A DNA stretch of 64,000 nt from an uncultured Rhodospirillaceae bacterium (GTDB lineage Bacteria > Pseudomonadota > Alphaproteobacteria > JAEULC01): NCBI GenBank assembly GCA_964557415.1, contig CAZLBB010000001.1, forward strand, positions 3,373 to 67,372. The letters run 5' to 3'. Under the pieces are notes generated by a model. The model ran no database searches. It was not told where the DNA came from and was given only the letters and a program-made list of their open reading frames with translations. Below, one piece after another: positions 1 to 64,000 of the stretch. The position numbers and the translations under genes were made by a program. Within the stretch, counting starts at the first letter, position 1; the number at the start of each line of letters is the position of its first letter.

Positions 1-881
1 ATCGCCTCGATATGGATGCTGACCATCAGGTACAGATAGAAGACCAGCGCCGGAAACACGGTGGCAACCATGACGTCGAAATACGGAATGCCCGTGAGGC
101 CGACGATCAGGAACGCGGCCAGGCCGAGCACCGGCGGGGTGATCTGGCCGCCGGTCGAGGACACCGCCTCGACCGCGCCCGCGAATTCGCGCGAGAAGCC
201 GATCCGGCGCATGGTCGGGATCGTGTAGGGCCCCTGGGCGGCGACGTTGGCCACGGTGCTGCCGGAGATCATGCCGAACAGCGCGCTCGACACCACGGCC
301 ACCTGCGCCGGCCCGGCGCGCATGCGGCCGACCGCGGCGAAGGACAGCTTCATGATCAGGCTAGTGCCGCCGCTCGCCTGCAGCACTCCGGCGAACAGCA
401 TGAACATGAAGATCGTGCGCGCGGACTCGAGCGTCAGCGACCCGAACAGGCCCGTGAATGACGGAATCGACGTGTAGGAAATCAAGCGGTCGATGCTGAT
501 GCCGGAGTGGAATAGAAAGCCCTGCGGGATCAGGTAGCCGTAGCGGCCGTAGATCAATCCCAGGACCGCCAGCGCCGGGATGATCGCGCCCCATTCGCGC
601 CAGGCGGCGACCAGCACCAGGACCAGCATCAGGACCGCGATCCAACGGTCCGCCGGGTCGGGAAACAGCTGCCGCTCGCCGACCAGCGCGTCGTGCTCGG
701 CATGGATGTAGACAAGCGGGACGACCGCAAGCAGCGCCAGCGCCACGAGGGCGCGCCGCAGCCAGACCCGCCGCGGCGGCGTCCTGTCCGCGCACATCAG
801 GAAGACCACGACGGTCGCGGCATTCACATGCAGGCTGCGGAATTGCCCCGAAGGGAGCACGTACCAGACAGCCTGGATCAT
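1..881 (-). CDS. TRAP transporter fused permease (TAXI-type DctQ/DctM fusion), N-terminal 293 aa; gene continues beyond window start
   Basis: Not in ORF track because no stop lies inside the window. Hand translation of the minus strand in the register of the plus ORF 12..461 gives MIQAVWYVLPSGQF...ALFGMISGSTVANVAAQGPYTIPTMRRIGF...GGQITPPVLGLAAFLIVGLTGIPYFDV. This is hydrophobic with the TRAP large-permease SGSxxAN and TIPxMKR-like motifs. There is an in-frame stop just upstream of the Met at 881..879. Confidence 0.72.
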   Translation of the reverse strand, partial: MIQAVWYVLPSGQFRSLHVNAATVVVFLMCADRTPPRRVWLRRALVALALLAVVPLVYIHAEHDALVGERQLFPDPADRWIAVLMLVLVLVAAWREWGAIIPALAVLGLIYGRYGYLIPQGFLFHSGISIDRLISYTSIPSFTGLFGSLTLESARTIFMFMLFAGVLQASGGTSLIMKLSFAAVGRMRAGPAQVAVVSSALFGMISGSTVANVAAQGPYTIPTMRRIGFSREFAGAVEAVSSTGGQITPPVLGLAAFLIVGLTGIPYFDVMVATVFPALVFYLYLMVSIHIEA

Positions 882-1099
882 GTGCGTCAGCGCCAGGAAC
901 AGCGCCGCCGCGCCCGCCGTCAGCGCGAGCGCAAGACCCCGATCGGCGCCATCGTCTCCGCCCGGTACACCGCCGAGCCAAGCCCGCCAGCGCGGCCTCG
1001 CGTCGCCGTTCGGCAATTCCCCCACCGCTCCCCTTGACCGGAAGTTGGGCGGGCATGACTATCGCTGGAAATCGCCAAACAGGAAAGAGGGAGCAGCCC

Positions 1100-2098
1100 A
1101 TGTCTAAGTCGTTGACGCGCCGGCAAGCGCTTGCCGCGGCCTCGGGTCTGGTGATCGGCTCCAGCCTGGGCGGATTCCGCCCCCTGCTGGCGCAGAAGGC
1201 GCCGTTGCGCTGGGGCTCCGCCAGCCTCGGCTCCACGGGCTACGTCATCATCGAGGCGCTGGCCTCGACCGTGAACCGCCTGACGGACGTCAAGGGTTCG
1301 TCGGTTGCGACCTCCGGCGCGGTCGAGAACATGGCGCTGATCGGGCGCAAGGAAATCGACCTCGGGCAGACCTCGTCGCTGGAATGGCCGTTGGCTTACA
1401 AGGGCGAGGCGCCGTTCAAGCAGAAGATCGAGCCGGTGCAGCTGCTTTCCTATGCGATCTGGAGCCTGCATCCGCTGGTGCGCGCCGACTCCGGCATCAA
1501 GAAGCTCGAGGACCTCGTGGGCAAGCGCGTGAGCCCCGGCCCGGCGGGCGGCAATACCGCGCTGCTGTGGAAGATGATCTTCACCAAGGCGGGCATTTTC
1601 GACAAGGTGAAGTGGAACTATTCGTCCTGGCGCGAGACCTACGACGGCATGAAGGCCGGCGCGCTCGACTGCATCGGCTCGATCCTGGTCGCGGGCAAAC
1701 CGTCCTCGATCCTCAACGAGCTGGAACAGACGACAAAGGTCAGGGCGTTGCCGGTCGACCGTGCGCTGATCGAGGCCGTGCACAAGGACCATCCCGGCGC
1801 GCTGCTCTACACGATCACGCCGGACACGTGGAAGACGCTGGACGCCCCGCTTGATACGCCCGCCGCATCGGGCATCCTCGGCTCCCGGCCGGAAATCGAC
1901 GACGCCACGGGCTATACGATCGTCAAGACGATCTACGACAACGCCGACGACATCCGCAAGGTCTCGCCCGACCTGGCGTTGATCCGCGTCGACATGGCAA
2001 CCAAGTTCCTCATGACCGGGTTCCCGGTCAACGGCGGCGCGGCCAAGTACTACAAGGAGAAGAACGTCTGGCGCAGCGAGCTGACGGCGCGCGCGTAG
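1100..2098 (+). CDS. TAXI-family TRAP transporter solute receptor
   Basis: ORF 1034..2098 trimmed to MSKSLTRRQALAAASGLVIG, a Tat-like signal peptide. An AGAGGGAG SD lies 7 nt upstream. The TAXI (immunogenic protein) fold-family sequence is recognisable throughout. Confidence 0.85.
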   Translation: MSKSLTRRQALAAASGLVIGSSLGGFRPLLAQKAPLRWGSASLGSTGYVIIEALASTVNRLTDVKGSSVATSGAVENMALIGRKEIDLGQTSSLEWPLAYKGEAPFKQKIEPVQLLSYAIWSLHPLVRADSGIKKLEDLVGKRVSPGPAGGNTALLWKMIFTKAGIFDKVKWNYSSWRETYDGMKAGALDCIGSILVAGKPSSILNELEQTTKVRALPVDRALIEAVHKDHPGALLYTITPDTWKTLDAPLDTPAASGILGSRPEIDDATGYTIVKTIYDNADDIRKVSPDLALIRVDMATKFLMTGFPVNGGAAKYYKEKNVWRSELTARA

Positions 2099-2146
2099 GC
2101 CGCGCGCCGCGCACGGGGGCCGCCTCCGCTCCCGACTGTCCCGCGC

Positions 2147-2941
2147 TCAGCGGCCGACGAACGCCGGCTTGCGCTTCTCCATGAAGGCGCGGCGGCCTTC
2201 GACGTAGTCCTGGCTGGCGAAGCATTCCTTGACCAGCCGCTCGCACAAGGCGACGTCGCGCTCCTCGGCGTCCTTGATCGCCTCGCCGACGATCTGCTTG
2301 ATCGAGCGCACGGTGAGCGGCGCGTTGCCGGCGATCGTGTCGGCGTAGTTCTGCACGTAGTCCTGCAGCTCGGCCTCCGGCACCACGCGGTTCACCAGCC
2401 CCATCACCTCGGCGTCCCTCGCCGTGAACTGGCGCGCGGTGAAGAAGATCTCCTTGGCGAAGGAGGGCCCCACCAGGTCGACCAGACGCTTGACGCCCGG
2501 CAGCGCGTAGCCGAGGCCGAGCTTGGCCGCGGGCACGCCGAACTTCGAGTTGTCCGAGCAGATGCGCAGGTCGCAGCAAACGGCCAGCGCCACGCCGCCA
2601 CCGATGCAGTAGCCGCGGATCATGGCGATGCTCGGCTTGGCGATGTCGGACAGCGCGCGGTACACGCGGTCGGTCGTCTTGTTGTAGTTCTCGACCGCCT
2701 CGGCCGAGGCGCGCTCGCTCTCGAACTTCGAGATGTCCGCGCCCGAAACGAAGGCCTTGCCGCCCGCCCCGGTGATGACGATCACGCGCACCGCCGGGTC
2801 CTTGGCGAAGTCGGCCAGGATCTCCTCTGCCGCCAGCCACATCTCCATCGAGACGGCATTGTGCCGCTCGGGATTGTTGAATGTCATCCAGCCGACGGCG
2901 CCGTCCTTGCGGGCCAACATCTTGTCGGTAGCCATTTCCAT
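2147..2941 (-). CDS. Enoyl-CoA hydratase/isomerase (crotonase fold)
   Basis: ORF 2147..3148 trimmed to MEMATDKMLARKDGAVGWMTFNNPERHNAVS. An AAAGGAGAC SD lies immediately upstream. Crotonase motifs GAGGKAFVSGADI and CIGGGVALA are present. Confidence 0.85.
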   Translation of the reverse strand: MEMATDKMLARKDGAVGWMTFNNPERHNAVSMEMWLAAEEILADFAKDPAVRVIVITGAGGKAFVSGADISKFESERASAEAVENYNKTTDRVYRALSDIAKPSIAMIRGYCIGGGVALAVCCDLRICSDNSKFGVPAAKLGLGYALPGVKRLVDLVGPSFAKEIFFTARQFTARDAEVMGLVNRVVPEAELQDYVQNYADTIAGNAPLTVRSIKQIVGEAIKDAEERDVALCERLVKECFASQDYVEGRRAFMEKRKPAFVGR

Positions 2942-2957
2942 GTCTCCTTTGAGCTGA

Positions 2958-4157
2958 TCAAACGACCCGGCGCTGGCGGAAGCCGGCGATCGCCGCGTCG
3001 TCATAGCCGAATTCGCGCAGGATTTCGTCGGTGTGCTGGCCGATCTCGGGCGGCGGCAGCTGGCCCGAGCTCGGCGTGCGCTCGAGCCGGACCGCCTGGG
3101 CCACGAATTTGGTCGCCGGGCCGCGCGCGGGCGAGTCGATCTCGACATAGGTCTTCAGGTGCTCGACCTGCGGGTCGGCGAAGACCTGGTCCATCTTGTA
3201 GATTTGGCCGCAGGGCACGCCCGCGGCGTTGAGTTTCTCGATCACGGCGTCGCTGCCCATGCCCTGGAGCCGCTTCTCGATCTCGGCGTTGAGCGCATCG
3301 CGGTTCTTCGAGCGGTCGGCTGCGGTCGCGTAGTCCTTGTGCTCGATCAGGTCGGCGGCGCCGATCGCGTGGCAGAACCGCTCCCAGATTTTGCGGCCCG
3401 TGACGGCGATGTTGATGTGCCCGTCCGCCGTCTTGAACACGCCGGTCGGGATGCTGGTCGGATGGTTGTTGCCGGCCTGCGGCGGCACCTCGCCGTCCAT
3501 CAGCCAGCGCGCCGCCTGGAAGTCGAGCATGAAGATCTGCGCCTGCAGGAGCGACGTGTGCACAAATTGGCCCTGGCCCGAGACCTCGCGCTCGAGCAGG
3601 GCCACGACGATGCCGTAGGCGCAGAAGATTCCCGCTGTCAGGTCTGCGATCGGGATGCCGACCCGCACCGGGCCCTGGCCCGGCATGCCGGTGATCCACA
3701 TCAGCCCGCCCATGCCCTGCGCGATCTGGTCGAAGCCGGGCCGGTCGCGATACGGCCCCTCCTGGCCGAAGCCCGAGATGCTGCCGTAGACGATGCGCGG
3801 GTTCACCGCCCGCATCGCCTCGTAATCGATGCCGAGCCGCGTCTTCACATCGGGGCGGAAGTTCTCGACGATCACGTCGGCCTTCCTGGCCATCGTCTTC
3901 AGGATGTCGACGCCCTCTGGCGACTTCAGGTTCAGCGTCATGCTGCGCTTGTTGCGGTGCAGGTTCTGGAAGTCGGAGCCGTGGCGCGGGCCACCCGGCG
4001 CGTCGCCCGGCTCGAGACCCTCCGGCATTTCGATCTTGATGACGTTGGCGCCCCAGTCTGCAAGCTGCCGCACCGCCGTCGGACCGGACCGTACGCGCGT
4101 GAGGTCGAGCACGGTGAAGCGTTTGAGCGCGGACGAGGCAGGACGGAACGGCATCAT
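2958..4157 (-). CDS. CoA-transferase family III (CaiB/BaiF-type)
   Basis: ORF 2958..4265 trimmed to MMPFRPASSALKRFTVLDLTRVRSGPT. Typical family III N-terminus and GRKADVIVENFRPD motif. It sits 17 bp upstream of the hydratase, consistent with an operon. Confidence 0.85.
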   Translation of the reverse strand: MMPFRPASSALKRFTVLDLTRVRSGPTAVRQLADWGANVIKIEMPEGLEPGDAPGGPRHGSDFQNLHRNKRSMTLNLKSPEGVDILKTMARKADVIVENFRPDVKTRLGIDYEAMRAVNPRIVYGSISGFGQEGPYRDRPGFDQIAQGMGGLMWITGMPGQGPVRVGIPIADLTAGIFCAYGIVVALLEREVSGQGQFVHTSLLQAQIFMLDFQAARWLMDGEVPPQAGNNHPTSIPTGVFKTADGHINIAVTGRKIWERFCHAIGAADLIEHKDYATAADRSKNRDALNAEIEKRLQGMGSDAVIEKLNAAGVPCGQIYKMDQVFADPQVEHLKTYVEIDSPARGPATKFVAQAVRLERTPSSGQLPPPEIGQHTDEILREFGYDDAAIAGFRQRRVV

Positions 4158-4294
4158 CGACCTCTGGAACTTGAGGCAAGCATAAGCCGGCGGGCGGCCG
4201 CACATGCGAGCATGCACGACCAGGCAGCCATAGCAGAGTCTGAACCAAGTGAAAACTGTTGACAATTCACAACTAGGCCGGCCTGATAGGCCTG

Positions 4295-5053
4295 ATGGAC
4301 GAGCAGGCCGATCGCACGCCCAAGGCCCAATTGGGCGATACCGCGCTGGCGCTGAAGATCAGGCGCACGGAATCGCTCGCCTCGCTGGTGCGCAAGGAGC
4401 TCGAGCGCATGATCGTCACGGGCGAGCTCCAGGCCGGCGACCGCCTCAACGAGAACGCCCTGGCCGAACGGCTCGGCGTCAGCCGCGGCCCGATCCGCGA
4501 GGCCTGCCGCGGGCTGGAGCAGAGCGGGCTGGTCGAGGTGCAGGTCAACCGCGGCACCTTCGTGCGCCAGATCGGCCTGCAGCAGGCGCTCGACATCTAC
4601 GACCTGCGCGGCGCGTTGTTCGGCTTCGCCGGCCGCACGCTCGCGCTGCGCATCACGCCCGCCCAGCTTGCCCGCCTGACCGCGTTGGTCGAGGCGATGG
4701 ACCGGGCGGTCGAGGACATCGACGCCTACTACCCGCTCAACGTCGAATACCATTCGACGCTGGTCGAGTTCTGCGGCAACGCGCACCTGACGGCGACCTA
4801 CCGCAACCTGGCCAAGGAGCTGCATCTGTTCCGCCGCCGCGGCCTGGTGTCGGAAGGCGTGATGCGGACCTCCAACAGCGAGCATCGCGCCATATTGGAC
4901 GCGCTCGCCGCGCGCGACCCGCAACGCACCGCGGCGCTGATGGAGGCGCATATCCTCGCGGGCAAGGCGCGGCTCTTGAAGACGCTGGACAATGACAAGC
5001 AGACGCCGGCGGAAGCCGCACCGCGCCGCCGCAGGGCGGCCGCCGGCGCGTAA
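4295..5053 (+). CDS. GntR-family transcriptional regulator (FadR/FCD subfamily)
   Basis: wHTH segment LNENALAERLGVSRGPIREA followed by an FCD-type C-terminal domain. Divergent from the CoA-transferase operon and upstream of tctCBA. Confidence 0.8.
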   Translation: MDEQADRTPKAQLGDTALALKIRRTESLASLVRKELERMIVTGELQAGDRLNENALAERLGVSRGPIREACRGLEQSGLVEVQVNRGTFVRQIGLQQALDIYDLRGALFGFAGRTLALRITPAQLARLTALVEAMDRAVEDIDAYYPLNVEYHSTLVEFCGNAHLTATYRNLAKELHLFRRRGLVSEGVMRTSNSEHRAILDALAARDPQRTAALMEAHILAGKARLLKTLDNDKQTPAEAAPRRRRAAAGA

Positions 5054-5093
5054 CAGGCGCAGGCAAGACGGACCAAGCAAGGAGGAGACGACC

Positions 5094-6089
5094 ATGACCA
5101 GGAGAATGCTCGACATCCGCGGCCCCGCACTCACGCGCCGCGCCTTCGCCGCCAGCGCCGCTGCCACGACGGCGCTGGCCTGGAGCCCGTTGCGGGCACA
5201 GGAGAAGTTCCCGTCCAAGACGATCGAAGTGGTGACCCACGCCGGCGTCGGCGGCGGCACCGACATCACGGCGCGCATGATGATGGTGCATGCGCCGGGC
5301 GCATTCAAAACCGAGTTCGCGGTCGTCAACAAGGTCGGCGGCAGCGGCGCTGCGGCGCTCGCCTATGCCAACAGCCGTCCGCGCGACGGCTACACGATCC
5401 TGCTGGTCACGCAGACGCATCTCCTGACCATGATCCAGGGCAAGGCGCCGGTTAAGTACGACGAGATCGTGGCCCTGGCGCGCGCGACCGATGACCCGCA
5501 AGTGCTGATGGTCGGCAAGAACAGCCCGTTCAAGACGGCCAAGGATTTCCTCGACGCGGGCAAGACGAAGTCGATGAAGTACGGCGCCACGCAGCTCGGC
5601 GGCGTCGACCACCTGGCGGTGCTGGGATTCGCCAAGAAGGCCGGGCAGGAGAAGCCGACCGTCGTGCCGTTCCGCGGCGGCGGCGACATCGTGATCAACG
5701 TCGTCGGCGGCAACGTCGATGTCGGCATCCTAAACTATGCCGAGGCCGAATCGCAGATCAAGTCGGGCGACGTGAGGCCGCTCTTGACCCTCGCGCCGAA
5801 GCGTCTTGGGCCCCTGCCCGACGTGCCGTGCTCGAAGGACCTCGGCCTCGATGCCAGCTACTCGACCGTGCGCGGCTTCGTGACGCTGAAAGGCGCGCCA
5901 GAGGAGAATCTCAAGATCCTCGAGGAAGGCCTGATCAAGGCGATGAAGGGGCAGATGTACACGACCTACATCGAGACCTCGGGCCAGTCGCCGGACAGCG
6001 TGGTCGGGCGCAAGGAATGGCAGGCGCAGCTCGATGCCTTCTACAACGAAGGCGCCGAGGCGCTGAAGTCGATCGGCCTGCTGAAGTAG
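5094..6089 (+). CDS. tctC: Tripartite tricarboxylate transporter substrate-binding protein (TctC/Bug family)
   Basis: ORF 4992..6089 trimmed to MTRRMLDIRGPALTRRAFAASAAATTALAWSPLRAQE, a Tat-type signal. AAGGAGGAG SD upstream. Bug-family sequence throughout. Confidence 0.85.
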   Translation: MTRRMLDIRGPALTRRAFAASAAATTALAWSPLRAQEKFPSKTIEVVTHAGVGGGTDITARMMMVHAPGAFKTEFAVVNKVGGSGAAALAYANSRPRDGYTILLVTQTHLLTMIQGKAPVKYDEIVALARATDDPQVLMVGKNSPFKTAKDFLDAGKTKSMKYGATQLGGVDHLAVLGFAKKAGQEKPTVVPFRGGGDIVINVVGGNVDVGILNYAEAESQIKSGDVRPLLTLAPKRLGPLPDVPCSKDLGLDASYSTVRGFVTLKGAPEENLKILEEGLIKAMKGQMYTTYIETSGQSPDSVVGRKEWQAQLDAFYNEGAEALKSIGLLK

Positions 6090-6092
6090 CTA

Positions 6093-6590
6093 ATGTCCGG
6101 ATTGTCCGGACGTCCCGGCGAGGGCTCGCCTTCGCCGGGAACGGTCGACCGTCTCGTCGCCCTCGCAGCGCTGGGGTTCTGCGCGCTCGTCTACGGCCTG
6201 ACCTACACGTTCGACAGCGTGCCCGAGGCGCTGATGAGCGGGCTGGGCGCCGAGCTGTTTCCCCGCCTCGTCCTCATCGTCATGGCGATCCTGTCGCTTT
6301 TGATCGCGGTAGGCGTCGGCGCGCCACCGATCGGCGCGCTGCCGCGGCTGCCGGCGCGCGTCTGGGCGACCGGCGCGGTGCTGTTCGCCTTCGTCGGCGG
6401 GGTCCAGCTCATCGGCATGTTCCCGTCCTCCTTCCTGCTGCTGGTCGGGCTCGGCTGGATGTGGGGCGAGCGCCGGCTGCTCCCGCTGGTGCTCAGCGCC
6501 GCCGGCCTGTGTGCCGCGATCTACCTTCTGTTCGTCCGCTTCGTGGGGGTAAGCTTCCCGCGCAGCATGCTCGGCACGCTGTGGTCTTGA
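6093..6590 (+). CDS. tctB: Tripartite tricarboxylate transporter small permease (TctB-like)
   Basis: 165-aa, 4-TM hydrophobic protein starting 3 nt after the tctC stop and ending 13 nt before tctA. Confidence 0.7.
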   Translation: MSGLSGRPGEGSPSPGTVDRLVALAALGFCALVYGLTYTFDSVPEALMSGLGAELFPRLVLIVMAILSLLIAVGVGAPPIGALPRLPARVWATGAVLFAFVGGVQLIGMFPSSFLLLVGLGWMWGERRLLPLVLSAAGLCAAIYLLFVRFVGVSFPRSMLGTLWS

Positions 6591-6603
6591 GAAGTCCTCG
6601 CTG

Positions 6604-8085
6604 ATGGACGCCTTCCTCGCCGGCATGGCGATCCTGGTCGACCCCTACATGATGGGGCTTGTACTGTCCGGCACGCTGCTCGGCATCATCGTCGGCGCGC
6701 TGCCCGGCATCAGCGGCAGCACGACGACGGCGCTCCTGCTGCCGCTCACCATCACCATGCCGCCGGCCGGCGCGCTCGCCTTCCTCGGCTCGATCTATTG
6801 CGCGGCCAATTTCGGCGGCTCGATCACCGCGATCCTGATCAACGCGCCCGGCGATCCCTCGGCCTCGGCAACCGCCTTCGACGGCTACCCGATGGCGGCG
6901 CGCGGCGAGGCCGGCAAGGCGCTCGGCATCTCGGCGATCGCCAGCGCGATCGGCGGCATCTTCAGCGTGTTCGTGCTGATCGTCGCGGCGCCGCTGCTGG
7001 CGCGCGCCGCCTACAATTTCGGTCCGCCGGAGTACTTCGCGCTGGCGGTGTTCGGCCTGTCGATGGTGGCGGCGATCGGCGGCGACTCGCCGACCAAGAA
7101 CCTGCTGTCGGCCGCCTTCGGTGTGCTGCTGGCCACGGTCGGCCTGGATCTCACCACCGGCGTCGAGCGCTTCACCTTCGGCATCTATGCCTTGAGCGAA
7201 GGCATCGAGTTCATCCCCGTGCTGATCGGCCTGTTCGCCATGGCCGAGCTGCTCGAGCAGGCCGCGCACGGCAACGTGGTGAAGGACTACATCAGGCTGA
7301 GCGCGGTGAAGCTGCCGAGCCTGGCCGATTTCCGCAAGTGCGCCAAGGCGATCATCCTGTCGAGCGGGATCGGCACCTTCATCGGCACGCTGCCGGCGCT
7401 CGGCGCCACGACCGCCTCGATGATCTGCTACAACGAAAGCCGGCGCTGGTCGAAGCACAAGCTCGAGTTCGGCCGCGGCGCGATCGAGGGCGTCGCGGGC
7501 CCCGAGGCCGCCAACAACGCCGCGGTCGGCGGCGCCATGGTGCCGACGCTCGCGCTCGGCATTCCCGGCAGCGCCACGACCGCCATCATCCTGGTCGGGC
7601 TGATCGTGCAGGGCGTGCGCCCGGGACCGCACCTGTTCAATGAGCAGCCCACCCTGCTCTACGTCGTGTTCGCTTCGATGCTGGCAGCCAATGTGCTCTA
7701 TCTCGTGCTCGGGCTGGGCGCTGCCAAGCTGTTCGCGCGCGTGACGCTGATTCCCCCCGCCTACCTGTGGCCCGGCGTGTTCGTGCTGTCGGTCATCGGC
7801 GCCTATGCGCCGAACCAGTCGATGTTCGATGTCGGCGTGATGCTGGTCTTCGGCGTCCTCGGCCTCCTGTTCCGCCGCTTCGGCTTCTCGCCGGCGCCGC
7901 TGATCATGGGTTTGGTGCTCGGGCGCATGGTCGAGGAGACGTTCAAGCAATCGCTGCTGATCTTCGACCAGAACTGGCTGATGTTCTTTAGCCGGCCCAT
8001 CGTCGTCCTGCTGTTCGCGCTGACTGCGCTGGGCCTGAGCGCACCCGCGCTCGCGCATGCGTGGCGGCGGCTGCGGGCGCGCTGA
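6604..8085 (+). CDS. tctA: Tripartite tricarboxylate transporter large permease (TctA)
   Basis: 493-aa polytopic membrane protein with TctA-family signatures (GALPGISGSTTTALLLPLT, GIPGSATTAIIL). Confidence 0.9.
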   Translation: MDAFLAGMAILVDPYMMGLVLSGTLLGIIVGALPGISGSTTTALLLPLTITMPPAGALAFLGSIYCAANFGGSITAILINAPGDPSASATAFDGYPMAARGEAGKALGISAIASAIGGIFSVFVLIVAAPLLARAAYNFGPPEYFALAVFGLSMVAAIGGDSPTKNLLSAAFGVLLATVGLDLTTGVERFTFGIYALSEGIEFIPVLIGLFAMAELLEQAAHGNVVKDYIRLSAVKLPSLADFRKCAKAIILSSGIGTFIGTLPALGATTASMICYNESRRWSKHKLEFGRGAIEGVAGPEAANNAAVGGAMVPTLALGIPGSATTAIILVGLIVQGVRPGPHLFNEQPTLLYVVFASMLAANVLYLVLGLGAAKLFARVTLIPPAYLWPGVFVLSVIGAYAPNQSMFDVGVMLVFGVLGLLFRRFGFSPAPLIMGLVLGRMVEETFKQSLLIFDQNWLMFFSRPIVVLLFALTALGLSAPALAHAWRRLRAR

Positions 8086-8156
8086 GCTTGCTTTGCCACC
8101 CCGTCCGAATTGCGCCAAACTCCCACATCCGTCCTTCCAGCCGCAGGGATACCGGC

Positions 8157-10319
8157 ATGTCGATCATGGATGCCCGCTATCAAGCAGTTTTCGACACGAT
8201 CGCCAAGGTGCGCCGCATCGAACACGAGGACGGCGTGACGCAGGCGGCGCTGGAGCGGATCAAGCCGGTGCTGATCGAGCTTGCCTCGCGCACCGAGCTG
8301 TTTCCGAAGGACCAGTTCGCGGTGCCCGACGGCAGTCATGGTCGCATCTTTCGGCTGGCCGAGGACGCCGATCACCGCTTCGCGCTCTATGCGTCGGCGG
8401 GATCGCCGGGCAAGGCGCAGCCGCCGCACAACCACACGACCTGGGCCGTGATTGCCGGCGTCTACGGCAAGGAGCACAACGTCTTCTACGAACGCATTGA
8501 CAACCGCTCAGTGCCGGGCGAGGGCCGCATCCGCAAGACCGGCGAGCTGACCGTGGTCAAGGGCAATGCCGTGTCGTTCCTGCCCGACGACTTCCATACG
8601 ATCGAGGTGCTGGGCCGCGAGAAGTCGCTGCACCTGCATCTTTACGGCCGCAGCCTGGAGCACCTGCCCGAGCGCATCAACTTCGCGACGTCCGAGGGCG
8701 GCGCCTACAAGATCTTCCCCGCCAGCCCCAACATCTCCACGCCCGAGGTCGCGCCGCAGGCGCTCAAGGCCATGATCCGCGACGGCGGGGAGCTGGCGAT
8801 CCTCGATGTGCGCGAGGAGGGCGTATTCGCGCGCGAGCACCTGCTGTTCGCCGTGCCGCTGCCGCTGAGCCACCTCGAGCTGCGCGCCGACGCCCTGGTG
8901 CCGCGGCGCGGGACGCGCTTGGTCGTGGTCGACGCGGACGGCGGCACCCTGGCGCAGCGCGCGGCCTACCGCCTGTTCGATCTCGGCTACAAGAACATCG
9001 CCGTGCTCAAGGGCGGCGTGCGCGGCTGGCAGAAGGCGGGCTACGAGCTGTTCAGCGGCGTAAACGTGCCGAGCAAGGCCTTCGGCGAGATCGTCGAGCA
9101 CAGATGCGGCACGCCGCGCATCGAGCCGACCGAGCTCAAGGCACGGCTCGACCGCGGCGAGGACATCGTCATCCTCGACAGCCGGCCGCTGGAGGAGTAC
9201 CGGCGCATGAGCATCCCCGGCGGCATCGACTGCCCGGGCGCGGAGCTCGTGTATCGCGCCTTCGACCTGGTGAAGTCGCCCGACACGCTGGTGGTGGTGA
9301 ACTGCGCCGGCCGCACGCGCAGCATCATCGGCACACAGTCGCTGGTCAATGCCGGGCTGCCCAACAAGATCATGGCGCTGAAGAACGGCACGATGGGCTG
9401 GCATCTGGCCGGGCTGAAGCTGGACCAGGGCAGGACGCGGCACGCGCCGGCACCGGGGCCGGAAGGCCTCAAGCGCGCGCAGGAGGCGGCCCGGCGCGTG
9501 GCCGAGCGCTTCGGCGTGCGCCGCATCGACCACGCCGGCCTCGCCCGCTTCCGCGCCGAGGCGAACAAGCGTTCCCTCTACGTGCTCGACGTCCGCACTC
9601 CGGCCGAGTACGAGGCCGGCCACCTGCCCGGCAGCCGCTCGGCGCCCGGCGGACAGCTGGTGCAGGCGACCGACCAGTATGTCGGCGCGCTGAACGCGCG
9701 GCTGGTCCTGGTCGACGGCGAAGCGGTGCGCGCGCTCATGACCGCGTCGTGGCTGACCCAGCTGGGCTGGGGCGAGGTCTACGTGCTCGACAAGGCCCTG
9801 GATGGGCAGGCGCTCGAGCAGGGCGCGGAGAAGGCGACCATGCTGGGCGACGACGGGCCTGTCGCGACGATCTCGGCCGACGAGCTCAACCGGCAGCGCG
9901 ACCGCGCGACCGTCGTCGACCTGGACACGAGCCTCAAGTACCGCGCGGCGCACATCCCCGGGGCGTGGTTCGCGATCCGCGCGCGACTGGCGGACACCGT
10001 CGCCAGGCTGCCGGGCGACGGCCCGATCGTATTGACCTCGCACGACGGCACGCTCGCGCGCTTCGCCGCGCGGGACCTCGCGCCAAGGACGGCGCGCAAG
10101 GTGCTGATGCTCGAAGGCGGCACCGAGGCCTGGCGCGCCGCCGGCTACCGGATCGAGGCCGACGACGAGCGCTGGGCCGACCCGCCCGAGGACGTCTGGT
10201 ACAAGCCCTACGAGAACCGCGGCGCGCCCGAGGAGAAGATGCGCGAGTACCTGACCTGGGAGGTCGCGCTCGTTCCGCAGATCGAGCGCGACGGGGACGC
10301 GAAGTTCCGCGTCGGATAG
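8157..10319 (+). CDS. Cysteine-dioxygenase-like cupin domain fused to four rhodanese domains (one with a catalytic Cys)
   Basis: ORF 8061..10319 trimmed to MSIMDARYQ, with an AGGGA SD upstream. The N-terminal ~190 aa contain PHNHTTWAVIAGVYGKEHNVFYER, a CDO-type cupin His-x-His motif, plus a downstream His. Four rhodanese modules follow. Only module 2 keeps the active-site loop VVVNCAGRTRS. Modules 1, 3 and 4 have Asp or no Cys at that position (VVVDADGGT, VLVDGEAV, VLTSHDGT). Confidence 0.8.
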   Translation: MSIMDARYQAVFDTIAKVRRIEHEDGVTQAALERIKPVLIELASRTELFPKDQFAVPDGSHGRIFRLAEDADHRFALYASAGSPGKAQPPHNHTTWAVIAGVYGKEHNVFYERIDNRSVPGEGRIRKTGELTVVKGNAVSFLPDDFHTIEVLGREKSLHLHLYGRSLEHLPERINFATSEGGAYKIFPASPNISTPEVAPQALKAMIRDGGELAILDVREEGVFAREHLLFAVPLPLSHLELRADALVPRRGTRLVVVDADGGTLAQRAAYRLFDLGYKNIAVLKGGVRGWQKAGYELFSGVNVPSKAFGEIVEHRCGTPRIEPTELKARLDRGEDIVILDSRPLEEYRRMSIPGGIDCPGAELVYRAFDLVKSPDTLVVVNCAGRTRSIIGTQSLVNAGLPNKIMALKNGTMGWHLAGLKLDQGRTRHAPAPGPEGLKRAQEAARRVAERFGVRRIDHAGLARFRAEANKRSLYVLDVRTPAEYEAGHLPGSRSAPGGQLVQATDQYVGALNARLVLVDGEAVRALMTASWLTQLGWGEVYVLDKALDGQALEQGAEKATMLGDDGPVATISADELNRQRDRATVVDLDTSLKYRAAHIPGAWFAIRARLADTVARLPGDGPIVLTSHDGTLARFAARDLAPRTARKVLMLEGGTEAWRAAGYRIEADDERWADPPEDVWYKPYENRGAPEEKMREYLTWEVALVPQIERDGDAKFRVG

Positions 10320-10329
10320 CGCTCCGGGC

Positions 10330-11148
10330 CTACTTCGGCACGACTTGCCGCGGACCCGGCCCGTCGTAGGTCCACAGGTACTCGCGCGGGATCGGGCCCT
10401 TGTTGCGGCCGCCCTGCTGCGATTGCTCCCAGGCATGCGCCAGGATGCCGACCGAGCGCGACAGCACGAACAGGCCGCGCGCGAGCGGCGCAGGGAATCC
10501 CAGCTCGCCGTAGACGGCAGCGGTGGCGCCATCGATGTTCATGGTGATGCGTCTGCCCTTGTTTTGTGCCAGCGCGGCGTCGATCGCGCGCGCCGCGGCG
10601 GCGACGTTGCCCGAAACGGCGCCCGATGCGACGGCGCGGTCGATCAACTCCAGAAGTCGCGGCGGGCGCGGATCCACCGTGTGAAAGCGATGGCCGAAGC
10701 CGGGCACGTGCGCGATGCCGCGCGCAGCCAGCGCGTCGATTTCGGCCGTAGCGGCATCGTCGAGCGGCGCGCCGTCGGCCTGCCGCTTCAGCACGGCCTC
10801 GTAGAGCGCGAGCGCCTGCTCGCCCGCGCCGCCATGCACGTCGCCCAGCACGTTGGCGGCCGAGGCCATGGCGCCGTTGATGCCGACTCCACAGGTGATC
10901 GCCATGCGGGCGATGGCGATCGAGGGCGCCTGCGGCCCGTGGTCGACGCCAGCGACCATCGCCGCACCCAGCAGGTCGGCCTGGGCCGGTGTCGGCAGCT
11001 CGCCCTTCAGCATCAGCCAGATCATGCCGGGGAAGCTGATATCGCCGATCAGGTCCTCGATCGGGTAGCCGCGGAAGCGGATGACGTTCGGGCGCATCTC
11101 GATGATCGAGGTGCGCCACCAGTCCTCGGCAGCGTTGCGCGTATCCAT
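10330..11148 (-). CDS. Citrate-synthase-like small protein (citryl-CoA lyase family)
   Basis: 272 aa. Citrate-synthase-like motifs MIWLMLKGELPTPAQ, VDHGPQAPS, GHRFHTVDPR and GILAHAWEQ. Last gene of the MBL/CoA-transferase operon. Confidence 0.75.
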   Translation of the reverse strand: MDTRNAAEDWWRTSIIEMRPNVIRFRGYPIEDLIGDISFPGMIWLMLKGELPTPAQADLLGAAMVAGVDHGPQAPSIAIARMAITCGVGINGAMASAANVLGDVHGGAGEQALALYEAVLKRQADGAPLDDAATAEIDALAARGIAHVPGFGHRFHTVDPRPPRLLELIDRAVASGAVSGNVAAAARAIDAALAQNKGRRITMNIDGATAAVYGELGFPAPLARGLFVLSRSVGILAHAWEQSQQGGRNKGPIPREYLWTYDGPGPRQVVPK

Positions 11149-11185
11149 GGGAGAGCCCTTTCTGCGAGGCGGACCGGTCGAGGCA

Positions 11186-12376
11186 TCAGATCGTCTTGTC
11201 GGCCCTCAAGGCGGCGATGTCGTCGCTCGAGTAGCCGAGCGAGGCAAGGATCGCATCGGTATCGGCACCGAGCACCGGCGGCGGCAGCTCGGGCGCCGGA
11301 TCGCCGCTGCGAAGCTTGAAGCCGGCGCGCACCATTGCGACCGGCCGGTCGACGCCGGCGACCTCGTCGAAGCGCGTGACCAGGCCGCGCTCGCGCACCT
11401 GCGCGTGCTCCAGCACCTCGGGGACCGAGAGCACCTCGCCCGCGGGCACGCCGTGGCGGTTCAGGAGCCCGGCCCAGTTGCAGGCCGAGTCGTGCGCCAG
11501 GCCCTTCTCGATCTCCGCCTTCAGCGCCGCACGGTTGACGAGGCGATCCTCGCGATGGGCGAAGCGCGGGTCCGCGATCAGCTCGGGCCGGCCAATGACG
11601 TTGCACAGCTTTTCGAACTGCGCCTGCTTGTTGGCGGCGATGTTCAATGGACCCTGCCCGGTCGCGAAGGTGCCGGACGGGCTTGCCGTCACGTTCTCGT
11701 TGCCCATGGGCTCGCTCTTCACGCCGGCGATCAGCCAGTTCGATACCGCCCAGCCCATCGCCACCAGCGTGGACTCCAGCATCGACACGTCGACGAACTC
11801 GCCTTTTCCGGTGCGCGCGCGCTTGAGCAGCGCGGCGGCGATGGCGAAGGCGGCCGTGATGCCGCCCATCGTGTCGGCGACCGGGTAGCCCACCCGCAAC
11901 GGCCCGCTCGCAGCGTCGCCCGTCACGCTCATGACGCCAGAGAAGCCCTGGATGATCTGGTCGTAGGCCGGGTTGTCGCGCAAGGGCCCGTCCTGGCCGA
12001 AGCCGGAGATGGCGCAATAGACCAAGTCGGGCTTGATGCGCTTGAGCGCGTCGTAGCCGAGGCCGAGGCGGTCCATCACGCCGGGCCGGAAATTCTCGAC
12101 CACGGCATCGGCCGTGGCGACCAGACGGCGGAAGATTTCCTTCCCCTTCTCGCTCTTCAGGTTGATGGTGATCGAGCGCTTGCCGGCGTTCTGCGCGAGG
12201 AACGATGCGCCCATCTTGCGCCGGTTGAGGTCGGGCGCCGCGCCCAGCTCGCGCGCGAGGTCGCCGATTTCGGGAACCTCGACCTTGATCACCTCGGCCC
12301 CGAGCTGCGCGAGCTGGAAGCAGCAGAAGGGCCCCGCCAGCACGTTGGTCAGGTCGAGAACCCTGAGGCCCCGCAT
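11186..12376 (-). CDS. CoA-transferase family III (second copy)
   Basis: ORF 11186..12904 trimmed to MRGLRVLDLTNVLAGPFCCFQLAQLGAEVIKVE. The start lies 18 nt after the MBL-gene stop. Confidence 0.85.
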   Translation of the reverse strand: MRGLRVLDLTNVLAGPFCCFQLAQLGAEVIKVEVPEIGDLARELGAAPDLNRRKMGASFLAQNAGKRSITINLKSEKGKEIFRRLVATADAVVENFRPGVMDRLGLGYDALKRIKPDLVYCAISGFGQDGPLRDNPAYDQIIQGFSGVMSVTGDAASGPLRVGYPVADTMGGITAAFAIAAALLKRARTGKGEFVDVSMLESTLVAMGWAVSNWLIAGVKSEPMGNENVTASPSGTFATGQGPLNIAANKQAQFEKLCNVIGRPELIADPRFAHREDRLVNRAALKAEIEKGLAHDSACNWAGLLNRHGVPAGEVLSVPEVLEHAQVRERGLVTRFDEVAGVDRPVAMVRAGFKLRSGDPAPELPPPVLGADTDAILASLGYSSDDIAALRADKTI

Positions 12377-12393
12377 CAGGTCGGCCACGCGCC

Positions 12394-13347
12394 CTACCCC
12401 TGCAGCGCCTTCCACATCTCGATGTCGCGTTCGGCGGTCCAGATGCGCGGGTCGGCGATGCCCGAGACCTCGTCGAAGCAGCGCGAGATGTTGAACGGCA
12501 GGCAGTGCTCGAAGATCACCCACTGCCCGTATTTCGGCTGCAGCGCCTTGTAGGCCTGCTCGAACACGCCCTTCAGGTCCTTGCCCGCCTTGACGCCCGC
12601 TTCGACCGTCCCGCGCATCTCGCGCAGGAAGCCGGCGGTCGCGGCGATCGCCTTGTCGCTGGCCTCGGCCGTCATCATCGCGTCGCCGCGCCCGGGCACC
12701 AGCTTCTCCGGCTTGAAGCCGCGCAGCTTCTCCAGCGTCGCCGGCCATTCCTTCAGATAGGCGTCGCCGCAATAGGGCGTGGTGCCTTCCTCGACCAGGT
12801 CGCCGGCGAACATCACGCGCTCCTTGGGCAGCCAGGCGATGGTGTCGCCCTTGGAATGGCCCTTGCCGATATGCCTGATCCGCACCTCGGTCTTGCCCAT
12901 CCACAGGGTCAGAGCGTTCTCGAATACGAGGTTCGGCCAGGTGAGCCCGGGCACCGACTCGACCGAGCGGAACAGGCGCGGGAAGCGCTGCACCTCGCTG
13001 TCGAAGTCCTGCTTGCCACGCTCCTTGATCAGCTCGTAGGTGCCCTGGCTGGCGATGATGTACTCGGCCTTGTAGGCCGAGGCGCCCATCACCCGCACGG
13101 CATGGTAATGCGTCAGCAGCACGTATTTGAACGGCTTGTCGGTGACGGCCCGGACGTGGCGGATGACATCCTCGGCCATGGCAGGCGTGGCCCGCGTGTC
13201 GATCACCATCACGCCGTCGTCGCCGATGATGACGCCGGTGTTCGGATCGCCTTCGGCCGTCAGGCAGTAGGCGTTGTCCGCCAGCTTGACGAATTTCTCC
13301 TGTTTCGCCGCCAGGTCGCCCTGCGACGCGAATGACTTGGGCGTCAT
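12394..13347 (-). CDS. MBL-fold metallo-hydrolase-like protein with a non-canonical metal motif
   Basis: ORF 12394..13419 trimmed to MTPKSFASQGDLAAKQ. Beta-lactamase-fold layout (VIDTRATP...LLTHYHAVRVMG...GKGHSKGDTIAW...FAGDLV). The canonical HxHxDH is replaced by HYHAVR. Confidence 0.75.
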   Translation of the reverse strand: MTPKSFASQGDLAAKQEKFVKLADNAYCLTAEGDPNTGVIIGDDGVMVIDTRATPAMAEDVIRHVRAVTDKPFKYVLLTHYHAVRVMGASAYKAEYIIASQGTYELIKERGKQDFDSEVQRFPRLFRSVESVPGLTWPNLVFENALTLWMGKTEVRIRHIGKGHSKGDTIAWLPKERVMFAGDLVEEGTTPYCGDAYLKEWPATLEKLRGFKPEKLVPGRGDAMMTAEASDKAIAATAGFLREMRGTVEAGVKAGKDLKGVFEQAYKALQPKYGQWVIFEHCLPFNISRCFDEVSGIADPRIWTAERDIEMWKALQG

Positions 13348-13467
13348 CCTTCCTCTCCGCGCGTGGTCCGTCCGGGCCGGATGCAAGACCAGGACGCGCG
13401 CGGCGTCAACCCAAAGCAAGCCGCGCCCAGCGGGGCTGCCCGCCGGGCGCGAGGCATCAGCTCAGGG

Positions 13468-13887
13468 TCAATGATGCGCGGAAACGCTCTTGACGCATTC
13501 CGTCACCAGGTCGCCGGGTGCCGCCTGGCCGAGATCGCCCAGGCTCAGCATGCCGACCATGCGCTTGCTCTTGTTGATGACCGGCAGCCGACGCACCCTG
13601 AGCTGCTCCATATGGCGCACCGCGCGGGCGAGGTCGTCGTCCTCGCGGCAGCAGTGGATGCCTTGCGTCATCACGTCGCGCGCCTTCATGCGCCCGGCAT
13701 CGGCGCCGTTCTGCGCCAGGCCTTTGCAGACGATGTCGCGGTCGGTCACCATGCCGATGAGGCGGTCGTTCTCGCCGATCGGGATGGCGCCGATGTCGTA
13801 CTTGCGCATCAGCTTGGCGAGCTCGACGACCGGGGTGTCCGGGTCGACCCATTCGACGCCCCTGTGCATCACTTCCTTGACTTTCAT
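13468..13887 (-). CDS. CBS-domain pair protein
   Basis: ORF trimmed to MKVKEVMHRGVEWVDPDTPV. Two CBS motifs (DIGAIPIGENDRLIGMVTDRDI, RRLPVINKSKRMVGMLSLGDL). Confidence 0.7.
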   Translation of the reverse strand: MKVKEVMHRGVEWVDPDTPVVELAKLMRKYDIGAIPIGENDRLIGMVTDRDIVCKGLAQNGADAGRMKARDVMTQGIHCCREDDDLARAVRHMEQLRVRRLPVINKSKRMVGMLSLGDLGQAAPGDLVTECVKSVSAHH

Positions 13888-13982
13888 GGCGGACCTCCAG
13901 TGCTGGAATTGCCTGCACGCGTTGCGCGCTGCAGCGCGGTCCCCCTGCCCCAGGCACGCAAGTATACAATGGCCCGGTCCGC

Positions 13983-14531
13983 GTGGCACGGGAACTGCTT
14001 CCCTGGGAGTCCGTCTTGCTCGTCGCTTTCGTTCTGTTCGCCGTCACCTTTCGGCTGGCGATGCTCGCGGTCTCGATCCGCAACGAAGCCCGGTTGAAGG
14101 AGGCCGGCGCCATCGAGATCGGCCGGCACAACAGCACCGTCCTGGCGGCGGCGCATGTCGCCTACTACGCGGCGGCGATCGCTGAGGGATTCGCGTTGCG
14201 CGACCAAAAGATCGACGCCGCCGCCCTGGCGGGCCTGGTGCTTTACCTGTTTGGCATGGTGATGCTGCTGGTCGTGGTCCGGTCGCTCGGGCGCCTGTGG
14301 ACCATGAAGCTGCTGCTGGCCGCCGACCATGAGCTCGTCGCCACCCCGTTGTTTGGGTGGGTGCGGCATCCGAACTACTACTTGAGCATCCTGCCCGAGC
14401 TTGCCGGCTTCGCGCTTGCCGTCGGCGCCCATGGCACGCTGCTGCTGGGCCTGCCGCTCTACCTCATTCCGCTCATCGTCCGCATCCGGCAGGAGGAAGG
14501 CGCCATGCGGGCGCGGTTCCCGCGCTATTGA
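13983..14531 (+). CDS. Isoprenylcysteine carboxyl methyltransferase (ICMT)-family membrane methyltransferase
   Basis: Polytopic membrane protein with the C-terminal RHPNYYLSILPELAGFAL...EEGAMRARF signature. Confidence 0.7.
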   Translation: MARELLPWESVLLVAFVLFAVTFRLAMLAVSIRNEARLKEAGAIEIGRHNSTVLAAAHVAYYAAAIAEGFALRDQKIDAAALAGLVLYLFGMVMLLVVVRSLGRLWTMKLLLAADHELVATPLFGWVRHPNYYLSILPELAGFALAVGAHGTLLLGLPLYLIPLIVRIRQEEGAMRARFPRY

Positions 14532-15427
14532 GCGCTCCCGCCGCCGAGCGCGGTCCAGGTCCTGCCACCGTCACGGCTGACTTGAACGGCCTGGGCGCGC
14601 GTGTCCGTATCCATCGTCACGGCATAGAGGACGTTCGGGTCCGCGGGGGAGTCCGTCAGGTGCAGGATCGCGTGACGCCCAAACCGGCCGTTTACGAGCT
14701 GCCAGTCCAGGCGCTCCTCCGCGGCACGTACCAGGCCGACCCCGAAAATGAAAGCGAAGATCGTGCCGCCCGCCGTCGTGTGCACGCTCGTCGCCGGCTG
14801 CCGCGCCGGATGCCCTGGCGCCCATCCGCGTCCGCCACCGCGGCTGATCAGCAGTCCGCGCTGCGTAGCAGCATAAACCGTGTCGCGATTCCTGGCCGAT
14901 GCGGCGAGCGCGATCAGTCCTTCCGGCGCCGGGCCGATGCGGGCCCAGCTGCGGCCACCATCCAGGCTGCGCTGCAGGTCGCCGTAGGAACCGTAGATCA
15001 CGTTGGGATCGGCCTTGCTCACATCCATCTGGTGAAAATCGACCGGCCCGCCGACGCCATCCGACAGCTTGGTCCAGTTGCGCCCGCCGTCAGCCGACAT
15101 CATGAAACCCAGATTGCCGCCGCCGACGGGATGTCCGCTCGCGTAGAGGACGCCCGGCTGCGACGGATGCGGCGTGAACCCCATGTAGTCGTCGCGCCCC
15201 TGCGAGACCCGCGTCGCCTTGCCGTCGGATGCGACCACGTAGAAGCCGTGATGCGTCGCCAGGTGCAGCCGCGACGGATCGGCCTGGTCGACCGCGATAC
15301 CGTGGAAATGCGTCGTTCTGGCTAGGGCGGTCACCGTCGTTTCCTCGGCCCGCGACGCATGCGCGCCGGCGGCCGCCAAGACGAGCGCGCCGAAGACAGG
15401 GCCGGCCATGCGCCGATCGAGTTTCAC
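14525..15427 (-). CDS. Secreted BNR/Asp-box repeat protein (F510_1955/Ycf48-like beta-propeller)
   Basis: Signal peptide MAGPVFGALVLAAAGAHA. Repeated S/DxDGGxxW motifs (SADGGRNW, SLDGGRSW, SRGGGRGW, SRDGGRTW). Ends overlap the ICMT gene by 7 nt, convergently. Confidence 0.65.
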   Translation of the reverse strand: MKLDRRMAGPVFGALVLAAAGAHASRAEETTVTALARTTHFHGIAVDQADPSRLHLATHHGFYVVASDGKATRVSQGRDDYMGFTPHPSQPGVLYASGHPVGGGNLGFMMSADGGRNWTKLSDGVGGPVDFHQMDVSKADPNVIYGSYGDLQRSLDGGRSWARIGPAPEGLIALAASARNRDTVYAATQRGLLISRGGGRGWAPGHPARQPATSVHTTAGGTIFAFIFGVGLVRAAEERLDWQLVNGRFGRHAILHLTDSPADPNVLYAVTMDTDTRAQAVQVSRDGGRTWTALGGGSAQ

Positions 15428-15718
15428 GCGTTATCCTCCAGGTTCGTCTCGTTTTCGCCGATTGGCGCCAATTGGGCAAGCCGATAGGCCCTGTTCGGCC
15501 CGGTGCGCCATGCTGCGGGTCGGCCTGCCGTTCCATTTCGATCCGATCGTCGTCCGACTCGCGCGGGAGAAGTGGGCGATACGGATCTCGAGATGCGGCG
15601 CGCACTCGATTGGCCGATGCACGCCGAGCGAGAATGATATAAGACCCGGCCCGATGGCAGACTCGGGTACAGCCTGGCGCCAACAGACCGTCTGCGCTTC
15701 CAATGCGGGACCGATGCC

Positions 15719-17389
15719 GTGACCGGGTCAACGCAAGCGCCAAGCGCGACACTGGCTGAGGGCTTCAAGTCCGTCGTGCAAGGGGCCACGGCCACGCATT
15801 GGCGCGCCGTCGCCGTCCTCGCCGTCGTGGCGCTGCTCTCGTTCCTTCCCGGATTCTTTCAAATCCCTCCCGTCGATCGGGACGAGGCCCGCTATGCACA
15901 AGCCACGAGCCAGATGCGCGAAAGCGGCAACTATCTCGACATCCGCTTCCAGAACGAGCCCCGCCATCACCAGCCGATCGGCATCTACTGGCTGCAAAAC
16001 GCCGCCCTCCAGCTTGCGGGCTATGGCGAGCGGGCACAGATCTGGGTCTATCGCATTCCTTCCCTGCTGGGTGCGGTCGCGGCCGTCGTCCTGACCTATT
16101 GGGTGGCGCTTGCACTGACGAGCCCGTCCGGCGCGTTCATGGCCGGCCTGTTCGTCGCGACCTCGGTACTGCTCGGGTTCGAGGCGCGGCTGGCCAAGAC
16201 CGATGCGGTGTTGCTGGCCGCCACGCTCGGCGCGATCGGGCTGCTGGCGCGCGCCTACATGGGCCACAGCCTGGGCGCCGGCAGGGCCATGCTGTTCTGG
16301 ATTGCCTTGGCGGCAGGCATGATGGTCAAGGGACCCATGATCCTGCTCGTCGTCGGCGCGACCGCGTTGGTGCTGTGCGCATGGGACCGTTCCGCGGCGT
16401 GGCTCAAGGCGCTGCGTCCCGCGCCGGGGATCGTCCTGATGCTGCTCCTGGTCATGCCGTGGTTCATCGCCATCGGCGTGCTGAGCGGAGGCGGCTTCTT
16501 CGCGCGCTCGGTGGGCAGGAATCTGCTCGGCAAGGTCGCGGCCGGCGACCAGGGTCACGGCGCGCCGCCCGGATTCTACCTCGCGCTGTTCTGGCTGACG
16601 TTCCTTCCGACCGCAGCACTGGCACCGCTCGCGGCGCGATGGACCTGGCATAACCTGTCCCTGCGGCCCGTCCGCTTCGGCCTGGCCTGGATCGTCCCGA
16701 CCTGGGTCGTGTTCGAGCTGATCGTCACCAAGCTGCCGCACTACGTGCTGCCCACCTATCCGGCGATCGCCATCCTGACCGCCGTGGCGCTGCTGGACGG
16801 ACGGCGCCCGGGCCGAATTCTCTCCTGCCTCGTCGTCGCCAGCGTCCTCGCCGCCGCGGCGACGGGGCCCGTGCTGCTCCACGTGCTCGAGGGCGGCTTC
16901 GCCCCGGCGGCCACAGCCATTGCACTCGCCGGGGTGGTCGCCGCCGCGCTGACGATGCGATACCTACGCGACCAGCCCGTCGCCATGGCGGCGGGGCTGT
17001 CGGCCGCTGCCGTGATGCTGCATTCCAGCGCGTTCGGCCTCATCGCGCCGCGCCTCGACAGCGTGTGGATGACGCCGCGTCTCGTCGCCGCGATCAAGCG
17101 TCACGCGCCCTGTCCTGAACCTGCTGTCGTATCGGCCGGCTATCACGAGCCGAGCCTGGTCTTCATGGTCGGTACTCACATCCGGCTCACCTTCGCCGAG
17201 GACGCGGCGCGCTTCCTGGTGTCGGGCGGATGCCGCGTCGCCCTGATCAGCGCTCGGGACGAGCGGGTCTTCCAGGCCGAACTCGCCGCCCAGGCAAGCG
17301 GCGCCGACCTGCGCGAGCGGGTCGTGGGCAATCCGATGGGCTCCGCGCGCCGCGAGAGCGTCGGCGTCTTCGTGCCCATGGTGCGATGA
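15719..17389 (+). CDS. Glycosyltransferase family 39/83 (ArnT/PMT-like, polyprenyl-phosphate-sugar dependent)
   Basis: 556-aa polytopic protein with the N-terminal PVDRDEARYAQATSQM (DExRYA) motif typical of ArnT/PMT_2 enzymes. Confidence 0.8.
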   Translation: MTGSTQAPSATLAEGFKSVVQGATATHWRAVAVLAVVALLSFLPGFFQIPPVDRDEARYAQATSQMRESGNYLDIRFQNEPRHHQPIGIYWLQNAALQLAGYGERAQIWVYRIPSLLGAVAAVVLTYWVALALTSPSGAFMAGLFVATSVLLGFEARLAKTDAVLLAATLGAIGLLARAYMGHSLGAGRAMLFWIALAAGMMVKGPMILLVVGATALVLCAWDRSAAWLKALRPAPGIVLMLLLVMPWFIAIGVLSGGGFFARSVGRNLLGKVAAGDQGHGAPPGFYLALFWLTFLPTAALAPLAARWTWHNLSLRPVRFGLAWIVPTWVVFELIVTKLPHYVLPTYPAIAILTAVALLDGRRPGRILSCLVVASVLAAAATGPVLLHVLEGGFAPAATAIALAGVVAAALTMRYLRDQPVAMAAGLSAAAVMLHSSAFGLIAPRLDSVWMTPRLVAAIKRHAPCPEPAVVSAGYHEPSLVFMVGTHIRLTFAEDAARFLVSGGCRVALISARDERVFQAELAAQASGADLRERVVGNPMGSARRESVGVFVPMVR

Positions 17390-18171
17390 TGACTTTCGTC
17401 GGCCAGGATACCGGAGCCGACATGCACGGTCGATCGACCGCAACGTCCGGGGTGCGCTTCACGATCGTGGTTCCTGCCAGGAACGAGGCGGACAACCTGG
17501 GTGATGTCGTGCGCGAGATCGAAACCGTCCTTGGCAGGGAGAGCTTCGAGCTGATCGTGGTGGATGACGGCAGCAGCGACGGCACCACGGCGCTGCTGAC
17601 TGAGCTGTCGCGCCGGCACCGCTTCCTCCGTTGTCTCAGGCACAGAAAGAGCTGCGGCAAGAGCGCCGCGATCTCAAGCGGCATCCGCGCCGCGCGGGGT
17701 GCGCTGATCGCGACCATGGACGGCGACGGCCAGAACGACCCGCGCTTCCTCAAGCCGCTGCTCGCGCTGGCCGCAGAGCCCGGCGTCGGCCTCGCCGCCG
17801 GGCAGCGGACCCGGCACGCCCATTCGCCCGTCAGGCACTTCGCCTCGCGTTTAGCCAATCGGCTGCGCGCGTGGCTGCTCGGCGATGCGACGCGGGACAC
17901 GGCCTGCGGCCTCAAGGCGTTACGCAAGGACATCTTCCTGCAGCTGCCCTACTTCGACAACATGCACCGCTTCCTGCCGGCGCTAGTCTTGCATCAAGGC
18001 CTGGCGGTGCGGCATCTTGACGTCACCGACCGGCCACGCCTGCACGGGCGGTCGAAATATGGCCTGCTCGACCGGGCGCTCGCGGGCATGCTCGATCTTC
18101 TCGGCGTCGTCTGGCTGCTGCACCGGCGCCGGAATCTACCCGGCTTGTGGGAAGCGCCCCGCCGGCATTGA
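17386..18171 (+). CDS. Glycosyltransferase family 2 (ArnC/Dpm1-like polyprenyl-phosphate sugar synthase)
   Basis: ORF 17230..18171 trimmed to MMTFVGQD, which overlaps the upstream stop as ATGATGA. GT2 motifs FTIVVPARNEADNL, VVDDGSSDGT and DGDGQNDP. Confidence 0.75.
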   Translation: MMTFVGQDTGADMHGRSTATSGVRFTIVVPARNEADNLGDVVREIETVLGRESFELIVVDDGSSDGTTALLTELSRRHRFLRCLRHRKSCGKSAAISSGIRAARGALIATMDGDGQNDPRFLKPLLALAAEPGVGLAAGQRTRHAHSPVRHFASRLANRLRAWLLGDATRDTACGLKALRKDIFLQLPYFDNMHRFLPALVLHQGLAVRHLDVTDRPRLHGRSKYGLLDRALAGMLDLLGVVWLLHRRRNLPGLWEAPRRH

Positions 18172-18268
18172 TCCGGCCAGTCGCGCGCCGCGGCGGCCGT
18201 CGCCCGGCGAACACGCCGAGGCGCTTTTCGCGTGCATCCTCCCTGCTTGGCGCTATGGTTGCGCCCCC

Positions 18269-20104
18269 ATGGCTCCGCCTCCCCTACTCGCCTTGCGCGA
18301 CGCCGGCGTCCGTGTCGCCGAGCGGCAGATCTTCGCCGGCGTCAACCTGGCGCTCGGGCTCGGTGACCGCGTCTGCCTGGTCGGGCGCAACGGTTCCGGC
18401 AAGTCGACCCTGCTCAAGACGCTGGCCGGCGAGGCGGACCTCGACTCCGGCACGGTGTTCCGCCAGCCGGGGACGCGCGTCGCGTATGCACCGCAGGAGC
18501 CGATGTTCGATCCGGCGCTCACCGCCGGCGCGTTCGTCGCGCTCGGCCTGCCGCCGGAGGAGGCGGGGCAGGATCATCGCGTCGCGGCGGCGCTGGAAGA
18601 GGTCGTGATCGCCGCCGACCGCCCGCTCGCCACGCTGTCCGGCGGCGAGGGGCGGCGCCTGAGCCTCGCCCGGGCGCTGGTCGGCGAGCCCGACATCCTG
18701 CTGCTCGACGAGCCGACCAATCATCTGGACATCGCCGCGATCGAGTGGCTGGAGGCGCGCCTCGCCGCGCACCGTGCCGGGCTGCTGCTGATCAGCCACG
18801 ACCGCGCCTTCCTGGCGCGCCTGTCGCGCCGCACGCTGTGGCTCGACCGCGGCACGCTGCGCGAGCACGACCAGGGCTATGCCGCGTTCGAGGACTGGTC
18901 GGAGGCGATCCTCGCCGCCGAGAGCGCCGCCGACGCGAGGCTCGACAAGCTGATCGCGCGCGAGACGGCCTGGTCGCGCGAAGGCATCTCTGCCCGGCGC
19001 AAGCGCAACCAGGGGCGCCTGCGGCGCTTGCAGACGCTGCGACGCGAGCGCGCGGCGCGCGTCGTGCAGGGCATGGCCGTCATGGAAGCGGGTCGCGCCG
19101 AGACCGGCGGCCGGCTGGTATTCGAGCTGGATTCGGTGTCAAAGGCCTTTCCGGGCGCGGCCGCTCCGAAGATCATCGTGCGCAACTTTTCGACGCGCAT
19201 CCTGCGCGGCGACCGCGTCGGGCTGATCGGACGCAACGGCGCCGGCAAGTCCACGCTGGTCGGGCTCCTGACCGGTGCGATCGAGCCCGACGGCGGCACG
19301 GTACGCCGCGGCACGAACCTGTTGCCGGCGGTGTTCGAGCAGGATCGCGCGACGCTCGACCCTGACCGCACACTGTGGGACACGCTGACCGACGGCGGCG
19401 GCGAGATGATCGCCGTGCAGCAGACGCGGCGGCACGTCGCCTCGTACCTGAAGGACTTCCTGTTCGACGAGCGTCAGTTTCGCGCCAAGGTCTCGACCCT
19501 GTCCGGCGGCGAGCGCAACCGGCTGATGCTTGCCTGCATCCTGGCGCAGCCGTCGAACGTGCTGATCCTGGACGAGCCGACGAACGACCTCGACCTCGAG
19601 ACGCTCGACCTGCTGGAGCAGGTGCTGTCGGACTACGACGGCACGCTGCTGCTGGTCACGCACGACCGCGACTTCCTCGACCGCGTCGTCACCAGCACCA
19701 TCGCCGTCGAGGGCGACGGCGTGGTGCAGGAGTATGTCGGCGGCTACAGCGACTATTTGCGGCAGCGTCGCGCACCCGCACCGGCGAAGGCCGTGCCGCG
19801 ACCGGCGGCGAAGGAAGCATCGCGCCCGCCGGAAGCGCCACGCCCGCGCGCCGCGACGCGGCTCAGCTTCAGGGAGCAGCGCGAGCTCGATACGCTGCCT
19901 ACGGAGATCGAACGCCTGACGGCCGAGAAAGCCCGGATCGAATCCAGCCTCGCCGACCCCGACCTCATGGCCGGCGGCCGAGCGGCATTGGAGAGTGTCA
20001 CGCGCAGGCACGGCGAGCTGTCGGCGGCGCTGGCCGCCGCCGAGGAGCGCTGGTTGAATCTGGCGGAACGCGCGGAAGTGCTCACGCGACGAAAGGCGGA
20101 ATAG
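18269..20104 (+). CDS. ABC-F family ATPase (Uup/EttA-like, two ABC domains plus C-terminal coiled coil)
   Basis: ORF 18017..20104 trimmed to MAPPPLLALRDAGVRVAERQ. Two Walker A motifs (GRNGSGKST, GRNGAGKST), two LSGGE signatures and a C-terminal coiled-coil tail. Confidence 0.85.
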   Translation: MAPPPLLALRDAGVRVAERQIFAGVNLALGLGDRVCLVGRNGSGKSTLLKTLAGEADLDSGTVFRQPGTRVAYAPQEPMFDPALTAGAFVALGLPPEEAGQDHRVAAALEEVVIAADRPLATLSGGEGRRLSLARALVGEPDILLLDEPTNHLDIAAIEWLEARLAAHRAGLLLISHDRAFLARLSRRTLWLDRGTLREHDQGYAAFEDWSEAILAAESAADARLDKLIARETAWSREGISARRKRNQGRLRRLQTLRRERAARVVQGMAVMEAGRAETGGRLVFELDSVSKAFPGAAAPKIIVRNFSTRILRGDRVGLIGRNGAGKSTLVGLLTGAIEPDGGTVRRGTNLLPAVFEQDRATLDPDRTLWDTLTDGGGEMIAVQQTRRHVASYLKDFLFDERQFRAKVSTLSGGERNRLMLACILAQPSNVLILDEPTNDLDLETLDLLEQVLSDYDGTLLLVTHDRDFLDRVVTSTIAVEGDGVVQEYVGGYSDYLRQRRAPAPAKAVPRPAAKEASRPPEAPRPRAATRLSFREQRELDTLPTEIERLTAEKARIESSLADPDLMAGGRAALESVTRRHGELSAALAAAEERWLNLAERAEVLTRRKAE

Positions 20105-20110
20105 CGGACC

Positions 20111-20129
20111 CGCGCCCGTGAAGGGCGCG
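20111..20129. terminator. Short GC hairpin between convergent genes (possible bidirectional terminator)
   Basis: cgcgccc-gtgaa-gggcgcg, a 7-bp stem with a 5-nt loop, lies between the ABC-F stop and the stop of the minus-strand membrane protein. No clear U-tract follows. Confidence 0.25.
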
Positions 20130-20136
20130 CGTCGAA

Positions 20137-20976
20137 TCATGCACCCTGGTCGATGTTCATACCGCGGGCGACCAGCGAAGTCGGTGCGTCGTCCCGTGCT
20201 GGGACGCCCACCAGACCGACAAGACCTTGGGCAGGATGCCCGATCGATCGTGAGTTCCGCGATACGTGCCAGACGGTCATCCACAGCACGAAGATCAGGT
20301 TGATGATCAGCATCCACTCCCAGAGGGCCTTGCTGAAGACGAGCCAGGGCAGCTTTTTTTCCGGAAAGTCCGATCCGAACAGATCGGGGGAGTGCGTCGC
20401 CAGCCACACGATCTCGCAGATCCCGGTCGCGATCAGCGGCAACCCGATGAGGACGGCCGTGAGAGCGCCATACAACTGCGCATCGCGCGATCCCGGCGCC
20501 TGGCGGATCGCAATGGCCGTGAAGCAGGCAAAGCCGAAGGCGTAGCCGCCGAATCCGGCGCCGGTCGCCACTTCGTGGACGAATCGCACTTTCCCGAGAT
20601 TCGGAAAGAGAGCCCCCTCGATGCCCAGGGTCACCAACGCCACGGCGCCGATATACAGCAGCGCCAGGCCAAGACGGTTCAGCGATTGACGTCGCGGGAG
20701 CGTCAGGAACAGGTAGTGGACAACCGGCACCGACAGCAGGCCGACGAGGATCAGGCCGACACCGAAATAACGGTGGCCGAGAGGGTTGTCGCGCGCGGAG
20801 GCCAGGGAGGAAACCCAGCGGTAGCGCAGATCGAACGCGGTCGGGTAATAGGATGCGGCGATCGCGACCGAGCCGAAGAAGCTGGCCACGATCAGCAGGC
20901 ACAGGACATGGGCCGCCGTCGTGGATGGTGCCAGGGCGCGCAACGCACGGACGGCAGCCGGACTAACCAACGCCAC
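20137..20976 (-). CDS. Hypothetical polytopic membrane protein
   Basis: 279 aa, about 7 predicted TM segments, no recognisable motif. Overlaps the upstream LptF/G-like gene by 14 nt; the start is uncertain. Confidence 0.5.
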   Translation of the reverse strand: MALVSPAAVRALRALAPSTTAAHVLCLLIVASFFGSVAIAASYYPTAFDLRYRWVSSLASARDNPLGHRYFGVGLILVGLLSVPVVHYLFLTLPRRQSLNRLGLALLYIGAVALVTLGIEGALFPNLGKVRFVHEVATGAGFGGYAFGFACFTAIAIRQAPGSRDAQLYGALTAVLIGLPLIATGICEIVWLATHSPDLFGSDFPEKKLPWLVFSKALWEWMLIINLIFVLWMTVWHVSRNSRSIGHPAQGLVGLVGVPARDDAPTSLVARGMNIDQGA

Positions 20977-22156
20977 CGTCCCTCATCGACGGTGCGGTCC
21001 TGCGCCAGGTCGGCATGGAGAGCGCTGCGTAGCGCTGCAACCGACCAAGCAGCTCGCCGCGCGGAAGTCGCCTGTCGCAGTACGCGAGCATGAGCGCACA
21101 GGCAAGTCCCGGCAGGATCGTGTTCAGGTGGATAACCGGCACCAGAACCGTGGCTTTCGATGCCGCGCTGGCAAGGAGCAGGTTCAGCGCCTGCACGATC
21201 AGGACGGCGCCGCAGGCAAAGAGGATGCGCACGCGCGCGCCACGGCGGTCGTACGCTCCGACGAGCAATGCGCACAAAGCGATCGCGACATAGGTCAGGC
21301 ACAGCAGCGGCAAGGCAATGCGCTGATTGCCTTCCGCCAGGGATCGACCGTAGAGCTCGCGATCGCGCGGCGTCTCGGTCGGTGGATTCAGCAGCTCCAT
21401 GAGGCCGCGTTCGGCCATGCCGCGCTCGCGAATCCGGGCGGGTCCGGACTCGCGCATGTCGATCTCCGTGACGTGCTGCTCGAAATAGACCATCGAAAGC
21501 TTTCCGGTGCGCCGCTCGAACTCCTGCATATTGCCGCGCTTGAGCAGGACTTTGTTGACGTCGCCCACGCGCGACAAGAGGGCGCTTTCGGCGGTGACGG
21601 TCTTCGAGCGCTCCGGGTCGCGGTCGTCCTGGACGAGGACCCCGATCAGCTCGCCGCTTCGCGTGCGCTCCCGGACGTATATGGTGACCTTCGCCCCGAG
21701 CCGGCTGAACTCGCCCTCCTTGATCATCAGGTTCGCGACGCGGTGCTTCAGGAAGAATTCGATATCCTTGAACTCGCCGAACGATGCCGGCATGAAATAG
21801 GCCGACATCGACAGGCATACCAGCGTCGTGGCGCCGGCGACGATGACCGCAGGCAGCGCGAGCGCGGCGCTGCTCATGCCGGCCGAGCGCAGCACCACGA
21901 GCTCGTTGTCGATGCTCAGCTTGTGATAGATGAAAAGTACGCTGGCGAACCCGGCGAGCGGCAACAGGCCGAACAGCAGCATCGGCATGGTCAGCAGCAT
22001 GATGTACAGGTAGACGGAGACCGACAGGCCGCGGTTGATGATGTAGTCCAGGAACACCAGGGACCGCGTGATGCATGCGACGGCGACGACGATCGCGATA
22101 ACTGCGACGGTGGTCTTGACCAGGGCGCCGAGGATGTAGCGCTGCGGCAGGGTCAT
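20963..22156 (-). CDS. LptF/LptG (YjgP/YjgQ) family permease, orphan
   Basis: 397 aa. N-terminal MTLPQRYILGALVKTTV and overall YjgP/YjgQ topology. No LptB-like ATPase or partner permease is adjacent. Confidence 0.75.
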   Translation of the reverse strand: MTLPQRYILGALVKTTVAVIAIVVAVACITRSLVFLDYIINRGLSVSVYLYIMLLTMPMLLFGLLPLAGFASVLFIYHKLSIDNELVVLRSAGMSSAALALPAVIVAGATTLVCLSMSAYFMPASFGEFKDIEFFLKHRVANLMIKEGEFSRLGAKVTIYVRERTRSGELIGVLVQDDRDPERSKTVTAESALLSRVGDVNKVLLKRGNMQEFERRTGKLSMVYFEQHVTEIDMRESGPARIRERGMAERGLMELLNPPTETPRDRELYGRSLAEGNQRIALPLLCLTYVAIALCALLVGAYDRRGARVRILFACGAVLIVQALNLLLASAASKATVLVPVIHLNTILPGLACALMLAYCDRRLPRGELLGRLQRYAALSMPTWRRTAPSMRDGGVG

Positions 22157-22353
22157 GGCGCGCGCAGCACTCCGCGGCCATGCGCGCCGGCGCCCGGGGC
22201 CTGATTCGCGGTATTACCTCGCGAGTCGCGCATCGAGAATGCCCATCAACCAAATTGACCGCGCAAAACCGAACGACCGTAACATGCGGACGGCAGCCAA
22301 GAGAAGCCGTACCCCTTCCGGCCCGCCGTCCTGAACCGCGCTCCCCAAACGAA

Positions 22354-22384
22354 GAAGGACCGCTTCTCGCGAAGCGGCCCTTCC
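22354..22384 (-). terminator. Hairpin downstream of the DMGDH-family gene (candidate intrinsic terminator or 5' UTR structure)
   Basis: aaggaccgcttc-tcgc-gaagcggccctt, a 12-bp stem with one mismatch. On the minus-strand transcript it is followed by uucguuugg. It lies about 220 nt after the DMGDH stop and about 200 nt before the LptF/G-like start. Confidence 0.3.
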
Positions 22385-22605
22385 ATTGTCCCTCGGTCGG
22401 TGCCGAGGACCAAAACGTCGGATCAGCTCACGCCCTGTCCAAGGCGGAGACAACCCAGGTCCCGGTGGTCGACCGAACATGACAATGAGACACTGGATCA
22501 CCTCCTTTCACGTTGTTGAACATGTGCAGCAATATGGCAAGGCGGGCGCGGTGTCACAAGAGTATTATTGCAGGCGGTATGCTGAGAATTGCCGCCGAAT
22601 CGCCC

Positions 22606-25041
22606 CTACATCCGCATTCGCTTCGCCTCGGGATCGAATAGTGGCTCGGCGACGACGGTGGCCTTGCGGCGGGCGCCGATGATCTCGATCTCAAAGGCGC
22701 CCTTGCCCGGGTCGCCGGCCAGTTCCTTCGGCACGTAGCCCTGCGCCAGCGACCGGTCGACGAAGTGCCCGTAGCCGCCCGAGGTGACCCAGCCGACCAC
22801 CCTGCCCCGGTGCCAGATCGGCTCGTCGCCCAGCACGTCGGCGTCCCCCGCGTCGACCACCATGCTGACCCGGCGCAGCCTGCCGCCGGTCTCCTTTTCC
22901 TTCATCGCGGCGTCGCGGCCAACGAAGTCGTTCTTGGCCAGATCGACGAAGCGGTCGAGCCCCGCCTCGAAGGGGCCGTAGATCGGCCGGAGCTCGCGGT
23001 ACCAGGTGGGGAAATTCTTCTCGAGCCGCAGCGAAAGCAGCGCCCGCATGCCGAAATTGATGACGCCTAGATCCCGGCCCGCCACCATGATCGCCTGGTA
23101 GAGCCGGCGCTGGTATTCCGGCGCCACCCAGATCTCGTAGCCAAGATCACCCGTATAGGTGACCCGGTTGACCATGGCCGGCACGCTGGCGACGTCCATC
23201 GCGCGGTGGTCGAGGAACTTGAACGCGGCATTCGACACGTCCGCGTCGGTCAGCTTCTGCAGCAGGTCGCGCGACTTCGGACCGGCGATGGACAGGCCGA
23301 CCAGGCTCATGTCGTAGCGCCGGATGCGGACGGAGCCGTCCATCGGCAGATGCCGCTCGAACCAGCGCATGTGGTGCTTCTGCGCCTGCGACGAGCCCCA
23401 GACGACGAAGCGCTCGTCGCCCGCCTTGGCGATGGTGAAGTCGCCGATCAGCTTGCCTTGCGGGTTCAGCATGGGCGTCAGGACGATGCGGCCCGCGCGC
23501 GGCATGCGGTTGGTCATGAGACGCGACAGCAAGGCCTCGGCGCCGGGGCCGGCCACCTCGTACTTGGCGAAATTGGCGATCTCGGTGACGCCGACGCCGT
23601 TGCGCACGCCGAGGCATTCCGCCTTCACGTGCGGGAAGTCGTTGGAGCGGTGGAACGACACGATGTCGGCGGCCTCGACGCCCGGTGGCGCGAACCACAG
23701 CGGCGTCTCGAGGCCCCAGCTGTCGCCCATCACCGCACCCTGGGCGATCATGACGTCGTAGAGCGGCGTGGTCTGCTGCGGCCGTGCCGCCGGCAGTTCC
23801 TCGTTGGGGAAGCGGATCGAGAAGCGGCGCGAATAGTTCTCGCGCACCTTGGCGTTGGTGTAAGGGCGCGTCGCCCATTCGCCGAAGCGCGCGATATCCA
23901 TGGCCCAGACGTCGAAGCCCGGATCGCCATCGACCATCCATTGCGACAGCGCCAGGCCCACGCCGCCGCCCTGGCTGAACCCGGCCATGACGGCGCAGGC
24001 GCACCAGAAATTCCGCAGGCCCTGCACCGGGCCGACCAGGGGATTGCCGTCGGGCGAGAAGGTGAAGGGCCCGTTGATCACACGCTTGATGCCGGCCTTG
24101 GCCATGGCGGGGAAATGCCTGAACCCCAGCTCGAGCGACGGCGCGATGCGGTCGAGGTCGGGCGGCAGCAGCTCGGTGCCGAAATCCCACGGCGTGGTGC
24201 GCGGCTGCCAGGGCACGCAGGCCTTCTCGTAGGTGCCGAGCACCATGCCGCTGCGCTCCTGCCGCATGTAGATCTCGGCCTTGAAGTCGATGGCGTGCGG
24301 CAGTTCGCGCCCGTTCTCCTTGTTGAAGGCGATGACCTCGGGCATGTCCTCGGTCACGAGATACATGTGCTCCATGGCGAGCACCGGCAGCTCGAGCCCG
24401 ACCATGCGGCCGATCTCACGCGCCCACAGGCCGCCGCAATTCACCACGTGCTCGGCCTGGATGCTGCCCTTGGTCGTGACCACGTCCCAGCCCCCGTCCG
24501 TGCGGGGATTGAGCGCGGTCACGCGCGTCTGCAGATAGATTTCGGCGCCGGCGATGCGCGCCGACTTGGCGTAGGCGTGGGTCGTGCCGGCCGGGTCGAG
24601 GTTGCCGTCGGCGGCGTCGAGCATGGCGCCGACGAAATACCGGTCGTCGAGCAGCGGCATCAGCTTGCGCGCCTCGGCCGCGCTCATCAGCTCGGTCTCG
24701 AGTCCGAGATAGCGAGCGCGCGCATGCGCCATCTTGAGCCACTCCATGCGCTCGGGCGTGTCCGCCAGCATCAGCCCGCCGGAGCGGTGCAGGCCGCAGG
24801 ACTGGCCGGAGATCTTCTCCAGCTCGTCGTAGAGTCCGATCGTGTAGCCCTGCAGCTTGGCGACGTTGGGATCGCCGTTCAGCGTGTGGAAGCCGCCGGC
24901 CGCGTGCCAGGTCGAGCCCGAGGTGAGCTGGTCGCGTTCGACCAGCACCACGTCGCGCCAGCCGGCCTTGGTCAGGTGATAGAGAACGCTGCAGCCGACT
25001 ACGCCGCCGCCGACGACCACGACCTGCGCATGCGACTTCAT
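22606..25041 (-). CDS. Dimethylglycine/sarcosine dehydrogenase family protein (FAD oxidoreductase plus GcvT-like aminomethyltransferase domains)
   Basis: ORF 22606..25077 trimmed to MKSHAQVVVVGGGVVGCSVLYHL, an FAD Rossmann motif. C-terminal GcvT-like folate-binding domain (GRVVGWVTSGGYGHFVDRSLAQGYV). Confidence 0.85.
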   Translation of the reverse strand: MKSHAQVVVVGGGVVGCSVLYHLTKAGWRDVVLVERDQLTSGSTWHAAGGFHTLNGDPNVAKLQGYTIGLYDELEKISGQSCGLHRSGGLMLADTPERMEWLKMAHARARYLGLETELMSAAEARKLMPLLDDRYFVGAMLDAADGNLDPAGTTHAYAKSARIAGAEIYLQTRVTALNPRTDGGWDVVTTKGSIQAEHVVNCGGLWAREIGRMVGLELPVLAMEHMYLVTEDMPEVIAFNKENGRELPHAIDFKAEIYMRQERSGMVLGTYEKACVPWQPRTTPWDFGTELLPPDLDRIAPSLELGFRHFPAMAKAGIKRVINGPFTFSPDGNPLVGPVQGLRNFWCACAVMAGFSQGGGVGLALSQWMVDGDPGFDVWAMDIARFGEWATRPYTNAKVRENYSRRFSIRFPNEELPAARPQQTTPLYDVMIAQGAVMGDSWGLETPLWFAPPGVEAADIVSFHRSNDFPHVKAECLGVRNGVGVTEIANFAKYEVAGPGAEALLSRLMTNRMPRAGRIVLTPMLNPQGKLIGDFTIAKAGDERFVVWGSSQAQKHHMRWFERHLPMDGSVRIRRYDMSLVGLSIAGPKSRDLLQKLTDADVSNAAFKFLDHRAMDVASVPAMVNRVTYTGDLGYEIWVAPEYQRRLYQAIMVAGRDLGVINFGMRALLSLRLEKNFPTWYRELRPIYGPFEAGLDRFVDLAKNDFVGRDAAMKEKETGGRLRRVSMVVDAGDADVLGDEPIWHRGRVVGWVTSGGYGHFVDRSLAQGYVPKELAGDPGKGAFEIEIIGARRKATVVAEPLFDPEAKRMRM

Positions 25042-25119
25042 GGATGCCGCCCCCCCTTCGCGACAGCACTCGGCCACAGGCGGGCGGGACGCGTCAAGCG
25101 CGTGGCACCGCCCGCGCCC

Positions 25120-26121
25120 TCAATCTGGCACGGAGAACCGATACTCCGTGGTCTGGCGATATTCCTCGCCCGGGCGCAGGATGACCGTCGGGAAGTTCGG
25201 GTGATTGACGGAGTCGGGGAAGCGCTGAGGCTCCAGGCACAGACCGGCATGCGGGAAATGGCGCTGGCCGTCGATGCCGCGCGCGCCTGGACTGAGATTC
25301 GCGCTGTCGTAGAGCTGCAGGCCCGGCTCGGTGGTCCACAGCTCCATGGCCAGGTCGCGCACCGGCGATTCCGCGCGCGCCGCTCGCCTGAGCGTGCCGG
25401 ATGGGCCGCGCAGCACCATGTTGATGTCGTAGCGATGCCCCGACGCGCCGATGGCGCGCGGTGCGCGGAAATCGTATGGCGTGCCGGCGACGGGCGCGAT
25501 CACGCCGGTCGGGATCAGCCGGTCATCCGTCGGCGTGTAGGCATCGGCCTCGACCGTCAGGAGGTGATCGCGGATGTCGCCGGACGCCGCGAGCGTGAAG
25601 TAGGAATGCTGCGCCAGGTTGACCGGACCCGGCGCCGTCGTGCGCGCGCGCAATTCCACACGCAGCGTCGCCGGCGCCTCCAGGCTGTAGCGGCAAGTCG
25701 CCTCGACCGCGCCGGGATAGCCCTGGTCGCCGTCGGCCGAAGTGAGGCCGAGCCGCACATGCGCCGCGCCGGACTCGATCAGCCGCCACGGACGATGGCC
25801 GAAGCCGGGCGATCCGCCGTGCAGGTGCGTGCGGCCCTTTTCGTTCAGCGCCAAGCGGTATTCGCATCCGTCCAGCACGAAGCGGCCGCCGGCGATGCGG
25901 TTGGCGCAACGCCCGACCACGACGCCGAGATTGGCACGGTTGCCACGGTAGCTGTCCGGGTCGTCGAATCCCAGCACGACGCGCCGCGCTCCGTTGCGCA
26001 AGGGCACGACCAGCCCGCGGATCGCCGCACCCCAGGTCAACACCGAAGCGGCCATGCCGCCGAGGCGCAGACCGATCTCTTGTATGGGATCGAGGTCGCG
26101 CTTGTCCGCCAGGATCGGCAT
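25120..26121 (-). CDS. Aldose 1-epimerase (galactose mutarotase family)
   Basis: ORF trimmed to MPILADKRDLDPIQ. Mutarotase motifs NEKGRTHLHGG and GDQGYPG. Lies 78 bp upstream of the DMGDH gene on the same strand. Confidence 0.8.
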   Translation of the reverse strand: MPILADKRDLDPIQEIGLRLGGMAASVLTWGAAIRGLVVPLRNGARRVVLGFDDPDSYRGNRANLGVVVGRCANRIAGGRFVLDGCEYRLALNEKGRTHLHGGSPGFGHRPWRLIESGAAHVRLGLTSADGDQGYPGAVEATCRYSLEAPATLRVELRARTTAPGPVNLAQHSYFTLAASGDIRDHLLTVEADAYTPTDDRLIPTGVIAPVAGTPYDFRAPRAIGASGHRYDINMVLRGPSGTLRRAARAESPVRDLAMELWTTEPGLQLYDSANLSPGARGIDGQRHFPHAGLCLEPQRFPDSVNHPNFPTVILRPGEEYRQTTEYRFSVPD

Positions 26122-26318
26122 CTCGCTGCCTTGTCTACTCGAGAGCCGCGCACAGTGGCCCAGCCGGCGGCCGCGAGCAAGCCCGGCTGGACCGCAGGGC
26201 CGCGGCATTCCAGAAGCGCCGCCCACGGTGTAGGATTTCGGGCCGCAGTGGGGAGAACATGCCCGCACCACGTTCCGCCGGGAAGCCGCAGCTCGATGAT
26301 GGCGCGGACGAGCTTGTC

Positions 26319-26675
26319 ATGCCGGGAGACGACCTGCGGCTGATGGTACGCGTTGCCTTCGGCGAGCACGGCGCGCTCGGACCCGGCAAGATCAAGCTGC
26401 TCGAGCTGATCGAGCGGCACGGATCCATCACCGCGGCGGCCAAGGTCATGGGCGTCTCGTACCGGCGCGCCTGGCTGCTGGTCGAGGGCATGAAGCAGGC
26501 CTTCCGCGACCCCGTCGTCGCCACCCAGCATGGCGGCGCCAAGGGCGGTGGTTCGGGCTTGACGCCGATCGGCCGCGAGATCGTTCAGCGCTACCGCGCG
26601 ATCGAGCGCACCGCCCGCGCCGCCGTGGGCGGCCAGCTGCGCAGGCTCAAGCGGGTGCTGCGGAGCTCCGGGTAG
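26319..26675 (+). CDS. ModE N-terminal-domain-like winged-helix regulator (no TOBE domains)
   Basis: IKLLELIERHGSITAAAKVMGVSYRRAWLLVEGMKQAF...HGGAKGGGSGLTPIGREIV matches the ModE N-terminal HTH pattern. The start could be 26259, 26319 or 26343. Confidence 0.65.
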   Translation: MPGDDLRLMVRVAFGEHGALGPGKIKLLELIERHGSITAAAKVMGVSYRRAWLLVEGMKQAFRDPVVATQHGGAKGGGSGLTPIGREIVQRYRAIERTARAAVGGQLRRLKRVLRSSG

Positions 26676-26687
26676 GCTTCCGCCGGC

Positions 26688-27686
26688 TCACCCCATCGTC
26701 GCCAGCACCTCGGCCGTGACCCGATGCCGCAGCGGGCGGCCGTCGGTCCAGGCCTCGTACTCGTCGATGACGCAGTCGGCCAGGCGCACGACCTCGTCGC
26801 CGATCGTGCCGCCGATATGCGGGCTGATGACGAGGTTGGGCAGGGTCCAGAGCGGCGAATCGGGCGGCGGCGGCTCGGGCCAGGTGACGTCGACCAGCGC
26901 CGTCAGGTCGGGGCGCTCGCCGAGCACGGCAACGAGGTCGCTCTCCACGACCTGCGCGCCGCGGCCGGTGTTGACGAAGGTGGCGCCCTCGCGCATCGAG
27001 CGGAAGTGCCGCGCCGTCAGTATGCCGAGCGTCGCCGGCAGGTCGGGGATGTGGTTGCAGACGACGGCCGAGCGCTGGAACACCTGGTCGAGCGACACGC
27101 GCTCGACGCCGAGCGCCGTTGCCCGCTCGGCCGTCAGGAGCGGGTCGTGCGCGATCACCCCGAGCGGATAGGCCTTGAGCAGCCGCGTCAGGCGCGTGCC
27201 GATCTTGCCCATCCCGATCATGCCGATGGTCTCGCCGTTGACCCCGGTACGGTGGAAGCTCTTTGCCGCGAGGCTCTTCAGCGCCTGGTACTGTCGCACC
27301 GCGCGGAAATAGCCGCGCAGCGACAGCAGGATCTGCGACAGGCACATCTCGGCGACCGGTATCGCGTTGACCTCCCAGGCGCTGACCAGCACGACGCCGC
27401 GGGCGACGAGCGGCTCGGCGAAGGCCTTGACGTTGCCGGCGGCGTAGAACACGGCCTTCAGCCTGGGCATGGCGCGGAAATGCCGCTCCTCGAAGCGGAT
27501 CATGCCCCAGGTGGCGAAGACCGCCTCGACCTCGGAAATGCCGGACGCGTGCTGGTCGAAGTTGCCCGCATGGACGATGTGCGGATAGAGCTCGGCCAGC
27601 GTCGCGATGCGCTCGCGCCGCCCCTGGCCGAACACGTCGCCGTCACCGGCCGGATAGTCGTAGAAGAACGCCGCCTTGCGCCGCAT
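26688..27686 (-). CDS. D-isomer-specific 2-hydroxyacid dehydrogenase (NAD-binding)
   Basis: GMIGMGKIGTRL NAD motif. Catalytic-region residues characteristic of the D-2-hydroxyacid dehydrogenase family. Confidence 0.85.
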   Translation of the reverse strand: MRRKAAFFYDYPAGDGDVFGQGRRERIATLAELYPHIVHAGNFDQHASGISEVEAVFATWGMIRFEERHFRAMPRLKAVFYAAGNVKAFAEPLVARGVVLVSAWEVNAIPVAEMCLSQILLSLRGYFRAVRQYQALKSLAAKSFHRTGVNGETIGMIGMGKIGTRLTRLLKAYPLGVIAHDPLLTAERATALGVERVSLDQVFQRSAVVCNHIPDLPATLGILTARHFRSMREGATFVNTGRGAQVVESDLVAVLGERPDLTALVDVTWPEPPPPDSPLWTLPNLVISPHIGGTIGDEVVRLADCVIDEYEAWTDGRPLRHRVTAEVLATMG

Positions 27687-27783
27687 CGAATTCTCCCATG
27701 GCCGCGGCCGCTCCTGCCAGATCGCAGCGGGCGACGCAACGGTGTCGCTGCCGGCTGGCCCCGCGGGCCGCGCTTTCGGACCG

Positions 27784-28905
27784 TCAGCCGCCCCAGACCT
27801 CGCGCGCCGTCTCGACCACGAGCCTGAGCTTGGCGATTTCCTCGTCGAGCGTGATGCGGTTGCCTTCGACCGTGCTGGAGAAGCCGCATTGCGGGCTGAG
27901 CGCGAGCTGCTCGAGCGGCACGTAGCGCGCCGCCTCGTCGATGCGGCGCTTCAGCAGGTCCTTGCTCTCGAGCGCGCCGTGCTTGGTCGTGACCAGGCCC
28001 AGCACCACGATCCTGCCCTTGGGCACGAAGCGCAGCGGCTCGAAGCTGCCGGAGCGCGCGTCGTCATATTCCAGGAAATACCCGTCGACGCCGATCTCGT
28101 TGAACAGGATGTCCGCCACCGGCTCGTAGCCGCCTTCGGCGACCCAGGCGCTCCGGAAGTTGCCGCGGCACAGATGCATGGTGACTTTCATGTCCGCGGG
28201 CCGGCCGGCGATCACCGCGTTGATCAGCTTGCCGTAGGTGCGCGGCAGAGTCGCCGGATCCTCGCCAATGCCCGTGCGGACCTGTTCGCGCAGCTTCGGG
28301 TCGCAGAGATAGGCGAGGTTCACCTCGTCGAGCTGCAGGTACTTGCAGCCCGCGTCGGCGAGCGCGCGCACCTCCGCGCGGTAGACGCGCGCCAAATCGG
28401 TGTAGAACGACTCCATGTCGGGATAGGCATCACGGCTGATCGCCTTCCGGCCGCCGCGGAAGTGCATCATGCTGGGCGACGGGATGGTCTGCTTGGCCGT
28501 CTTTCCGGTCGCAGCCCTCACGAAGCGGAAATGGTCGACGAAGATCGGCCGGCCGCGGCCGAGCTTGCCGTCGACGCGCAGGCCGGGCGGCTCCAGCTCG
28601 ATGTCGCCTTCGTGCGTGTGGAACTTCACTTTCACGCGCGGCGGGATCACCGTGACGTTGTCGAACTTCTCGAGGAAGTCGAGATGCCACCAGGTGCGGC
28701 GGAACTCGCCGTCGGTGACGGAGTCGAGGCCGATGTCCTCCTGCAACCTGACAACCTCGCGGATCGCCGCGTCCTCGACCTCTGCCAGCGCCTCGGCCGT
28801 GATCTCGCCGCGCTTGCGCCGCTCGCGCGCGTCCAGCAGCTTTGGCGGGCGCAACAGGCTGCCGACATGATCGGCGCGGAACGGCGGCTCGGTGCGCTGG
28901 TCCAT
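27784..28905 (-). CDS. Cobalamin-independent methionine-synthase (MetE C-terminal/UROD-fold)-like methyltransferase
   Basis: 373 aa with MetE-like motifs (HVGSLLRP, IGLDSVTDGEF, HLCRGN, ALSPQCGFS). Confidence 0.8.
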   Translation of the reverse strand: MDQRTEPPFRADHVGSLLRPPKLLDARERRKRGEITAEALAEVEDAAIREVVRLQEDIGLDSVTDGEFRRTWWHLDFLEKFDNVTVIPPRVKVKFHTHEGDIELEPPGLRVDGKLGRGRPIFVDHFRFVRAATGKTAKQTIPSPSMMHFRGGRKAISRDAYPDMESFYTDLARVYRAEVRALADAGCKYLQLDEVNLAYLCDPKLREQVRTGIGEDPATLPRTYGKLINAVIAGRPADMKVTMHLCRGNFRSAWVAEGGYEPVADILFNEIGVDGYFLEYDDARSGSFEPLRFVPKGRIVVLGLVTTKHGALESKDLLKRRIDEAARYVPLEQLALSPQCGFSSTVEGNRITLDEEIAKLRLVVETAREVWGG

Positions 28906-28990
28906 GGTTTCCTCCCGATCGTTGGCGCGATTCTAGTCGGTACCCGCGTCCAAGCCCCACCCGTTGCTCGTCCGGAAATCGGACCGTCAG

Positions 28991-29012
28991 ATTGCATATT
29001 GTATAAAATCGA
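28991..29012. promoter_or_regulatory. AT-rich 22-bp operator-like motif GATTGcATATTGTATAAAATCG (copy 1)
   Basis: Sits in the divergent promoter between the MetE-like gene (minus) and the DapA-family gene (plus). A 16-mer is identical, and the 22-mer has one mismatch, to the reverse complement of 41666..41687. Confidence 0.55.
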
Positions 29013-29060
29013 CAATCTTGCTAATAATGCGTCCAGTCAGCCGTCCCAAGGGGGTGAAAC

Positions 29061-29990
29061 GTGGCATCCAAGAGCGCGTGGCAGGGCGTATTCCCTGCGG
29101 TGACGACCAAGTTTACGACGACCGATCGCCTGGACATTGCCGAGATGGAGCGCTGTTTCGCGCTTCAGGTCGACGCCGGCGTGCATGGGCTGATCGTCTG
29201 CGGCTCGCTCGGCGAGGCCTCGACGCTCGACCCCGACGAGAAGCTCGAGGTGCTGAAGACGGCGCTGCGCGTCGCCAAGGGCCGCATCCCCGTGCTGCTG
29301 ACGGTGTGCGACGGCTCGACAAGGCGCGCGCAGGCGATGGCCGAGGCCGGCGCCAAGGCGGGCGCGGCCGGCTTCATGGTGCTGCCCGGCCTGCCCTACA
29401 AGTCGGACCCGCGCGAGACGATGGCGCATTTCCGTGCCGTGGCGAAGGCCGGCGGCCTGCCGGTCATGATCTACAACAACCCGGTGGCCTACGGCGTCGA
29501 CCTGACGCCCCCGGTGCTGGCCGAGCTCGCCTCCGAGCCGCTGTTCGCCGCGGTCAAGGAATCGTCCGACGACGTCCGCCGCGTGACCAAGATCATCAAC
29601 CTCACGGGCGACCGCTATCGCATCTTCACCGGCGTCGACAACCTGGCGCTGGAGAGCATCGCCATGGGCGCGGTCGGCTGGGTCGCGGGCCTCGTCTGCG
29701 CCTTCCCCGACGAGACCATGGCGGTTTGGAACCTGGCGCGCGCCGGCCGCATGGACGAGGCGCTCGTGGTCTATCGCTGGTTCCAGCCGCTGCTCGACCT
29801 CGATGTCTCGACCAAGCTGGTGCAGAACATCAAGCTGGTCGAGGCGCTGGTGATCGACACCAACGACCGCTGCCGCGCCCCGCGCCTGCCCTTGGCCGGC
29901 GAGGAGCGCGCCCGCGTCGAGGCGGTGGTCAAGAAGGCGCTGGCCAACCGGCCCAAGCTCGAGAAGCCGAAGCGCGCCAAGTCGGCCTGA
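29061..29990 (+). CDS. DapA/NAL-family (dihydrodipicolinate-synthase-like) class I aldolase/lyase
   Basis: GTG start with an AAGGGGGTG SD. DapA-family motifs (GLIVCGSLGE, the Schiff-base Lys region, MIYNNP). Confidence 0.85.
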   Translation: MASKSAWQGVFPAVTTKFTTTDRLDIAEMERCFALQVDAGVHGLIVCGSLGEASTLDPDEKLEVLKTALRVAKGRIPVLLTVCDGSTRRAQAMAEAGAKAGAAGFMVLPGLPYKSDPRETMAHFRAVAKAGGLPVMIYNNPVAYGVDLTPPVLAELASEPLFAAVKESSDDVRRVTKIINLTGDRYRIFTGVDNLALESIAMGAVGWVAGLVCAFPDETMAVWNLARAGRMDEALVVYRWFQPLLDLDVSTKLVQNIKLVEALVIDTNDRCRAPRLPLAGEERARVEAVVKKALANRPKLEKPKRAKSA

Positions 29991-30014
29991 CGCATCCGGT
30001 TCGATGTGTGGCGC

Positions 30015-30183
30015 TTGACCCTCACCCTCCCGCCGAAACGGCGGGCCCCTCCCTCTCCCGCTGCGCGGGCGAGGGGTTTGAGAATCTGACCCTCGCCACC
30101 CGCGCTTCGCGGGGGGAGAGGGATACGAAGGGTTAGGCGCGGCTTTTTGGCCGCGCCTTACCCGCAGTTGGGTGAGGGGGGAA
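30015..30183. repeat. Intergenic palindromic repeat element, copy A (REP/MITE-like)
   Basis: Terminal imperfect inverted repeats ccctcaccctccc and gggtgaggggg. Internal G/C-rich palindromes and the hairpin aggcgcggc-tttttg-gccgcgcct at 30135..30158. Related in style and motifs (gggagaggg, gggtt) to copies B and C. Confidence 0.5.
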
Positions 30184-30223
30184 CGGCGCCGCACGAGCGG
30201 ATCATCCTTCCTTTGGAAACTCG

Positions 30224-32224
30224 ATGCCCCTCACCCTCACCGTCACCGCCCGCGCCGCCTTCGCCGACGGCCAGGGCTTCGGCGATAGCGGCGCTTACGA
30301 GTACCTGACCGGGCGCGCGGAATACGCGCTCGACCCGAAGGCGCCCGACCTGCAGGCGGTGACCGACATCGCCTTCGCGCCGGTGGGCGCGGACGGCAAG
30401 CTGCGCTTCGCCGCCGATTTCGCGCTGCTGAAGCCGATCGACATGGCGCGCGGCAACCGCCGGGTGTTCTTCGACTATGGCAACCGCGGCAACAAGCGCT
30501 GCCTGCAGTTCTTCAACGACGCGATCGGCTCGAACGCGCCGAGCGCGCCGGAGCATGCCGGCAACGGCTTCCTGATGCGGCGCGGCTACACCGTGGCATG
30601 GCTCGCCTGGCAGGGCGACCTGCAGCCGGGCGAAGGCCGCGTGCTGATCGACCTGCCCGTGGCGACCGACCAGGGCAAGACGATCACCGGCCCGGTGCGC
30701 GTCGAGTACATCGTCAGCGAGCCGAACGTCTTCTCCCTGCCCCTGAGCGGCCAGGCGGCGGCGCGCTCCTATCCCACGGTCTCGCGCGACACGGCCAAGG
30801 CGCAGCTCACGCGGCGGCGCTACGCCGACAGCAAGCGCGAGCCGATCCCGGCCGATGCCTGGTCCTTCGCCCGGCTGGAGCACGGCACGACCGTCGACGG
30901 CGGCGGGCGCGAGCGCGCCGTCATCCCCGTGGACGACTACATCTACCTCGAGAAGGGCTTCGAGCCGGGCTGGATCTACGAGCTGGTCTACACCGCGCGC
31001 GACCCGATCATCCTCGGGCTCGGCCACGTGGCCGTGCGCGACTTCGTCAGCTTCCTGAAGCACGGCGACAGCGGCAATCCGCTCGGGAGAGGGATCGAGA
31101 AGGCCTATGCCTGGGGCCGTTCGCAGACCGGGCGCTGCATCCGCGACTTCGTCTACCTGGGATTCAACGCCGATGCCGCCGGCCGACGCGTATTCGACGG
31201 CGTGATGCCCCATGTCGCCGGCGGCGGCCGCATGTGGATGAACCACCGCTTCGCCGCGATCATGCCGCTGCCCGGCCAGGAATACGAGAACCACTTCACG
31301 CCGGTCGACCGCTTCCCCTTCTCCTACGCGCGCACGACCGACCACCTGACCGGCCGCACCGACGCCATCCTGAAGCGGCCCGAGACCGATCCGCTGGTGA
31401 TCCACACCGACACGGCGACCGAGTACTGGCTGCGGCGCGGCTCGCTGGTCGTGACCGACACGCAAGGCAGCGACATCCCCCTGCCCGACACGGTGCGCGT
31501 CTACATGTGGGCGAGCTCGCAGCACTATGCCGACCCGCAGATGAAGGAGCCGCCGCGCGGCATCTGCCTCTATCCGGCCAACGTGGTCGTCACCTCGATG
31601 CTGTTCCGCGCCGCGCTCGACAACCTCGACCGCTGGGCCACGACCGGCAAGGCGCCGCCGCCGGGCCGCCATCCGCGCCGGGCGGACGGCACGCTGGTCG
31701 CGGCCGAGGAATGGCGCAAGCAGTTCCCCGCCATCCCGGGCGCCGTGATCCCGCGCGGCCCCAGCAAGCTCGACCTGCTGGATTTCGGCCCCGACATCGA
31801 CCGTGGCCTGATCGCGAAGGAGCCGCCCTTGGTGATCGCCGGCAAGCGCTATGCCGTGCTGGTGCCGGCGGTCGACCCGGACGGCAACGACGTCGCCGGC
31901 GTCCGCGCGCCGATGGTGCAGGCACCGCTTGCCACCTATGCCGGCTGGAACATGCGCGCGCCGGGCCTGGGATTCGGCGCCATGGGGCCGATCGTCGGCA
32001 GCACGATCGCTTTTGCCGACACCCCGGAGGAGCGCGAGCGCACCGGCGACCCGCGCCGCTCGGTGTTCGAACGCTACGGCAGCAAGGACGTCTATGTGCG
32101 CGCAATCACCGAGGCCGCCCGCCGCCTCGTCGCCGACGGGCTGATGCTGGAGGAGGACATCGAGCGCGCCGCCGCCCGCGCGGCCCACTGGGGCCGCCCG
32201 CGCCACAACGTGAAGCTGGACTGA
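30224..32224 (+). CDS. Uncharacterized 666-aa protein (no signal peptide, no recognisable catalytic motif)
   Basis: Long ORF with coding-like composition. The 5' end (ATGCCCCTCACCCTCACC) resembles the terminal repeat of element A. Confidence 0.6.
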   Translation: MPLTLTVTARAAFADGQGFGDSGAYEYLTGRAEYALDPKAPDLQAVTDIAFAPVGADGKLRFAADFALLKPIDMARGNRRVFFDYGNRGNKRCLQFFNDAIGSNAPSAPEHAGNGFLMRRGYTVAWLAWQGDLQPGEGRVLIDLPVATDQGKTITGPVRVEYIVSEPNVFSLPLSGQAAARSYPTVSRDTAKAQLTRRRYADSKREPIPADAWSFARLEHGTTVDGGGRERAVIPVDDYIYLEKGFEPGWIYELVYTARDPIILGLGHVAVRDFVSFLKHGDSGNPLGRGIEKAYAWGRSQTGRCIRDFVYLGFNADAAGRRVFDGVMPHVAGGGRMWMNHRFAAIMPLPGQEYENHFTPVDRFPFSYARTTDHLTGRTDAILKRPETDPLVIHTDTATEYWLRRGSLVVTDTQGSDIPLPDTVRVYMWASSQHYADPQMKEPPRGICLYPANVVVTSMLFRAALDNLDRWATTGKAPPPGRHPRRADGTLVAAEEWRKQFPAIPGAVIPRGPSKLDLLDFGPDIDRGLIAKEPPLVIAGKRYAVLVPAVDPDGNDVAGVRAPMVQAPLATYAGWNMRAPGLGFGAMGPIVGSTIAFADTPEERERTGDPRRSVFERYGSKDVYVRAITEAARRLVADGLMLEEDIERAAARAAHWGRPRHNVKLD

Positions 32225-32227
32225 CCC

Positions 32228-33823
32228 CTACGCCACGCCGGCGACATACCCGTCGCGCTGCGGGTCGGCGCCGCCTTCGAGCATGCCGTCGAACATCGTG
32301 ATGCCGTGCGGCGCCGCGAAGGGAAAGGTCGCGGGCCAGCGCTTGACCTTGTAGCCCATCGCCTGAAGCTCGCGCTCGACGCGGCGCGGGATGCGGTTGC
32401 CGATGTCGATCGTGTTGGTGGTGGCCGAGAAGCGCGGCGCCTCGACGGCTTCCTGCATCGTCATGCCCCAGTCGAACACGTTGAGGATGACCTGCAGGAT
32501 GGCGACGCCGATCCAGGCGCCGCCGGGCGACGACACGGTCGCCACCGGCTTGCCGCCCTCGAACACGATGGTCGGGGTCAGCGACGAGAAGCGGCGCTTG
32601 CCCGGCGCGATCGACCCGGCGCGGCCGGGCCGCGGGTCGTACCAGTTCATCGCGCCGTTGAGCATGAAGCCGGTGCCGGGCACGATCACGCCGGAGGGCG
32701 TGCCGAGCGTATGCGTCAGCGAGACGACCATCCCGTCGGCATCGACGCAGCTGACCGTCGTGGTGCCCTTGGCATCGCCGGTCATGCGCGCGAAGTCGAC
32801 CTTGTGGCCGCGCTTGATGCCGGCGGCGCATTGCGCGGCGTAGCCGTCGGACAACAGGTGGTCGAGCGGCGCCGGCTGGAAGTCCGGGTCGCCGATGTGA
32901 TTCTCCTTGTCGCGCCCGGCGATCTTCATCGCCTCGGCGACGACACGGATGTAATCGGCGCTGTTGTGGCCGAGCGATACGAGGTCGAAATGCTCGAGGG
33001 TGCGCAGCATCTCGGCCACCACGATGCCGCCGGCGGGCGGCGGCGGCAGGGCGAAGACGCGGCCGCGATAGCCGACCTTGAGCGGCTTTTCGGTGCGGGG
33101 CTTGAAGTTCCTCAGGTCGTCGAGAGTCAGCGGCCCGCCGTTTGCTTCCATGTCCGCGACGATGCGCCGGGCGATCGCGCCGGTGTAGAAGCTCTCCGCC
33201 CCGTCGCGGGCGATGCCGCGGAGCGTCTCCGCCAGTTCCTGGTTGCGCACCGCGTCGCCGACCCGCTTGGGCGTGCCGTCCGGCCGCAGATAGAGCCGAG
33301 CGCCGTCCGGCGTGAAGGCGAGCTTCGCGCGATAAGGCAGGCGCCCGAGCCAAGCCTCGTCGAGCGAGAACATGGTGTAGACATGCGGGCGCACGATCCA
33401 GCCTTCCTCGGCCGCGGCGATAGCGGCGTCGAAGAGCTGGCCCCAGGGCTTGCGGCCGAACCGGGCATGGGCGAGGCCGAACACCCGCAGGATTCCCGGC
33501 GTGGTGACCGCGGTGCGTCCAAGCTCGTTGACGCCGCCCTTGAGCACGAAGCCGTAGCCGTCGGCGCATTCGCGCTCGAACAGATGCGCCCACATGTCGG
33601 GCCTCGAGCTGCCGGGACAGGTGGACAGCCCGTCGAGCACGAGATTGGCGCCCGTCCTGGGATCGTAGATCTGCAGGCTGCCGAGCCCGCCGATGCCGCT
33701 CATCAGCGGATCGACCACGCCCTGCGTGAACGCCGCAGCCAGCGCCGCGTCCAGCGCGTTGCCGCCGGCGCCGAGCATCTCCGATCCCGCCTCGACCGCT
33801 TCCGGCTGCGGCGCCGTGATCAT
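32228..33823 (-). CDS. Gamma-glutamyltransferase-family protein (Ntn hydrolase), no signal peptide
   Basis: ORF trimmed to MITAPQPEAVEAGSEML. GGT motifs (GGNALDAALA, the catalytic Thr region GTTTVSCVDADG, PGTGFMLN). Confidence 0.85.
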   Translation of the reverse strand: MITAPQPEAVEAGSEMLGAGGNALDAALAAAFTQGVVDPLMSGIGGLGSLQIYDPRTGANLVLDGLSTCPGSSRPDMWAHLFERECADGYGFVLKGGVNELGRTAVTTPGILRVFGLAHARFGRKPWGQLFDAAIAAAEEGWIVRPHVYTMFSLDEAWLGRLPYRAKLAFTPDGARLYLRPDGTPKRVGDAVRNQELAETLRGIARDGAESFYTGAIARRIVADMEANGGPLTLDDLRNFKPRTEKPLKVGYRGRVFALPPPPAGGIVVAEMLRTLEHFDLVSLGHNSADYIRVVAEAMKIAGRDKENHIGDPDFQPAPLDHLLSDGYAAQCAAGIKRGHKVDFARMTGDAKGTTTVSCVDADGMVVSLTHTLGTPSGVIVPGTGFMLNGAMNWYDPRPGRAGSIAPGKRRFSSLTPTIVFEGGKPVATVSSPGGAWIGVAILQVILNVFDWGMTMQEAVEAPRFSATTNTIDIGNRIPRRVERELQAMGYKVKRWPATFPFAAPHGITMFDGMLEGGADPQRDGYVAGVA

Positions 33824-33869
33824 CGAGCGGGCGGCCGGCAGCCGCCGCGCGGGCCTGGGCATGGGTCGA

Positions 33870-34079
33870 CTAGCGGCGGCTCGGGCTCGGCAGGACCAGC
33901 TTCGCCACCATATGGATGATGGCGCCCAGCACGAACCAGGTCGCCAGGAACGCGCCGGTCTCGAGCAGGAAGCTCTTGAACTTGTAGAACAGCTCCGCGA
34001 TCACCAGCGCGGCGATGAAGCTGACTGGCTCGCTGAGCCAGACCTGGCGATCCTTGAGCGACTTCAGCAGCGTGAACAT
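33870..34079 (-). CDS. Small 69-aa two-TM membrane protein
   Basis: MFTLLKSLKDRQVWLSEPVSFIAALVIAELFYKFKSFLLETGAFLATWFVLGAIIHMVAKLVLPSPSRR, with a strong AAAGGAGGA SD 6 nt upstream. Lies 23 nt downstream of the BNR giant gene. It is in the ORF track only as the tail of the antisense ORF 33870..36368. Confidence 0.5.
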   Translation of the reverse strand: MFTLLKSLKDRQVWLSEPVSFIAALVIAELFYKFKSFLLETGAFLATWFVLGAIIHMVAKLVLPSPSRR

Positions 34080-34102
34080 CCAGTCCTCCTTTGAATCGGG
34101 AA

Positions 34103-37100
34103 TCAGCCGACCGCCGCCAAGCCCGCCTGGTCCATGGCAGCGTTGAGGGCGGGCAGCGACTTCTCGCGAACGCGCTGCCAGCGCGCCGTCAGGGCGTCGA
34201 GCTCGGCGGTCAGCACGGCATAGACGTCGCGCGCCTGCTGCGCGGGGGCGAAGTCGCCGCTGTCGACCGTGTCGAACAGGGCGTTGAGCTTCTCGTGCAG
34301 GCCGCTGCCGTAGAGCTGCGCGCCGGGATAGTGCACGTCGATCAAGGCGCCCCGGATCGATCGCAGCTCGGCGGCGAGCTTGGCCGCCCCGTCGCGCACG
34401 GCGGCGCGCTCGCCGGCTCGGCGCCCGACGAGCGCGGTCTGCGCCAGCAGCGCGTCGATGTCGTTGATCATCGTGTTGACCGCGGTGAGCCTGCCGATGA
34501 TCTCGCCGAGGAAGATGAACTGCGCCTTGAGGTCGGCGAGCTTCGTCCTGACGCGCGGGTCGCGCTCGATCTCGAAGGACTGCGTCTGGCTCGCGCCGTC
34601 GACCACCAAGCGCACCGCGTAGCGGCCCGGCACGACCATGGCGCCGTCGGCGCGGTTCCACGGCTCCAGGTCCTTCGCCAGCACATTGGGTACGCCAATG
34701 AGACGCCGGTTCCACAGGAAGCGGTTGACGCCCGGCTCGGCGGGCACATCGGCGTAGTGCCTCAGCTCCCTGCCCTTCTCGTCGAGGAAGGTCAGGCTCG
34801 CGCCGCCCTTCGGCTTTTCGGGCAGGTAGTACTGCACGACCACGCCGTAGGGCGGGTTCTTGCCGGAATCGAGCAGCAGGTTGTCGTAGCTGCCGTCCGG
34901 CTGCTTCAGCGGCAGCACGCGGATCACGTTGGTGCCGGTGCGCGGATAGCTGATCATTCCCGGCCAGGCCGGACCGCGCGACGCGGTCGCCTGCGCCGCG
35001 ACCCCGCCGAAGCCGCCGATCACGCGCATGCGCACGCGCGAGCGCGGCTGGAACAGGTGCGCCGTCGGCTTGCCGCTCTTCTTTTCCTTGATCAGGTCGT
35101 AGAGCTGGTGGAACGGCGTCAGGTCGTCGAGGATCCAGATCGACCTTCCGTGCGTCGCCACCACCATCTCGACGCCCTTGATCACGAGGTCGTAGATCGG
35201 CGCCACCGGCAGGTTGCCGCCCAGGCGGTGCCACTGGCCGCCGTCGTCGAACGAGACGTAGATGCCGGTCTCGGTGCCGCAATAGAGCAGGCCGCGGCGG
35301 CTGGGGTCCTCGCGGATCGTGCGCGTGAATTCGCCGTCGGGAATGCCGGAGACGATCTTCGTCCAGCTCTTGCCGCCGTCCGCGGTCTTGTAGAGATAGG
35401 GCCTGGTGTCGTCGAGCTTGTAGCGCGTCGCGGCGATGTAGCAGGCGTCCTGGTGATGCGGCGAGGCCTCGACGATGCTGATCAACGCCCATTCGGGCAG
35501 CGCGTTGGCCCTGGCGCCCTCGACCTTCGCGTTCCTGCCGTCGGGCGTGATGTCGTCCCAGCGCTTGCCGCCGTCCCTGGAGCGGTGCACGAGCCCGTCG
35601 TCCGTGCCGCACCATAGCCAGTTGCGCCGCTGCGGCGATTCGGCCAGCGCGAAGATCGTGCAATAGACCTCGGCGCCGGTGTTGTCGCGCGTGATCGGCC
35701 CGCCCGAGGGGCCGAGCCGCGACCTGTCGTTGCGCGTCAGGTCGGGGCTCACCACCTCCCAGCACGCCCCGTTGTCGCGCGAGCGATGCAGGTGCTGCGA
35801 GCAGACCCACAGCACGTCGGGATCGTGCCGGCTGTAGTGGATCGGGAAGGTCCAGTTGAAGCGGTACTTCAGCGCGTCGGCGCCGACGCCCCAGCCGTAG
35901 AGTTCGGGCCAGACCGTGTTCTGCCAGTCCTGTCCCGTCTTGTGGTCGAACAGGTACATGACGTCGTTGGTGCAGCGCCGCCCGATCGGACCGGAGGCGA
36001 CCACCAGATCGGGGTTGTCGTGCTTGATGGCGATGTAGCCGCTCTCGCCGCCGCCCGGCTTGATCCAGTCGCGCTCGGTGATCGCCCCGATCGGCGAGGC
36101 GCTGGGGATGCTGATCGCGGTGTTGTCCTGCTGCGAGGCGTAGACGCGGTAGGGGAACCGGCTGTCGGTGGTGACGTGGTAGAGCTGCGCGGTCGGCTGG
36201 TTGTAGATCGACGACCAGGACTGGCCGCCGGTGAAACTGACACAGGCGCCACCGTCGTTGCCCTCGATCATGCGCTTCGGATTCTTCGGGTCGATCCACA
36301 GCGCATGGTCGTCGCCATGCGGCGTCGGCACCTGCAGGAAGGTCCTGCCGGCGTCGATCGACTTCCACAGACGGTAGTTCTGCACATAGACCGTGTCGGG
36401 GTCCTGCGGATCGGCGGTCACGTGCATGTAGTACCAGGGCCGCGTGCGCAGGCCGGAGAACTCGGACGCGCGCTCGAAGCTCCGCCCGCCGTCGTCGGAG
36501 CGGAACATGGCGCCGTCGTCGGCCTCGACCAGCGCCCAGACGCGGCCATAGCCGCGCCCGCCGACCGGCTCGGGCGAGACGGCGACGCCGATCTTGCCGA
36601 GCAGGCCCTTGGGCAGGCCGGACGCGCGCGAGATGTCAGTCCAGGTGTCGCCGCCGTCGGTCGAGCGCCACAGCCCGCATTCCTCGCCGCCGCTGATCAG
36701 CACGTGCGGATAGCGCTGCGCCTGCCAGATCGGCGCGTAGAGGATGTTCGGGTTGACCGGGTCGAGCGCGATGTCGTGCGAGCCGGCGCGGTCGCTCTTG
36801 TAGAGCACGTTCTCCCAGGTCCTGCCGCCGTCCTTCGAGCGGAACACGCCGCGCTGCCGGTTGCGGCCCCAGGCATGGCCCAGCGCCGCGACATAGACGA
36901 GATCCGGGTCGGCCGGATGCACGACGATGCGGCCAATATGGCGCGTGTCGTCGAGGCCGAGATGGGTCCAGGTCTTGGCCCCGTCGACCGACTTGTAGAC
37001 GCCGTCGCCGTGCGACACGTCGTTGCGGATGCAGGCCTCGCCGGTGCCGGCATAGATGACATTGGGCGCCGAGGGCGCTACGGCGATCGCGCCGACCGCC

Positions 37101-37321
37101 GCGGTACGGAAGAACCCGTCGGTCATGCAGAGCCAGGTCTGCCCGGCGTCGGTCGTCTTCCACACGCCGCCGGCACAGGCGCCGAAATAGAAGGTGGCAG
37201 GATCCGCCGGGCAGCCGGCGACGGCCACCACGCGCCCGCCGCGATGCGGGCCGATCAGACGCCAGTCCAGGCTGCTTAGGAGGCTCGCCTGAATCCCCTG
37301 TACCGCGCTCGCCAAGGTCAT
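34103..37321 (-). CDS. 1072-aa BNR/Asp-box repeat protein (sortilin/VPS10- or GH74-like double beta-propeller), no signal peptide
   Basis: More than 10 SxDxGxTW-type repeats (TDAGQTW, SVDGAKTW, SKDGGRTW, STDGGDTW, SIDAGRTF, SRDGGKRW, TADGGKSW). ORF trimmed to MTLASAVQG. Confidence 0.8.
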   Translation of the reverse strand: MTLASAVQGIQASLLSSLDWRLIGPHRGGRVVAVAGCPADPATFYFGACAGGVWKTTDAGQTWLCMTDGFFRTAAVGAIAVAPSAPNVIYAGTGEACIRNDVSHGDGVYKSVDGAKTWTHLGLDDTRHIGRIVVHPADPDLVYVAALGHAWGRNRQRGVFRSKDGGRTWENVLYKSDRAGSHDIALDPVNPNILYAPIWQAQRYPHVLISGGEECGLWRSTDGGDTWTDISRASGLPKGLLGKIGVAVSPEPVGGRGYGRVWALVEADDGAMFRSDDGGRSFERASEFSGLRTRPWYYMHVTADPQDPDTVYVQNYRLWKSIDAGRTFLQVPTPHGDDHALWIDPKNPKRMIEGNDGGACVSFTGGQSWSSIYNQPTAQLYHVTTDSRFPYRVYASQQDNTAISIPSASPIGAITERDWIKPGGGESGYIAIKHDNPDLVVASGPIGRRCTNDVMYLFDHKTGQDWQNTVWPELYGWGVGADALKYRFNWTFPIHYSRHDPDVLWVCSQHLHRSRDNGACWEVVSPDLTRNDRSRLGPSGGPITRDNTGAEVYCTIFALAESPQRRNWLWCGTDDGLVHRSRDGGKRWDDITPDGRNAKVEGARANALPEWALISIVEASPHHQDACYIAATRYKLDDTRPYLYKTADGGKSWTKIVSGIPDGEFTRTIREDPSRRGLLYCGTETGIYVSFDDGGQWHRLGGNLPVAPIYDLVIKGVEMVVATHGRSIWILDDLTPFHQLYDLIKEKKSGKPTAHLFQPRSRVRMRVIGGFGGVAAQATASRGPAWPGMISYPRTGTNVIRVLPLKQPDGSYDNLLLDSGKNPPYGVVVQYYLPEKPKGGASLTFLDEKGRELRHYADVPAEPGVNRFLWNRRLIGVPNVLAKDLEPWNRADGAMVVPGRYAVRLVVDGASQTQSFEIERDPRVRTKLADLKAQFIFLGEIIGRLTAVNTMINDIDALLAQTALVGRRAGERAAVRDGAAKLAAELRSIRGALIDVHYPGAQLYGSGLHEKLNALFDTVDSGDFAPAQQARDVYAVLTAELDALTARWQRVREKSLPALNAAMDQAGLAAVG

Positions 37322-37385
37322 TCTCTCCCCTTCACGGGCGCGCACGGGGCGCGCCGTATCGCTCCGAAATCACGGCGCCGACCGG

Positions 37386-38288
37386 TTACCGCCGATAGCG
37401 CCGCTGCACCATGAGGTTGGCGGCGGCCGTGAGCACGAGCGTCGCCGACATGAGGATGAAGGCGACGGCGCTGCCGAGCGGCCAGTTGCTCTTGATCGCG
37501 AACTGGATGTAGACGAGCGGCCCCATCATGACGAACTGCGGCCCGCCCAGCAGCACCGGCGTGGCATAGGCGTTCATCGTGAGGATGAAGCAGAAGATTC
37601 CGCCGGCGACGAAGCCGGGCAGTGCCAGCGGCAGCAGCACGCGGCGGAACATGGTCCAGGGGCCGGCGCCCAGGCTGAAGGCCGCCTCCTCGACCGCGCG
37701 GTCGATGCCCTCGATCACGCTCTGCAGCGTCAGCACGACATAGGGCAGGTTCACGGCCAGGATGCCGACGATGACGGCGGTCTCGGTGAACATGATGGTC
37801 AACGGCTCGCCGATCAACCCGAGCCACTGCAGGCTGACGTTGAGAAAGCCCTTGTTGCCGAACAGGGTCATCCATCCGGCCGCGCGCACCGCGTTGCCGA
37901 CGAACAGCGGCAGCACGACCAGCATGATCAGCAGGTGCTTGTACCGGCTCTGCGTCCGCGCGATCACGTAGGCGAGCGGAAACGCAAGGACCACGCAGAT
38001 CGCGGTGACGATCACGGCGACGCGCAGCGTGCGATAGAACGCGGCGAGGAAATACGGATCGGTAAAGAACAAGACGTACTGCTTGATCGTGAACGCGTCG
38101 ATCATCAGCACGCCGGGCTTGAAGTCGTTCAGGCTGTAGCGGAACAGGAACAGGATCGGCAGCAGCAGTCCGACCGTGACGAAGATCGTCGCCGGCCCGA
38201 TCAAGAGTCCGGCGGTCGACAGCCGCCCGCCGCGCATTTCGCGCGCGGCGAGCGACTGCAACGTGCCGGCCGTGGCGGACGCGGTCAT
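37386..38288 (-). CDS. ABC transporter permease (PotB/PotH-like)
   Basis: 300 aa, 6 TM segments and an EAA-like loop (EEAAFSLGAGPWTMFRRVLLPLALPG). Confidence 0.85.
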   Translation of the reverse strand: MTASATAGTLQSLAAREMRGGRLSTAGLLIGPATIFVTVGLLLPILFLFRYSLNDFKPGVLMIDAFTIKQYVLFFTDPYFLAAFYRTLRVAVIVTAICVVLAFPLAYVIARTQSRYKHLLIMLVVLPLFVGNAVRAAGWMTLFGNKGFLNVSLQWLGLIGEPLTIMFTETAVIVGILAVNLPYVVLTLQSVIEGIDRAVEEAAFSLGAGPWTMFRRVLLPLALPGFVAGGIFCFILTMNAYATPVLLGGPQFVMMGPLVYIQFAIKSNWPLGSAVAFILMSATLVLTAAANLMVQRRYRR

Positions 38289-38298
38289 GCCTCCGTCC

Positions 38299-38459
38299 TG
38301 TCCCCCCTCCCCTTGCGGGAGAGGGTTAGGGGAAGGGGTATGTTACCGCGAGGCACGTCGTGCCCGACGTGGAAAGAGTGTTCCCGCGCTACCGCGCGGA
38401 AACCCCTCCCCCAGTCCCCCTCCCGCCCCTTCGACAAGAGCTCAGGAGGGAGGGGGAAC
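38299..38459. repeat. Intergenic palindromic repeat element, copy B (REP/MITE-like), between the binding-protein and permease genes
   Basis: Starts gtcccccctccccttgcgggagagggttagggg, which is near-identical to the start of copy C. The right end gggagggggaac is an imperfect inverted copy. Several internal hairpins (ggcacgtcgtgcc, ccgcgctaccgcgcgg). Confidence 0.55.
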
Positions 38460-38501
38460 TGAAATATCGTCCCGTCGGGCACTGTTCGGACCTTCGCGCT
38501 G

Positions 38502-39587
38502 CTAGGCCTTGAACTGCTTGTCCCAGAAGTCGCGCAGGTCCGGGCCCTTCTTGGTGAGGAACTCCAGGTCCGGGTTGACCAGCAAGGCCGCCTCTTCCTC
38601 GGAGAAGCCGATGCGCTTCCTGAGTTCGGGGTCGACCTTGGCGTTGCTGACGACCGGGTTGTAGCCCATGTCGACGGCGAAGGCCTCCTGCGCCGATGGC
38701 TCGAGCGCCGAGTTGAGGAAGGCATAGGCGCCTTCCTTGTTCGGCGCGTTCTTTGGGATGGTGAAGCCCGACATGTAGGTGATGATGCCGTCCTTGGGCG
38801 CGATCGTCTGCACCGGGATGCCGGCGTTCTGCCACTGCACCGCGCGCGCCTTCCACATGATGCAGAGCCCGATCTCCTCGGTCTTGAGCCCTTGTGCCAG
38901 CGCCTCGTTGGTCGGGTAGATCCGCGGCTTCAGCTTCTTCAGCTCCAGCAGCATCTTCTTGGCGGTCTCGAAGTCACCGGTCTTGCCGCCGCCGGCCAGC
39001 GCCGCAGCCATGGTCGTGTAGTTGAACTGGATGTCGATCACGCCGACCTTGCCCTGGTGCTTCGGGTCCCACAGATCGACGATCTTGGTCGGCGGCGTCG
39101 GGATCAGCTTCGGGTTGTAGAGCACGACCTTGCCGCTGTAGATGTGCGGCGAGATGTACGAGCCCTTGTCGATGCTGAAGTTCTTCAGGATGTTCTTGGA
39201 GTTCGGCATCTTCGCCGGGTCGAGCTTCTCCAGGAGCCCGAGCTCGGTCAGCTCGCCGATGTCGGTGTCGGCGAGCGCCTGGATGTCGGACGTGCCCTTG
39301 GGCAGACGCGCCTCGGCCTGAACCTTGGTCTTGCGCTGCTGGCTGCCGAGATCGTCGTGCACCATCTCCCAGCCCTTCGGCGCCATCAGCGGGTTGGAGA
39401 TGTTCTTGGCGAGCAGCTTGGAATAGTCGCCGCCCCAGGTGCCGAGCACAACTTTCTTGCTCTGCGACCAGGCTTGGCCGGTCGGCCCGAAGATGCCGAG
39501 CGCGCTCGCGCCGGCAACGGCCGCGGCGCCGCCCTTGAGCGCCTCGCGGCGGGTGATGATGGTGGGTGTCCCCAGACGTTTGGTCAT
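38502..39587 (-). CDS. ABC transporter periplasmic binding protein (PotD/PotF-like, family 1)
   Basis: ORF trimmed to MTKRLGTPTIITRREALKGGAAAVAGASALG, a Tat signal. PotD-like fold sequence. Confidence 0.85.
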   Translation of the reverse strand: MTKRLGTPTIITRREALKGGAAAVAGASALGIFGPTGQAWSQSKKVVLGTWGGDYSKLLAKNISNPLMAPKGWEMVHDDLGSQQRKTKVQAEARLPKGTSDIQALADTDIGELTELGLLEKLDPAKMPNSKNILKNFSIDKGSYISPHIYSGKVVLYNPKLIPTPPTKIVDLWDPKHQGKVGVIDIQFNYTTMAAALAGGGKTGDFETAKKMLLELKKLKPRIYPTNEALAQGLKTEEIGLCIMWKARAVQWQNAGIPVQTIAPKDGIITYMSGFTIPKNAPNKEGAYAFLNSALEPSAQEAFAVDMGYNPVVSNAKVDPELRKRIGFSEEEAALLVNPDLEFLTKKGPDLRDFWDKQFKA

Positions 39588-39633
39588 CGTGTCTCTCCTC
39601 CTGTTTGAGCCGTTGTCGAACGCATCCGGCGCG

Positions 39634-40704
39634 TCAGGCCTGCGGCCTGCCGGCCTCCTCCGCAAACACGACGCCGGCCTCGGACGGCCAGCCGACCTCG
39701 ACCTTGTCGCCCTCGCTCGGCAGTCTCCCGTCGGCGCGGTTCGGCTGGCTGACCACGACGCGATCGGCCGCCGAGACGCGCACGTGCACGTCGATGTTGG
39801 CGCCGAGATAGGAGACGAACTCCACCGTACCCGGCAGGCGGTTGGGCAGGCCCTGCGCCGCGGGACCGAGCGCCAGCCGCTCGGGCCGGAGCGCGATCAC
39901 CGCCGGGCCGGCCTGGCCGCCGGCGCAGGCGATCTTGAGGCCGCCCGCCGTCTCGAACTGGCCAGGGCCGACCACCTTGCCCGGCAGGATGTTGCTGCGG
40001 CCGACGAAGCCGGCGACGAAGCGGTCGGCCGGCCGCTCGTAGAGGTCGCGCTGCGAGCCGACCTGACGCACCTCGCCCTCGGACATGACCACCAGCCGGT
40101 CGGCCATGATCAGCGCCTCTTCCTGGTCGTGCGTCACCATCACCGTGGTGATGCCGAGCTGGCGCTGCAGCTCGCGGATCTCCACGCGCACCGTCTCGCG
40201 CAGCTTGGCGTCGAGGTTCGACAGCGGCTCGTCCAGCAGCAGCACGTCGGGCCGGATGGCGAGCGCGCGCGCCAGCGCCACGCGCTGCTGCTGCCCACCC
40301 GAGAGCTGGCGCGGCAGGCGCTCGGCGAAGCCGTCGAGCCGGACCATGCGCAGCGCCTCGGCGACGCGCGGCTTGGTCTCGGCCGGCGCGATCTTGCGCA
40401 TCTCGAGGCCGAAGGCGACGTTCTCCGCCACGGTCAGGTGCGGGAACAAGGCATAGCTCTGGAATACCATCCCGGCGTTGCGCTTCCACGGCGGCAGCGC
40501 CGTGACCTCGCGCCCGCCCAGGCGTACGCGCCCGCCGGTTGGCGCGACGAATCCGGCGATCATGCGCAAGGTCGTGGTCTTGCCGCAGCCGCTCGGCCCC
40601 AGCAGCACGACGAACTCGCCGTCGGCGATGTCGAGCGTGACGTCGCTGACCGCGACCGTCGGGCCGAAATGCTTGGAAAGATGCTGCAGTTCGAGCCGCG
40701 CCAT
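39634..40704 (-). CDS. ABC transporter ATP-binding protein (PotA-like, with C-terminal TOBE-like domain)
   Basis: Walker A GPSGCGKTT, LSGGQQQRVALARAL and Walker B LLLDEPLSNLD. Confidence 0.9.
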   Translation of the reverse strand: MARLELQHLSKHFGPTVAVSDVTLDIADGEFVVLLGPSGCGKTTTLRMIAGFVAPTGGRVRLGGREVTALPPWKRNAGMVFQSYALFPHLTVAENVAFGLEMRKIAPAETKPRVAEALRMVRLDGFAERLPRQLSGGQQQRVALARALAIRPDVLLLDEPLSNLDAKLRETVRVEIRELQRQLGITTVMVTHDQEEALIMADRLVVMSEGEVRQVGSQRDLYERPADRFVAGFVGRSNILPGKVVGPGQFETAGGLKIACAGGQAGPAVIALRPERLALGPAAQGLPNRLPGTVEFVSYLGANIDVHVRVSAADRVVVSQPNRADGRLPSEGDKVEVGWPSEAGVVFAEEAGRPQA

Positions 40705-40708
40705 TTCC

Positions 40709-41536
40709 CTACACCACGCGCGAGAGCTTGACGAAACGGTCTGTAATGATCATCGCGCCCGCGATCAGCCCGATCTGCAGCACGGAGACCGCGGCGATGG
40801 TCGGGTCGATCTTCCATTCCAGGTACTGCAGGATCGCGATCGGCAGCGTGGTGCGGCCGGCGCCGACCAAAAACAGCGTCATCTCGAGATTGCCGAACGA
40901 GACGACGAAGCCGAACAGCGCCGCCGCGACGATGCCCGGGCGGATGGTCGGCAGCGTCACGCGGAAGAAGGTCCGAACCGGCGTGGCCCCGAGATTCTGC
41001 GCCGCCTCCTCGATGCTGCGGTCGAAGCCGGCGAGGCTCGCCGTCACCAGGCGCACGCACCAGGGAATGACCAGCAGGATGTGGCCGGCGACAAGGCCGG
41101 CGATCGAGCCGAGGATCGGCAGTTCGGTCCAGATCGTGACTTCGACGTGGAACACGTAGATCGAGGTGCCGAGCACGATGCCCGGCACGACCAGCGGCAT
41201 CAGCAGCAGGCTGTTGAGCGCTTCGCGGCCGGGAAAGCGGAAGCGCGACACGCACAGCGCCGCCGGCACGCCGATCGACAGGCCCACGACCATGGCCGTC
41301 ACCGCGACCTGCAGGCTGAGCAGGAAGCCGTCGAAGAACTTCGGGTTGTTCCAGATCGAGGCGAACCAGCGCAGGCTGTAGCCGTCGGGCGGAAACGACG
41401 GGATCTCCTGGCGGAAGAAGGCAAGCCAGGTGACGAAGAACAGCGGCAGCAGGATGAAACCCAGCACGGCGCCGGCGGCGCCGTTGAGCGCCCAGCGCCC
41501 GAGCGTGCGGCTGTACACGGCGCCTTGCGAGGTCAT
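40709..41536 (-). CDS. ABC transporter permease (PotC/PotI-like)
   Basis: ORF 40709..41731 trimmed to MTSQGAVYSRTLGRWALNGAAGAVLGFILLPL. EAA loop EEAAQNLGATPVRTFFRVTLP. Confidence 0.85.
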   Translation of the reverse strand: MTSQGAVYSRTLGRWALNGAAGAVLGFILLPLFFVTWLAFFRQEIPSFPPDGYSLRWFASIWNNPKFFDGFLLSLQVAVTAMVVGLSIGVPAALCVSRFRFPGREALNSLLLMPLVVPGIVLGTSIYVFHVEVTIWTELPILGSIAGLVAGHILLVIPWCVRLVTASLAGFDRSIEEAAQNLGATPVRTFFRVTLPTIRPGIVAAALFGFVVSFGNLEMTLFLVGAGRTTLPIAILQYLEWKIDPTIAAVSVLQIGLIAGAMIITDRFVKLSRVV

Positions 41537-41665
41537 GCCGGGTCTCGACGGTCGCGCGCGACCGGGGCCCGTGCGCCGCCACGGCGCGCCCCGCGCTGCT
41601 GCTGCCGTTTTCCCCGATCGATCATGCGCCCCCGCGCCGAAGTTGCGACTCCATAGCAAGGCTGC

Positions 41666-41687
41666 CGATTTTATACAATATCCAATC
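41666..41687. promoter_or_regulatory. AT-rich 22-bp operator-like motif (copy 2, reverse orientation) inside the inverted repeat GCCGATT-N13-AATCGGC
   Basis: cgattttatacaatatccaatc is the reverse complement of copy 1 with one mismatch. It lies in the 230-bp divergent promoter region between the Pot-like operon start and the second GntR gene. Confidence 0.55.
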
Positions 41688-41766
41688 GGCATATTGCGGC
41701 ACGCCGTGTAGCCATGATACCAGGGCTGCAAGGCAAGCGCCCATAAGCCGCGCGTCCATACCTCTT

Positions 41767-42489
41767 ATGCAGGGCATCGCCCGCTTCCGGATCGAGGGCA
41801 TGAGCATTTCCGCCCCCAGGACCCCGAGCATGCCGTTCTCGCACCGCACGGTGGCCGCCTCGGCCGCGGACGCGATCCGGCGCAAGATCTTCGATGGCCA
41901 GCTCAAGGACGGCGAGCCGCTGCGCCAGGACCTGCTCGCCGCCGAGTTCGGCATCAGCCGCACGCCGGTACGCGAGGCGCTGGTGCAGCTCGAGGCCGAG
42001 GGCCTGGTCAAGATCGAGCCCCACAAGGGCGCCGTCGTCGCCGGCACGTCGCTGGCCAGCGTCGAGGAAACCTTCGAATTGCGCGAGGTTCTGGAGCCGA
42101 TGCTGCTCGAGCGCTCGGCGCCGCGCCTGACCGAGGACGACTTCCGCCAGATCGACGCCGTGCTGCAGGAATACTCGGACGAACTGCGCAATCACAACGT
42201 CAAGCGCTGGGGCGAGCTCAACACGCTGCTGCACGCCAAGCTCTATGCGCGCGCCGAGCGGCCGCAGATCCAGGCGATCGTCGACAAGCTGCTCAATACG
42301 TCGGACCGGTTCACCCGGCTGCAGCTGATCCTGACCCACGACCTCGAGCGCGCCGAGCGCGAGCACGACGAGATCGTCACGCTGTGCCGCAAGGGCGACT
42401 TCGCCGCCGCCGCCGCGACGCTGCGGCGCCACATCCGCGCGGTCAAGGACGCACTGGTCAAGTTCCTGGCGGAGCGGCCGGGCGCGTAG
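41767..42489 (+). CDS. GntR-family transcriptional regulator (FadR/FCD subfamily), second copy
   Basis: wHTH LRQDLLAAEFGISRTPVREAL plus an FCD domain. The start is ambiguous (41767, 41800 or 41830). Confidence 0.8.
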   Translation: MQGIARFRIEGMSISAPRTPSMPFSHRTVAASAADAIRRKIFDGQLKDGEPLRQDLLAAEFGISRTPVREALVQLEAEGLVKIEPHKGAVVAGTSLASVEETFELREVLEPMLLERSAPRLTEDDFRQIDAVLQEYSDELRNHNVKRWGELNTLLHAKLYARAERPQIQAIVDKLLNTSDRFTRLQLILTHDLERAEREHDEIVTLCRKGDFAAAAATLRRHIRAVKDALVKFLAERPGA

Positions 42490-42852
42490 CCCCGCGCTAC
42501 CGCGGTGTTGCGCCGTGCGGGGCGGGCCGACTTGGAGCGGAGATCGCATGCAAGAGCGTGGGAGCCGCTGGCGACGTCGGCCCGGTGCGGGGAGCGGACT
42601 GGCGAACAGGCGGGCGGGACAAGGCAGTCTCCGCCATTGCGCGCCCGGGATCGCACCAGCTGCAACCGGTTTCTTCCACCCCTCTTCAAGCGGTCATCGC
42701 GAGAGCGCGGCCGACCAAGACGAGGATCGCGCCGAACAGCAAACGGCGATCCAAGATCTGGCCCGACATTGCAGCCGCAGCGGCGACGTTGCTGCTGGCA
42801 GCGAGGGGCCGCCGTGCTACGATAGCCCATAGTTTCAGTTCTGGTCGTCTTC

Positions 42853-43824
42853 ATGTCGAGCGAAGGCGCCGCGGCCACGCGGCCCGATCCCTCACTGCCA
42901 AGCCTCGTCCAACGCGACGCAAGCCCTTCCATGCGAAGCGTCGGGGCTATGCTGCTGCTCGCCGTCATGTGGGGGCTCTCGATCCCGGTAACGAAGCTCG
43001 GCCTGGTGACAATGCCGCCGTTGACGCTGACGGCGTTGCGGTTCGCGGTCGCCGTGCCACTGCTGTTCCTTTTCGTTGTGGGAAGGCAGCGGCTTCCGTG
43101 GCGGGCCTTCCCGCACGTGGCCGCGCTTGGAATCCTCGGCATTGGCGTAGGCCAGGTCGCGCAAACACTGGGCGTGGTCGGCACGTCGGCATCTGTCGGC
43201 ACCGTCATCTCCGCAACCATTCCGGTCTTCGTCGTCATCTTCGCCGCGCTGCGCCTGAAACAGGCCGTGTCCGGTCGGCAAGCATCGGGGCTGCTGGCAG
43301 CTTTCGTCGGAATCGCGCTGGTCGCGTCTGGAAATGGCGGCGAGGCGGGCACGGCGTCCGAAACCACCGCGGCCGGTGTCGGTCTCATGCTGCTCTCCGC
43401 GCTCGCGGTCGCTTTCTATTACGTCTGGAGCGTCGAACTCACGAACACGTATGGCACCGCCACCGTGGCGGCTTGGAGCACCTTCTTCGGGTTGGCAGTG
43501 TTGTTGCCGTGGGCAGGCTGGGAGATGTGGCGGGTTCCGTTCCACATCACCGCCGAGGCCGTCGGGGCCGCAGTATACCTTGGCGTCGTGGTGACAGCAG
43601 CGGGCCTCTTCGTGTGGCTCCATCTGCTACGCATAGTCCCGGCTCGCACCGCAGCCAGCGTGCAATACCTCCAGCCGATAGTGGGCATCGTCGCTTCATC
43701 TGTGATGTTCGGTGACAGGCTCGGATTTCTCTTCGTTGCCGGAGTGATACTGGTTCTGGCCGGCCTTGCTCTATCCATGGCCTCGCGGCGCAAAGGCGCG
43801 GATGCTCTGCAGGCATCGCCCTAG
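42853..43824 (+). CDS. DMT-superfamily (EamA-like) transporter
   Basis: Ten TM segments with two EamA-like halves. The start could be 42931 (MRSVGAMLLLAV). Confidence 0.75.
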   Translation: MSSEGAAATRPDPSLPSLVQRDASPSMRSVGAMLLLAVMWGLSIPVTKLGLVTMPPLTLTALRFAVAVPLLFLFVVGRQRLPWRAFPHVAALGILGIGVGQVAQTLGVVGTSASVGTVISATIPVFVVIFAALRLKQAVSGRQASGLLAAFVGIALVASGNGGEAGTASETTAAGVGLMLLSALAVAFYYVWSVELTNTYGTATVAAWSTFFGLAVLLPWAGWEMWRVPFHITAEAVGAAVYLGVVVTAAGLFVWLHLLRIVPARTAASVQYLQPIVGIVASSVMFGDRLGFLFVAGVILVLAGLALSMASRRKGADALQASP

Positions 43825-43974
43825 GGTGGCCAGTCCCGCAAGTCCGCCTCGGGTGAGAAGCAGACTCACGTTCGCGACACCCACACCGCCCGAGCCGCCG
43901 CCATCCCCCGATTTGAACCCCACCGCCGCCGCCGTGTAGCGTAGGATATCGCCCCGATCGCGGAGGTTCGGCCG

Positions 43975-44814
43975 ATGCCCCGTCACATCGTCTGCCTGAC
44001 CGTCGACTTCGACGCCATGTCGCCGTTCGTCGCGCGCGGCCTCGTCTCGCCGTCCGCGCTCTCGCGCGGCGAGTTTTCGCTGGTGGGCGCCGACCGCCTG
44101 CTTCGGCTGTTCAATCGCTACGGCGTCCGCTCGACCTGGTTCACGCCCGGCGTCGAGATCGACACCTATCCCGACATGGCGCGCCGGGTGGTCGACGAGG
44201 GCCACGAGATGGCGCATCACGGCTATACGCACCGCCCGCCGAACACGATCGGCCGCGCCGACGAGGAGGCGGAGCTCGTGCGCGGCAACGAGGCGATCGC
44301 CCGGCTGACCGGCCGGCAGGCGCGCGGCTATCGCTCGCCCTCGTGGGAGCTGAGCCCGCACTCGATCGAGCTCCTGCTGCAGCACGGCTTCGGGTACGAC
44401 AGCAGCCTGATGGGTCACGACCATTTGCCCTACTACGCGCGGCAGGGCGACGTCATCGCCCCCGACCGGCCGCCGCGCTTCGGCCGGCCGACGGACCTCG
44501 TCGAGATGCCGATCAGCTGGTCGCTCGACGACTTCCCCCATTTCGAGTACCTGCGCCTTCCCAACAGCCTGCAGCCCGGCCTGATGTCGGCGCGCGCGGT
44601 CATGGACAACTGGCTCGACGACTTCGTCTACATGGTCGAAACCACGGACTGGGGCGTGCTGACCTACACCTTCCATCCCTTCGTCATCGGCCGCGGCCAC
44701 CGCATCATGATGCTCGAGCTGCTGATCCGGCGGATGCAGGAAAGCGAAGCCGTGTTCCTGCGCATGGACGAGGCGGTCGACGAGTTCCGGTCGCGACGCG
44801 CGGCTGCCGCGTGA
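43975..44814 (+). CDS. Polysaccharide deacetylase (NodB-homology) family protein
   Basis: NodB motifs CLTVDFDA (TxDD-like) and HEMAHHGYTH (His-His zinc site). Confidence 0.8.
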   Translation: MPRHIVCLTVDFDAMSPFVARGLVSPSALSRGEFSLVGADRLLRLFNRYGVRSTWFTPGVEIDTYPDMARRVVDEGHEMAHHGYTHRPPNTIGRADEEAELVRGNEAIARLTGRQARGYRSPSWELSPHSIELLLQHGFGYDSSLMGHDHLPYYARQGDVIAPDRPPRFGRPTDLVEMPISWSLDDFPHFEYLRLPNSLQPGLMSARAVMDNWLDDFVYMVETTDWGVLTYTFHPFVIGRGHRIMMLELLIRRMQESEAVFLRMDEAVDEFRSRRAAAA

Positions 44815-45692
44815 GCGCGCCCGCGCCCGCCGGCGACAGCATCGTCCACGGCGTGCTCTGGGCCGTCTTCGCCGTCTTCCTGTTCTCCGCCCTGGGCGCG
44901 CTGGTCAAATGGACCAGCGCCGGCTACGCGGTCACGCAGCTCGCCTTCTTCCGCGCGACCTTCGCGCTGCTGCCGATCCTGCCGCTGCTGCTGGCGGACG
45001 GCCGGGCGTCCTTCGAGCGGCCGACCTGGCTCGGTGGGATGATCCTGCGCGGTGTGATCGGCGTCGCTGGCATGGTGATGGTCTTCTATGGCGTCGCCAA
45101 CCTGCCGCTGGCGGATTCCGTCGCGATCTCCTTCACGGTGCCGCTATGGGTGACGGCACTGGCCGCCCCGTTCCTCGGCGAACGCGTCGGCCTGCGCGGC
45201 TGGATCGCGGTCGCCGCGGGTTTCCTCGGCGTGATGATCATCGCGCCGCCGACCGGACGCTCCGATCTCGTGCCGGCGCTGGTCTGCCTCGTGGGCAACG
45301 GGCTGATCGGCTGCACGCTGATCCTGCTGCGCCGTTTGGGGCGCCATCACCGTACCGCCACGATCGTCTTCTACTACACGGTCGCGCTGATCATCGGCAC
45401 CGCCTGCCTCGCGCCGCTGGACTGGCGTACGCCGGAGACGGGCGACTGGCCGTTTCTTGTCGCGCTCGGCGTGATGGGCGGGTCGGCACACCTGGTGCTG
45501 ACCCAGGCCTACCGCCTGGCGCCGGCGCCGACGGTCGCGACGATCGACTACACCGCGATCTTCTGGGGCGTGCTGTTCGGCTACGCGATTTGGGGCGAAC
45601 GGCCGGGCGTCAATCTCGCGCTCGGCGCAGCGGTCGTGATCGCCAGCGGTCTCTATATCGTGCGCCGACGCCAGCCCGCGCCGGTCGCTTAA
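44811..45692 (+). CDS. DMT-superfamily (EamA-like) transporter, GTG start overlapping the upstream stop
   Basis: GTGA overlap with the deacetylase stop. Hydrophobic EamA-like sequence (VHGVLWAVFAVFLFSALGALVKW...). The ORF-track entry 44343..45692 is over-extended upstream. Confidence 0.7.
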   Translation: MSAPAPAGDSIVHGVLWAVFAVFLFSALGALVKWTSAGYAVTQLAFFRATFALLPILPLLLADGRASFERPTWLGGMILRGVIGVAGMVMVFYGVANLPLADSVAISFTVPLWVTALAAPFLGERVGLRGWIAVAAGFLGVMIIAPPTGRSDLVPALVCLVGNGLIGCTLILLRRLGRHHRTATIVFYYTVALIIGTACLAPLDWRTPETGDWPFLVALGVMGGSAHLVLTQAYRLAPAPTVATIDYTAIFWGVLFGYAIWGERPGVNLALGAAVVIASGLYIVRRRQPAPVA

Positions 45693-46378
45693 GCCTTGCG
45701 CCGGGCGCCGGCCAGCACGATCGGCGGCGCGCGGTCGGGATCAAGGGCGCGCGCGACGTAGCTCGTCATGTGCGGCTCGTAGCCGGTCCATATCCGCCGC
45801 AGTTCCGCGACCGGCCGCTCGTGCCAGTCGACGCGCAGGTCGACCACCGGCCACACCTCGCGGTCGGCCACCTTCAATCCGGCCGCGCGCTCCTCCATGT
45901 ACTCGCCGCCGGCGGCAAGCCCGGCCTCCAGCGCGCGCAGCAGCCGTTCCGCGAGATGGAGCTCCGGCCCGGTCGCCTCGAAGGCTGCGACCATGGCGCG
46001 CGGCACGCCGTCGTTCGCCACGACGTTGCAGCCCGACGCGCAGTCTCTACCTTCGGCGGTCGCACTCACCGGACCGCAGCGCGCGCCGGTGAAACAGGCC
46101 GTGCGCCCGGCGCGATCGATGACCGCAAGCTGACGCCAGGGCGCCTGCGCTCCGGCCGCCGCAACCAGCGCATCGCGCGCCGTCGGCGCGTCGTAGCCGC
46201 GTCCCAGCAGGTCGAGCCCCAGCGATCCCAGGCGCGGATCGGTGATGTGCAGCGTGGCGACGGCGCCGACACCGGCCGCCGCCCAAGCGCAGCGGCTCGC
46301 GACAACGACGGCGGAGGAGGAAAGCGCCACGCCGATCATGCCCGTCCGCGCGCATCGCGCCACCAGCGAAAACGTCAC
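45689..46378 (-). CDS. DUF1028-family protein (Ntn-hydrolase-like fold)
   Basis: ORF 45689..46498 trimmed to a GTG start giving (M)TFSLVARCARTGMIGVALSSS, the typical DUF1028 N-terminus. AGGA lies 10 nt upstream. Confidence 0.65.
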   Translation of the reverse strand: MTFSLVARCARTGMIGVALSSSAVVVASRCAWAAAGVGAVATLHITDPRLGSLGLDLLGRGYDAPTARDALVAAAGAQAPWRQLAVIDRAGRTACFTGARCGPVSATAEGRDCASGCNVVANDGVPRAMVAAFEATGPELHLAERLLRALEAGLAAGGEYMEERAAGLKVADREVWPVVDLRVDWHERPVAELRRIWTGYEPHMTSYVARALDPDRAPPIVLAGARRKA

Positions 46379-46527
46379 GGGTTCATCATCCTGAACGCTC
46401 GCGCCTCGGCCAAAGTCCCGCCCGATCGCATTGACCGCGCTTACAGCATCGTTCAGACTTTCGCAATCGAAGAACGACGCGGCATCGAACGGCCGCACGA
46501 GTCTGTGGGGGTTGGATCGGCGCGGCG

Positions 46528-47688
46528 ATGTTGCAGACGGACGCTGCGGCCGCTCGCACCTCGGTCGACTTGCGGCTCGAGGAGGTGAGCAAGAGTTTCG
46601 GCAGCGTCGCGGCGCTGCGGCCCTCGTCGCTTGCCGTCGAAGCGGGGCTCCTGGTCTCTCTGCTCGGTCCCTCCGGCTGCGGCAAGACGACCACGCTGCG
46701 GCTGATCGCCGGGTTCGAGGCGCCCGATACCGGCCGCATCGTGATCGGAGGCCAGGACGTCGGCGACCTGCCGCCGAACCGGCGGCGGCTCGGCATGGTG
46801 TTCCAGAACTACAGCCTGTTCCCGCACATGACCGTCGGCGAGAACGTCGCCTTCGGCCTGAAGATCGCGGGCATCGGGCGCGACGAGGCGCGCCGCCGCG
46901 TGCGCTCGATCCTGGAGCTGGTGCGGCTGCCCGGTTTCGAGGACCGCTTCGCGCACCAGCTCTCGGGCGGCCAGCAGCAGCGCGTTGCGCTCGCCCGCTC
47001 TCTCATCACCAATCCTTCGGTCCTGCTGCTCGACGAGCCGCTCGGCGCGCTCGACAAGAACCTGCGCGAGAGCATGCAGTTCGAGCTGCGCCGCATCCAG
47101 CAGAGCCTCGGCACCACGACGATCCTGGTGACGCACGACCAGGAGGAAGCTCTGACCATGAGCGATCGCGTCGCCGTCATGAACCACGGGTCGATCCTGC
47201 AATACGGCACGCCGACCGAGGTATACGAGCATCCGCGTACGCGTTTCGTTTCCGAGTTTCTCGGCACCTCCAACCTGTTCCGCGGACACGCGGCGCGCAG
47301 CGCCAACGGCACCGGGCTCCGCCTCGAGGTGGCGCGTGACGGCGCGCCGCCCATCGTGCTGCGGGTCGCGCGCAACGGCGCGGAGCCGAAGCCGGGTGAG
47401 CAAGCGCTGGTCGCGATCCGGCCGGAGAAGATGCGCCTCACCCGCACGGCGCCGGCGGCGCTGGGACGCGAGCTCGACGGCGTGACGGCCAAGGTGATCG
47501 ACTCCGTGTTCCGCGGTACCTACCACGCCTATCAGGTCGGGCTTTCCGGCCGCGGCGACCCTCTGTTCGTCTACCAGCAGGCGATCGACGCCGACGGGCA
47601 GGGCGTGTTCCCGCCCGGCAGCGACGTTCACGTCACCTGGTCGCCGGACAACGTCGTCGCGCTGGCCGACGACGGGGACGCGGCATGA
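46528..47688 (+). CDS. ABC transporter ATP-binding protein (PotA-like)
   Basis: Walker A GPSGCGKTT and LSGGQQQRVALARSL. The stop overlaps the hyuA start (ATGA). Confidence 0.9.
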   Translation: MLQTDAAAARTSVDLRLEEVSKSFGSVAALRPSSLAVEAGLLVSLLGPSGCGKTTTLRLIAGFEAPDTGRIVIGGQDVGDLPPNRRRLGMVFQNYSLFPHMTVGENVAFGLKIAGIGRDEARRRVRSILELVRLPGFEDRFAHQLSGGQQQRVALARSLITNPSVLLLDEPLGALDKNLRESMQFELRRIQQSLGTTTILVTHDQEEALTMSDRVAVMNHGSILQYGTPTEVYEHPRTRFVSEFLGTSNLFRGHAARSANGTGLRLEVARDGAPPIVLRVARNGAEPKPGEQALVAIRPEKMRLTRTAPAALGRELDGVTAKVIDSVFRGTYHAYQVGLSGRGDPLFVYQQAIDADGQGVFPPGSDVHVTWSPDNVVALADDGDAA

Positions 47689-49754
47689 CGGCGGTCGCCG
47701 CGCCAGCGCGCTGCCGCGTCGGCATCGATGTCGGCGGCACCTTCACCGACTTCGTGTTGACGGACACGGGGACCGGCGCGCTGACCTACTTCAAGGAGCC
47801 GAGCGTGCCGTCCGATCCGTCGCTGGCGGTCGAGCGCGGCATGCTGGGTCTGCTCGAGCGCGCCCGGAAAACCCCGGCTCAGGTGGAGCTTGTCGTGCAC
47901 GGCACGACCCTCGGCGTCAACGCGATCATCCAGCGACGCGGCGCGCGCGTCGCGCTGGTCACCAGCCGCGGCAACCGCGACGTGCTGGAGATCGCGCGCT
48001 GCCGCATGCCGTCCTCCTACGACCTGCACGCCGGCAAGGAGGAACCGCTCGTGCCGCGCAACCTGTCGTTCGAGATCGCCGCGCGCGGCCGCGCCGACGG
48101 CTCGGCGGCGCTCGAACCGACCGACGCGGAGATCGCCGCCCTGGCCGAGCGCATCGCGGCGGCGGGGGTGTCGGCTGTCGCAGTGATGCTGCTCAACTCC
48201 TATGCCGATCCCGCGCTGGAGCGCCGCGTCGCCGACGGCCTCGGCGCACGCCTGCCCGGCGTCCTGGTGAGCTGCTCGGCCGAGGTCTGGCCCGAGATCC
48301 GCGAGTACGAACGCGCGCTCGTGGCGACGCTCAATGCCTACATCCATCCGTTGCTGGACCGCTACTACACCACGCTGCGCGAGCGCATGGACCGCATCGG
48401 CGTGCGCGCACCGCTCTACATCACGGCGTCGAACGGCGGTTCGCTCAGCCTCGAGAGCGCACGGGCGCGACCGATCGAGACGGCGATGTCGGGACCGGCC
48501 TCGGGCGTCGTGGCCGCCGCGCGCACCTCCGCCCTGGCGGACCGACCGCGCATCATCACCTTCGACATGGGCGGGACCAGCAGCGACATCGCCGTCTCGG
48601 AGGGCGGCGAGCCGGAATACACGACGCGGACAATGATCGGGGATTTCCCGCTGGTGCTGCCGGTCGTCAACGTGTCCTCGATCGGCGCCGGCGGCGGTTC
48701 GCTGGTGTGGGTCGATCCCCAGGGCGTGCTGAAGGTCGGGCCCGACAGCGCCGGCGCCGATCCCGGGCCGATCTGCTACCGGCGCGGCGGCACGCAGCCG
48801 ACCGTGACCGATTGCTACGTCGCGACCGGCATCATCGACCCGGCGGCGTTCCTCGGCGGGCGCATGACACTCGACCGCGACGCGGCCGTCGCCGCGCTCG
48901 ACCGCGTCGCCGGGGCGATCGGCGTCGAGGGACCTGACGCGGCAGCCCGCGCGGCCGAGTCGGCGCTGGCCGTCGCCACGGCCCGCATGGCGACCGAGCT
49001 GTTCAAGGGACTGGCGCAGCGCGGGCTCGATCCGCGCCGCTTCGCGCTCGTGCCGTTCGGCGGCGCCGGACCGACGCACAGCAACCTGTTGGCGGAAGAG
49101 GCGCGCCTCGACACGATCGTCGTGCCGCCTGCGCCCGGCACGTTCTGCGCCATGGGCGCCATCCTCGCCGACATCAAGCGCGACTACGTGCGCACCGTGC
49201 GGAGCCGCCTGGACGCCGGCCTCGCGCGCCGGCTTTGCGAGCTGTTCGGCGAGCTGGCGGCGGAGGCGCGCGCCTGGCTCGACCACGAGGGCGATATCGT
49301 CGGCGCCACCCGCATGCGCTACGGCGCCGACATGCGCTACGCCGGCCAGGCCTACGAACTGCCGGTCGTGCTGCCGGCGATGACGGGTGAGGTCGATGCC
49401 GCGGCGATCGCCGAACTGTTCCACGAGGCGCACGAGCGGGTCTACGGGTTCCGCGACGCCGCCAGTCCGATCGAGATCACCACGATCCGGCTCGGCATCG
49501 CCGGCAAGGTGCCGCCGGTCGCAGCGCCCCGCCGCGCGCCGACCGCCGGCGCGCCCGAGCCGCATGGCCGGCGCCGGGTGTTCCGCCGCGGCGGCTGGGT
49601 CGAGGCCCGGGTCTATCGCCGCACGGCGCTTGCTCCCGGGGCGACGTTCGCCGGCCCGGCGCTGGTCGAGCAGGAAGACACCACGACCTGGGTCCTGCCG
49701 GGGTGGCGGGCGAAGGTCGATGACGCCGACAACATCCACATCACGCGCGATTGA
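47685..49754 (+). CDS. hyuA: Hydantoinase/oxoprolinase A-subunit family (HyuA-like)
   Basis: N-terminus RVGIDVGGTFTDFVL. 689-aa HyuA-family sequence. Confidence 0.9.
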   Translation: MTAVAAPARCRVGIDVGGTFTDFVLTDTGTGALTYFKEPSVPSDPSLAVERGMLGLLERARKTPAQVELVVHGTTLGVNAIIQRRGARVALVTSRGNRDVLEIARCRMPSSYDLHAGKEEPLVPRNLSFEIAARGRADGSAALEPTDAEIAALAERIAAAGVSAVAVMLLNSYADPALERRVADGLGARLPGVLVSCSAEVWPEIREYERALVATLNAYIHPLLDRYYTTLRERMDRIGVRAPLYITASNGGSLSLESARARPIETAMSGPASGVVAAARTSALADRPRIITFDMGGTSSDIAVSEGGEPEYTTRTMIGDFPLVLPVVNVSSIGAGGGSLVWVDPQGVLKVGPDSAGADPGPICYRRGGTQPTVTDCYVATGIIDPAAFLGGRMTLDRDAAVAALDRVAGAIGVEGPDAAARAAESALAVATARMATELFKGLAQRGLDPRRFALVPFGGAGPTHSNLLAEEARLDTIVVPPAPGTFCAMGAILADIKRDYVRTVRSRLDAGLARRLCELFGELAAEARAWLDHEGDIVGATRMRYGADMRYAGQAYELPVVLPAMTGEVDAAAIAELFHEAHERVYGFRDAASPIEITTIRLGIAGKVPPVAAPRRAPTAGAPEPHGRRRVFRRGGWVEARVYRRTALAPGATFAGPALVEQEDTTTWVLPGWRAKVDDADNIHITRD

Positions 49755-49773
49755 GCGAGAAGCGGTGACAACG

Positions 49774-51792
49774 ATGCGAACCGACCCGGTGCTGCTGGAG
49801 ATCCTCTCCAACAAGGCCATCGCGACGGCCGAGGAGATGGGCTACGCGCTGCAGCGCACCGGCCGCACGCTGTACGTGAAGGAGACGGCGGACTTCGGCA
49901 CCGCGCTGGTCAAGCCCGACGGCAAGTTCTTCGCCTATCCGGCCGCGATCGGCGTGTCCGGCTTCATCGACCTGGATTGCGGTCCCTCCATCCGCGCCGT
50001 CAAGGAGCTCGCGCCGGGCGACGTGATCATCACCAACCACCCATACGCCTCGGAGGGCCTCGCGACGCACACGCCGGACGTGCACCTGATCCAGCCCTAT
50101 TTCCACCAGGGGCGGATCGTCTGCTACGGCTGGTCCTTCATCCATATCAGCGACGTCGGCGGCGCCGTTCCGTCGAGCATCTCGCCGCGCAGCCGCGAAG
50201 TGTACCAGGAAGGATTCCTGATCCCGCCGATGAAGCTGCGCCGCGGCAGCGAGCTGAATCCGGACTTCCTGACCTTGTTCCTCGCGAACTGCCGCACGCC
50301 CGAAACCAATCTCGGCGACATCCGCGCGATGCTCGCCGCCCTCGAGGTCGGCCGGCGCCGCGTCGACGAGATGATCGGGCAGCACGGGCTCGACGTGTTC
50401 CTGCAGGCCCAGGAGGACATCGTCGTCTACACCGCGCGCCGGGCGCGCGACGCGCTGCGCCGTCTGGCCGACGGGCGCTACGAGTTCTGGGACTATCTCG
50501 ACGACGACCTCGCCACGGGCATCCCCTTGCGCGTGCGCGTAGCGGTGACCATCCGCGACGGCGAGGCCCAGGTCGACTACACCGGCACCGATCCGCAGGT
50601 GATGGCTGCCTACAATATTCCCACGGGCGGCAAGCGGCATCCGTGGCTCACGCTCAAGCTCGTGCATTTCGTCTGCACGATGGATCGCGGCATCCCGCTG
50701 AACGAGGGCCTGTTCCATCCCGTGCACGTGACCGCGCCCAGCGGCAGCATCGTGAACCCCGAGTTCCCGGCCGCCACCGGCGTCCGGCACGCGGCCGCCA
50801 TCAGGGTCAACGACGCCTTGAACGGCGCGCTCGCCAAGGCGGCCCCGGACATCGTGCCGGCCTGCAACGGCGGCGTCACCATTCCCGTGGTGCTGGCCGA
50901 GGCGACCGGCGCCACCGGCCAGCGCAACGTGATCGTGATCGAGCCGATGATCGGCGGCATGGGCGCGCGCAAGGGCCATGACGGCGTCGACGGGCGCGAC
51001 AGCAGCATCTCCAACCTGGCGAACAACCCGCTGGAGACGGTCGAAGCCGACGCCGCCATCGAGGTGCTCGACTACGCCGTGCGGCCCGATTCCGGCGGCG
51101 CCGGGCAATGGCGCGGCGGCAACGGTCTCGTGCTGACCTTCCGCGTGCTGAGCGAGGGCGCGTCGATCCTGGGCCGCGGCATGGAGCGCTTCCGCTTCCA
51201 GCCCTATGGCGTCGCCGGCGGCCAGCCTGGGGCGCCGGCGCGCACGGTGCTCGACATGGGCCGTCCCGGCGAGCGCGAGCTCGGCAAGATCGACATGCTG
51301 GACCTGAAGGCGGGTGACGTGGTGACGGTGATGACACCCGGCGGCGGCGGCTGGGGCGATCCGCTCGAGCGCGATCCGCAGGCGGTAGTGGCCGACGTGT
51401 CGCGCGGCTTCGTCAGCGCCGAGGCAGCGGCCCGAGTCTATGGCGTGGTCATCCGCGAGGAACGCCTCGACGCGGCCGCGACCCAGGCCCGCCGCCACGC
51501 CGTGCCCGCGCGGCCGGCCGAGGCCTTCTCCTTCGGACCGGAGCGGACGGCGTGGGAGCGCGTATTCGACGACCGGCGCGCCGTCGCGCTGAATGCGGCG
51601 CTCGAGCCGTTGCCGGTGGCGCAGCGGCAGCACGAGCGCCGCCGCGCGATCCTGGCGGTGGTGCCGGAACTGGCGGACGACCCGAAGGCTGTCCTTGCGG
51701 AAGCCTTGCGCGACGCCGCCGCGCGGGAACGGCGGCTCGATGCCGAGCTCGCGCGGCTCGGCGCCGCGCGGATCGGCCGCGCGGCGGAATAG
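49774..51792 (+). CDS. hyuB: Hydantoinase B/oxoprolinase family (HyuB-like)
   Basis: ORF 49387..51792 trimmed to MRTDPVLLEILSNKAIATAEEMGYALQRTG, the typical HyuB N-terminus. Confidence 0.9.
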   Translation: MRTDPVLLEILSNKAIATAEEMGYALQRTGRTLYVKETADFGTALVKPDGKFFAYPAAIGVSGFIDLDCGPSIRAVKELAPGDVIITNHPYASEGLATHTPDVHLIQPYFHQGRIVCYGWSFIHISDVGGAVPSSISPRSREVYQEGFLIPPMKLRRGSELNPDFLTLFLANCRTPETNLGDIRAMLAALEVGRRRVDEMIGQHGLDVFLQAQEDIVVYTARRARDALRRLADGRYEFWDYLDDDLATGIPLRVRVAVTIRDGEAQVDYTGTDPQVMAAYNIPTGGKRHPWLTLKLVHFVCTMDRGIPLNEGLFHPVHVTAPSGSIVNPEFPAATGVRHAAAIRVNDALNGALAKAAPDIVPACNGGVTIPVVLAEATGATGQRNVIVIEPMIGGMGARKGHDGVDGRDSSISNLANNPLETVEADAAIEVLDYAVRPDSGGAGQWRGGNGLVLTFRVLSEGASILGRGMERFRFQPYGVAGGQPGAPARTVLDMGRPGERELGKIDMLDLKAGDVVTVMTPGGGGWGDPLERDPQAVVADVSRGFVSAEAAARVYGVVIREERLDAAATQARRHAVPARPAEAFSFGPERTAWERVFDDRRAVALNAALEPLPVAQRQHERRRAILAVVPELADDPKAVLAEALRDAAARERRLDAELARLGAARIGRAAE

Positions 51793-51830
51793 CAACCCGT
51801 CCCAAGGGGACGACAACAAGGGAGAGCGAC

Positions 51831-52898
51831 ATGGAGACGATGGACAGAATGCGGCGACGCCGCTTCTTGCAGGCGATGGCGGCGGCCAGCGCAGCGGTGT
51901 GCATGCCGCTGGGCGGCCGGAATGCGTTCGGCCAGGGTCAGACGCTGACGGTCACGTCCTACGGCGGCATCTGGGAAAAAGCGATCAAGGAGTGCTTCGT
52001 CGCCGACTTCGAGAAGAAGAACCCCGGCGCGAAGGCCAACATCGTGCTCGGTGGGCCGGCGCAGTGGATGGGGCAGGTCGAGGCCAACCAGGCCAACCCG
52101 CCGATCCATGCCATCATGAACACCGTCGGCCTGTCCCTGATCGCCGGCCGCAAGGGCCTGGTCGAGAAGATCTCGGCCGAGAAGGTGCCGAACCTGAAGG
52201 ACGTGCCGCCCAGGTTCGCCGAGGTCGCCGATTGGTGGGGCGCCTGCTTCGACTACGGTTCGTTCGGCATCGCCTACCACCGCGACCGCGTCAAGAACCC
52301 GCCGAAGAGCTTCGCCGAGTTCATCGATCGTACGGCGAAGGGCGAATGGATGGCCGGCCTGCCGACCATCTCCTACCCGTCGACCGAGCAGATCCTGATC
52401 TGGTCCTTCTCCGACATCCTCGGCGGCGGCGTCGACAACATCGACCCGTTCTTCAAGGCGGCCGACCGCATGAAGAAGAATATCCTGTGGTGGGCCAGCG
52501 TCACGGACTTCCTGAACCAGCTCGACAGCGGCGAGATCGACATCGGCATGTACTGGGACGGCCGCACCTGGGCGCACTACGACAGCGGCGCCAAGCACAT
52601 CGCCTACGTCAATCCGAAGGAAGGCGGCGTCATGAACCCCGTCGTCGTCCAGAAGCCGAAGAACGCGCCCGAGCTGGCGTGGAAGTACATCGACTCCATG
52701 TTCGCGCCCGAGCCGCAGGCGAAGTTCGCCGAGATGCTCAATTACGGCGTCACCAACAGCAAGGTCGTCTTCAACGAAAAGCTCAAGGAGCGCATCACGC
52801 CCTGGGAGCAGACGCGCTGGCCGCCGTTCGAGAAGATCGCCGAGAAGCTGCCGGAATGGACCGAGCGGTGGAACAAGGAAATCGGCAAGAAGGGCTGA
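51831..52898 (+). CDS. ABC transporter periplasmic binding protein (family 1, PotD-like)
   Basis: ORF trimmed to METMDRMRRRRFLQAMAAASAAVCMPLGG, a Tat signal. AAGGGAGAG SD upstream. Confidence 0.85.
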   Translation: METMDRMRRRRFLQAMAAASAAVCMPLGGRNAFGQGQTLTVTSYGGIWEKAIKECFVADFEKKNPGAKANIVLGGPAQWMGQVEANQANPPIHAIMNTVGLSLIAGRKGLVEKISAEKVPNLKDVPPRFAEVADWWGACFDYGSFGIAYHRDRVKNPPKSFAEFIDRTAKGEWMAGLPTISYPSTEQILIWSFSDILGGGVDNIDPFFKAADRMKKNILWWASVTDFLNQLDSGEIDIGMYWDGRTWAHYDSGAKHIAYVNPKEGGVMNPVVVQKPKNAPELAWKYIDSMFAPEPQAKFAEMLNYGVTNSKVVFNEKLKERITPWEQTRWPPFEKIAEKLPEWTERWNKEIGKKG

Positions 52899-52956
52899 CG
52901 CGAGGGAGCGGGCGGCAAGCAGCCTCTTGCCGCCCGCGCCCTCGAAGGGTCCGAAC

Positions 52957-53856
52957 ATGACCGCCGCCGTCGCCGCACCCGCCGCATCGGCGCCCGCGCG
53001 CCGCCGCAAGGCGCATTCCGGCGCGTTGTCGATCTGGTGGGTGCTGCCGGCGGTCCTGTTCCTGATCGTTTTCTACATCTTCCCCATCGCACAGAACGGC
53101 TATCGCGGCTTCTATCCCGAGTTCGCCGGCGCGGGTCTTGCGTTCAACCTCCAGGCCTATGCCAAGCTGCTGGGCGATTCCTTCTACCTGGGCGTCATCT
53201 TCGACACGTTCTGGCTGAGCGCGCTCGTGACACTGATCTGCCTGGCGATCGGCTATCCGGTCGCCTACTTCCTGGTGCGCTATTCCGGCCGATGGAGCGG
53301 CCTCATCATCTTCCTGCTGATCGCCCCGCTCCTGACCTCGATCATCATGCGCACCTACGGCTGGCGCGTGCTGCTGGCCCGGCGCGGCCTCGTCAACAAT
53401 CTTCTACTCGACCAGCTCGGCTGGATCGATGCGCCGCTCCGGCTCGTCAACACGCAGGGCTCCGCTGTCGTCGGGCTCGTGCATGTGCTGGTCCCGTTCA
53501 TGGTGCTGGCGATCGCCTCGGTGCTGCAGGGCATCGACACGCGCCTTGAGGAATCGGCGCGCATCCTGGGCGCCAACCGGTGGCAGACCTTCCTGCGCGT
53601 GACGCTGCCGCTCAGCCTCGACGGCATCGGCACCGGGGCGATCATGGTGTTCATGATCGCCAACGGCAGCTTCGTCACCCTGCTGCTGATCGGCGGCGAC
53701 AGCTTCCGCACCCTGCCCCTGCTGATCTACCAGCAGTTCAACACGACGCGCGACTTCGGCTTCGCGGCGGCGATGGGCAACCTGCTGCTGCTGTCGGCGG
53801 TGGGATGCCTATACCTGCAGCTTCGGCTCATACGACGGCGCGGGGTCAAGGGCTGA
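52957..53856 (+). CDS. ABC transporter permease (PotB-like)
   Basis: 6-TM permease with an EAA loop (EESARILGANRWQTFLRVTLP). The start could be 52927 or 52957. Confidence 0.8.
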   Translation: MTAAVAAPAASAPARRRKAHSGALSIWWVLPAVLFLIVFYIFPIAQNGYRGFYPEFAGAGLAFNLQAYAKLLGDSFYLGVIFDTFWLSALVTLICLAIGYPVAYFLVRYSGRWSGLIIFLLIAPLLTSIIMRTYGWRVLLARRGLVNNLLLDQLGWIDAPLRLVNTQGSAVVGLVHVLVPFMVLAIASVLQGIDTRLEESARILGANRWQTFLRVTLPLSLDGIGTGAIMVFMIANGSFVTLLLIGGDSFRTLPLLIYQQFNTTRDFGFAAAMGNLLLLSAVGCLYLQLRLIRRRGVKG

Positions 53857-54671
53857 TGCGCCTGTGGCGCCGGTTCAAGCGCAATCCCGAGGCGCCGGTG
53901 CTGGGCGCCTTCGTGGTCCTGTTCTTCGCTTTCATGCTGGCGCCGATCCTCATCGTCGTGATCGTCGCCTTCAACGACGCCAACTTCATCGCCTTCCCCT
54001 TGCGCGGCTACTCGCTGCGCTGGTTCTATCGGATCGTCGAATACAGGCCATTCCTCGACTCCTTCATCGTCAGCCTGGAGCTCGCCTTTGCCTCGACCCT
54101 CGTGGCGTGCCTGCTTGGCGTGCCGGCGTCGCTGGCGCTGGTACGCGGGCGGTCGCGCTACGCCAACGCGGTCGCAACCTTTCTGTTGTCGCCGCTCGCG
54201 ATGCCGCTGATCGTGCTCGGCCTCGCCTTCCTGTTCTACCTCTCGGCGCTCGGCCTCGGCGTCTCGTTCCTGTCGCTGCTCATCTCGCACACGGTGGTCG
54301 GCCTGCCCTACATCATGCGCACCGTCGCCGGCGTCTACCGCGGCGTCTCGTCGGATTTCGAGGAGACCGCCTCGATCCTGGGGGCGAACCGGCTGCAGAC
54401 CTTCTGGTACGTCACCCTGCCCCTGATCCGGCCCGGCATCTTCGCCGGCGCGCTGTTCTCGATTCTCATCTCGTTCGACAACCTGCCGATCTCGTTCTTC
54501 TTCGGCAGCGCCGAGACCAACACGCTGCCGGTCGTGATGCTGAGCTACATCGAGCACCAGTTCGACCCCTCGATCGCGGCGCTCAGCGCCGTGCAGATGC
54601 TGCTGGCCGTGTTCGCTCTGCTGGTGGTCGAGCGCATCTACGGCCTCAAGCACATGAGCGCGCCGACCTGA
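53856..54671 (+). CDS. ABC transporter permease (PotC-like)
   Basis: ORF 53580..54671 trimmed to MRLWRRFKRNPEAPVLGAF. The start overlaps the upstream stop (TGATG). EAA loop EETASILGANRLQTFWYVTLP. Confidence 0.8.
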   Translation: MRLWRRFKRNPEAPVLGAFVVLFFAFMLAPILIVVIVAFNDANFIAFPLRGYSLRWFYRIVEYRPFLDSFIVSLELAFASTLVACLLGVPASLALVRGRSRYANAVATFLLSPLAMPLIVLGLAFLFYLSALGLGVSFLSLLISHTVVGLPYIMRTVAGVYRGVSSDFEETASILGANRLQTFWYVTLPLIRPGIFAGALFSILISFDNLPISFFFGSAETNTLPVVMLSYIEHQFDPSIAALSAVQMLLAVFALLVVERIYGLKHMSAPT

Positions 54672-54697
54672 CCACGGCGCCGGCCCAGAGGAGCCCC

Positions 54698-55870
54698 ATG
54701 CAGGACTTTGCGAATTCGCGCCTGTTCTCGCCCTTCACGCTGGGCGGCGTCACGCTGCCCAACCGCATCGTCATCGCACCGATGCAGATGTACGAGGCCG
54801 AGGACGGCTTCGCGAACGACTGGCACCTGGCGCATCTCGGCCGCTTTGCCATCGCGCGCGCCGGCCTCGTGTTCACGGAAGTGCTTTGCGTCGAGCCGCG
54901 CGGCCGCAGCACGTACCGCGACTGCGGCATCTGGAAGGACGAGCACATCGCGCCGCTCGCCCGCGTCGCCGCGCTGCTCAGGCGCTGCGGCTCGGTGCCG
55001 GGCGCGCAGATCGGGCATTGCGGGCCCAAGGCGGCGCGCCAGAAGCCGTGGGACGGATTGAGGCCGCTGGGACCCGAGGACGCGGTGCGCGGCGAGCCGC
55101 CCTGGACGCCGGTCGCGAGCACCGCCGAGCCGTCTGCCGATGGCTATCACGTGCCCGCCGCCTTGACGCTCGCCGAGATCGCTGCCGTGGTCGACATGTT
55201 CGGCCAGGGCGCGCGGCGGGTCGCGGCGGCGGGCTTCGACGTGCTCGACATCCACGCGGCGCACGGCTACCTGATCCACAGCTTCCTTTCGCCGATCGCC
55301 AACAAGCGGAGCGACGCCTATGGCGGCGACCGGCAGGGGCGCATGCGCTTCGCCCTCGAAATCGCCGAGGCGGTGCGCGCGCATTTCCCGCGGCCCAAGC
55401 CCATCCTGTTCCGGCTGTCCTGCATCGACCGCGTCGATTCCGGCTGGGACATGGCGGACACGCTGGTCCTTGCGGCCGAGTTGAGGGCCCGCGGCATCGA
55501 TGCGATCGACTGCTCCTCGGGCGGCATCCGCGGCGCGAACTCGCTCGCCGTGTTCGACAAGATCGGCGGACCGCCGCCCGGCTACCAGGTTCCGTTCGCC
55601 GCCGAGATCCGCGGCAAGCTGGGCATGCCGACCATGGCCGTCGGCCTGATCACCGAGCCCACGCACGCGGAGGACATCCTGGCGCAGGGCCAGGCCGACC
55701 TCGTCGCCATCGGGCGCGAGGCGCTCTACGACCCGAACTGGCCCCTTCACGCCGCGATCGCGCTCGCCGGCAAGCGCGACAACCAGCGCCAGTTCGGGTA
55801 TTGGCCGCCCAACTACGGCTGGTGGCTGCAGTACCGCGAGAAGCAGCAGGCGCGTCGGCCGGCGGGGTAG
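54698..55870 (+). CDS. NADH:flavin oxidoreductase (Old Yellow Enzyme family)
   Basis: ORF 53864..55870 trimmed to MQDFANSRLFSPFTLGGVTLPNRIVIAPM, the typical OYE N-terminus. AGAGGAG SD upstream. Confidence 0.85.
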   Translation: MQDFANSRLFSPFTLGGVTLPNRIVIAPMQMYEAEDGFANDWHLAHLGRFAIARAGLVFTEVLCVEPRGRSTYRDCGIWKDEHIAPLARVAALLRRCGSVPGAQIGHCGPKAARQKPWDGLRPLGPEDAVRGEPPWTPVASTAEPSADGYHVPAALTLAEIAAVVDMFGQGARRVAAAGFDVLDIHAAHGYLIHSFLSPIANKRSDAYGGDRQGRMRFALEIAEAVRAHFPRPKPILFRLSCIDRVDSGWDMADTLVLAAELRARGIDAIDCSSGGIRGANSLAVFDKIGGPPPGYQVPFAAEIRGKLGMPTMAVGLITEPTHAEDILAQGQADLVAIGREALYDPNWPLHAAIALAGKRDNQRQFGYWPPNYGWWLQYREKQQARRPAG

Positions 55871-55887
55871 CCCCGCGCCGGCGGCGG

Positions 55888-56256
55888 CTAGTCGAACCGC
55901 AGCACCGACCTGCCGACCCAGCCCGGCAGCTGGTCCGGGCGCGCGGGCGCGAAGAGCTCGTAGTAGACGCAGCCTTGCGGCCCCACGCCGACGGCGGCGT
56001 GGCGGCTGCCCGGCGGGAAGAAGACGAGGTCGCCGGGCATCGCCTCGACGGTCCTGTCGTCGATCTTCAGGGTGATGCTGCCCGAGACCACGATCAGCAT
56101 CTGTTCGTTGTCGTGCCAATGGGTCTTGCCGTCGAACTTCGCGTCGGGCGTCGTGGAGACCAGGACCGCCGACATCTTGTCGCCGCACACGCCGCGGCGG
56201 GTCGATCCCGCGCGCATGCCCGCGACGACCGGGATTTTTTGCCAATCGATCAGCAT
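55888..56256 (-). CDS. Cupin-2 domain small protein
   Basis: ORF 55888..56673 trimmed to MLIDWQKIPVVAG. Cupin core HWHDNEQMLIVVSGSITL...GDLVFFPPGSRHA. Confidence 0.65.
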   Translation of the reverse strand: MLIDWQKIPVVAGMRAGSTRRGVCGDKMSAVLVSTTPDAKFDGKTHWHDNEQMLIVVSGSITLKIDDRTVEAMPGDLVFFPPGSRHAAVGVGPQGCVYYELFAPARPDQLPGWVGRSVLRFD

Positions 56257-56289
56257 CCGTTTTGTCTCCCTGTTGCATGTCACCGCTGC

Positions 56290-56530
56290 GTTCGTCACGT
56301 AAGGTGAAGGGGACGGTGGTGGACGAAGCGACGATCGCCGCCAAGCGCCCGTTTGCTTCCTCCGAGCGCTTGCGTTCGGTGACGTCCAGGGCGACGCCGC
56401 GGATCCAGCGCGAACGGCCATCGGCGTCCCGCGCGACGATGCCGCGCCGGTGCAGCCAGCGCAGCTCGCCGCTCGGCCAGACGACGCGGCATTCCTGCTC
56501 GAAGTGTTGGATCTCGCCGCGGCGCGCCGT
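56290..56530 (-). pseudogene. Remnant of a PAS/PAC sensor gene (PAC motif plus start of a following PAS domain)
   Basis: Minus-strand translation gives EIQHFEQECRVVWPSGELRWLHRRGIVARDADGRSRWIRGVALDVTERKRSEEANGRLAAIVASSTTVPF. This is a textbook PAC box plus linker and the onset of a next PAS domain (AIVxSS). It begins right after an in-frame stop and runs into the cupin gene, with no PAS core upstream and no kinase domain downstream. Confidence 0.5.
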
Positions 56531-56799
56531 TCATGGATGTCGATGCTCCTGGCGACATAGCCGGCGCGTCGCCCCGCCCCGGGGAGTCGCGACCTTCCCC
56601 GCTGCCTCGCTTCCCCCGCTCGGATCTGCTGCACCCGATCTCCTCCCGGCCCTCCCGGCCGGGCCTTATGCACGGCACAGTAGACCGGCTATGCCGGCGA
56701 AGATAGCACCGCCGCGCCCGATCGATACCGCCCGCGCCTTGACGCGGGGCAGCGCCCCCTTTCAAGCTGGCCCGCGCAAGAGCGAGGGAGGAAAAGGCG

Positions 56800-57858
56800 A
56801 TGAAGGGCGTGGTGTTTCCGGGCGACCGCCGGATCGAGTTCAGGGAGTTTCCCGATCCGACGCCCGGGCCCGGCGAGGTCGTGCTCGAGATCAAGGCCTC
56901 GGGCATGTGCGGCAGCGACCTCAAGTTCTACCGTGCCAGCGCCGCGTCCGGTGCCGCCTCGCTCGGGCTCGGCGGCGGCAAGGGCCCGGTCATCGCCGGC
57001 CATGAGCCCTGCGGCGTGGTCGCCGCGGTCGGCGCCGGCGTGCCGGAGAACCAGGCGCGGCCCGGCATGCGCACCATGCAGCACCACTACCGCGGCTGCG
57101 GCGTCTGCCCGCATTGCTCGACCGGCTGGATGCAACTCTGCGTCGAGGGCGTTGCGGAAGTCTACGGCGTGACCGGCCACGGCGCGCATGCGCGCTACAT
57201 GAAATGCCCGGCACGCACGCTTGTGCCGCTGCCGGAGGAGCTGAGCTTCGACGCCGGCGCGGCGATCGCCTGCGGCACCGGCACGGCCTGGGGCGCGCTG
57301 CAGCGGCTCGGCCTGCAGGGCCACCACACCATCGCCGTGTTCGGCCAGGGTCCGGTCGGGCTCTCGGCGACGATGCTGGCCTCGGCCATGGGCGCACGTG
57401 TCATCGCGCTCGATACCAACGACCAGCGCCTGGGGCGTGCCAAGGAGTTCGGCGCCGACGTTCTGCTGAACCCGAAGAACACCAACAACGTGGTGCAGGC
57501 CATCCGCGACCTGACGCACGGGCGCGGCGCGCATCTGTCGCTCGACGCCTCGTCGTCGCCACAGGCGCGGGCCGAGGCCGTGCGCTGCGTGCGCACCTGG
57601 GGCAAGGCGTGCTTCGTCGGCGAGGGCGACACCGTCACGCTCGACGTCAGCAACGACCTGTTGCGCCGGCAGGTGACCCTGATCGGCTCCTGGACCTTCT
57701 CCGCCGTCGGCCAGGCGGAATGCGCGCGCTACATCGCCGATCGCGGCATCGCGGTCGACCGGCTGTTCACCCACCGATGGACGCTGGACCAGGCCGAAGA
57801 AGCCTATCGCCTGTTCGACCGACAAAGCGACGGCAAGGGCGTCATCCATCCGTCCTGA
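56800..57858 (+). CDS. Zinc-dependent alcohol dehydrogenase (MDR family)
   Basis: GHEPCGVV catalytic zinc motif, CGVCPHCSTG structural zinc motif and GQGPVGL NAD-binding motif. Confidence 0.85.
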   Translation: MKGVVFPGDRRIEFREFPDPTPGPGEVVLEIKASGMCGSDLKFYRASAASGAASLGLGGGKGPVIAGHEPCGVVAAVGAGVPENQARPGMRTMQHHYRGCGVCPHCSTGWMQLCVEGVAEVYGVTGHGAHARYMKCPARTLVPLPEELSFDAGAAIACGTGTAWGALQRLGLQGHHTIAVFGQGPVGLSATMLASAMGARVIALDTNDQRLGRAKEFGADVLLNPKNTNNVVQAIRDLTHGRGAHLSLDASSSPQARAEAVRCVRTWGKACFVGEGDTVTLDVSNDLLRRQVTLIGSWTFSAVGQAECARYIADRGIAVDRLFTHRWTLDQAEEAYRLFDRQSDGKGVIHPS

Positions 57859-57909
57859 CCGAGCGCCCGGGCCTGCCCGCGCACACCGGCCGTAGCCGCA
57901 CGACCGTTC

Positions 57910-59880
<1,971 letters not shown>

Positions 59881-59888
<8 letters not shown>

Positions 59889-60780
59889 CGCGCTCCCCCT
59901 TGAGCTTGGGATCGACGAAGTCGCGCAGCCCGTCGCCGATCATGTTGAGGGCGAAGACGACGACCAGGATGGCGACGGACGGCGCCATCGACAGCCACCA
60001 GGTGTCCAAGATGTTCTCGAAGCCCTCGCGGATCATGCCGCCCCAGGTCGGCGTCGGTGGCCGCACGCCGAGCCCGATGAAGCTCAACGAGGCCTCGACG
60101 CGGATGGCGGTGGCGAGCCACAGGCTGCCCATCACCAGGATCTCGGGGAAGATGTTGGGCAGGATGTGCACGGCCATGATGCGCGGGTGCGAGTAGCCGA
60201 GCGCCCGGCAGGCCTCGATGTAATCGCGCTCCTTGACGCTGACCGTCGGCGCGCGGGCGATGCGGGCGAAGGGCGGGATCGCCGTCAGCGCGATGGCGAA
60301 GATCAGGTTGCCGACGCTGGGCCCCATCATCGCCACGACCATGAGGCCGAGGATCAGCGACGGGAAGGACAGCAGCACGTCCATCACCTGCATGATGGCG
60401 ATGTCCAGCCGCCCGCCGAAATACCCCGCCACCATGCCGATCAGCGAGCCGATCACCATCGCGATCAGGATCGAGACGCCGCCGATCCACAAGCTGAGGC
60501 GCGCGCCGTAGACCAGGCGCGACCAGATGTCCCGGCCGTAACCGTCGGTGCCGAGGATGAACTCCCCCGACGGTCCCTTCAGCTTCTCCAGGAAGTTCTG
60601 CTCGAGCGGATCGTGCGTCGCGAGCACTGGCGCGAGGATAGCCGTCACCACCACGATCGCGAACGTCACGAGCCCGACCCAGGAGGTCTTGTTCGTGTTG
60701 AACGCGGACAGAAGCTGCCGCAGCGCGCGACTGGAGCGCAGCGGGGCGGCGGCGGCCGAATCCCCGGTCGCGACGTTCAT
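59881..60780 (-). CDS. ABC transporter permease (DppC/OppC-like)
   Basis: ORF 59881..61812 trimmed to [16 protein letters not shown]. The start overlaps the upstream stop (ATGA). Confidence 0.85.
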
Positions 60781-61718
60781 TGGTACTTCACCCGCGGGTC
60801 GATGAAGCCGTAGGTCAGGTCGGTCAGCAGATTCACGACCACGATGATGAAGGTGTAGACCACCATCAGGCCCTGCAGCATCGTGTAGTCGCGCTGCGTC
60901 AGCGCGCCGACGATCAGCTTGCCGAGGCCCGGCCGGTTGAACACGATCTCGGTCAGCACCGAGTTGCCGATCAGGATGCCGAGATACAGGCCGACCACGG
61001 TAACGACCGGGATCAGCGCGTTGCGCAGGCAGTGCTGCCAGACGACCGCAAGATGCGGCACGCCCTTGGCGCGCGCGGTGCGCACGTAGTCCTCGCCCAG
61101 CACCTCGAGCATCGAGGAGCGCGTCACGCGCGTAATATAGGCGGCCATGATGATGCCGAGATTGACCGAGGGCAGCGCCAGGTGCTGCAGCCGCTCGCCG
61201 AGCGAGCCGCCGCCGCCCGAGCTGATCACCGGGAACCACGACAGCTGGATGGCGAAGGCGAGCAGCAGCATGATCGCCATGACGAAGGCCGGGAAGGACA
61301 GGCCGAGCAGCGAGCCGATGCGCGTGGCGTAGTCGATCAGGCTGTTGCGATGCAGCGCGGACCAGGCGCCGAGCGGCACGCCGATGAGCGCGCCCAGCAG
61401 GATCGAGGCCAGCGTCAGTTCGATCGTGAAGGGGATGACGTTCAGCACCTCGCCGAGCACCGGGCGGCCGGTCACCAGCGACTCGCCCCAGTCGCCGCTG
61501 AGCGCGCCTTGCATGAAATCGACGTATTGCTCGACCAGCGGCCGGTCGAGGCCGAGGCGGACGCGCAGGGCCTGGATCGCCTCGGCCCCCGCCTGCTCGC
61601 CCAGCATCACCTGCGCCGGGTCGCCTGGCAGCACCCGCGCGACGAAGAACACGACGGTCAGCACGGCCAGCAGCGTCGGGACGGCGTATAGCAGGCGCTT
61701 GATCAGGTATTGCAGCAT
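60777..61718 (-). CDS. ABC transporter permease (DppB/OppB-like)
   Basis: [19 protein letters not shown], the typical DppB N-terminus. 313 aa. Confidence 0.85.
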
Positions 61719-61730
61719 CGCTTTTCTGCA

Positions 61731-61903
61731 TGTCCCCCCTCCCCTTGCGGGAGGGGGTTTGGGGGAGAGGCAATGGCGCCAAGCGGCAACGCATTGCCGC
61801 TTGGCGCTTCAACCGAACCCTTGGCCGACACTTCGACTTTTCTTTGCGTGCCGCCGCGCGTCCCCTTCCTCCTAACCCCCTCCCGCAAGGGGAGGGGGGA
61901 TCG
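61731..61903. repeat. Intergenic palindromic repeat element, copy C (REP/MITE-like), between the binding-protein and first permease gene
   Basis: Perfect 24-25-bp terminal inverted repeats (tcccccctccccttgcgggaggggg ... ccccctcccgcaaggggagggggga). A central perfect palindrome ggcgccaagcggcaa-cgca-ttgccgcttggcgc lies between them. Confidence 0.6.
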
Positions 61904-61916
61904 GAGTAGAGTCAGC

Positions 61917-63479
61917 TCACTTGAAATGCGTCGTCTCGAGGATCGGCGGACCCAGGCTCAGGCTGCCCTTGAGGTCGTAGCCGAACACCAGGTTGGACTT
62001 GTAGGCGAACACCTGGAGCTGCTCGTGGCTGGGCACGGCGCAGACGTTCTCCATCAGCTTGATCTGCGCGGTGCGCCACAGCGCCTTGGCCTTTGCCGGG
62101 TCGGGCTCGCTGCGCGCGGCGTCGATCTCTGCGTCGGCCTGGTTGCAGTGGGTGAAGTTGGTCACCGCCGTCGGCGTGTTCACCTGGCTGCGCGAATGGA
62201 AGAACTGCGTCAGGTAGATGTCCGCCACCGGCGGGCGCGCCGCCGCGTAGTGCACGATCGGGCTCAGGTCCTTGCGGATCTGCGCATGGAAGGTGGCGTG
62301 CTCGACGACGTCGATCTCCAGGTTGATGCCGACCTTCTTCAGCATCGCCTGCCAGGCCTGCATGGTGGGCAGCATGCCCGACAGGTTGGTGTGGATGATC
62401 TTGAGCGTGAAGCCGTTCGGGTGTCCGGCCTCCTTCAAAAGGGCCTTCGACTTCTCCAAATCGAACGGCAGCAGCGGCACGTCGTCGGCCTGGCCGAGAT
62501 AGCCGATCGGCACGATCGACTTGGCCTCGCGCGCGGTCGAGGCGCCCTTGAGCTGCACCATCGCCTTGCGGTCGATCGCGTGCGCGATCGCCTTGCGCAC
62601 CCGGATGTCCTTGAGGATCTCGTGCTTCGTGTTCAGGTAGATGGACGACAGTTCGGCCGGCTCGATCACGGCCACGACCGCGTCCTTTACCTTCTTGGTG
62701 CGCTCGACCCAGGTCTCGTCCTGCCGGCCGTAGACGAGGTCGAGCTCGCCCGAGGCGAAGGCCAGGTCGCGGCTGGCGTCGGATTCGATGTAGCGGTAGA
62801 CGATCCGCTCCAGCTTCGGCGCGCCGCGGAAATACTGCTTGTTGGCGACCAGCGTCACCGACTGCTGCGGCTTGTACTCCTCGAACATGAATGGGCCGGT
62901 GCCGACCGGCTTGACCTTGAAGTTCTCGCCCGCCTCCTCCGCCGCCTTCTTGCACACGATGTTGCCGCCGTGCAGGTTCGCGACGAACAGCAGCAGGCTG
63001 GGAATCGCGCTCTTCAGCGTGATCTTCACCGTGTACTTGTCGGGCGCCTCGATCTTGTCGATGTCCTTGTAGTCGCTGGCGAACGACGAGGTCTTGGTAT
63101 CGGACGCCCGCTTCAGCGAGTAGACCACGTCGTCCGACGTCAGCTCGCCGTAGCCGCGATGGCATTGCACGCCCTGGCGCAGCGTGAACACCCATTCCTT
63201 CCCGTCCGTGGACCGCGTCCATTTCTCGGCGAGGTCGGGCTCCATCTGCTCCAGGTTGAGCGAGCCCGGCTTGAAGCGCACCAGGCCGTTGAAGATCATC
63301 TGCAGCAGCGCCTTGTCCGGCGTGGTGGCGGTCAGGTGCGGATCCAGCCGGCCCATGTCCTTGGACGCCATGCCGTAGTTCAGCACCGTCTTCTGCGCCT
63401 GCGCCTCGCCCGCCAAGGGCGCCGCGACCAGCAGCGCCGCCCCTGCGAGCAGCGCCGTTGTCAGCCTTCTCATCGTCAT
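61917..63479 (-). CDS. ABC transporter periplasmic binding protein (family 5, DppA/OppA-like)
   Basis: ORF trimmed to MTMRRLTTALLAGAALLVAAPLAGEAQA, a Sec signal. Family-5 binding-protein sequence. Confidence 0.85.
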   Translation of the reverse strand: MTMRRLTTALLAGAALLVAAPLAGEAQAQKTVLNYGMASKDMGRLDPHLTATTPDKALLQMIFNGLVRFKPGSLNLEQMEPDLAEKWTRSTDGKEWVFTLRQGVQCHRGYGELTSDDVVYSLKRASDTKTSSFASDYKDIDKIEAPDKYTVKITLKSAIPSLLLFVANLHGGNIVCKKAAEEAGENFKVKPVGTGPFMFEEYKPQQSVTLVANKQYFRGAPKLERIVYRYIESDASRDLAFASGELDLVYGRQDETWVERTKKVKDAVVAVIEPAELSSIYLNTKHEILKDIRVRKAIAHAIDRKAMVQLKGASTAREAKSIVPIGYLGQADDVPLLPFDLEKSKALLKEAGHPNGFTLKIIHTNLSGMLPTMQAWQAMLKKVGINLEIDVVEHATFHAQIRKDLSPIVHYAAARPPVADIYLTQFFHSRSQVNTPTAVTNFTHCNQADAEIDAARSEPDPAKAKALWRTAQIKLMENVCAVPSHEQLQVFAYKSNLVFGYDLKGSLSLGPPILETTHFK

Positions 63480-63592
63480 TCGGTTAACCCCCGTGCCTAT
63501 CGCCTGCCGGCCTGAAGGCCGCGCGGCGTCGGCCGGATGGTCGCCGGTTTTGCCGGTCCGATGCAAGCCCGAAGGTTGCGCTCCATCGTCGC

Positions 63593-64000
63593 TCAACCGG
63601 TGGTCGCTGCCGGGGCAGGACCGGTCGCAAAGCGATCGATGGCGAAGGGGCGCAGATCCACGTCGGTGCGCCCGTCCAGTGCAAGCTCGCCCAGGATCGC
63701 GCCCATGCCGGGGCCGAGCTGGAAGCCATGGCCGGAAAAGCCGAAGGCGTGGATCAGGCCGGGCGTGGTGCGGCTCGGCCCGATCACCGGGATCTCATCC
63801 GGCATGTTGCCCTCGAGCCCGGTCCAGGTGCGGATCAGCCGCGCGGCCTTGAGCCGCGGCACGGCGTCCAGCACCTCGGCCAGGGACGTGACCGTCGCGC
63901 CCGGGTCCGGGCGCGACAGCCAGGTACCGCGGTCGCCGACGCCGCGCCCGCCGCCGAAGATGACGTTGCCGCGCGCGATCTGGCGCAGGTAGATGCTGCC
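63593..64000 (-). CDS. FAD-dependent oxidoreductase (DAO/glycine-oxidase-like), C-terminal part; start beyond window end
   Basis: C-terminal ...IHAFGFSGHGFQLGPGMGAILGELALDG... motif. The reading frame stays open upstream to the window end (GSIYLRQIARGNVIFGGG). Confidence 0.65.
   Translation of the reverse strand, partial: GSIYLRQIARGNVIFGGGRGVGDRGTWLSRPDPGATVTSLAEVLDAVPRLKAARLIRTWTGLEGNMPDEIPVIGPSRTTPGLIHAFGFSGHGFQLGPGMGAILGELALDGRTDVDLRPFAIDRFATGPAPAATTG

Follow-up and report, generated by a model that had tools for sequence, protein, structure and literature searches.

Elements B and C, which occupy the spacers between a binding-protein (SBP) gene and a permease gene in two ABC-importer operons of the 64,000-nt stretch of DNA analysed here (the window), are most probably newly arrived copies of an interspersed BoxC-type repeat, with an effect of their hairpins on the surrounding message being possible but not that of a conserved regulator. 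In the account proposed here, B and C represent two members of a non-coding interspersed repeat of approximately 165 nt that resembles MITEs and REPINs and ends in inverted BoxC / PIT / TMECO-type modules of approximately 40 nt; a subterminal CGCG hairpin and a core that diverges fast are enclosed between these modules. The repeat would spread within genomes and was inserted, in this lineage only, into the SBP-to-permease spacers of the two operons, as the empty orthologous sites show.

Gene context and anatomy of elements B and C

Element B (38300..38459), an inverted doublet of approximately 160 nt that aligns end to end with the ~165-nt elements of Inquilinus and of MAG.417, is located in the spacer 38289-38501 between two minus-strand genes. 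The upstream gene (38502..39665, minus strand) was assigned by Pfam to SBP_bac_8, SBP_bac_6 and SBP_bac_1 and is PotD-like, and the downstream gene (37386..38288, minus strand) was assigned to BPD_transp_1; the GGAGG ribosome-binding site of this permease gene is found just outside B, with its ATG 11 nt past the end of the element. Element C (61732..61901), an inverted doublet of 170 nt with 34-nt arms that are 94% complementary, is located in the spacer 61719-61916 between a DppA-like SBP gene (61917..63596, minus strand; Pfam SBP_bac_5) and a DppB-like permease gene (60777..61718, minus strand; Pfam BPD_transp_1 and BPD_transp_1_N), the latter being the first of two and followed by a DppC-like second permease gene (59881..60780) and two oligopeptide-type ATPase genes (58884..59888 and 57910..58887). 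Pfam therefore confirmed the placement, made in an earlier note on this DNA, of B between a PotD-like SBP gene and a permease gene and of C between DppA-like and DppB-like genes. The accompanying statement that both copies precede the first permease gene is correct for C but not for B, because a second BPD_transp_1 permease gene (40709..41731, minus strand) heads the B operon, in which the order is this permease, ATPase, SBP, element B, permease and a 1072-aa Sortilin-Vps10/BNR protein. The canonical family orientation of both elements is that of the plus strand, antisense to both operons. Three SBP-to-permease junctions are present in the window and B and C fill two of them, an occupancy with a hypergeometric probability of 0.005 given the 35 co-directional junctions of the window (the test being post hoc). 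The third junction (52899..52957, plus strand), which served as a comparison site, contains a plain 12-bp GC hairpin (-40 kcal/mol) without the module.

The sequence GTCCCCCCTCCCCTTGCGGGAGRGGGTT is found at 38300-38327 (plus strand), at 61732-61759 (plus strand) and, with one mismatch, at 61874-61901 (minus strand). A chance resemblance of B and C was considered and ruled out, as GTCCCCCCTCCCCTTGCGGGAGRGGGTT had 0 occurrences in 100 dinucleotide-preserving shuffles of the window. The end common to B and C encompasses 28 nt with at most one mismatch; the near-identical shared 30-mer previously described is thus real as a shared end, but is 28 nt and not 30 nt in length, with similarity running to approximately 39 nt. 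This end corresponds to a module of approximately 40 nt, GTCCCCCCTCCCC-TTGC-GGGAGGGGG-TTA-GGGGGAGGGG (39-mer form: GTCCCCCCTCCCCTTGCGGGAGGGGGTTAGGGGGAGGGG), in which a C-run, the 4-nt loop TTGC and a complementary G-run are followed by TTA and by a second G-run mirroring the first. The module follows the purine-motif triad rule, in that the third run mirrors the second, each G facing a G and each A facing an A or a T, and the consensus of the 121 matches listed in a search of other genomes, (G)TCCCCCCTCCCC-TTGC-GGGAGGGGG-TTA-GGGGG(A/T)GGGG, fits the triplex rule perfectly.

In B, the left module (38300..38338, plus strand) is of BoxC type, with one hairpin mismatch and a degenerate third G-run, GGGGAAGGGG. 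The subterminal GC hairpin of B, TTCCCGCGC-TACC-GCGCGGAAA (38381..38402, plus strand), corresponds to the CGCGCGCGGACGCGCGC hairpin that is conserved in the family, and the right module (38403..38459, minus strand) is inverted and degenerate, having kept the hairpin CCCCCTCCC / GGGAGGGGG with a loop that has grown to 23 nt. Beside B, 24 extra bases are present (38460..38483, minus strand; agtgcccgacgggacgatatttca in mRNA sense), part of which pairs with the B core in the predicted fold and which are also missing at the orthologous empty junctions. In C, the left module (61732..61770, plus strand) contains a perfect hairpin, CCCCCCTCCCC-TTGC-GGGAGGGGG, and a degenerate third G-run, GGGGGAGAGG; the core contains an internal hairpin of 14-15 bp, GGCGCCAAGCGGCAA-CGCA-TTGCCGCTTGGCGC (61775..61808); and the right module (61862..61901, minus strand) is inverted, with a perfect hairpin and a degenerate third run, GGAGGAAGGGG. 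The subterminal hairpin of C, TTTGCGTGCCGCCGCGCG, is weaker than that of B. No similarity was detected outside the ends when B and C were compared directly, the subterminal hairpin emerging from the family alignment. The description of B and C as copies consequently holds for the terminal modules and the short subterminal GC hairpin but not for the cores, which are unrelated, and a single MITE with a conserved core was ruled out.

A triplex-type detector allowing at most one hairpin mismatch and at most two third-strand mismatches returned exactly three matches in the window, at 38303-38338 (plus strand), 61734-61771 (plus strand) and 61863-61898 (minus strand), and 0 matches in 20 shuffles. 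In these three modules the third G-run carries approximately two mismatches in 9, and the hairpins are intact or nearly so. The potential of B and C to form a triplex or a G-quadruplex is weak because the third G-runs have decayed.

Among the matches listed, 54 inverted doublets were identified in the fetched loci using a relaxed scan, and their length is typical of each clade: those of Geobacterales measure approximately 105 nt, and those of Inquilinus, MAG.417 and the window 155-186 nt. Alignment of the long type revealed an oriented order of left module, short semi-conserved stretch, variable core, subterminal hairpin and right module, in which the subterminal hairpin (CGCGCGCGGA-CGCGCGC) and the termini (GT...AC) are conserved; both B and C fit this oriented plan. 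The features of MITEs found in B and C include a length of 160-170 nt, a non-coding sequence and inverted ends of 34-40 nt.

Relation to the BoxC family and distribution in other genomes

Judged by its sequence, the B/C module is a variant of the known BoxC / PIT / TMECO / HPG1-2 family, and the names BoxC, PIT and TMECO are tied, among others, to work by Bergler in 1992 and by Hoyne and Maher in 2000. In a BLAST search with element C, the E. coli nrdA-nrdB spacer (GTCCCCTCTCCCCTTGCGGGAGAGGGTTAGGGTGAGGGG) was matched at 86%, and 36 of the 39 consensus positions (~92%) are identical in the E. coli nrdA-nrdB module, including the loops TTGC and TTA. The three differing positions jointly convert one T.A*T triad to C.G*G, and in Geobacter-type copies the remaining A*A.T triad is converted to T*A.T; these triad-preserving changes among the E. 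coli, consensus and Geobacter-type versions are as predicted by the triad rule. The E. coli module is itself a repeat, found in 5398 genomes at a median of 15 places in each, and was found by full-text search to contain the sequence string of two published studies (PMC4666352, PMC5100583). The exact variant sequence of the B/C module gave no match in a literature search. The exact TMECO pattern, CCCTCNCCC N3-6 GGGNGAGGG N3 GGGNGAGGG, was also unmatched, the stems here being CCCCCCTCCCC / GGGAGGGGG / GGGGGAGGGG (C6-T-C4 / G3-A-G5 / G5-A-G4 in run form), and the module was therefore filed as a variant member of BoxC / PIT and not as TMECO proper. In Rfam, no family scored over threshold on B or C, the only matches being to plant miRNA-precursor long hairpins far below the cut-off.

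The motif, named BoxC, PIT element or "TMECO", has been described as a class II purine-motif intrastrand triplex that is present 3610 times in 262 proteobacterial genomes, always intergenic and with five inverted pairs in MG1655, and that is unlinked to gene class, operon position or mobile elements (Holder et al., 2015; PMC4666352). According to the same study, CD and NMR demonstrate triplex formation by the E. coli version in vitro, no stable triplex was detected by in vivo footprinting in E. coli, motif-bearing loci display more local rearrangement, and E. coli PIT elements act neither as promoters nor as terminators and are without effect in vivo; purine-motif triplexes, per the literature cited therein, do not form in RNA (PMC4666352). 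The same motif has been described, with CD data, as a conserved G-quadruplex/hairpin/duplex switch named HPG1/HPG2, with pstB-pstA among the sites listed (Kaplan et al., 2016; PMC5100583). The modules described here share with these elements the plan of GT, C-run, TTGC, G-run, TTA and mirror G-run, their intergenic and multicopy nature, the close inverted pairs on opposite strands, the location within operons (e.g. pstB-pstA), and the conservation of stems with variable loops. However, their hosts are Rhodospirillales-like Alphaproteobacteria, the exact sequence also being present in Geobacterales and others, and the pairs enclose a core of approximately 115 nt with a conserved CGCG hairpin to give an oriented unit of ~165 nt. 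For E. coli BoxC / PIT / TMECO, moreover, no excess at SBP-to-permease junctions has been reported.

A search for the exact 27-mer in 185,579 species-representative genomes identified at least 116 stretches, with 121 matches listed, and genes in all loci were called with a codon-position GC model. The hosts listed comprise Inquilinus species, Acetobacteraceae, Rhodospirillales and others within the Alphaproteobacteria, together with Geomonas / Geobacter isolates and MAGs, Desulfobacterales, a Nitrospirota MAG, Nitrosovibrio, Chromatiaceae and a Solirubrobacterales MAG. Among the matches listed, the 27-mer is present in several copies per genome and in several phyla, with many copies at contig ends, a crowding expected of an assembly-breaking repeat. 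Sixty-two of the 121 matches listed are located between co-directional genes, 16 between convergent genes and 4 between divergent genes; 31, mostly at contig ends, have no called gene on at least one side, and 11 are inside called ORFs, 8 of these with called genes on both sides. When the matches listed were limited to those with called genes on both sides, 82 of 90 were between called genes. The exact 27-mer had 0 matches in 2.9 million viral contigs, and the BLAST search of plasmid records with element C yielded only Azospirillum plasmids and, under a wrong label, E. coli chromosomes. In the fetched loci, neither a transposase nor a RAYT nor any other gene for mobilisation was seen beside or between modules, the large-gap ORFs and the genes between spaced modules being housekeeping (secretin, aminotransferase, methyltransferase) or without a Pfam match.

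In two coding genes of other genomes a module pair is present in frame, in an E2 linker at locus L001 and in an ABC linker at locus L034; these in-frame copies were counted toward selfish behaviour. Palindromic elements in frame in protein-coding genes were reportedly described in Rickettsia by Ogata et al. in 2000, and the pairs in L001 and L034 resemble them in being in-frame palindromes within genes; however, the Rickettsia elements are unrelated in sequence and host, and B and C are intergenic. The BoxC / triplex-motif repeat is probably selfish. REPIN / RAYT systems, said to have been characterised by Nunvar in 2010 and by Bertels and Rainey in 2011, likewise consist of inverted hairpin doublets forming one long hairpin and are present in many extragenic copies per genome. 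In contrast to these systems, no RAYT gene was seen near the modules, the head of B and C is GTCC and not the GT[AG]G of RAYT-associated REP sequences, and the module is identical across phyla whereas REP sequences are species-specific.

Empty orthologous sites and junction preference

Homologues of the B permease with identities of 92, 88 and 84% are encoded in syntenic operons, in which a divergent GntR gene is followed by permease, ATPase, SBP, permease and Sortilin-like genes and in which the SBP-to-permease spacers are 25, 27 and 14 nt long. The element is missing from all 4 B-type loci compared (three distinct orthologue proteins). Alignment of the spacers identified approximately 186 nt that are extra in the window at B, encompassing the 160-nt element, the 24 nt upstream and a couple of bases, with the ribosome-binding site kept just past B. 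The B orthologue junctions are unstructured, with folding energies of -4 to -11 kcal/mol that are no better than those of shuffles. Homologues of the C permease with identities of 97, 88, 85 and 84% are also encoded in syntenic operons, with spacers of 81, 54, 55 and 59 nt, and the element is missing from the 5 C-type loci compared (four distinct orthologue proteins). The spacers of all four C orthologues contain a plain GC-rich hairpin that differs from one orthologue to the next, with stems of 11-16 bp (-35 to -50 kcal/mol). The homologue with 97% identity is that of Alphaproteobacteria bacterium MAG.417 (GCA_023150455.1) and of a second assembly; MAG.417 contains many modules elsewhere, one of which (L040) is located in another SBP_bac_5-to-permease junction on the same contig.

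The presence/absence polymorphism at orthologous sites that is characteristic of MITEs was accordingly found for both B and C, and the empty orthologous sites show that B and C are lineage-specific, recent insertions. A conserved regulatory role of the repeats is not supported, as both elements are missing from the orthologous operons of close relatives. As the C spacer is wholly unlike that of the 97% relative, recombinational replacement and insertion followed by decay both fit the data. At B, the flanks display at most a 4-nt ACAG repeat; at C, the spacer is unalignable to the empty site. Neither a parent element nor, in the comparisons of the B and C spacers, a clear target-site duplication was found. 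In view of the lack of a mobilising gene, of a clear duplication and of a published link to mobile elements, we infer mobility only from presence/absence and copy number.

Outside the window, the matches listed include 56 distinct co-directional sites. Using Pfam, the upstream gene was identified as an SBP at approximately 8 of these sites (Peripla_BP_6 at 3, SBP_bac_3 at 2, SBP_bac_1 at 2 and SBP_bac_5 at 1). The downstream gene is a permease at 8 of the 56 sites (BPD_transp_1 at 5 and BPD_transp_2 at 3), and ABC ATPases are upstream at 3 sites and downstream at 3. SBP-to-permease pairs were verified at six loci (L007, L040, L047, L048, L071 and L083) encompassing five SBP families; L083 is a junction between SBP_bac_3 and permease genes in Inquilinus limosus DSM 16000. 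The resulting frequency of 6/56 among the sites listed compares with 3/347 in control junctions (Fisher p = 3e-4, odds ratio ~11-14), the controls being local, i.e. the other co-directional junctions of the same loci; with controls having a gap of at least 40 nt, of which 2/181 are SBP-to-permease, the p value is 0.003. The SBP reference set of this test was drawn partly from element-bearing sites and may miss SBPs of families outside the set; the upstream genes of every detected permease, once listed, argue against a large undercount of SBPs. The element favours SBP-to-permease junctions but is not limited to them: approximately 89% of the co-directional sites among the matches listed are junctions of other kinds.

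Relative to transcription, single modules display no strand bias (24 against 30), and long elements overall comprise 11 sense and 9 antisense copies. At SBP-to-permease junctions, the long-type elements are antisense in 5/5 cases (L040, L071, L083, B and C), which is only a hint with n=5.

Predicted RNA effects, alternative readings and significance

The transcribed B spacer has a predicted folding energy of -124.6 kcal/mol (z -6.1) and consists of stacked local hairpins, and the transcribed C spacer has a predicted folding energy of -126.8 kcal/mol (z -9.0) and is closed by a 27-bp perfect stem, consistent with the stable structure that the earlier note had expected at these junctions. No sigma-70 promoter or intrinsic terminator consensus was found inside B or C, which fits the published lack of promoter and terminator activity of PIT elements (PMC4666352). 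Because purine-motif triplexes, per the literature cited in that study, do not form in RNA, a role at the RNA level would rest on the hairpin, or perhaps on a G-quadruplex.

A REP/BIME element reportedly lies between malE and malF, and its effect on malE mRNA is said to have been measured by Newbury et al. in 1987. The likeness of B and C to this malE-REP-malF arrangement, as drawn in the earlier note, holds for the geometry: a repeated palindrome is located on the same strand and in the same transcription unit directly 3' of the SBP gene of the operon, with a predicted RNA stem-loop that could protect the upstream message. However, the elements do not belong to the REP family, being unrelated in sequence and without a GTAG-type head, and they are recent insertions that the orthologues lack, with an RNA effect that is only predicted. 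By analogy, an effect of B and C similar to that of malE-REP-malF is plausible. Since all C orthologues and the third junction of the window contain a plain hairpin, a hairpin after the SBP gene looks like a conserved need in the C operon type.

In the mechanism proposed, the co-transcribed element would fold into a very stable, long GC-rich hairpin, which should block 3'-to-5' exonucleases and whose long perfect duplex would be a plausible substrate of RNase III and may be cut. The SBP cistron would outlive the permease cistrons, and the messages would be uncoupled. Such uncoupling is known for REP in malEFG and also for the Correia and ERIC families of repeats. In Neisseria (Correia/NEMIS) and in enterobacteria (ERIC/IRU) these elements are co-transcribed, and their hairpins are cut by RNase III or RNase E with a change in mRNA stability. 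The elements, on which De Gregorio et al. have reportedly worked, resemble B and C in being MITE-like, 100-170 nt long and bounded by terminal inverted repeats, but their sequences are unrelated to the B/C family. Element C would stand in for the plain GC hairpin of the orthologues, and element B would add structure that was formerly missing. The SBP-to-permease junctions may be among the few intra-operon places at which a strong stem-loop is tolerated or already present; insertions would survive at such junctions, which would give rise to the enrichment seen. The single orientation of the long-type elements at SBP-to-permease sites (n=5) is not predicted by tolerance and counts against tolerance alone.

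An adaptive regulator, i.e. an element retained since its RNA hairpin stabilises the SBP message and lowers the membrane components in the manner of malE-REP-malF, would account for the SBP-to-permease enrichment (odds ratio ~11-14) and for the one orientation at the five long-type sites, and would be in keeping with the very stable predicted folds and with the strong plain hairpin kept by the C orthologues and at the third junction of the window. We nevertheless regard this explanation as unlikely, given that the element is missing from all orthologous operons examined, even with a permease that is 97% identical, and that the B junction was without a hairpin before insertion. Moreover, approximately 89% of the co-directional sites listed are elsewhere, sense and antisense copies are present in similar numbers overall (11 and 9), copies are also found between convergent genes and inside coding genes, and E. 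coli PIT elements lack terminator or promoter activity and any in vivo effect (PMC4666352). A role at the DNA level, in which a triplex or a G-quadruplex/hairpin switch in ssDNA leads to replication pausing or rearrangement and the position within operons is incidental, seems very improbable for B and C. The module obeys the purine-motif triad rule and its E. coli and consensus versions are one fully compensated triad apart; triplex formation by the E. coli version has been documented in vitro (CD, NMR) and its carrier loci are more often rearranged (PMC4666352), and CD data are available for the G-quadruplex/hairpin switch (PMC5100583). However, the decay of the third G-runs in the window (~2 mismatches in 9), with the hairpins intact, indicates that the triplex or G-quadruplex potential is not being maintained there, no stable triplex was detected by in vivo footprinting in E. 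coli (PMC4666352), and non-B DNA structure gives no reason for the preference for SBP-to-permease junctions.

In a more far-reaching reading, an actively mobile, cross-phylum family would have BoxC-type modules as its ends, and in ABC-rich Alphaproteobacteria its ~165-nt form would be favoured, by insertion or by retention, at SBP-to-permease junctions in one orientation; native hairpins would be replaced, the SBP/permease ratio would be retuned and in-frame absorption into protein linkers would be possible. Taken jointly, these proposals are speculative and have a low probability. The interpretation of B and C as newly arrived copies of an interspersed BoxC-type repeat is the one retained here.

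The module family and its inverted-pair habit are already known, and the findings on B and C extend this known kind. In the literature found, the following have not been described: the ~165-nt oriented unit in Inquilinus-like Alphaproteobacteria, the empty/filled site pairs, the SBP-to-permease excess and the in-frame copies in coding linkers. What BoxC / PIT / TMECO elements do and how they spread has been a question since the 1990s, and the present analysis contributes close relatives with clean pairs of empty and filled sites, a composite unit that is oriented and has GT...AC as its defined ends, a preference for SBP-to-permease junctions that can be measured, and one junction at which the repeat is located exactly where relatives keep an ordinary hairpin. 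For annotation, spacers of the B and C type should be labelled as interspersed repeats and not as operon-specific regulatory sites. The idea of a selfish repeat doubling as an mRNA hairpin becomes testable in culturable Inquilinus strains, and, if the more far-reaching reading held, it would account for how BoxC / PIT elements spread and provide a function for which they are repeatedly co-opted.

The terminal module in other genomes

Two of the numbered loci that carry the exact 27-mer of the module, the ~40-nt BoxC / PIT / TMECO-type end of elements B and C, were found to contain the same pair of modules in frame within coding genes. These are L001 (1980-2072, Acetobacteraceae MAG JBAWFF010000525.1) and L034 (around 4200-4300, Alphaproteobacteria MAG CAVTEC010000007.1), and in both cases the module pair occupies a flexible inter-domain linker. 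At L001, the pair lies between the lipoyl and E3-binding domains of a 2-oxoacid dehydrogenase E2, where it reads ...PPPNPLPQGEGGLPIGESPLPLREGIRGRGP..., while at L034 the host gene encodes a double-ATPase protein whose two ABC domains are separated by the pair, which here reads ...PPPPNPLPQGEGGCGLLSSPSPCGRGLRGGGP.... This in-frame placement within genes resembles that of the Rickettsia palindromic elements.

Conservation among copies reaches a further 25 nt upstream of the module in one Geobacteraceae MAG (L016, L041, L065, L069, L106 and L113) and in Desulfobacteraceae MAGs (L002, L025, L039, L051, L055 and L087), the respective sequences being ttggtatttgcagttgccttataag and cggaaagggattaagggagtgaaag, indicating that the module is here part of larger, clade-specific repeat units. 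A 165-nt Inquilinus-type element, including the typical subterminal CGCG hairpin, was present in L116, a record titled Mycobacterium sp. KBS0706; given this element, the title may be at odds with the actual organism.

A separate palindromic element and an Rfam match

A palindromic element of G/C runs, distinct from B and C, is located at 30017-30185 of the window, flanked by two co-directional genes, one of the DHDPS family and the other for an Abhydrolase_10 protein, and is probably the "copy A" of the earlier note. Its outer arms are GACCCTCACCC...GGGTGAGGGGGGAAC and its inner runs are CCCTCTCCC / GGGAGAGGG-like, with a predicted folding energy of -139.8 kcal/mol (z -7.9). At the level tested, no module common to this element and B or C was identified.

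The sole Rfam match reaching the gathering threshold within the window was to the Caulobacter sRNA family CC2171 (RF01867) at 22356-22517 on the minus strand (76.4 bits, with the cut-off at 75, and the model matched over its full length), inside the 449-nt gap separating genes 20963..22156 and 22606..25041.

The operon of B and its adjoining regulator

The operon containing B ends with a gene for a Sortilin-Vps10/BNR-repeat protein of 1072 aa (34103-37321, minus strand), which is unusual company for a PotABCD-like importer and keeps its place in every close orthologous operon. Positions 28990-29023 and 41654-41687 form an inverted repeat of 34 nt that is AT-rich and 88% complementary, with the core ATTGTATAAAATCG. 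Both locations are divergent promoter regions, one upstream of the DHDPS-family gene mentioned above and the other separating B's operon, at its head, from the adjoining GntR/FCD regulator gene (41767..42489). The repeat is a likely operator for this regulator, common to both promoter regions.

Follow-up and report, generated by a model that had tools for sequence, protein, structure and literature searches.

Within a 64,000-nucleotide stretch of DNA from an uncultured alphaproteobacterium (the window), seven plus-strand genes at 46528-55870 form an operon-like unit, in which the amidase pair HyuA-HyuB is embedded in an ABC importer and followed by an OYE-family reductase. The importer and the HyuAB pair recur together in many other bacteria as a conserved cassette, and on balance it is somewhat likely that the unit imports a small, polar ring compound (a cyclic amide, hydantoin or imide), opens its ring in an ATP-dependent reaction and adds an ene-reduction step. 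The genes encode a PotA-like ABC ATPase, HyuA, HyuB, a Tat-signal binding protein (SBP), two permeases and the OYE reductase, in this order, and neighbouring genes overlap or are separated by no more than 58 nt (Table 1). The HyuA start and the ATPase stop share an ATGA overlap, and the two permease genes share 1 nt at their junction. The gene order and coordinates, claimed previously in a sequence-only reading, were borne out by GC3 frame analysis, Pfam and NCBIfam and by an identical public contig, where independent gene calls gave the same CDS lengths (672, 355, 299, 271, and 390 aa).

Table 1. Features of the seven-gene unit and its flanks (window positions).
Feature	Position	Strand	Basis or remark
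DMT/EamA gene	42853-43824		Pfam
CE4 "polysaccharide deacetylase"-family hydrolase	43975-44814	+	Pfam
DMT/EamA permease	44811-45692	+	Pfam
DUF1028 protein	45689-46378	-	Pfam DUF1028, 8.8e-59 over 229 aa
Divergent intergenic region, DUF1028 (-)/ABC ATPase (+), 149 bp	46379-46527	.	Candidate promoter/operator region
ABC importer ATPase, PotA-type, C-terminal TOBE_2 domain	46528-47688	+	Pfam, NCBIfam
HyuA, ATP-binding (ASKHA-type) subunit of ATP-dependent ring-opening amidase	47685-49754	+	Pfam, NCBIfam, PDB
HyuB, catalytic subunit, 672 aa	49774-51792	+	Pfam, Zn-ligand alignment
Periplasmic SBP, twin-arginine signal	51831-52898	+	Pfam
Strong RNA hairpin, SBP/permease-1 junction	52901-52944	+	Folding
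ABC permease 1, PotB-like	52957-53856	+	Pfam BPD_transp_1, NCBIfam
ABC permease 2, PotC-like	53856-54671	+	Pfam BPD_transp_1, NCBIfam
OYE-family FMN ene-reductase	54698-55870	+	Pfam, PDB
Small cupin gene, convergent	55888-56256	-	17 nt after OYE, closes the unit

The earlier assignment of HyuA and HyuB to the ATP-dependent hydantoinase/oxoprolinase/caprolactamase family was confirmed over their full length, HyuA matching Hydant_A_N, Hydantoinase_A, and Hydant_A_C and HyuB matching Hydantoinase_B (4e-145) in Pfam. The metal site of HyuB is intact, as D40, H99, D102, and H124 align with D41, H99, D102, and H124, the Zn ligands of CapB (PMC8453981). The top PDB matches of HyuA are 7hk5 (402 bits) and 6yra_A (381 bits), while HyuB is 30-37% identical to caprolactamase (CapB, 30%), the solved relative 7hk5 named N-methylhydantoinase (33%), and the HyuB of the Ti-plasmid noc region. 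In the tree HyuB groups apart, in a clade of 79 members (bootstrap 100), and when set against the characterised enzymes the pair clusters neither with caprolactamase nor with the only solved N-methylhydantoinase. No member of this clade is substrate-assigned, and no NCBIfam equivalog cutoff was reached (HyuA 486 against CapA and HyuB 228 against CapB, both cutoffs being 1000).

The proteins of the clade are about 90 residues longer; in HyuB the alignments to CapB and 7hk5 stop at residue 575-576 and are followed by a conserved C-terminal extension of about 95 residues. Such an extension could be taken as a sign of an ATP-dependent carboxylase of the acetone/acetophenone carboxylase type, which belongs to the same superfamily and the corresponding subunits of which carry extra C-terminal arms (PMC8453981). 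A carboxylase is nevertheless extremely improbable here, since carboxylases give only 246 and 225 bits with HyuA, against 402 and 381 bits for the lactamase/hydantoinase enzymes, and 91 and 60 bits with HyuB, against 259 and 194 bits. Moreover, the operon contains no gamma-subunit gene, and a dedicated ABC importer of high affinity points to a polar solute and not a membrane-permeant ketone.

The importer ATPase (Pfam ABC_tran 2.7e-37, TOBE_2 1.2e-12) scores 361.6 in the NCBIfam potA subfamily (cutoff 355.6) and possesses Walker A GPSGCGKT (47-54), the signature LSGGQ (145), and Walker B VLLLDE (165). Permease 1 gives 174.6 bits with NCBIfam PotB, below the equivalog cutoff, and permease 2 gives 131.7 bits with PotC. 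The SBP carries the twin-arginine motif MRRRRFLQ and matches Pfam SBP_bac_8, SBP_bac_6, and SBP_bac_1; its identification as PotD was rejected (30 bits against an NCBIfam cutoff of 582). Its closest solved relative is 3pu5 (128 bits), the deposited name of which gives no ligand, and weaker matches include 4eq7 (polyamine-annotated ABC binding protein), 6dgv (GABA-sensor scaffold), 6hly (agropine binder), and 5l9g (MotA binder).

Ten or more further genomes or plasmids carry the order ATPase-HyuA-HyuB-SBP-permease-permease. Each of the six proteins is 47-69% identical there, and every same-order cassette has an SBP orthologue (47-53% identity). The order occurs in the genome loci L001, L002, L004, L017, and L058 and on plasmids of Agrobacterium (A. 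leguminum, A. tumefaciens), Neorhizobium, Paroceanicella, and Roseomonas; the carriers include MAGs and cultured bacteria, among the latter A. tumefaciens CFBP5877 and Paroceanicella profunda D4M1. Permuted orders are ATPase-HyuB-P-P-SBP-HyuA in L010, L020, and L026 (P, permease), with overlapping gene ends in L010, and HyuA-HyuB-SBP-ATPase-P-P in Pantoea. The cassettes with an SBP orthologue are dispersed through the 79-member HyuB clade. The sequence-only reading regarded HyuAB as inserted into an importer operon, while the recurring six-gene order indicates a conserved mobile cassette instead of a local insertion. Its proposal that the embedding implies uptake followed by ring opening was strengthened, because such a sequence of events is strongly favoured by an association that spans four bacterial orders and three gene-order permutations. 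HyuAB is not bound to the importer, as the 80% relative L003 contains EamA-HyuA-HyuB without ABC genes, its EamA orthologue (76% identity) lying directly upstream of HyuAB.

The seven genes are presumably co-transcribed. A consensus scan of the operon revealed no internal sigma-70 match and no internal terminator. The region 52890-52960 after the SBP gene folds at -47.9 kcal/mol (z = -6.1); this hairpin was not called in the terminator scan and has no U-tract, so it does not amount to an internal terminator of the kind that the sequence-only reading named among its grounds for refutation. L001 and L002 likewise have a hairpin between the SBP and permease genes, with a different sequence. The element is probably an mRNA-stabilising or attenuating one rather than a full terminator, and it could partly uncouple the downstream genes. 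In the DUF1028-ATPase intergenic region, a candidate promoter/operator, a block at about 46424-46487 is near-identical in L001 (one mismatch), while its flanks are more variable. Within the block lie a TTGACC motif and, at 46446-46454 and 46472-46480, the two arms of an inverted repeat, GCATCGTTC/GAACGACGC, and the intergenic region has no sigma-70 consensus match.

The adjacent DUF1028 and DMT exporter genes noted in the sequence-only reading are present, but the former lies on the minus strand, divergent from the ATPase gene, and the latter proved to be two DMT/EamA genes with a CE4 gene between them. The true start of the DUF1028 gene is a GTG at 46378, where the 94% relative L001 has ATG. 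The sole solved relative of its product is a hypothetical protein (2imh), and among the related loci the gene is kept only in L001, the closest relative; an accessory amidase is a possible role. The CE4 gene, the product of which resembles HpPgdA (3qbu, 182 bits), is translationally coupled to the following EamA permease gene via a GTGA overlap, and CE4 homologues are close to related HyuB genes in L071, L023, L082, and L086; the pair at 43975-45692 is probable accessory context. A gamma-glutamyltranspeptidase gene is located 12 kb upstream.

The OYE (Pfam Oxidored_FMN 8.9e-63) belongs to the YqjM or "thermophilic-like" class, with 7o0t (336 bits), 5ocs, 3hf3, and YqjM (1z41) as best PDB matches and the motif HAAHGY at residue 186. 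The ene-reductase link proposed in the sequence-only reading was upheld in part. Eleven OYE homologues (58-71% identity) were sampled, and 5 of them have a HyuA/HyuB pair within 8 kb, directly adjacent and divergent in three cases, although this sample is small and the host genomes are rich in HyuAB paralogues. Same-clade HyuAB genes adjoin the homologue in L085 (71%), L089 (62%), and L019 (60%), and other HyuAB clades lie near it in L086, L087, and L093. On the other side, the gene is absent in the 86% relative L002, where an M24 peptidase follows permease 2, and in all plasmid cassettes examined, where a DAO-family flavoenzyme follows instead; seen from HyuB, a close OYE occurs at 3 of 76 genome loci. 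These absences, the unrelated contexts of the other 6 homologues, and the size of this widespread subfamily (>100 matches at 57-65% identity) would suit a passenger: an ene-reductase for general detoxification or stress, which came to lie downstream of a functional importer-HyuAB cassette in this lineage. Such an origin is possible but doubtful, as only a few percent of the homologues are expected near HyuAB by chance (authors' estimate), the OYE and HyuB gene ends overlap in L019, and in the window the OYE gene follows permease 2 after 26 nt with a good ribosome-binding site (AGAGGAG) and no terminator. The OYE-HyuAB link therefore looks real.

According to the favoured reading of import, ring opening and ene-reduction, the Tat-exported SBP and the PotABC-type importer would take up a small polar N-heterocycle (lactam, hydantoin/ureide, or cyclic imide), and cytoplasmic HyuA/HyuB would spend ATP on hydrolysing the stable ring amide, HyuA providing ATP activation and HyuB Zn-site hydrolysis by analogy with caprolactamase, 5-oxoprolinase, and N-methylhydantoinase. 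The OYE may saturate an activated C=C in the ring before opening ("reduce then open", as in the reductive pyrimidine pathway) or, alternatively, may reduce an unsaturated carbonyl product afterwards. The ATP-dependent hydrolysis, the transport direction, and the role and place of the OYE step are inferred. OYEs are generally poor at reducing simple unsaturated lactams, which makes the OYE-catalysed step uncertain.

At a handful of loci, amidohydrolases or peptidases from several families are found in the vicinity of related HyuAB pairs: L002 has Peptidase_M24, L087 Creatinase_N with Peptidase_M24, L086 Amidohydro_1 with CE4, L077 and L081 M81 and amidohydrolase, and Pantoea an M20-type dipeptidase. 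They hint that the opened product retains an amide or carbamoyl bond, in which case a hydantoin, ureide, imide, or peptide-like ring would be favoured over a simple lactam. They would also agree with a hydantoin, N-methylhydantoin, or creatinine-type route, in which HyuAB yields an N-carbamoyl amino acid and the carbamoyl group is then stripped by a hydrolase encoded nearby (DUF1028 or CE4, or in relatives M20/M24/amidohydrolase), as would the name of 7hk5 and the DAO-family enzyme that follows several cassettes, its family including sarcosine oxidase. This route is unlikely, because the identity of HyuB to 7hk5 is only 33%, the accessory hydrolases vary by locus, the scanned neighbours include neither creatinine deaminase nor isochorismatase-type N-carbamoylsarcosine amidase, and the OYE has no place in it.

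Scavenging of 5-oxoproline (pyroglutamate) or of a simple lactam (2-pyrrolidone, valerolactam, 6-oxopipecolate), giving an ordinary amino acid that needs no special downstream enzymes, is quite improbable. The HyuAB family takes in 5-oxoprolinases and lactamases (PMC8453981). The polyamine, GABA, and opine annotations among the weak SBP relatives and the upstream gamma-glutamyltranspeptidase gene are compatible with it, and the accessory genes differ widely among cassettes, as if the product entered central metabolism directly. However, both Cap scores and the identity to CapB are low, and the recurrent OYE, DAO, and amidohydrolase partners are left unexplained. In addition, the bacterial housekeeping 5-oxoprolinase is reportedly PxpABC, a different family (Niehaus et al. 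2017). Growth of C. glutamicum on 5-oxoproline needs pxpTABC (PMC13274462).

The sequence-only reading considered the layout undescribed, and this is right only in part. No published description was found of the OYE-HyuAB pairing or of the 79-member HyuB clade, but the cassette is present with generic annotation in many public genomes. An nmpAB and nmpC cluster is known from N-methylpyrrolidone degradation (PMC6987047), and HyuAB genes beside ABC importers are known from opine-lactam catabolism on Ti plasmids (PMC6733357), with HyuAB located beside an opine ABC importer in pTiC58.

The ATPase-HyuA-HyuB-SBP-permease-permease cassette (HyuA and HyuB, subunits of a ring-opening amidase; SBP, substrate-binding protein) is real and conserved: it joins an ATP-dependent ring-opening amidase to a dedicated importer and a recurrent ene-reductase partner, and no new mechanism is demanded by it. 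The gene map of the ~69% GC window was obtained from third-position GC by frame together with Pfam and NCBIfam searches, the raw ORF lists being rich in artefacts. Among these are the long Arg/Ala/Ser-rich N-terminal parts of a 269-aa "DUF1028" ORF and a 261-aa "cupin" ORF, which are products of the high GC content, the real proteins being ~229 aa and ~122 aa long. In the window the cassette is followed by the gene of an OYE (Old Yellow Enzyme-family FMN ene-reductase), and all seven-gene junctions are overlaps or gaps of at most 58 nt: an ATGA overlap connects the ATPase gene and hyuA, 19 nt separate hyuA from hyuB and 38 nt hyuB from the SBP gene, a 58-nt gap with a hairpin inside lies between the SBP and first permease genes, the two permease genes overlap by 1 nt, and the OYE gene is preceded by a 26-nt gap containing its ribosome-binding site AGAGGAG. 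The CDS lengths match independent calls on the identical public contig. The map, the tight junctions, the public CDS calls and the intact ATPase and OYE motifs confirm the seven genes described in the sequence-only reading.

Coordinates of features in the window and in related loci of other genomes (L numbers)
Feature	Locus	Position	Strand	Basis
PotA-type ABC ATPase	window	46528-47688	+	Pfam, NCBIfam
HyuA	window	47685-49754	+	Pfam, NCBIfam
HyuB	window	49774-51792	+	Pfam, NCBIfam
HyuB C-terminal extension (residues 577-672)	window	51502-51792		
SBP	window	51831-52898	+	Pfam, NCBIfam
Permease (first)	window	52957-53856	+	Pfam, NCBIfam
Permease (second)	window	53856-54671	+	Pfam, NCBIfam
OYE reductase	window	54698-55870	+	Pfam, NCBIfam
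"Cupin" ORF, 261 aa	window	55888-56673	-	
"DUF1028" ORF, 269 aa	window	45689-46498	-	
DUF1028/ATPase intergenic block	window	46424-46487		
CE4-family gene	window	43975-44814	+	
First EamA/DMT gene	window	42853-43824	+	
Second PotABCD-like ABC operon	window	37386-41731	-	
Sortilin/Vps10-type gene	window	34103-37369	-	
Gamma-glutamyltranspeptidase gene	window	32228-34000	-	
Four-rhodanese gene	window	7992-10319	+	
DAO-family gene	L077	14463-15752		
DAO-family gene	L081	13448-14740		
DAO-family gene	L082	12658-13950		
DAO-family gene	L085	5362-7853		
DAO-family gene	L089	4414-5706		
CE4-family gene	L071	~6008-6844		
CE4-family gene	L082	2341-3255		
CE4-family gene	L086	882-1799		
Permuted cassette	L010	6915-16868		

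A consensus scan for promoters and terminators gave no match inside the putative operon, the scan being uninformative in a 70% GC alphaproteobacterium, where the sigma-70 search returned zero matches and terminator matches stayed at chance level. The hairpin at the SBP/permease junction (-47.9 kcal/mol, z = -6.1) is without a U-tract and was not called by the terminator scan; L001 and L002, the loci of relatives with 94% and 86% identity, each have a hairpin here too, but with another sequence. Hairpins after SBP genes are common in ABC operons, where they stabilise or attenuate the mRNA, and by this analogy the window hairpin is read as a putative mRNA-stabilising or attenuating element.

The adjacency of a DUF1028 gene, claimed earlier, holds in that the gene neighbours the operon, but it lies on the minus strand and diverges from it; the GTG at 46378, replaced by ATG in L001, is its correct start codon. 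Between DUF1028 and the ATPase gene a block of ~60 nt has one mismatch against L001, while the adjacent 20 nt have diverged. With its TTGACC motif and the inverted repeat GCATCGTTC(N17)GAACGACGC, this block is a candidate promoter/operator. The GntR gene at 41767 was considered as a possible regulator of the HyuAB operon, but it could just as well control the divergent upstream ABC operon, and the regulators vary among cassettes (LacI, GntR, LysR, XRE-cupin).

As for the adjacent DMT exporter, the upstream plus strand carries GntR, an EamA gene (DMT permease), a gene of the CE4 ("polysaccharide deacetylase") family and a second EamA gene, the last two being coupled by a GTGA overlap; on the 3' side of the OYE gene there is a convergent cupin gene of 122 aa. 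The first EamA/DMT gene has a third-position GC of ~0.77 against ~0.92 in its neighbours and is missing from L001, in which GntR is directly followed by the CE4 gene, and judged from these features it looks like a recent insertion. The gene of a 1088-aa protein with Sortilin/Vps10-type repeats adjoins both the second PotABCD-like ABC operon and a gamma-glutamyltranspeptidase gene. Elsewhere in the window a tripartite tricarboxylate transporter (TctC/TctA) cluster is located upstream of the gene of a 775-aa protein with four rhodanese domains.

The assignment of both amidase subunits is based on near full-length Pfam matches: HyuA comprises Hydant_A_N (2e-42), Hydantoinase_A (ASKHA ATPase; 8e-84) and Hydant_A_C (2e-16), and HyuB covers profile positions 1-519 of 519 of PF02538 (Hydantoinase_B; 4e-145). 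Window HyuB residues D40, H99, D102, and H124 align with D41, H99, D102, and H124 of the caprolactamase subunit CapB, which are its Zn ligands (PMC8453981). The best-ranked solved relatives are the fused N-methylhydantoinase 7hk5 and caprolactamase 6yra, and acetone/acetophenone carboxylases score far lower; at the level of HyuB the identity is 30% to CapB, 33% to 7hk5 and 37% to the HyuB of the pTiC58 noc region. Robust clustering with 5-oxoprolinase housekeeping clades would have told against the sequence-only reading; for the three references in the bootstrapped NJ tree, no clustering with a characterised clade is seen: CapB, 7hk5 and pTiC58 HyuB all fall outside the 79-sequence clade (bootstrap 100) that contains window HyuB and through which the cassettes with SBP orthologues are dispersed. 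The members of this clade share a C-terminal extension of ~90-95 residues with the motif AWERVFDD, which is missing in CapB and looks helical by composition. The carboxylase counterparts of HyuB have extra C-terminal arms, which serve in binding of a third subunit or extend the dimer interface (PMC8453981).

Several known identities were considered and fit poorly. Caprolactamase is disfavoured by the NF050156/NF050157 scores, 485.8 and 227.6 bits where both cutoffs are 1000, and by the position of HyuB outside the CapB clade, and acetone/acetophenone carboxylase by the lack of a third-subunit (gamma) gene and by Apc equivalog scores of 107-255 bits against cutoffs of 1250-1500. For 5-oxoprolinase, either the fused OPLAH of ~1250-1290 aa or PxpABC, the subunits here are separate genes and the locus is a transporter operon; being sporadic, partly plasmid-borne and embedded among transporter genes, HyuAB does not have the distribution of a housekeeping gene. 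None of the NCBIfam equivalog cutoffs was reached by HyuA, HyuB, SBP, OYE, DUF1028, or cupin.

In a separate set of loci (L036, L039, L043, L028, L040, and L059), HyuB paralogues sharing 46-53% identity with window HyuB stand in tandem, two or three in a row, with either no HyuA or one HyuA nearby, which is odd for an obligate two-subunit enzyme. These loci are MAGs, mostly of marine Rhodospirillales, L059 being an Acidobacteria MAG.

The components of an importer are present as an ATPase, two BPD_transp_1 permeases (PotB- and PotC-like) and a periplasmic SBP. The ATPase belongs to the potA subfamily (361.6 against a cutoff of 355.6), with intact Walker A, Walker B, and LSGGQ signature and a TOBE domain, and the SBP carries a twin-arginine (Tat) signal. 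A PotD polyamine importer was rejected, the SBP scoring 30 bits against the PotD cutoff of 582 and only 26.6 bits with 1poy and 1pot. Its nearest solved relative is 3pu5 (128 bits), deposited as an extracellular solute-binding protein with no ligand given; weaker matches are a polyamine-annotated ABC binding protein, a GABA-sensor scaffold and opine binders, and according to these weak solved relatives the solute may loosely be amine- or amino-acid-like.

Cassette conservation was followed by a HyuB scan of one genome per species, which gave 76 loci, and by tblastn with all window proteins. The ATPase-HyuA-HyuB-SBP-permease-permease order was found in five of the 76: L001, L002 (contig beginning within hyuA), L004 (contig beginning at hyuB), L017 (Burkholderiales) and L058. 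The same six-gene order is carried by plasmids of cultured bacteria, namely Agrobacterium leguminum AT13, Neorhizobium sp. NCHU2750, Paroceanicella profunda D4M1, A. tumefaciens CFBP5877, and Roseomonas marmotae 1318, each of the six proteins being 47-69% identical to that of the window. Among plasmids, SBP orthologues with at least 49% identity were found in 11 records only, which are exactly the cassette carriers, and a search of Sinorhizobium plasmids for the SBP orthologue found none. Two permutations were also met, ATPase-HyuB-permease-permease-SBP-HyuA in Phaeobacter (L010, L020, L026; gene ends overlap in L010) and HyuA-HyuB-SBP-ATPase-permease-permease in Pantoea. The earlier idea that HyuAB was inserted into an importer operon does not survive this conserved synteny across relatives, plasmids and permutations, which rules out a local insertion; since the same order and its permutations recur in other loci and on plasmids, the unit is, as judged from gene order, a conserved and horizontally mobile cassette. 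The importer-HyuAB coupling is not obligatory, because L003, the locus of an 80% relative, consists of EamA-HyuA-HyuB with no ABC genes.

In the Phaeobacter permutation three genes, those of both permeases and of the SBP, stand between hyuB and hyuA. A DHDPS-family gene precedes the cassette in L010 and L026, its end overlapping the ATPase start; a divergent XRE-cupin regulator is found in L010, and an ORF of ~200 aa occupies a similar position in L026.

The OYE matches PF00724 over its full length (8.9e-63) and scores 236-336 bits with solved YqjM-like members (7o0t, 5ocs, 3hf3, 1z41), of which 7o0t gives 336 bits and 1z41 237 bits against ~113 for classical PETN reductase; HAAHGY is located at residue 186. 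By these scores its class is assigned as YqjM/"thermophilic-like", with the differences that it remains below the NamA equivalog cutoff (290 against 431) and apparently has APMQMY where YqjM would carry Cys26.

The claimed partnership of the OYE with the cassette was approached from both sides. Viewed from HyuAB, L001 alone has the OYE behind its cassette; L002 has an M24 peptidase there, and the OYE is absent from every plasmid cassette, in which a DAO-family flavoenzyme usually follows; the only other OYE genes near HyuAB among the 76 loci are those of L019 (hyuA-hyuB-OYE, 60%, overlapping gene ends) and L058 (upstream, 49%). From the OYE side, 11 homologues with 58-71% identity were picked by rank and contig size, blind to context, and a HyuA/HyuB pair was located within 8 kb in five of them, the remaining six being in unrelated contexts. 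In L085 the OYE (71%) is the immediate divergent neighbour of a HyuAB pair of the same clade, and two DAO genes follow; in L089 (62%) it diverges from HyuA-DAO-HyuB of the same clade, and in L093 from a HyuAB pair of another clade; in L087 it stands two genes from the HyuAB pair, beside a creatinase-like M24; and in L086 it is accompanied by CE4, an amidohydrolase and a TRAP transporter. By our own estimate a few percent would be expected by chance, even at ten HyuAB pairs per genome, and the association is therefore probably real in this small sample (n=11). The partnership thus stands as a recurrent association, but not as a constant one, being missing in L002 and in all plasmid cassettes.

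The DAO-family FAD oxidoreductase is the commonest accessory partner of the HyuAB clade and often comes right after permease 2; in L089 it is located between hyuA and hyuB. CE4-family genes lie near HyuB or OYE in unrelated loci, including, besides those with coordinates in the table, L023. The window CE4 protein resembles HpPgdA (3qbu, 182 bits) and, more distantly, PuuE allantoinase, and it could act in the same pathways by hydrolysing rings or amides. Hydrolases near some related HyuAB pairs comprise CE4, DUF1028, M20, M24, M81, and Amidohydro_1, which may hint that the ring-opened product often still holds an amide or carbamoyl bond; in that case a hydantoin-, ureide-, imide- or peptide-like ring would be a more probable substrate than a simple lactam.

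From these data we infer a scheme in which the SBP and the importer would take up a small polar cyclic amide, cytoplasmic HyuAB would open the ring at the expense of ATP, and the OYE would saturate an activated C=C, either in the still intact ring or, once this is open, in an unsaturated carbonyl product. It seems rather unlikely that the OYE and the long-HyuB HyuAB constitute a pathway of a kind not yet described, "reduce then ATP-dependently open", whose substrate would be an unsaturated N-heterocycle abundant in nature, with the window pair fused to its own importer; candidates in such a case include maleimide-type products of tetrapyrrole breakdown, rings like those of pyridones or pyrimidines, and dehydro-lactams. 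Elsewhere OYE/HyuAB pairs occur together with TRAP or MFS transporters, with DAO oxidases and with various amidohydrolases. More speculatively, the interleaving of enzyme and transporter genes, including the hyuB-hyuA split by three transporter genes, might mean that importer and enzyme form a physical complex through which the substrate is channelled.

To our knowledge, HyuAB-type enzymes are the sole biological means known of hydrolysing, under mild conditions, N-methylhydantoin and the very stable lactams with 5- to 7-membered rings. Interest in them also comes from biocatalysis and the recycling of nylon monomers (PMC8453981, PMC11033972). Substrates are known for only a handful of them, while alphaproteobacterial and marine genomes are rich in paralogues. 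The conserved cassette offers a handle on a large uncharacterised HyuAB clade through a screenable SBP and cultured carriers suitable for genetics, and the recurrent ene-reductase partner narrows the possible chemistry. Identification of the substrate would give a function to the 79-member HyuB clade sampled and possibly a new route of N-heterocycle degradation; should it be pyroglutamate or a simple hydantoin, the finding would be ordinary.

Among known systems, the polyamine importers PotABCD/PotFGHI resemble the window importer as four-component type I importers, with the window ATPase at the potA cutoff and permeases that are PotB/PotC-like, but the window SBP is not PotD/PotF and has a Tat signal, and two enzyme genes break the order. 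CapAB of Pseudomonas jessenii (6yra) and OplBA of P. putida are likewise two-subunit HyuA/HyuB enzymes, and with the CapB Zn ligands kept, window HyuAB is expected by analogy to work like CapAB, by ATP-dependent lactam hydrolysis; the differences are the 30% HyuB identity, a window HyuB that is ~90 residues longer, and genes interleaved with an ABC importer. In P. jessenii, the proteins proposed to take up caprolactam were singled out by their induction alone (PMC6061476).

On Ti plasmids (pTiC58 noc; pTiEU6 succinamopine) HyuAB pairs are located beside an ABC importer and flavin oxidoreductases and were proposed, by inference only, to open lactam opines (PMC6733357). The pTiC58 layout was confirmed directly, and its HyuB is of the "long" type (651 aa), but the 37% identity, the other clade and the absence of an OYE on the Ti plasmid separate it from the window, and its importer NocPTQM is of the polar-amino-acid type in a separate, oppositely oriented operon, whereas the window importer is interleaved. 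The layout called undescribed in the sequence-only reading is therefore known as far as HyuAB beside ABC importers is concerned, but its interleaved version was not found in the literature: the search gave no paper on the interleaved cassette, the 79-member HyuB clade, or the OYE-HyuAB pairing, and nothing directly relevant on DUF1028 function or on diketopiperazine hydrolysis by the HyuAB family, a sponge-symbiont paper only noting hyuA/hyuB enrichment.

The DAO oxidases around related HyuAB pairs appear to echo the nmpAB/nmpC logic of the Alicycliphilus N-methylpyrrolidone cluster nmpABCDEF, in which HyuAB-type nmpA/nmpB occur with the amino-acid oxidase nmpC (PMC6987047). The likeness is one of gene content, DAO genes being found after same-order cassettes (Agrobacterium, Roseomonas) and beside HyuAB in L085 and L089, and the window differs in having an OYE in place of the DAO gene and its own ABC importer. 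In the original nmp study, lactam opening by NmpAB reportedly yields an amine, which the oxidase then cleaves. Finally, reductive pyrimidine catabolism proceeds from dihydropyrimidine dehydrogenase through dihydropyrimidinase to beta-ureidopropionase. Its enzyme families are unrelated to those of the window, and its dihydropyrimidinase is a metal amidohydrolase with no need of ATP, but its logic, with saturation of the ring C=C by a flavoenzyme, ring opening by a "hydantoinase" and a last step left to an amidohydrolase, would fit OYE, HyuAB and the neighbouring hydrolases as a functional analogy.
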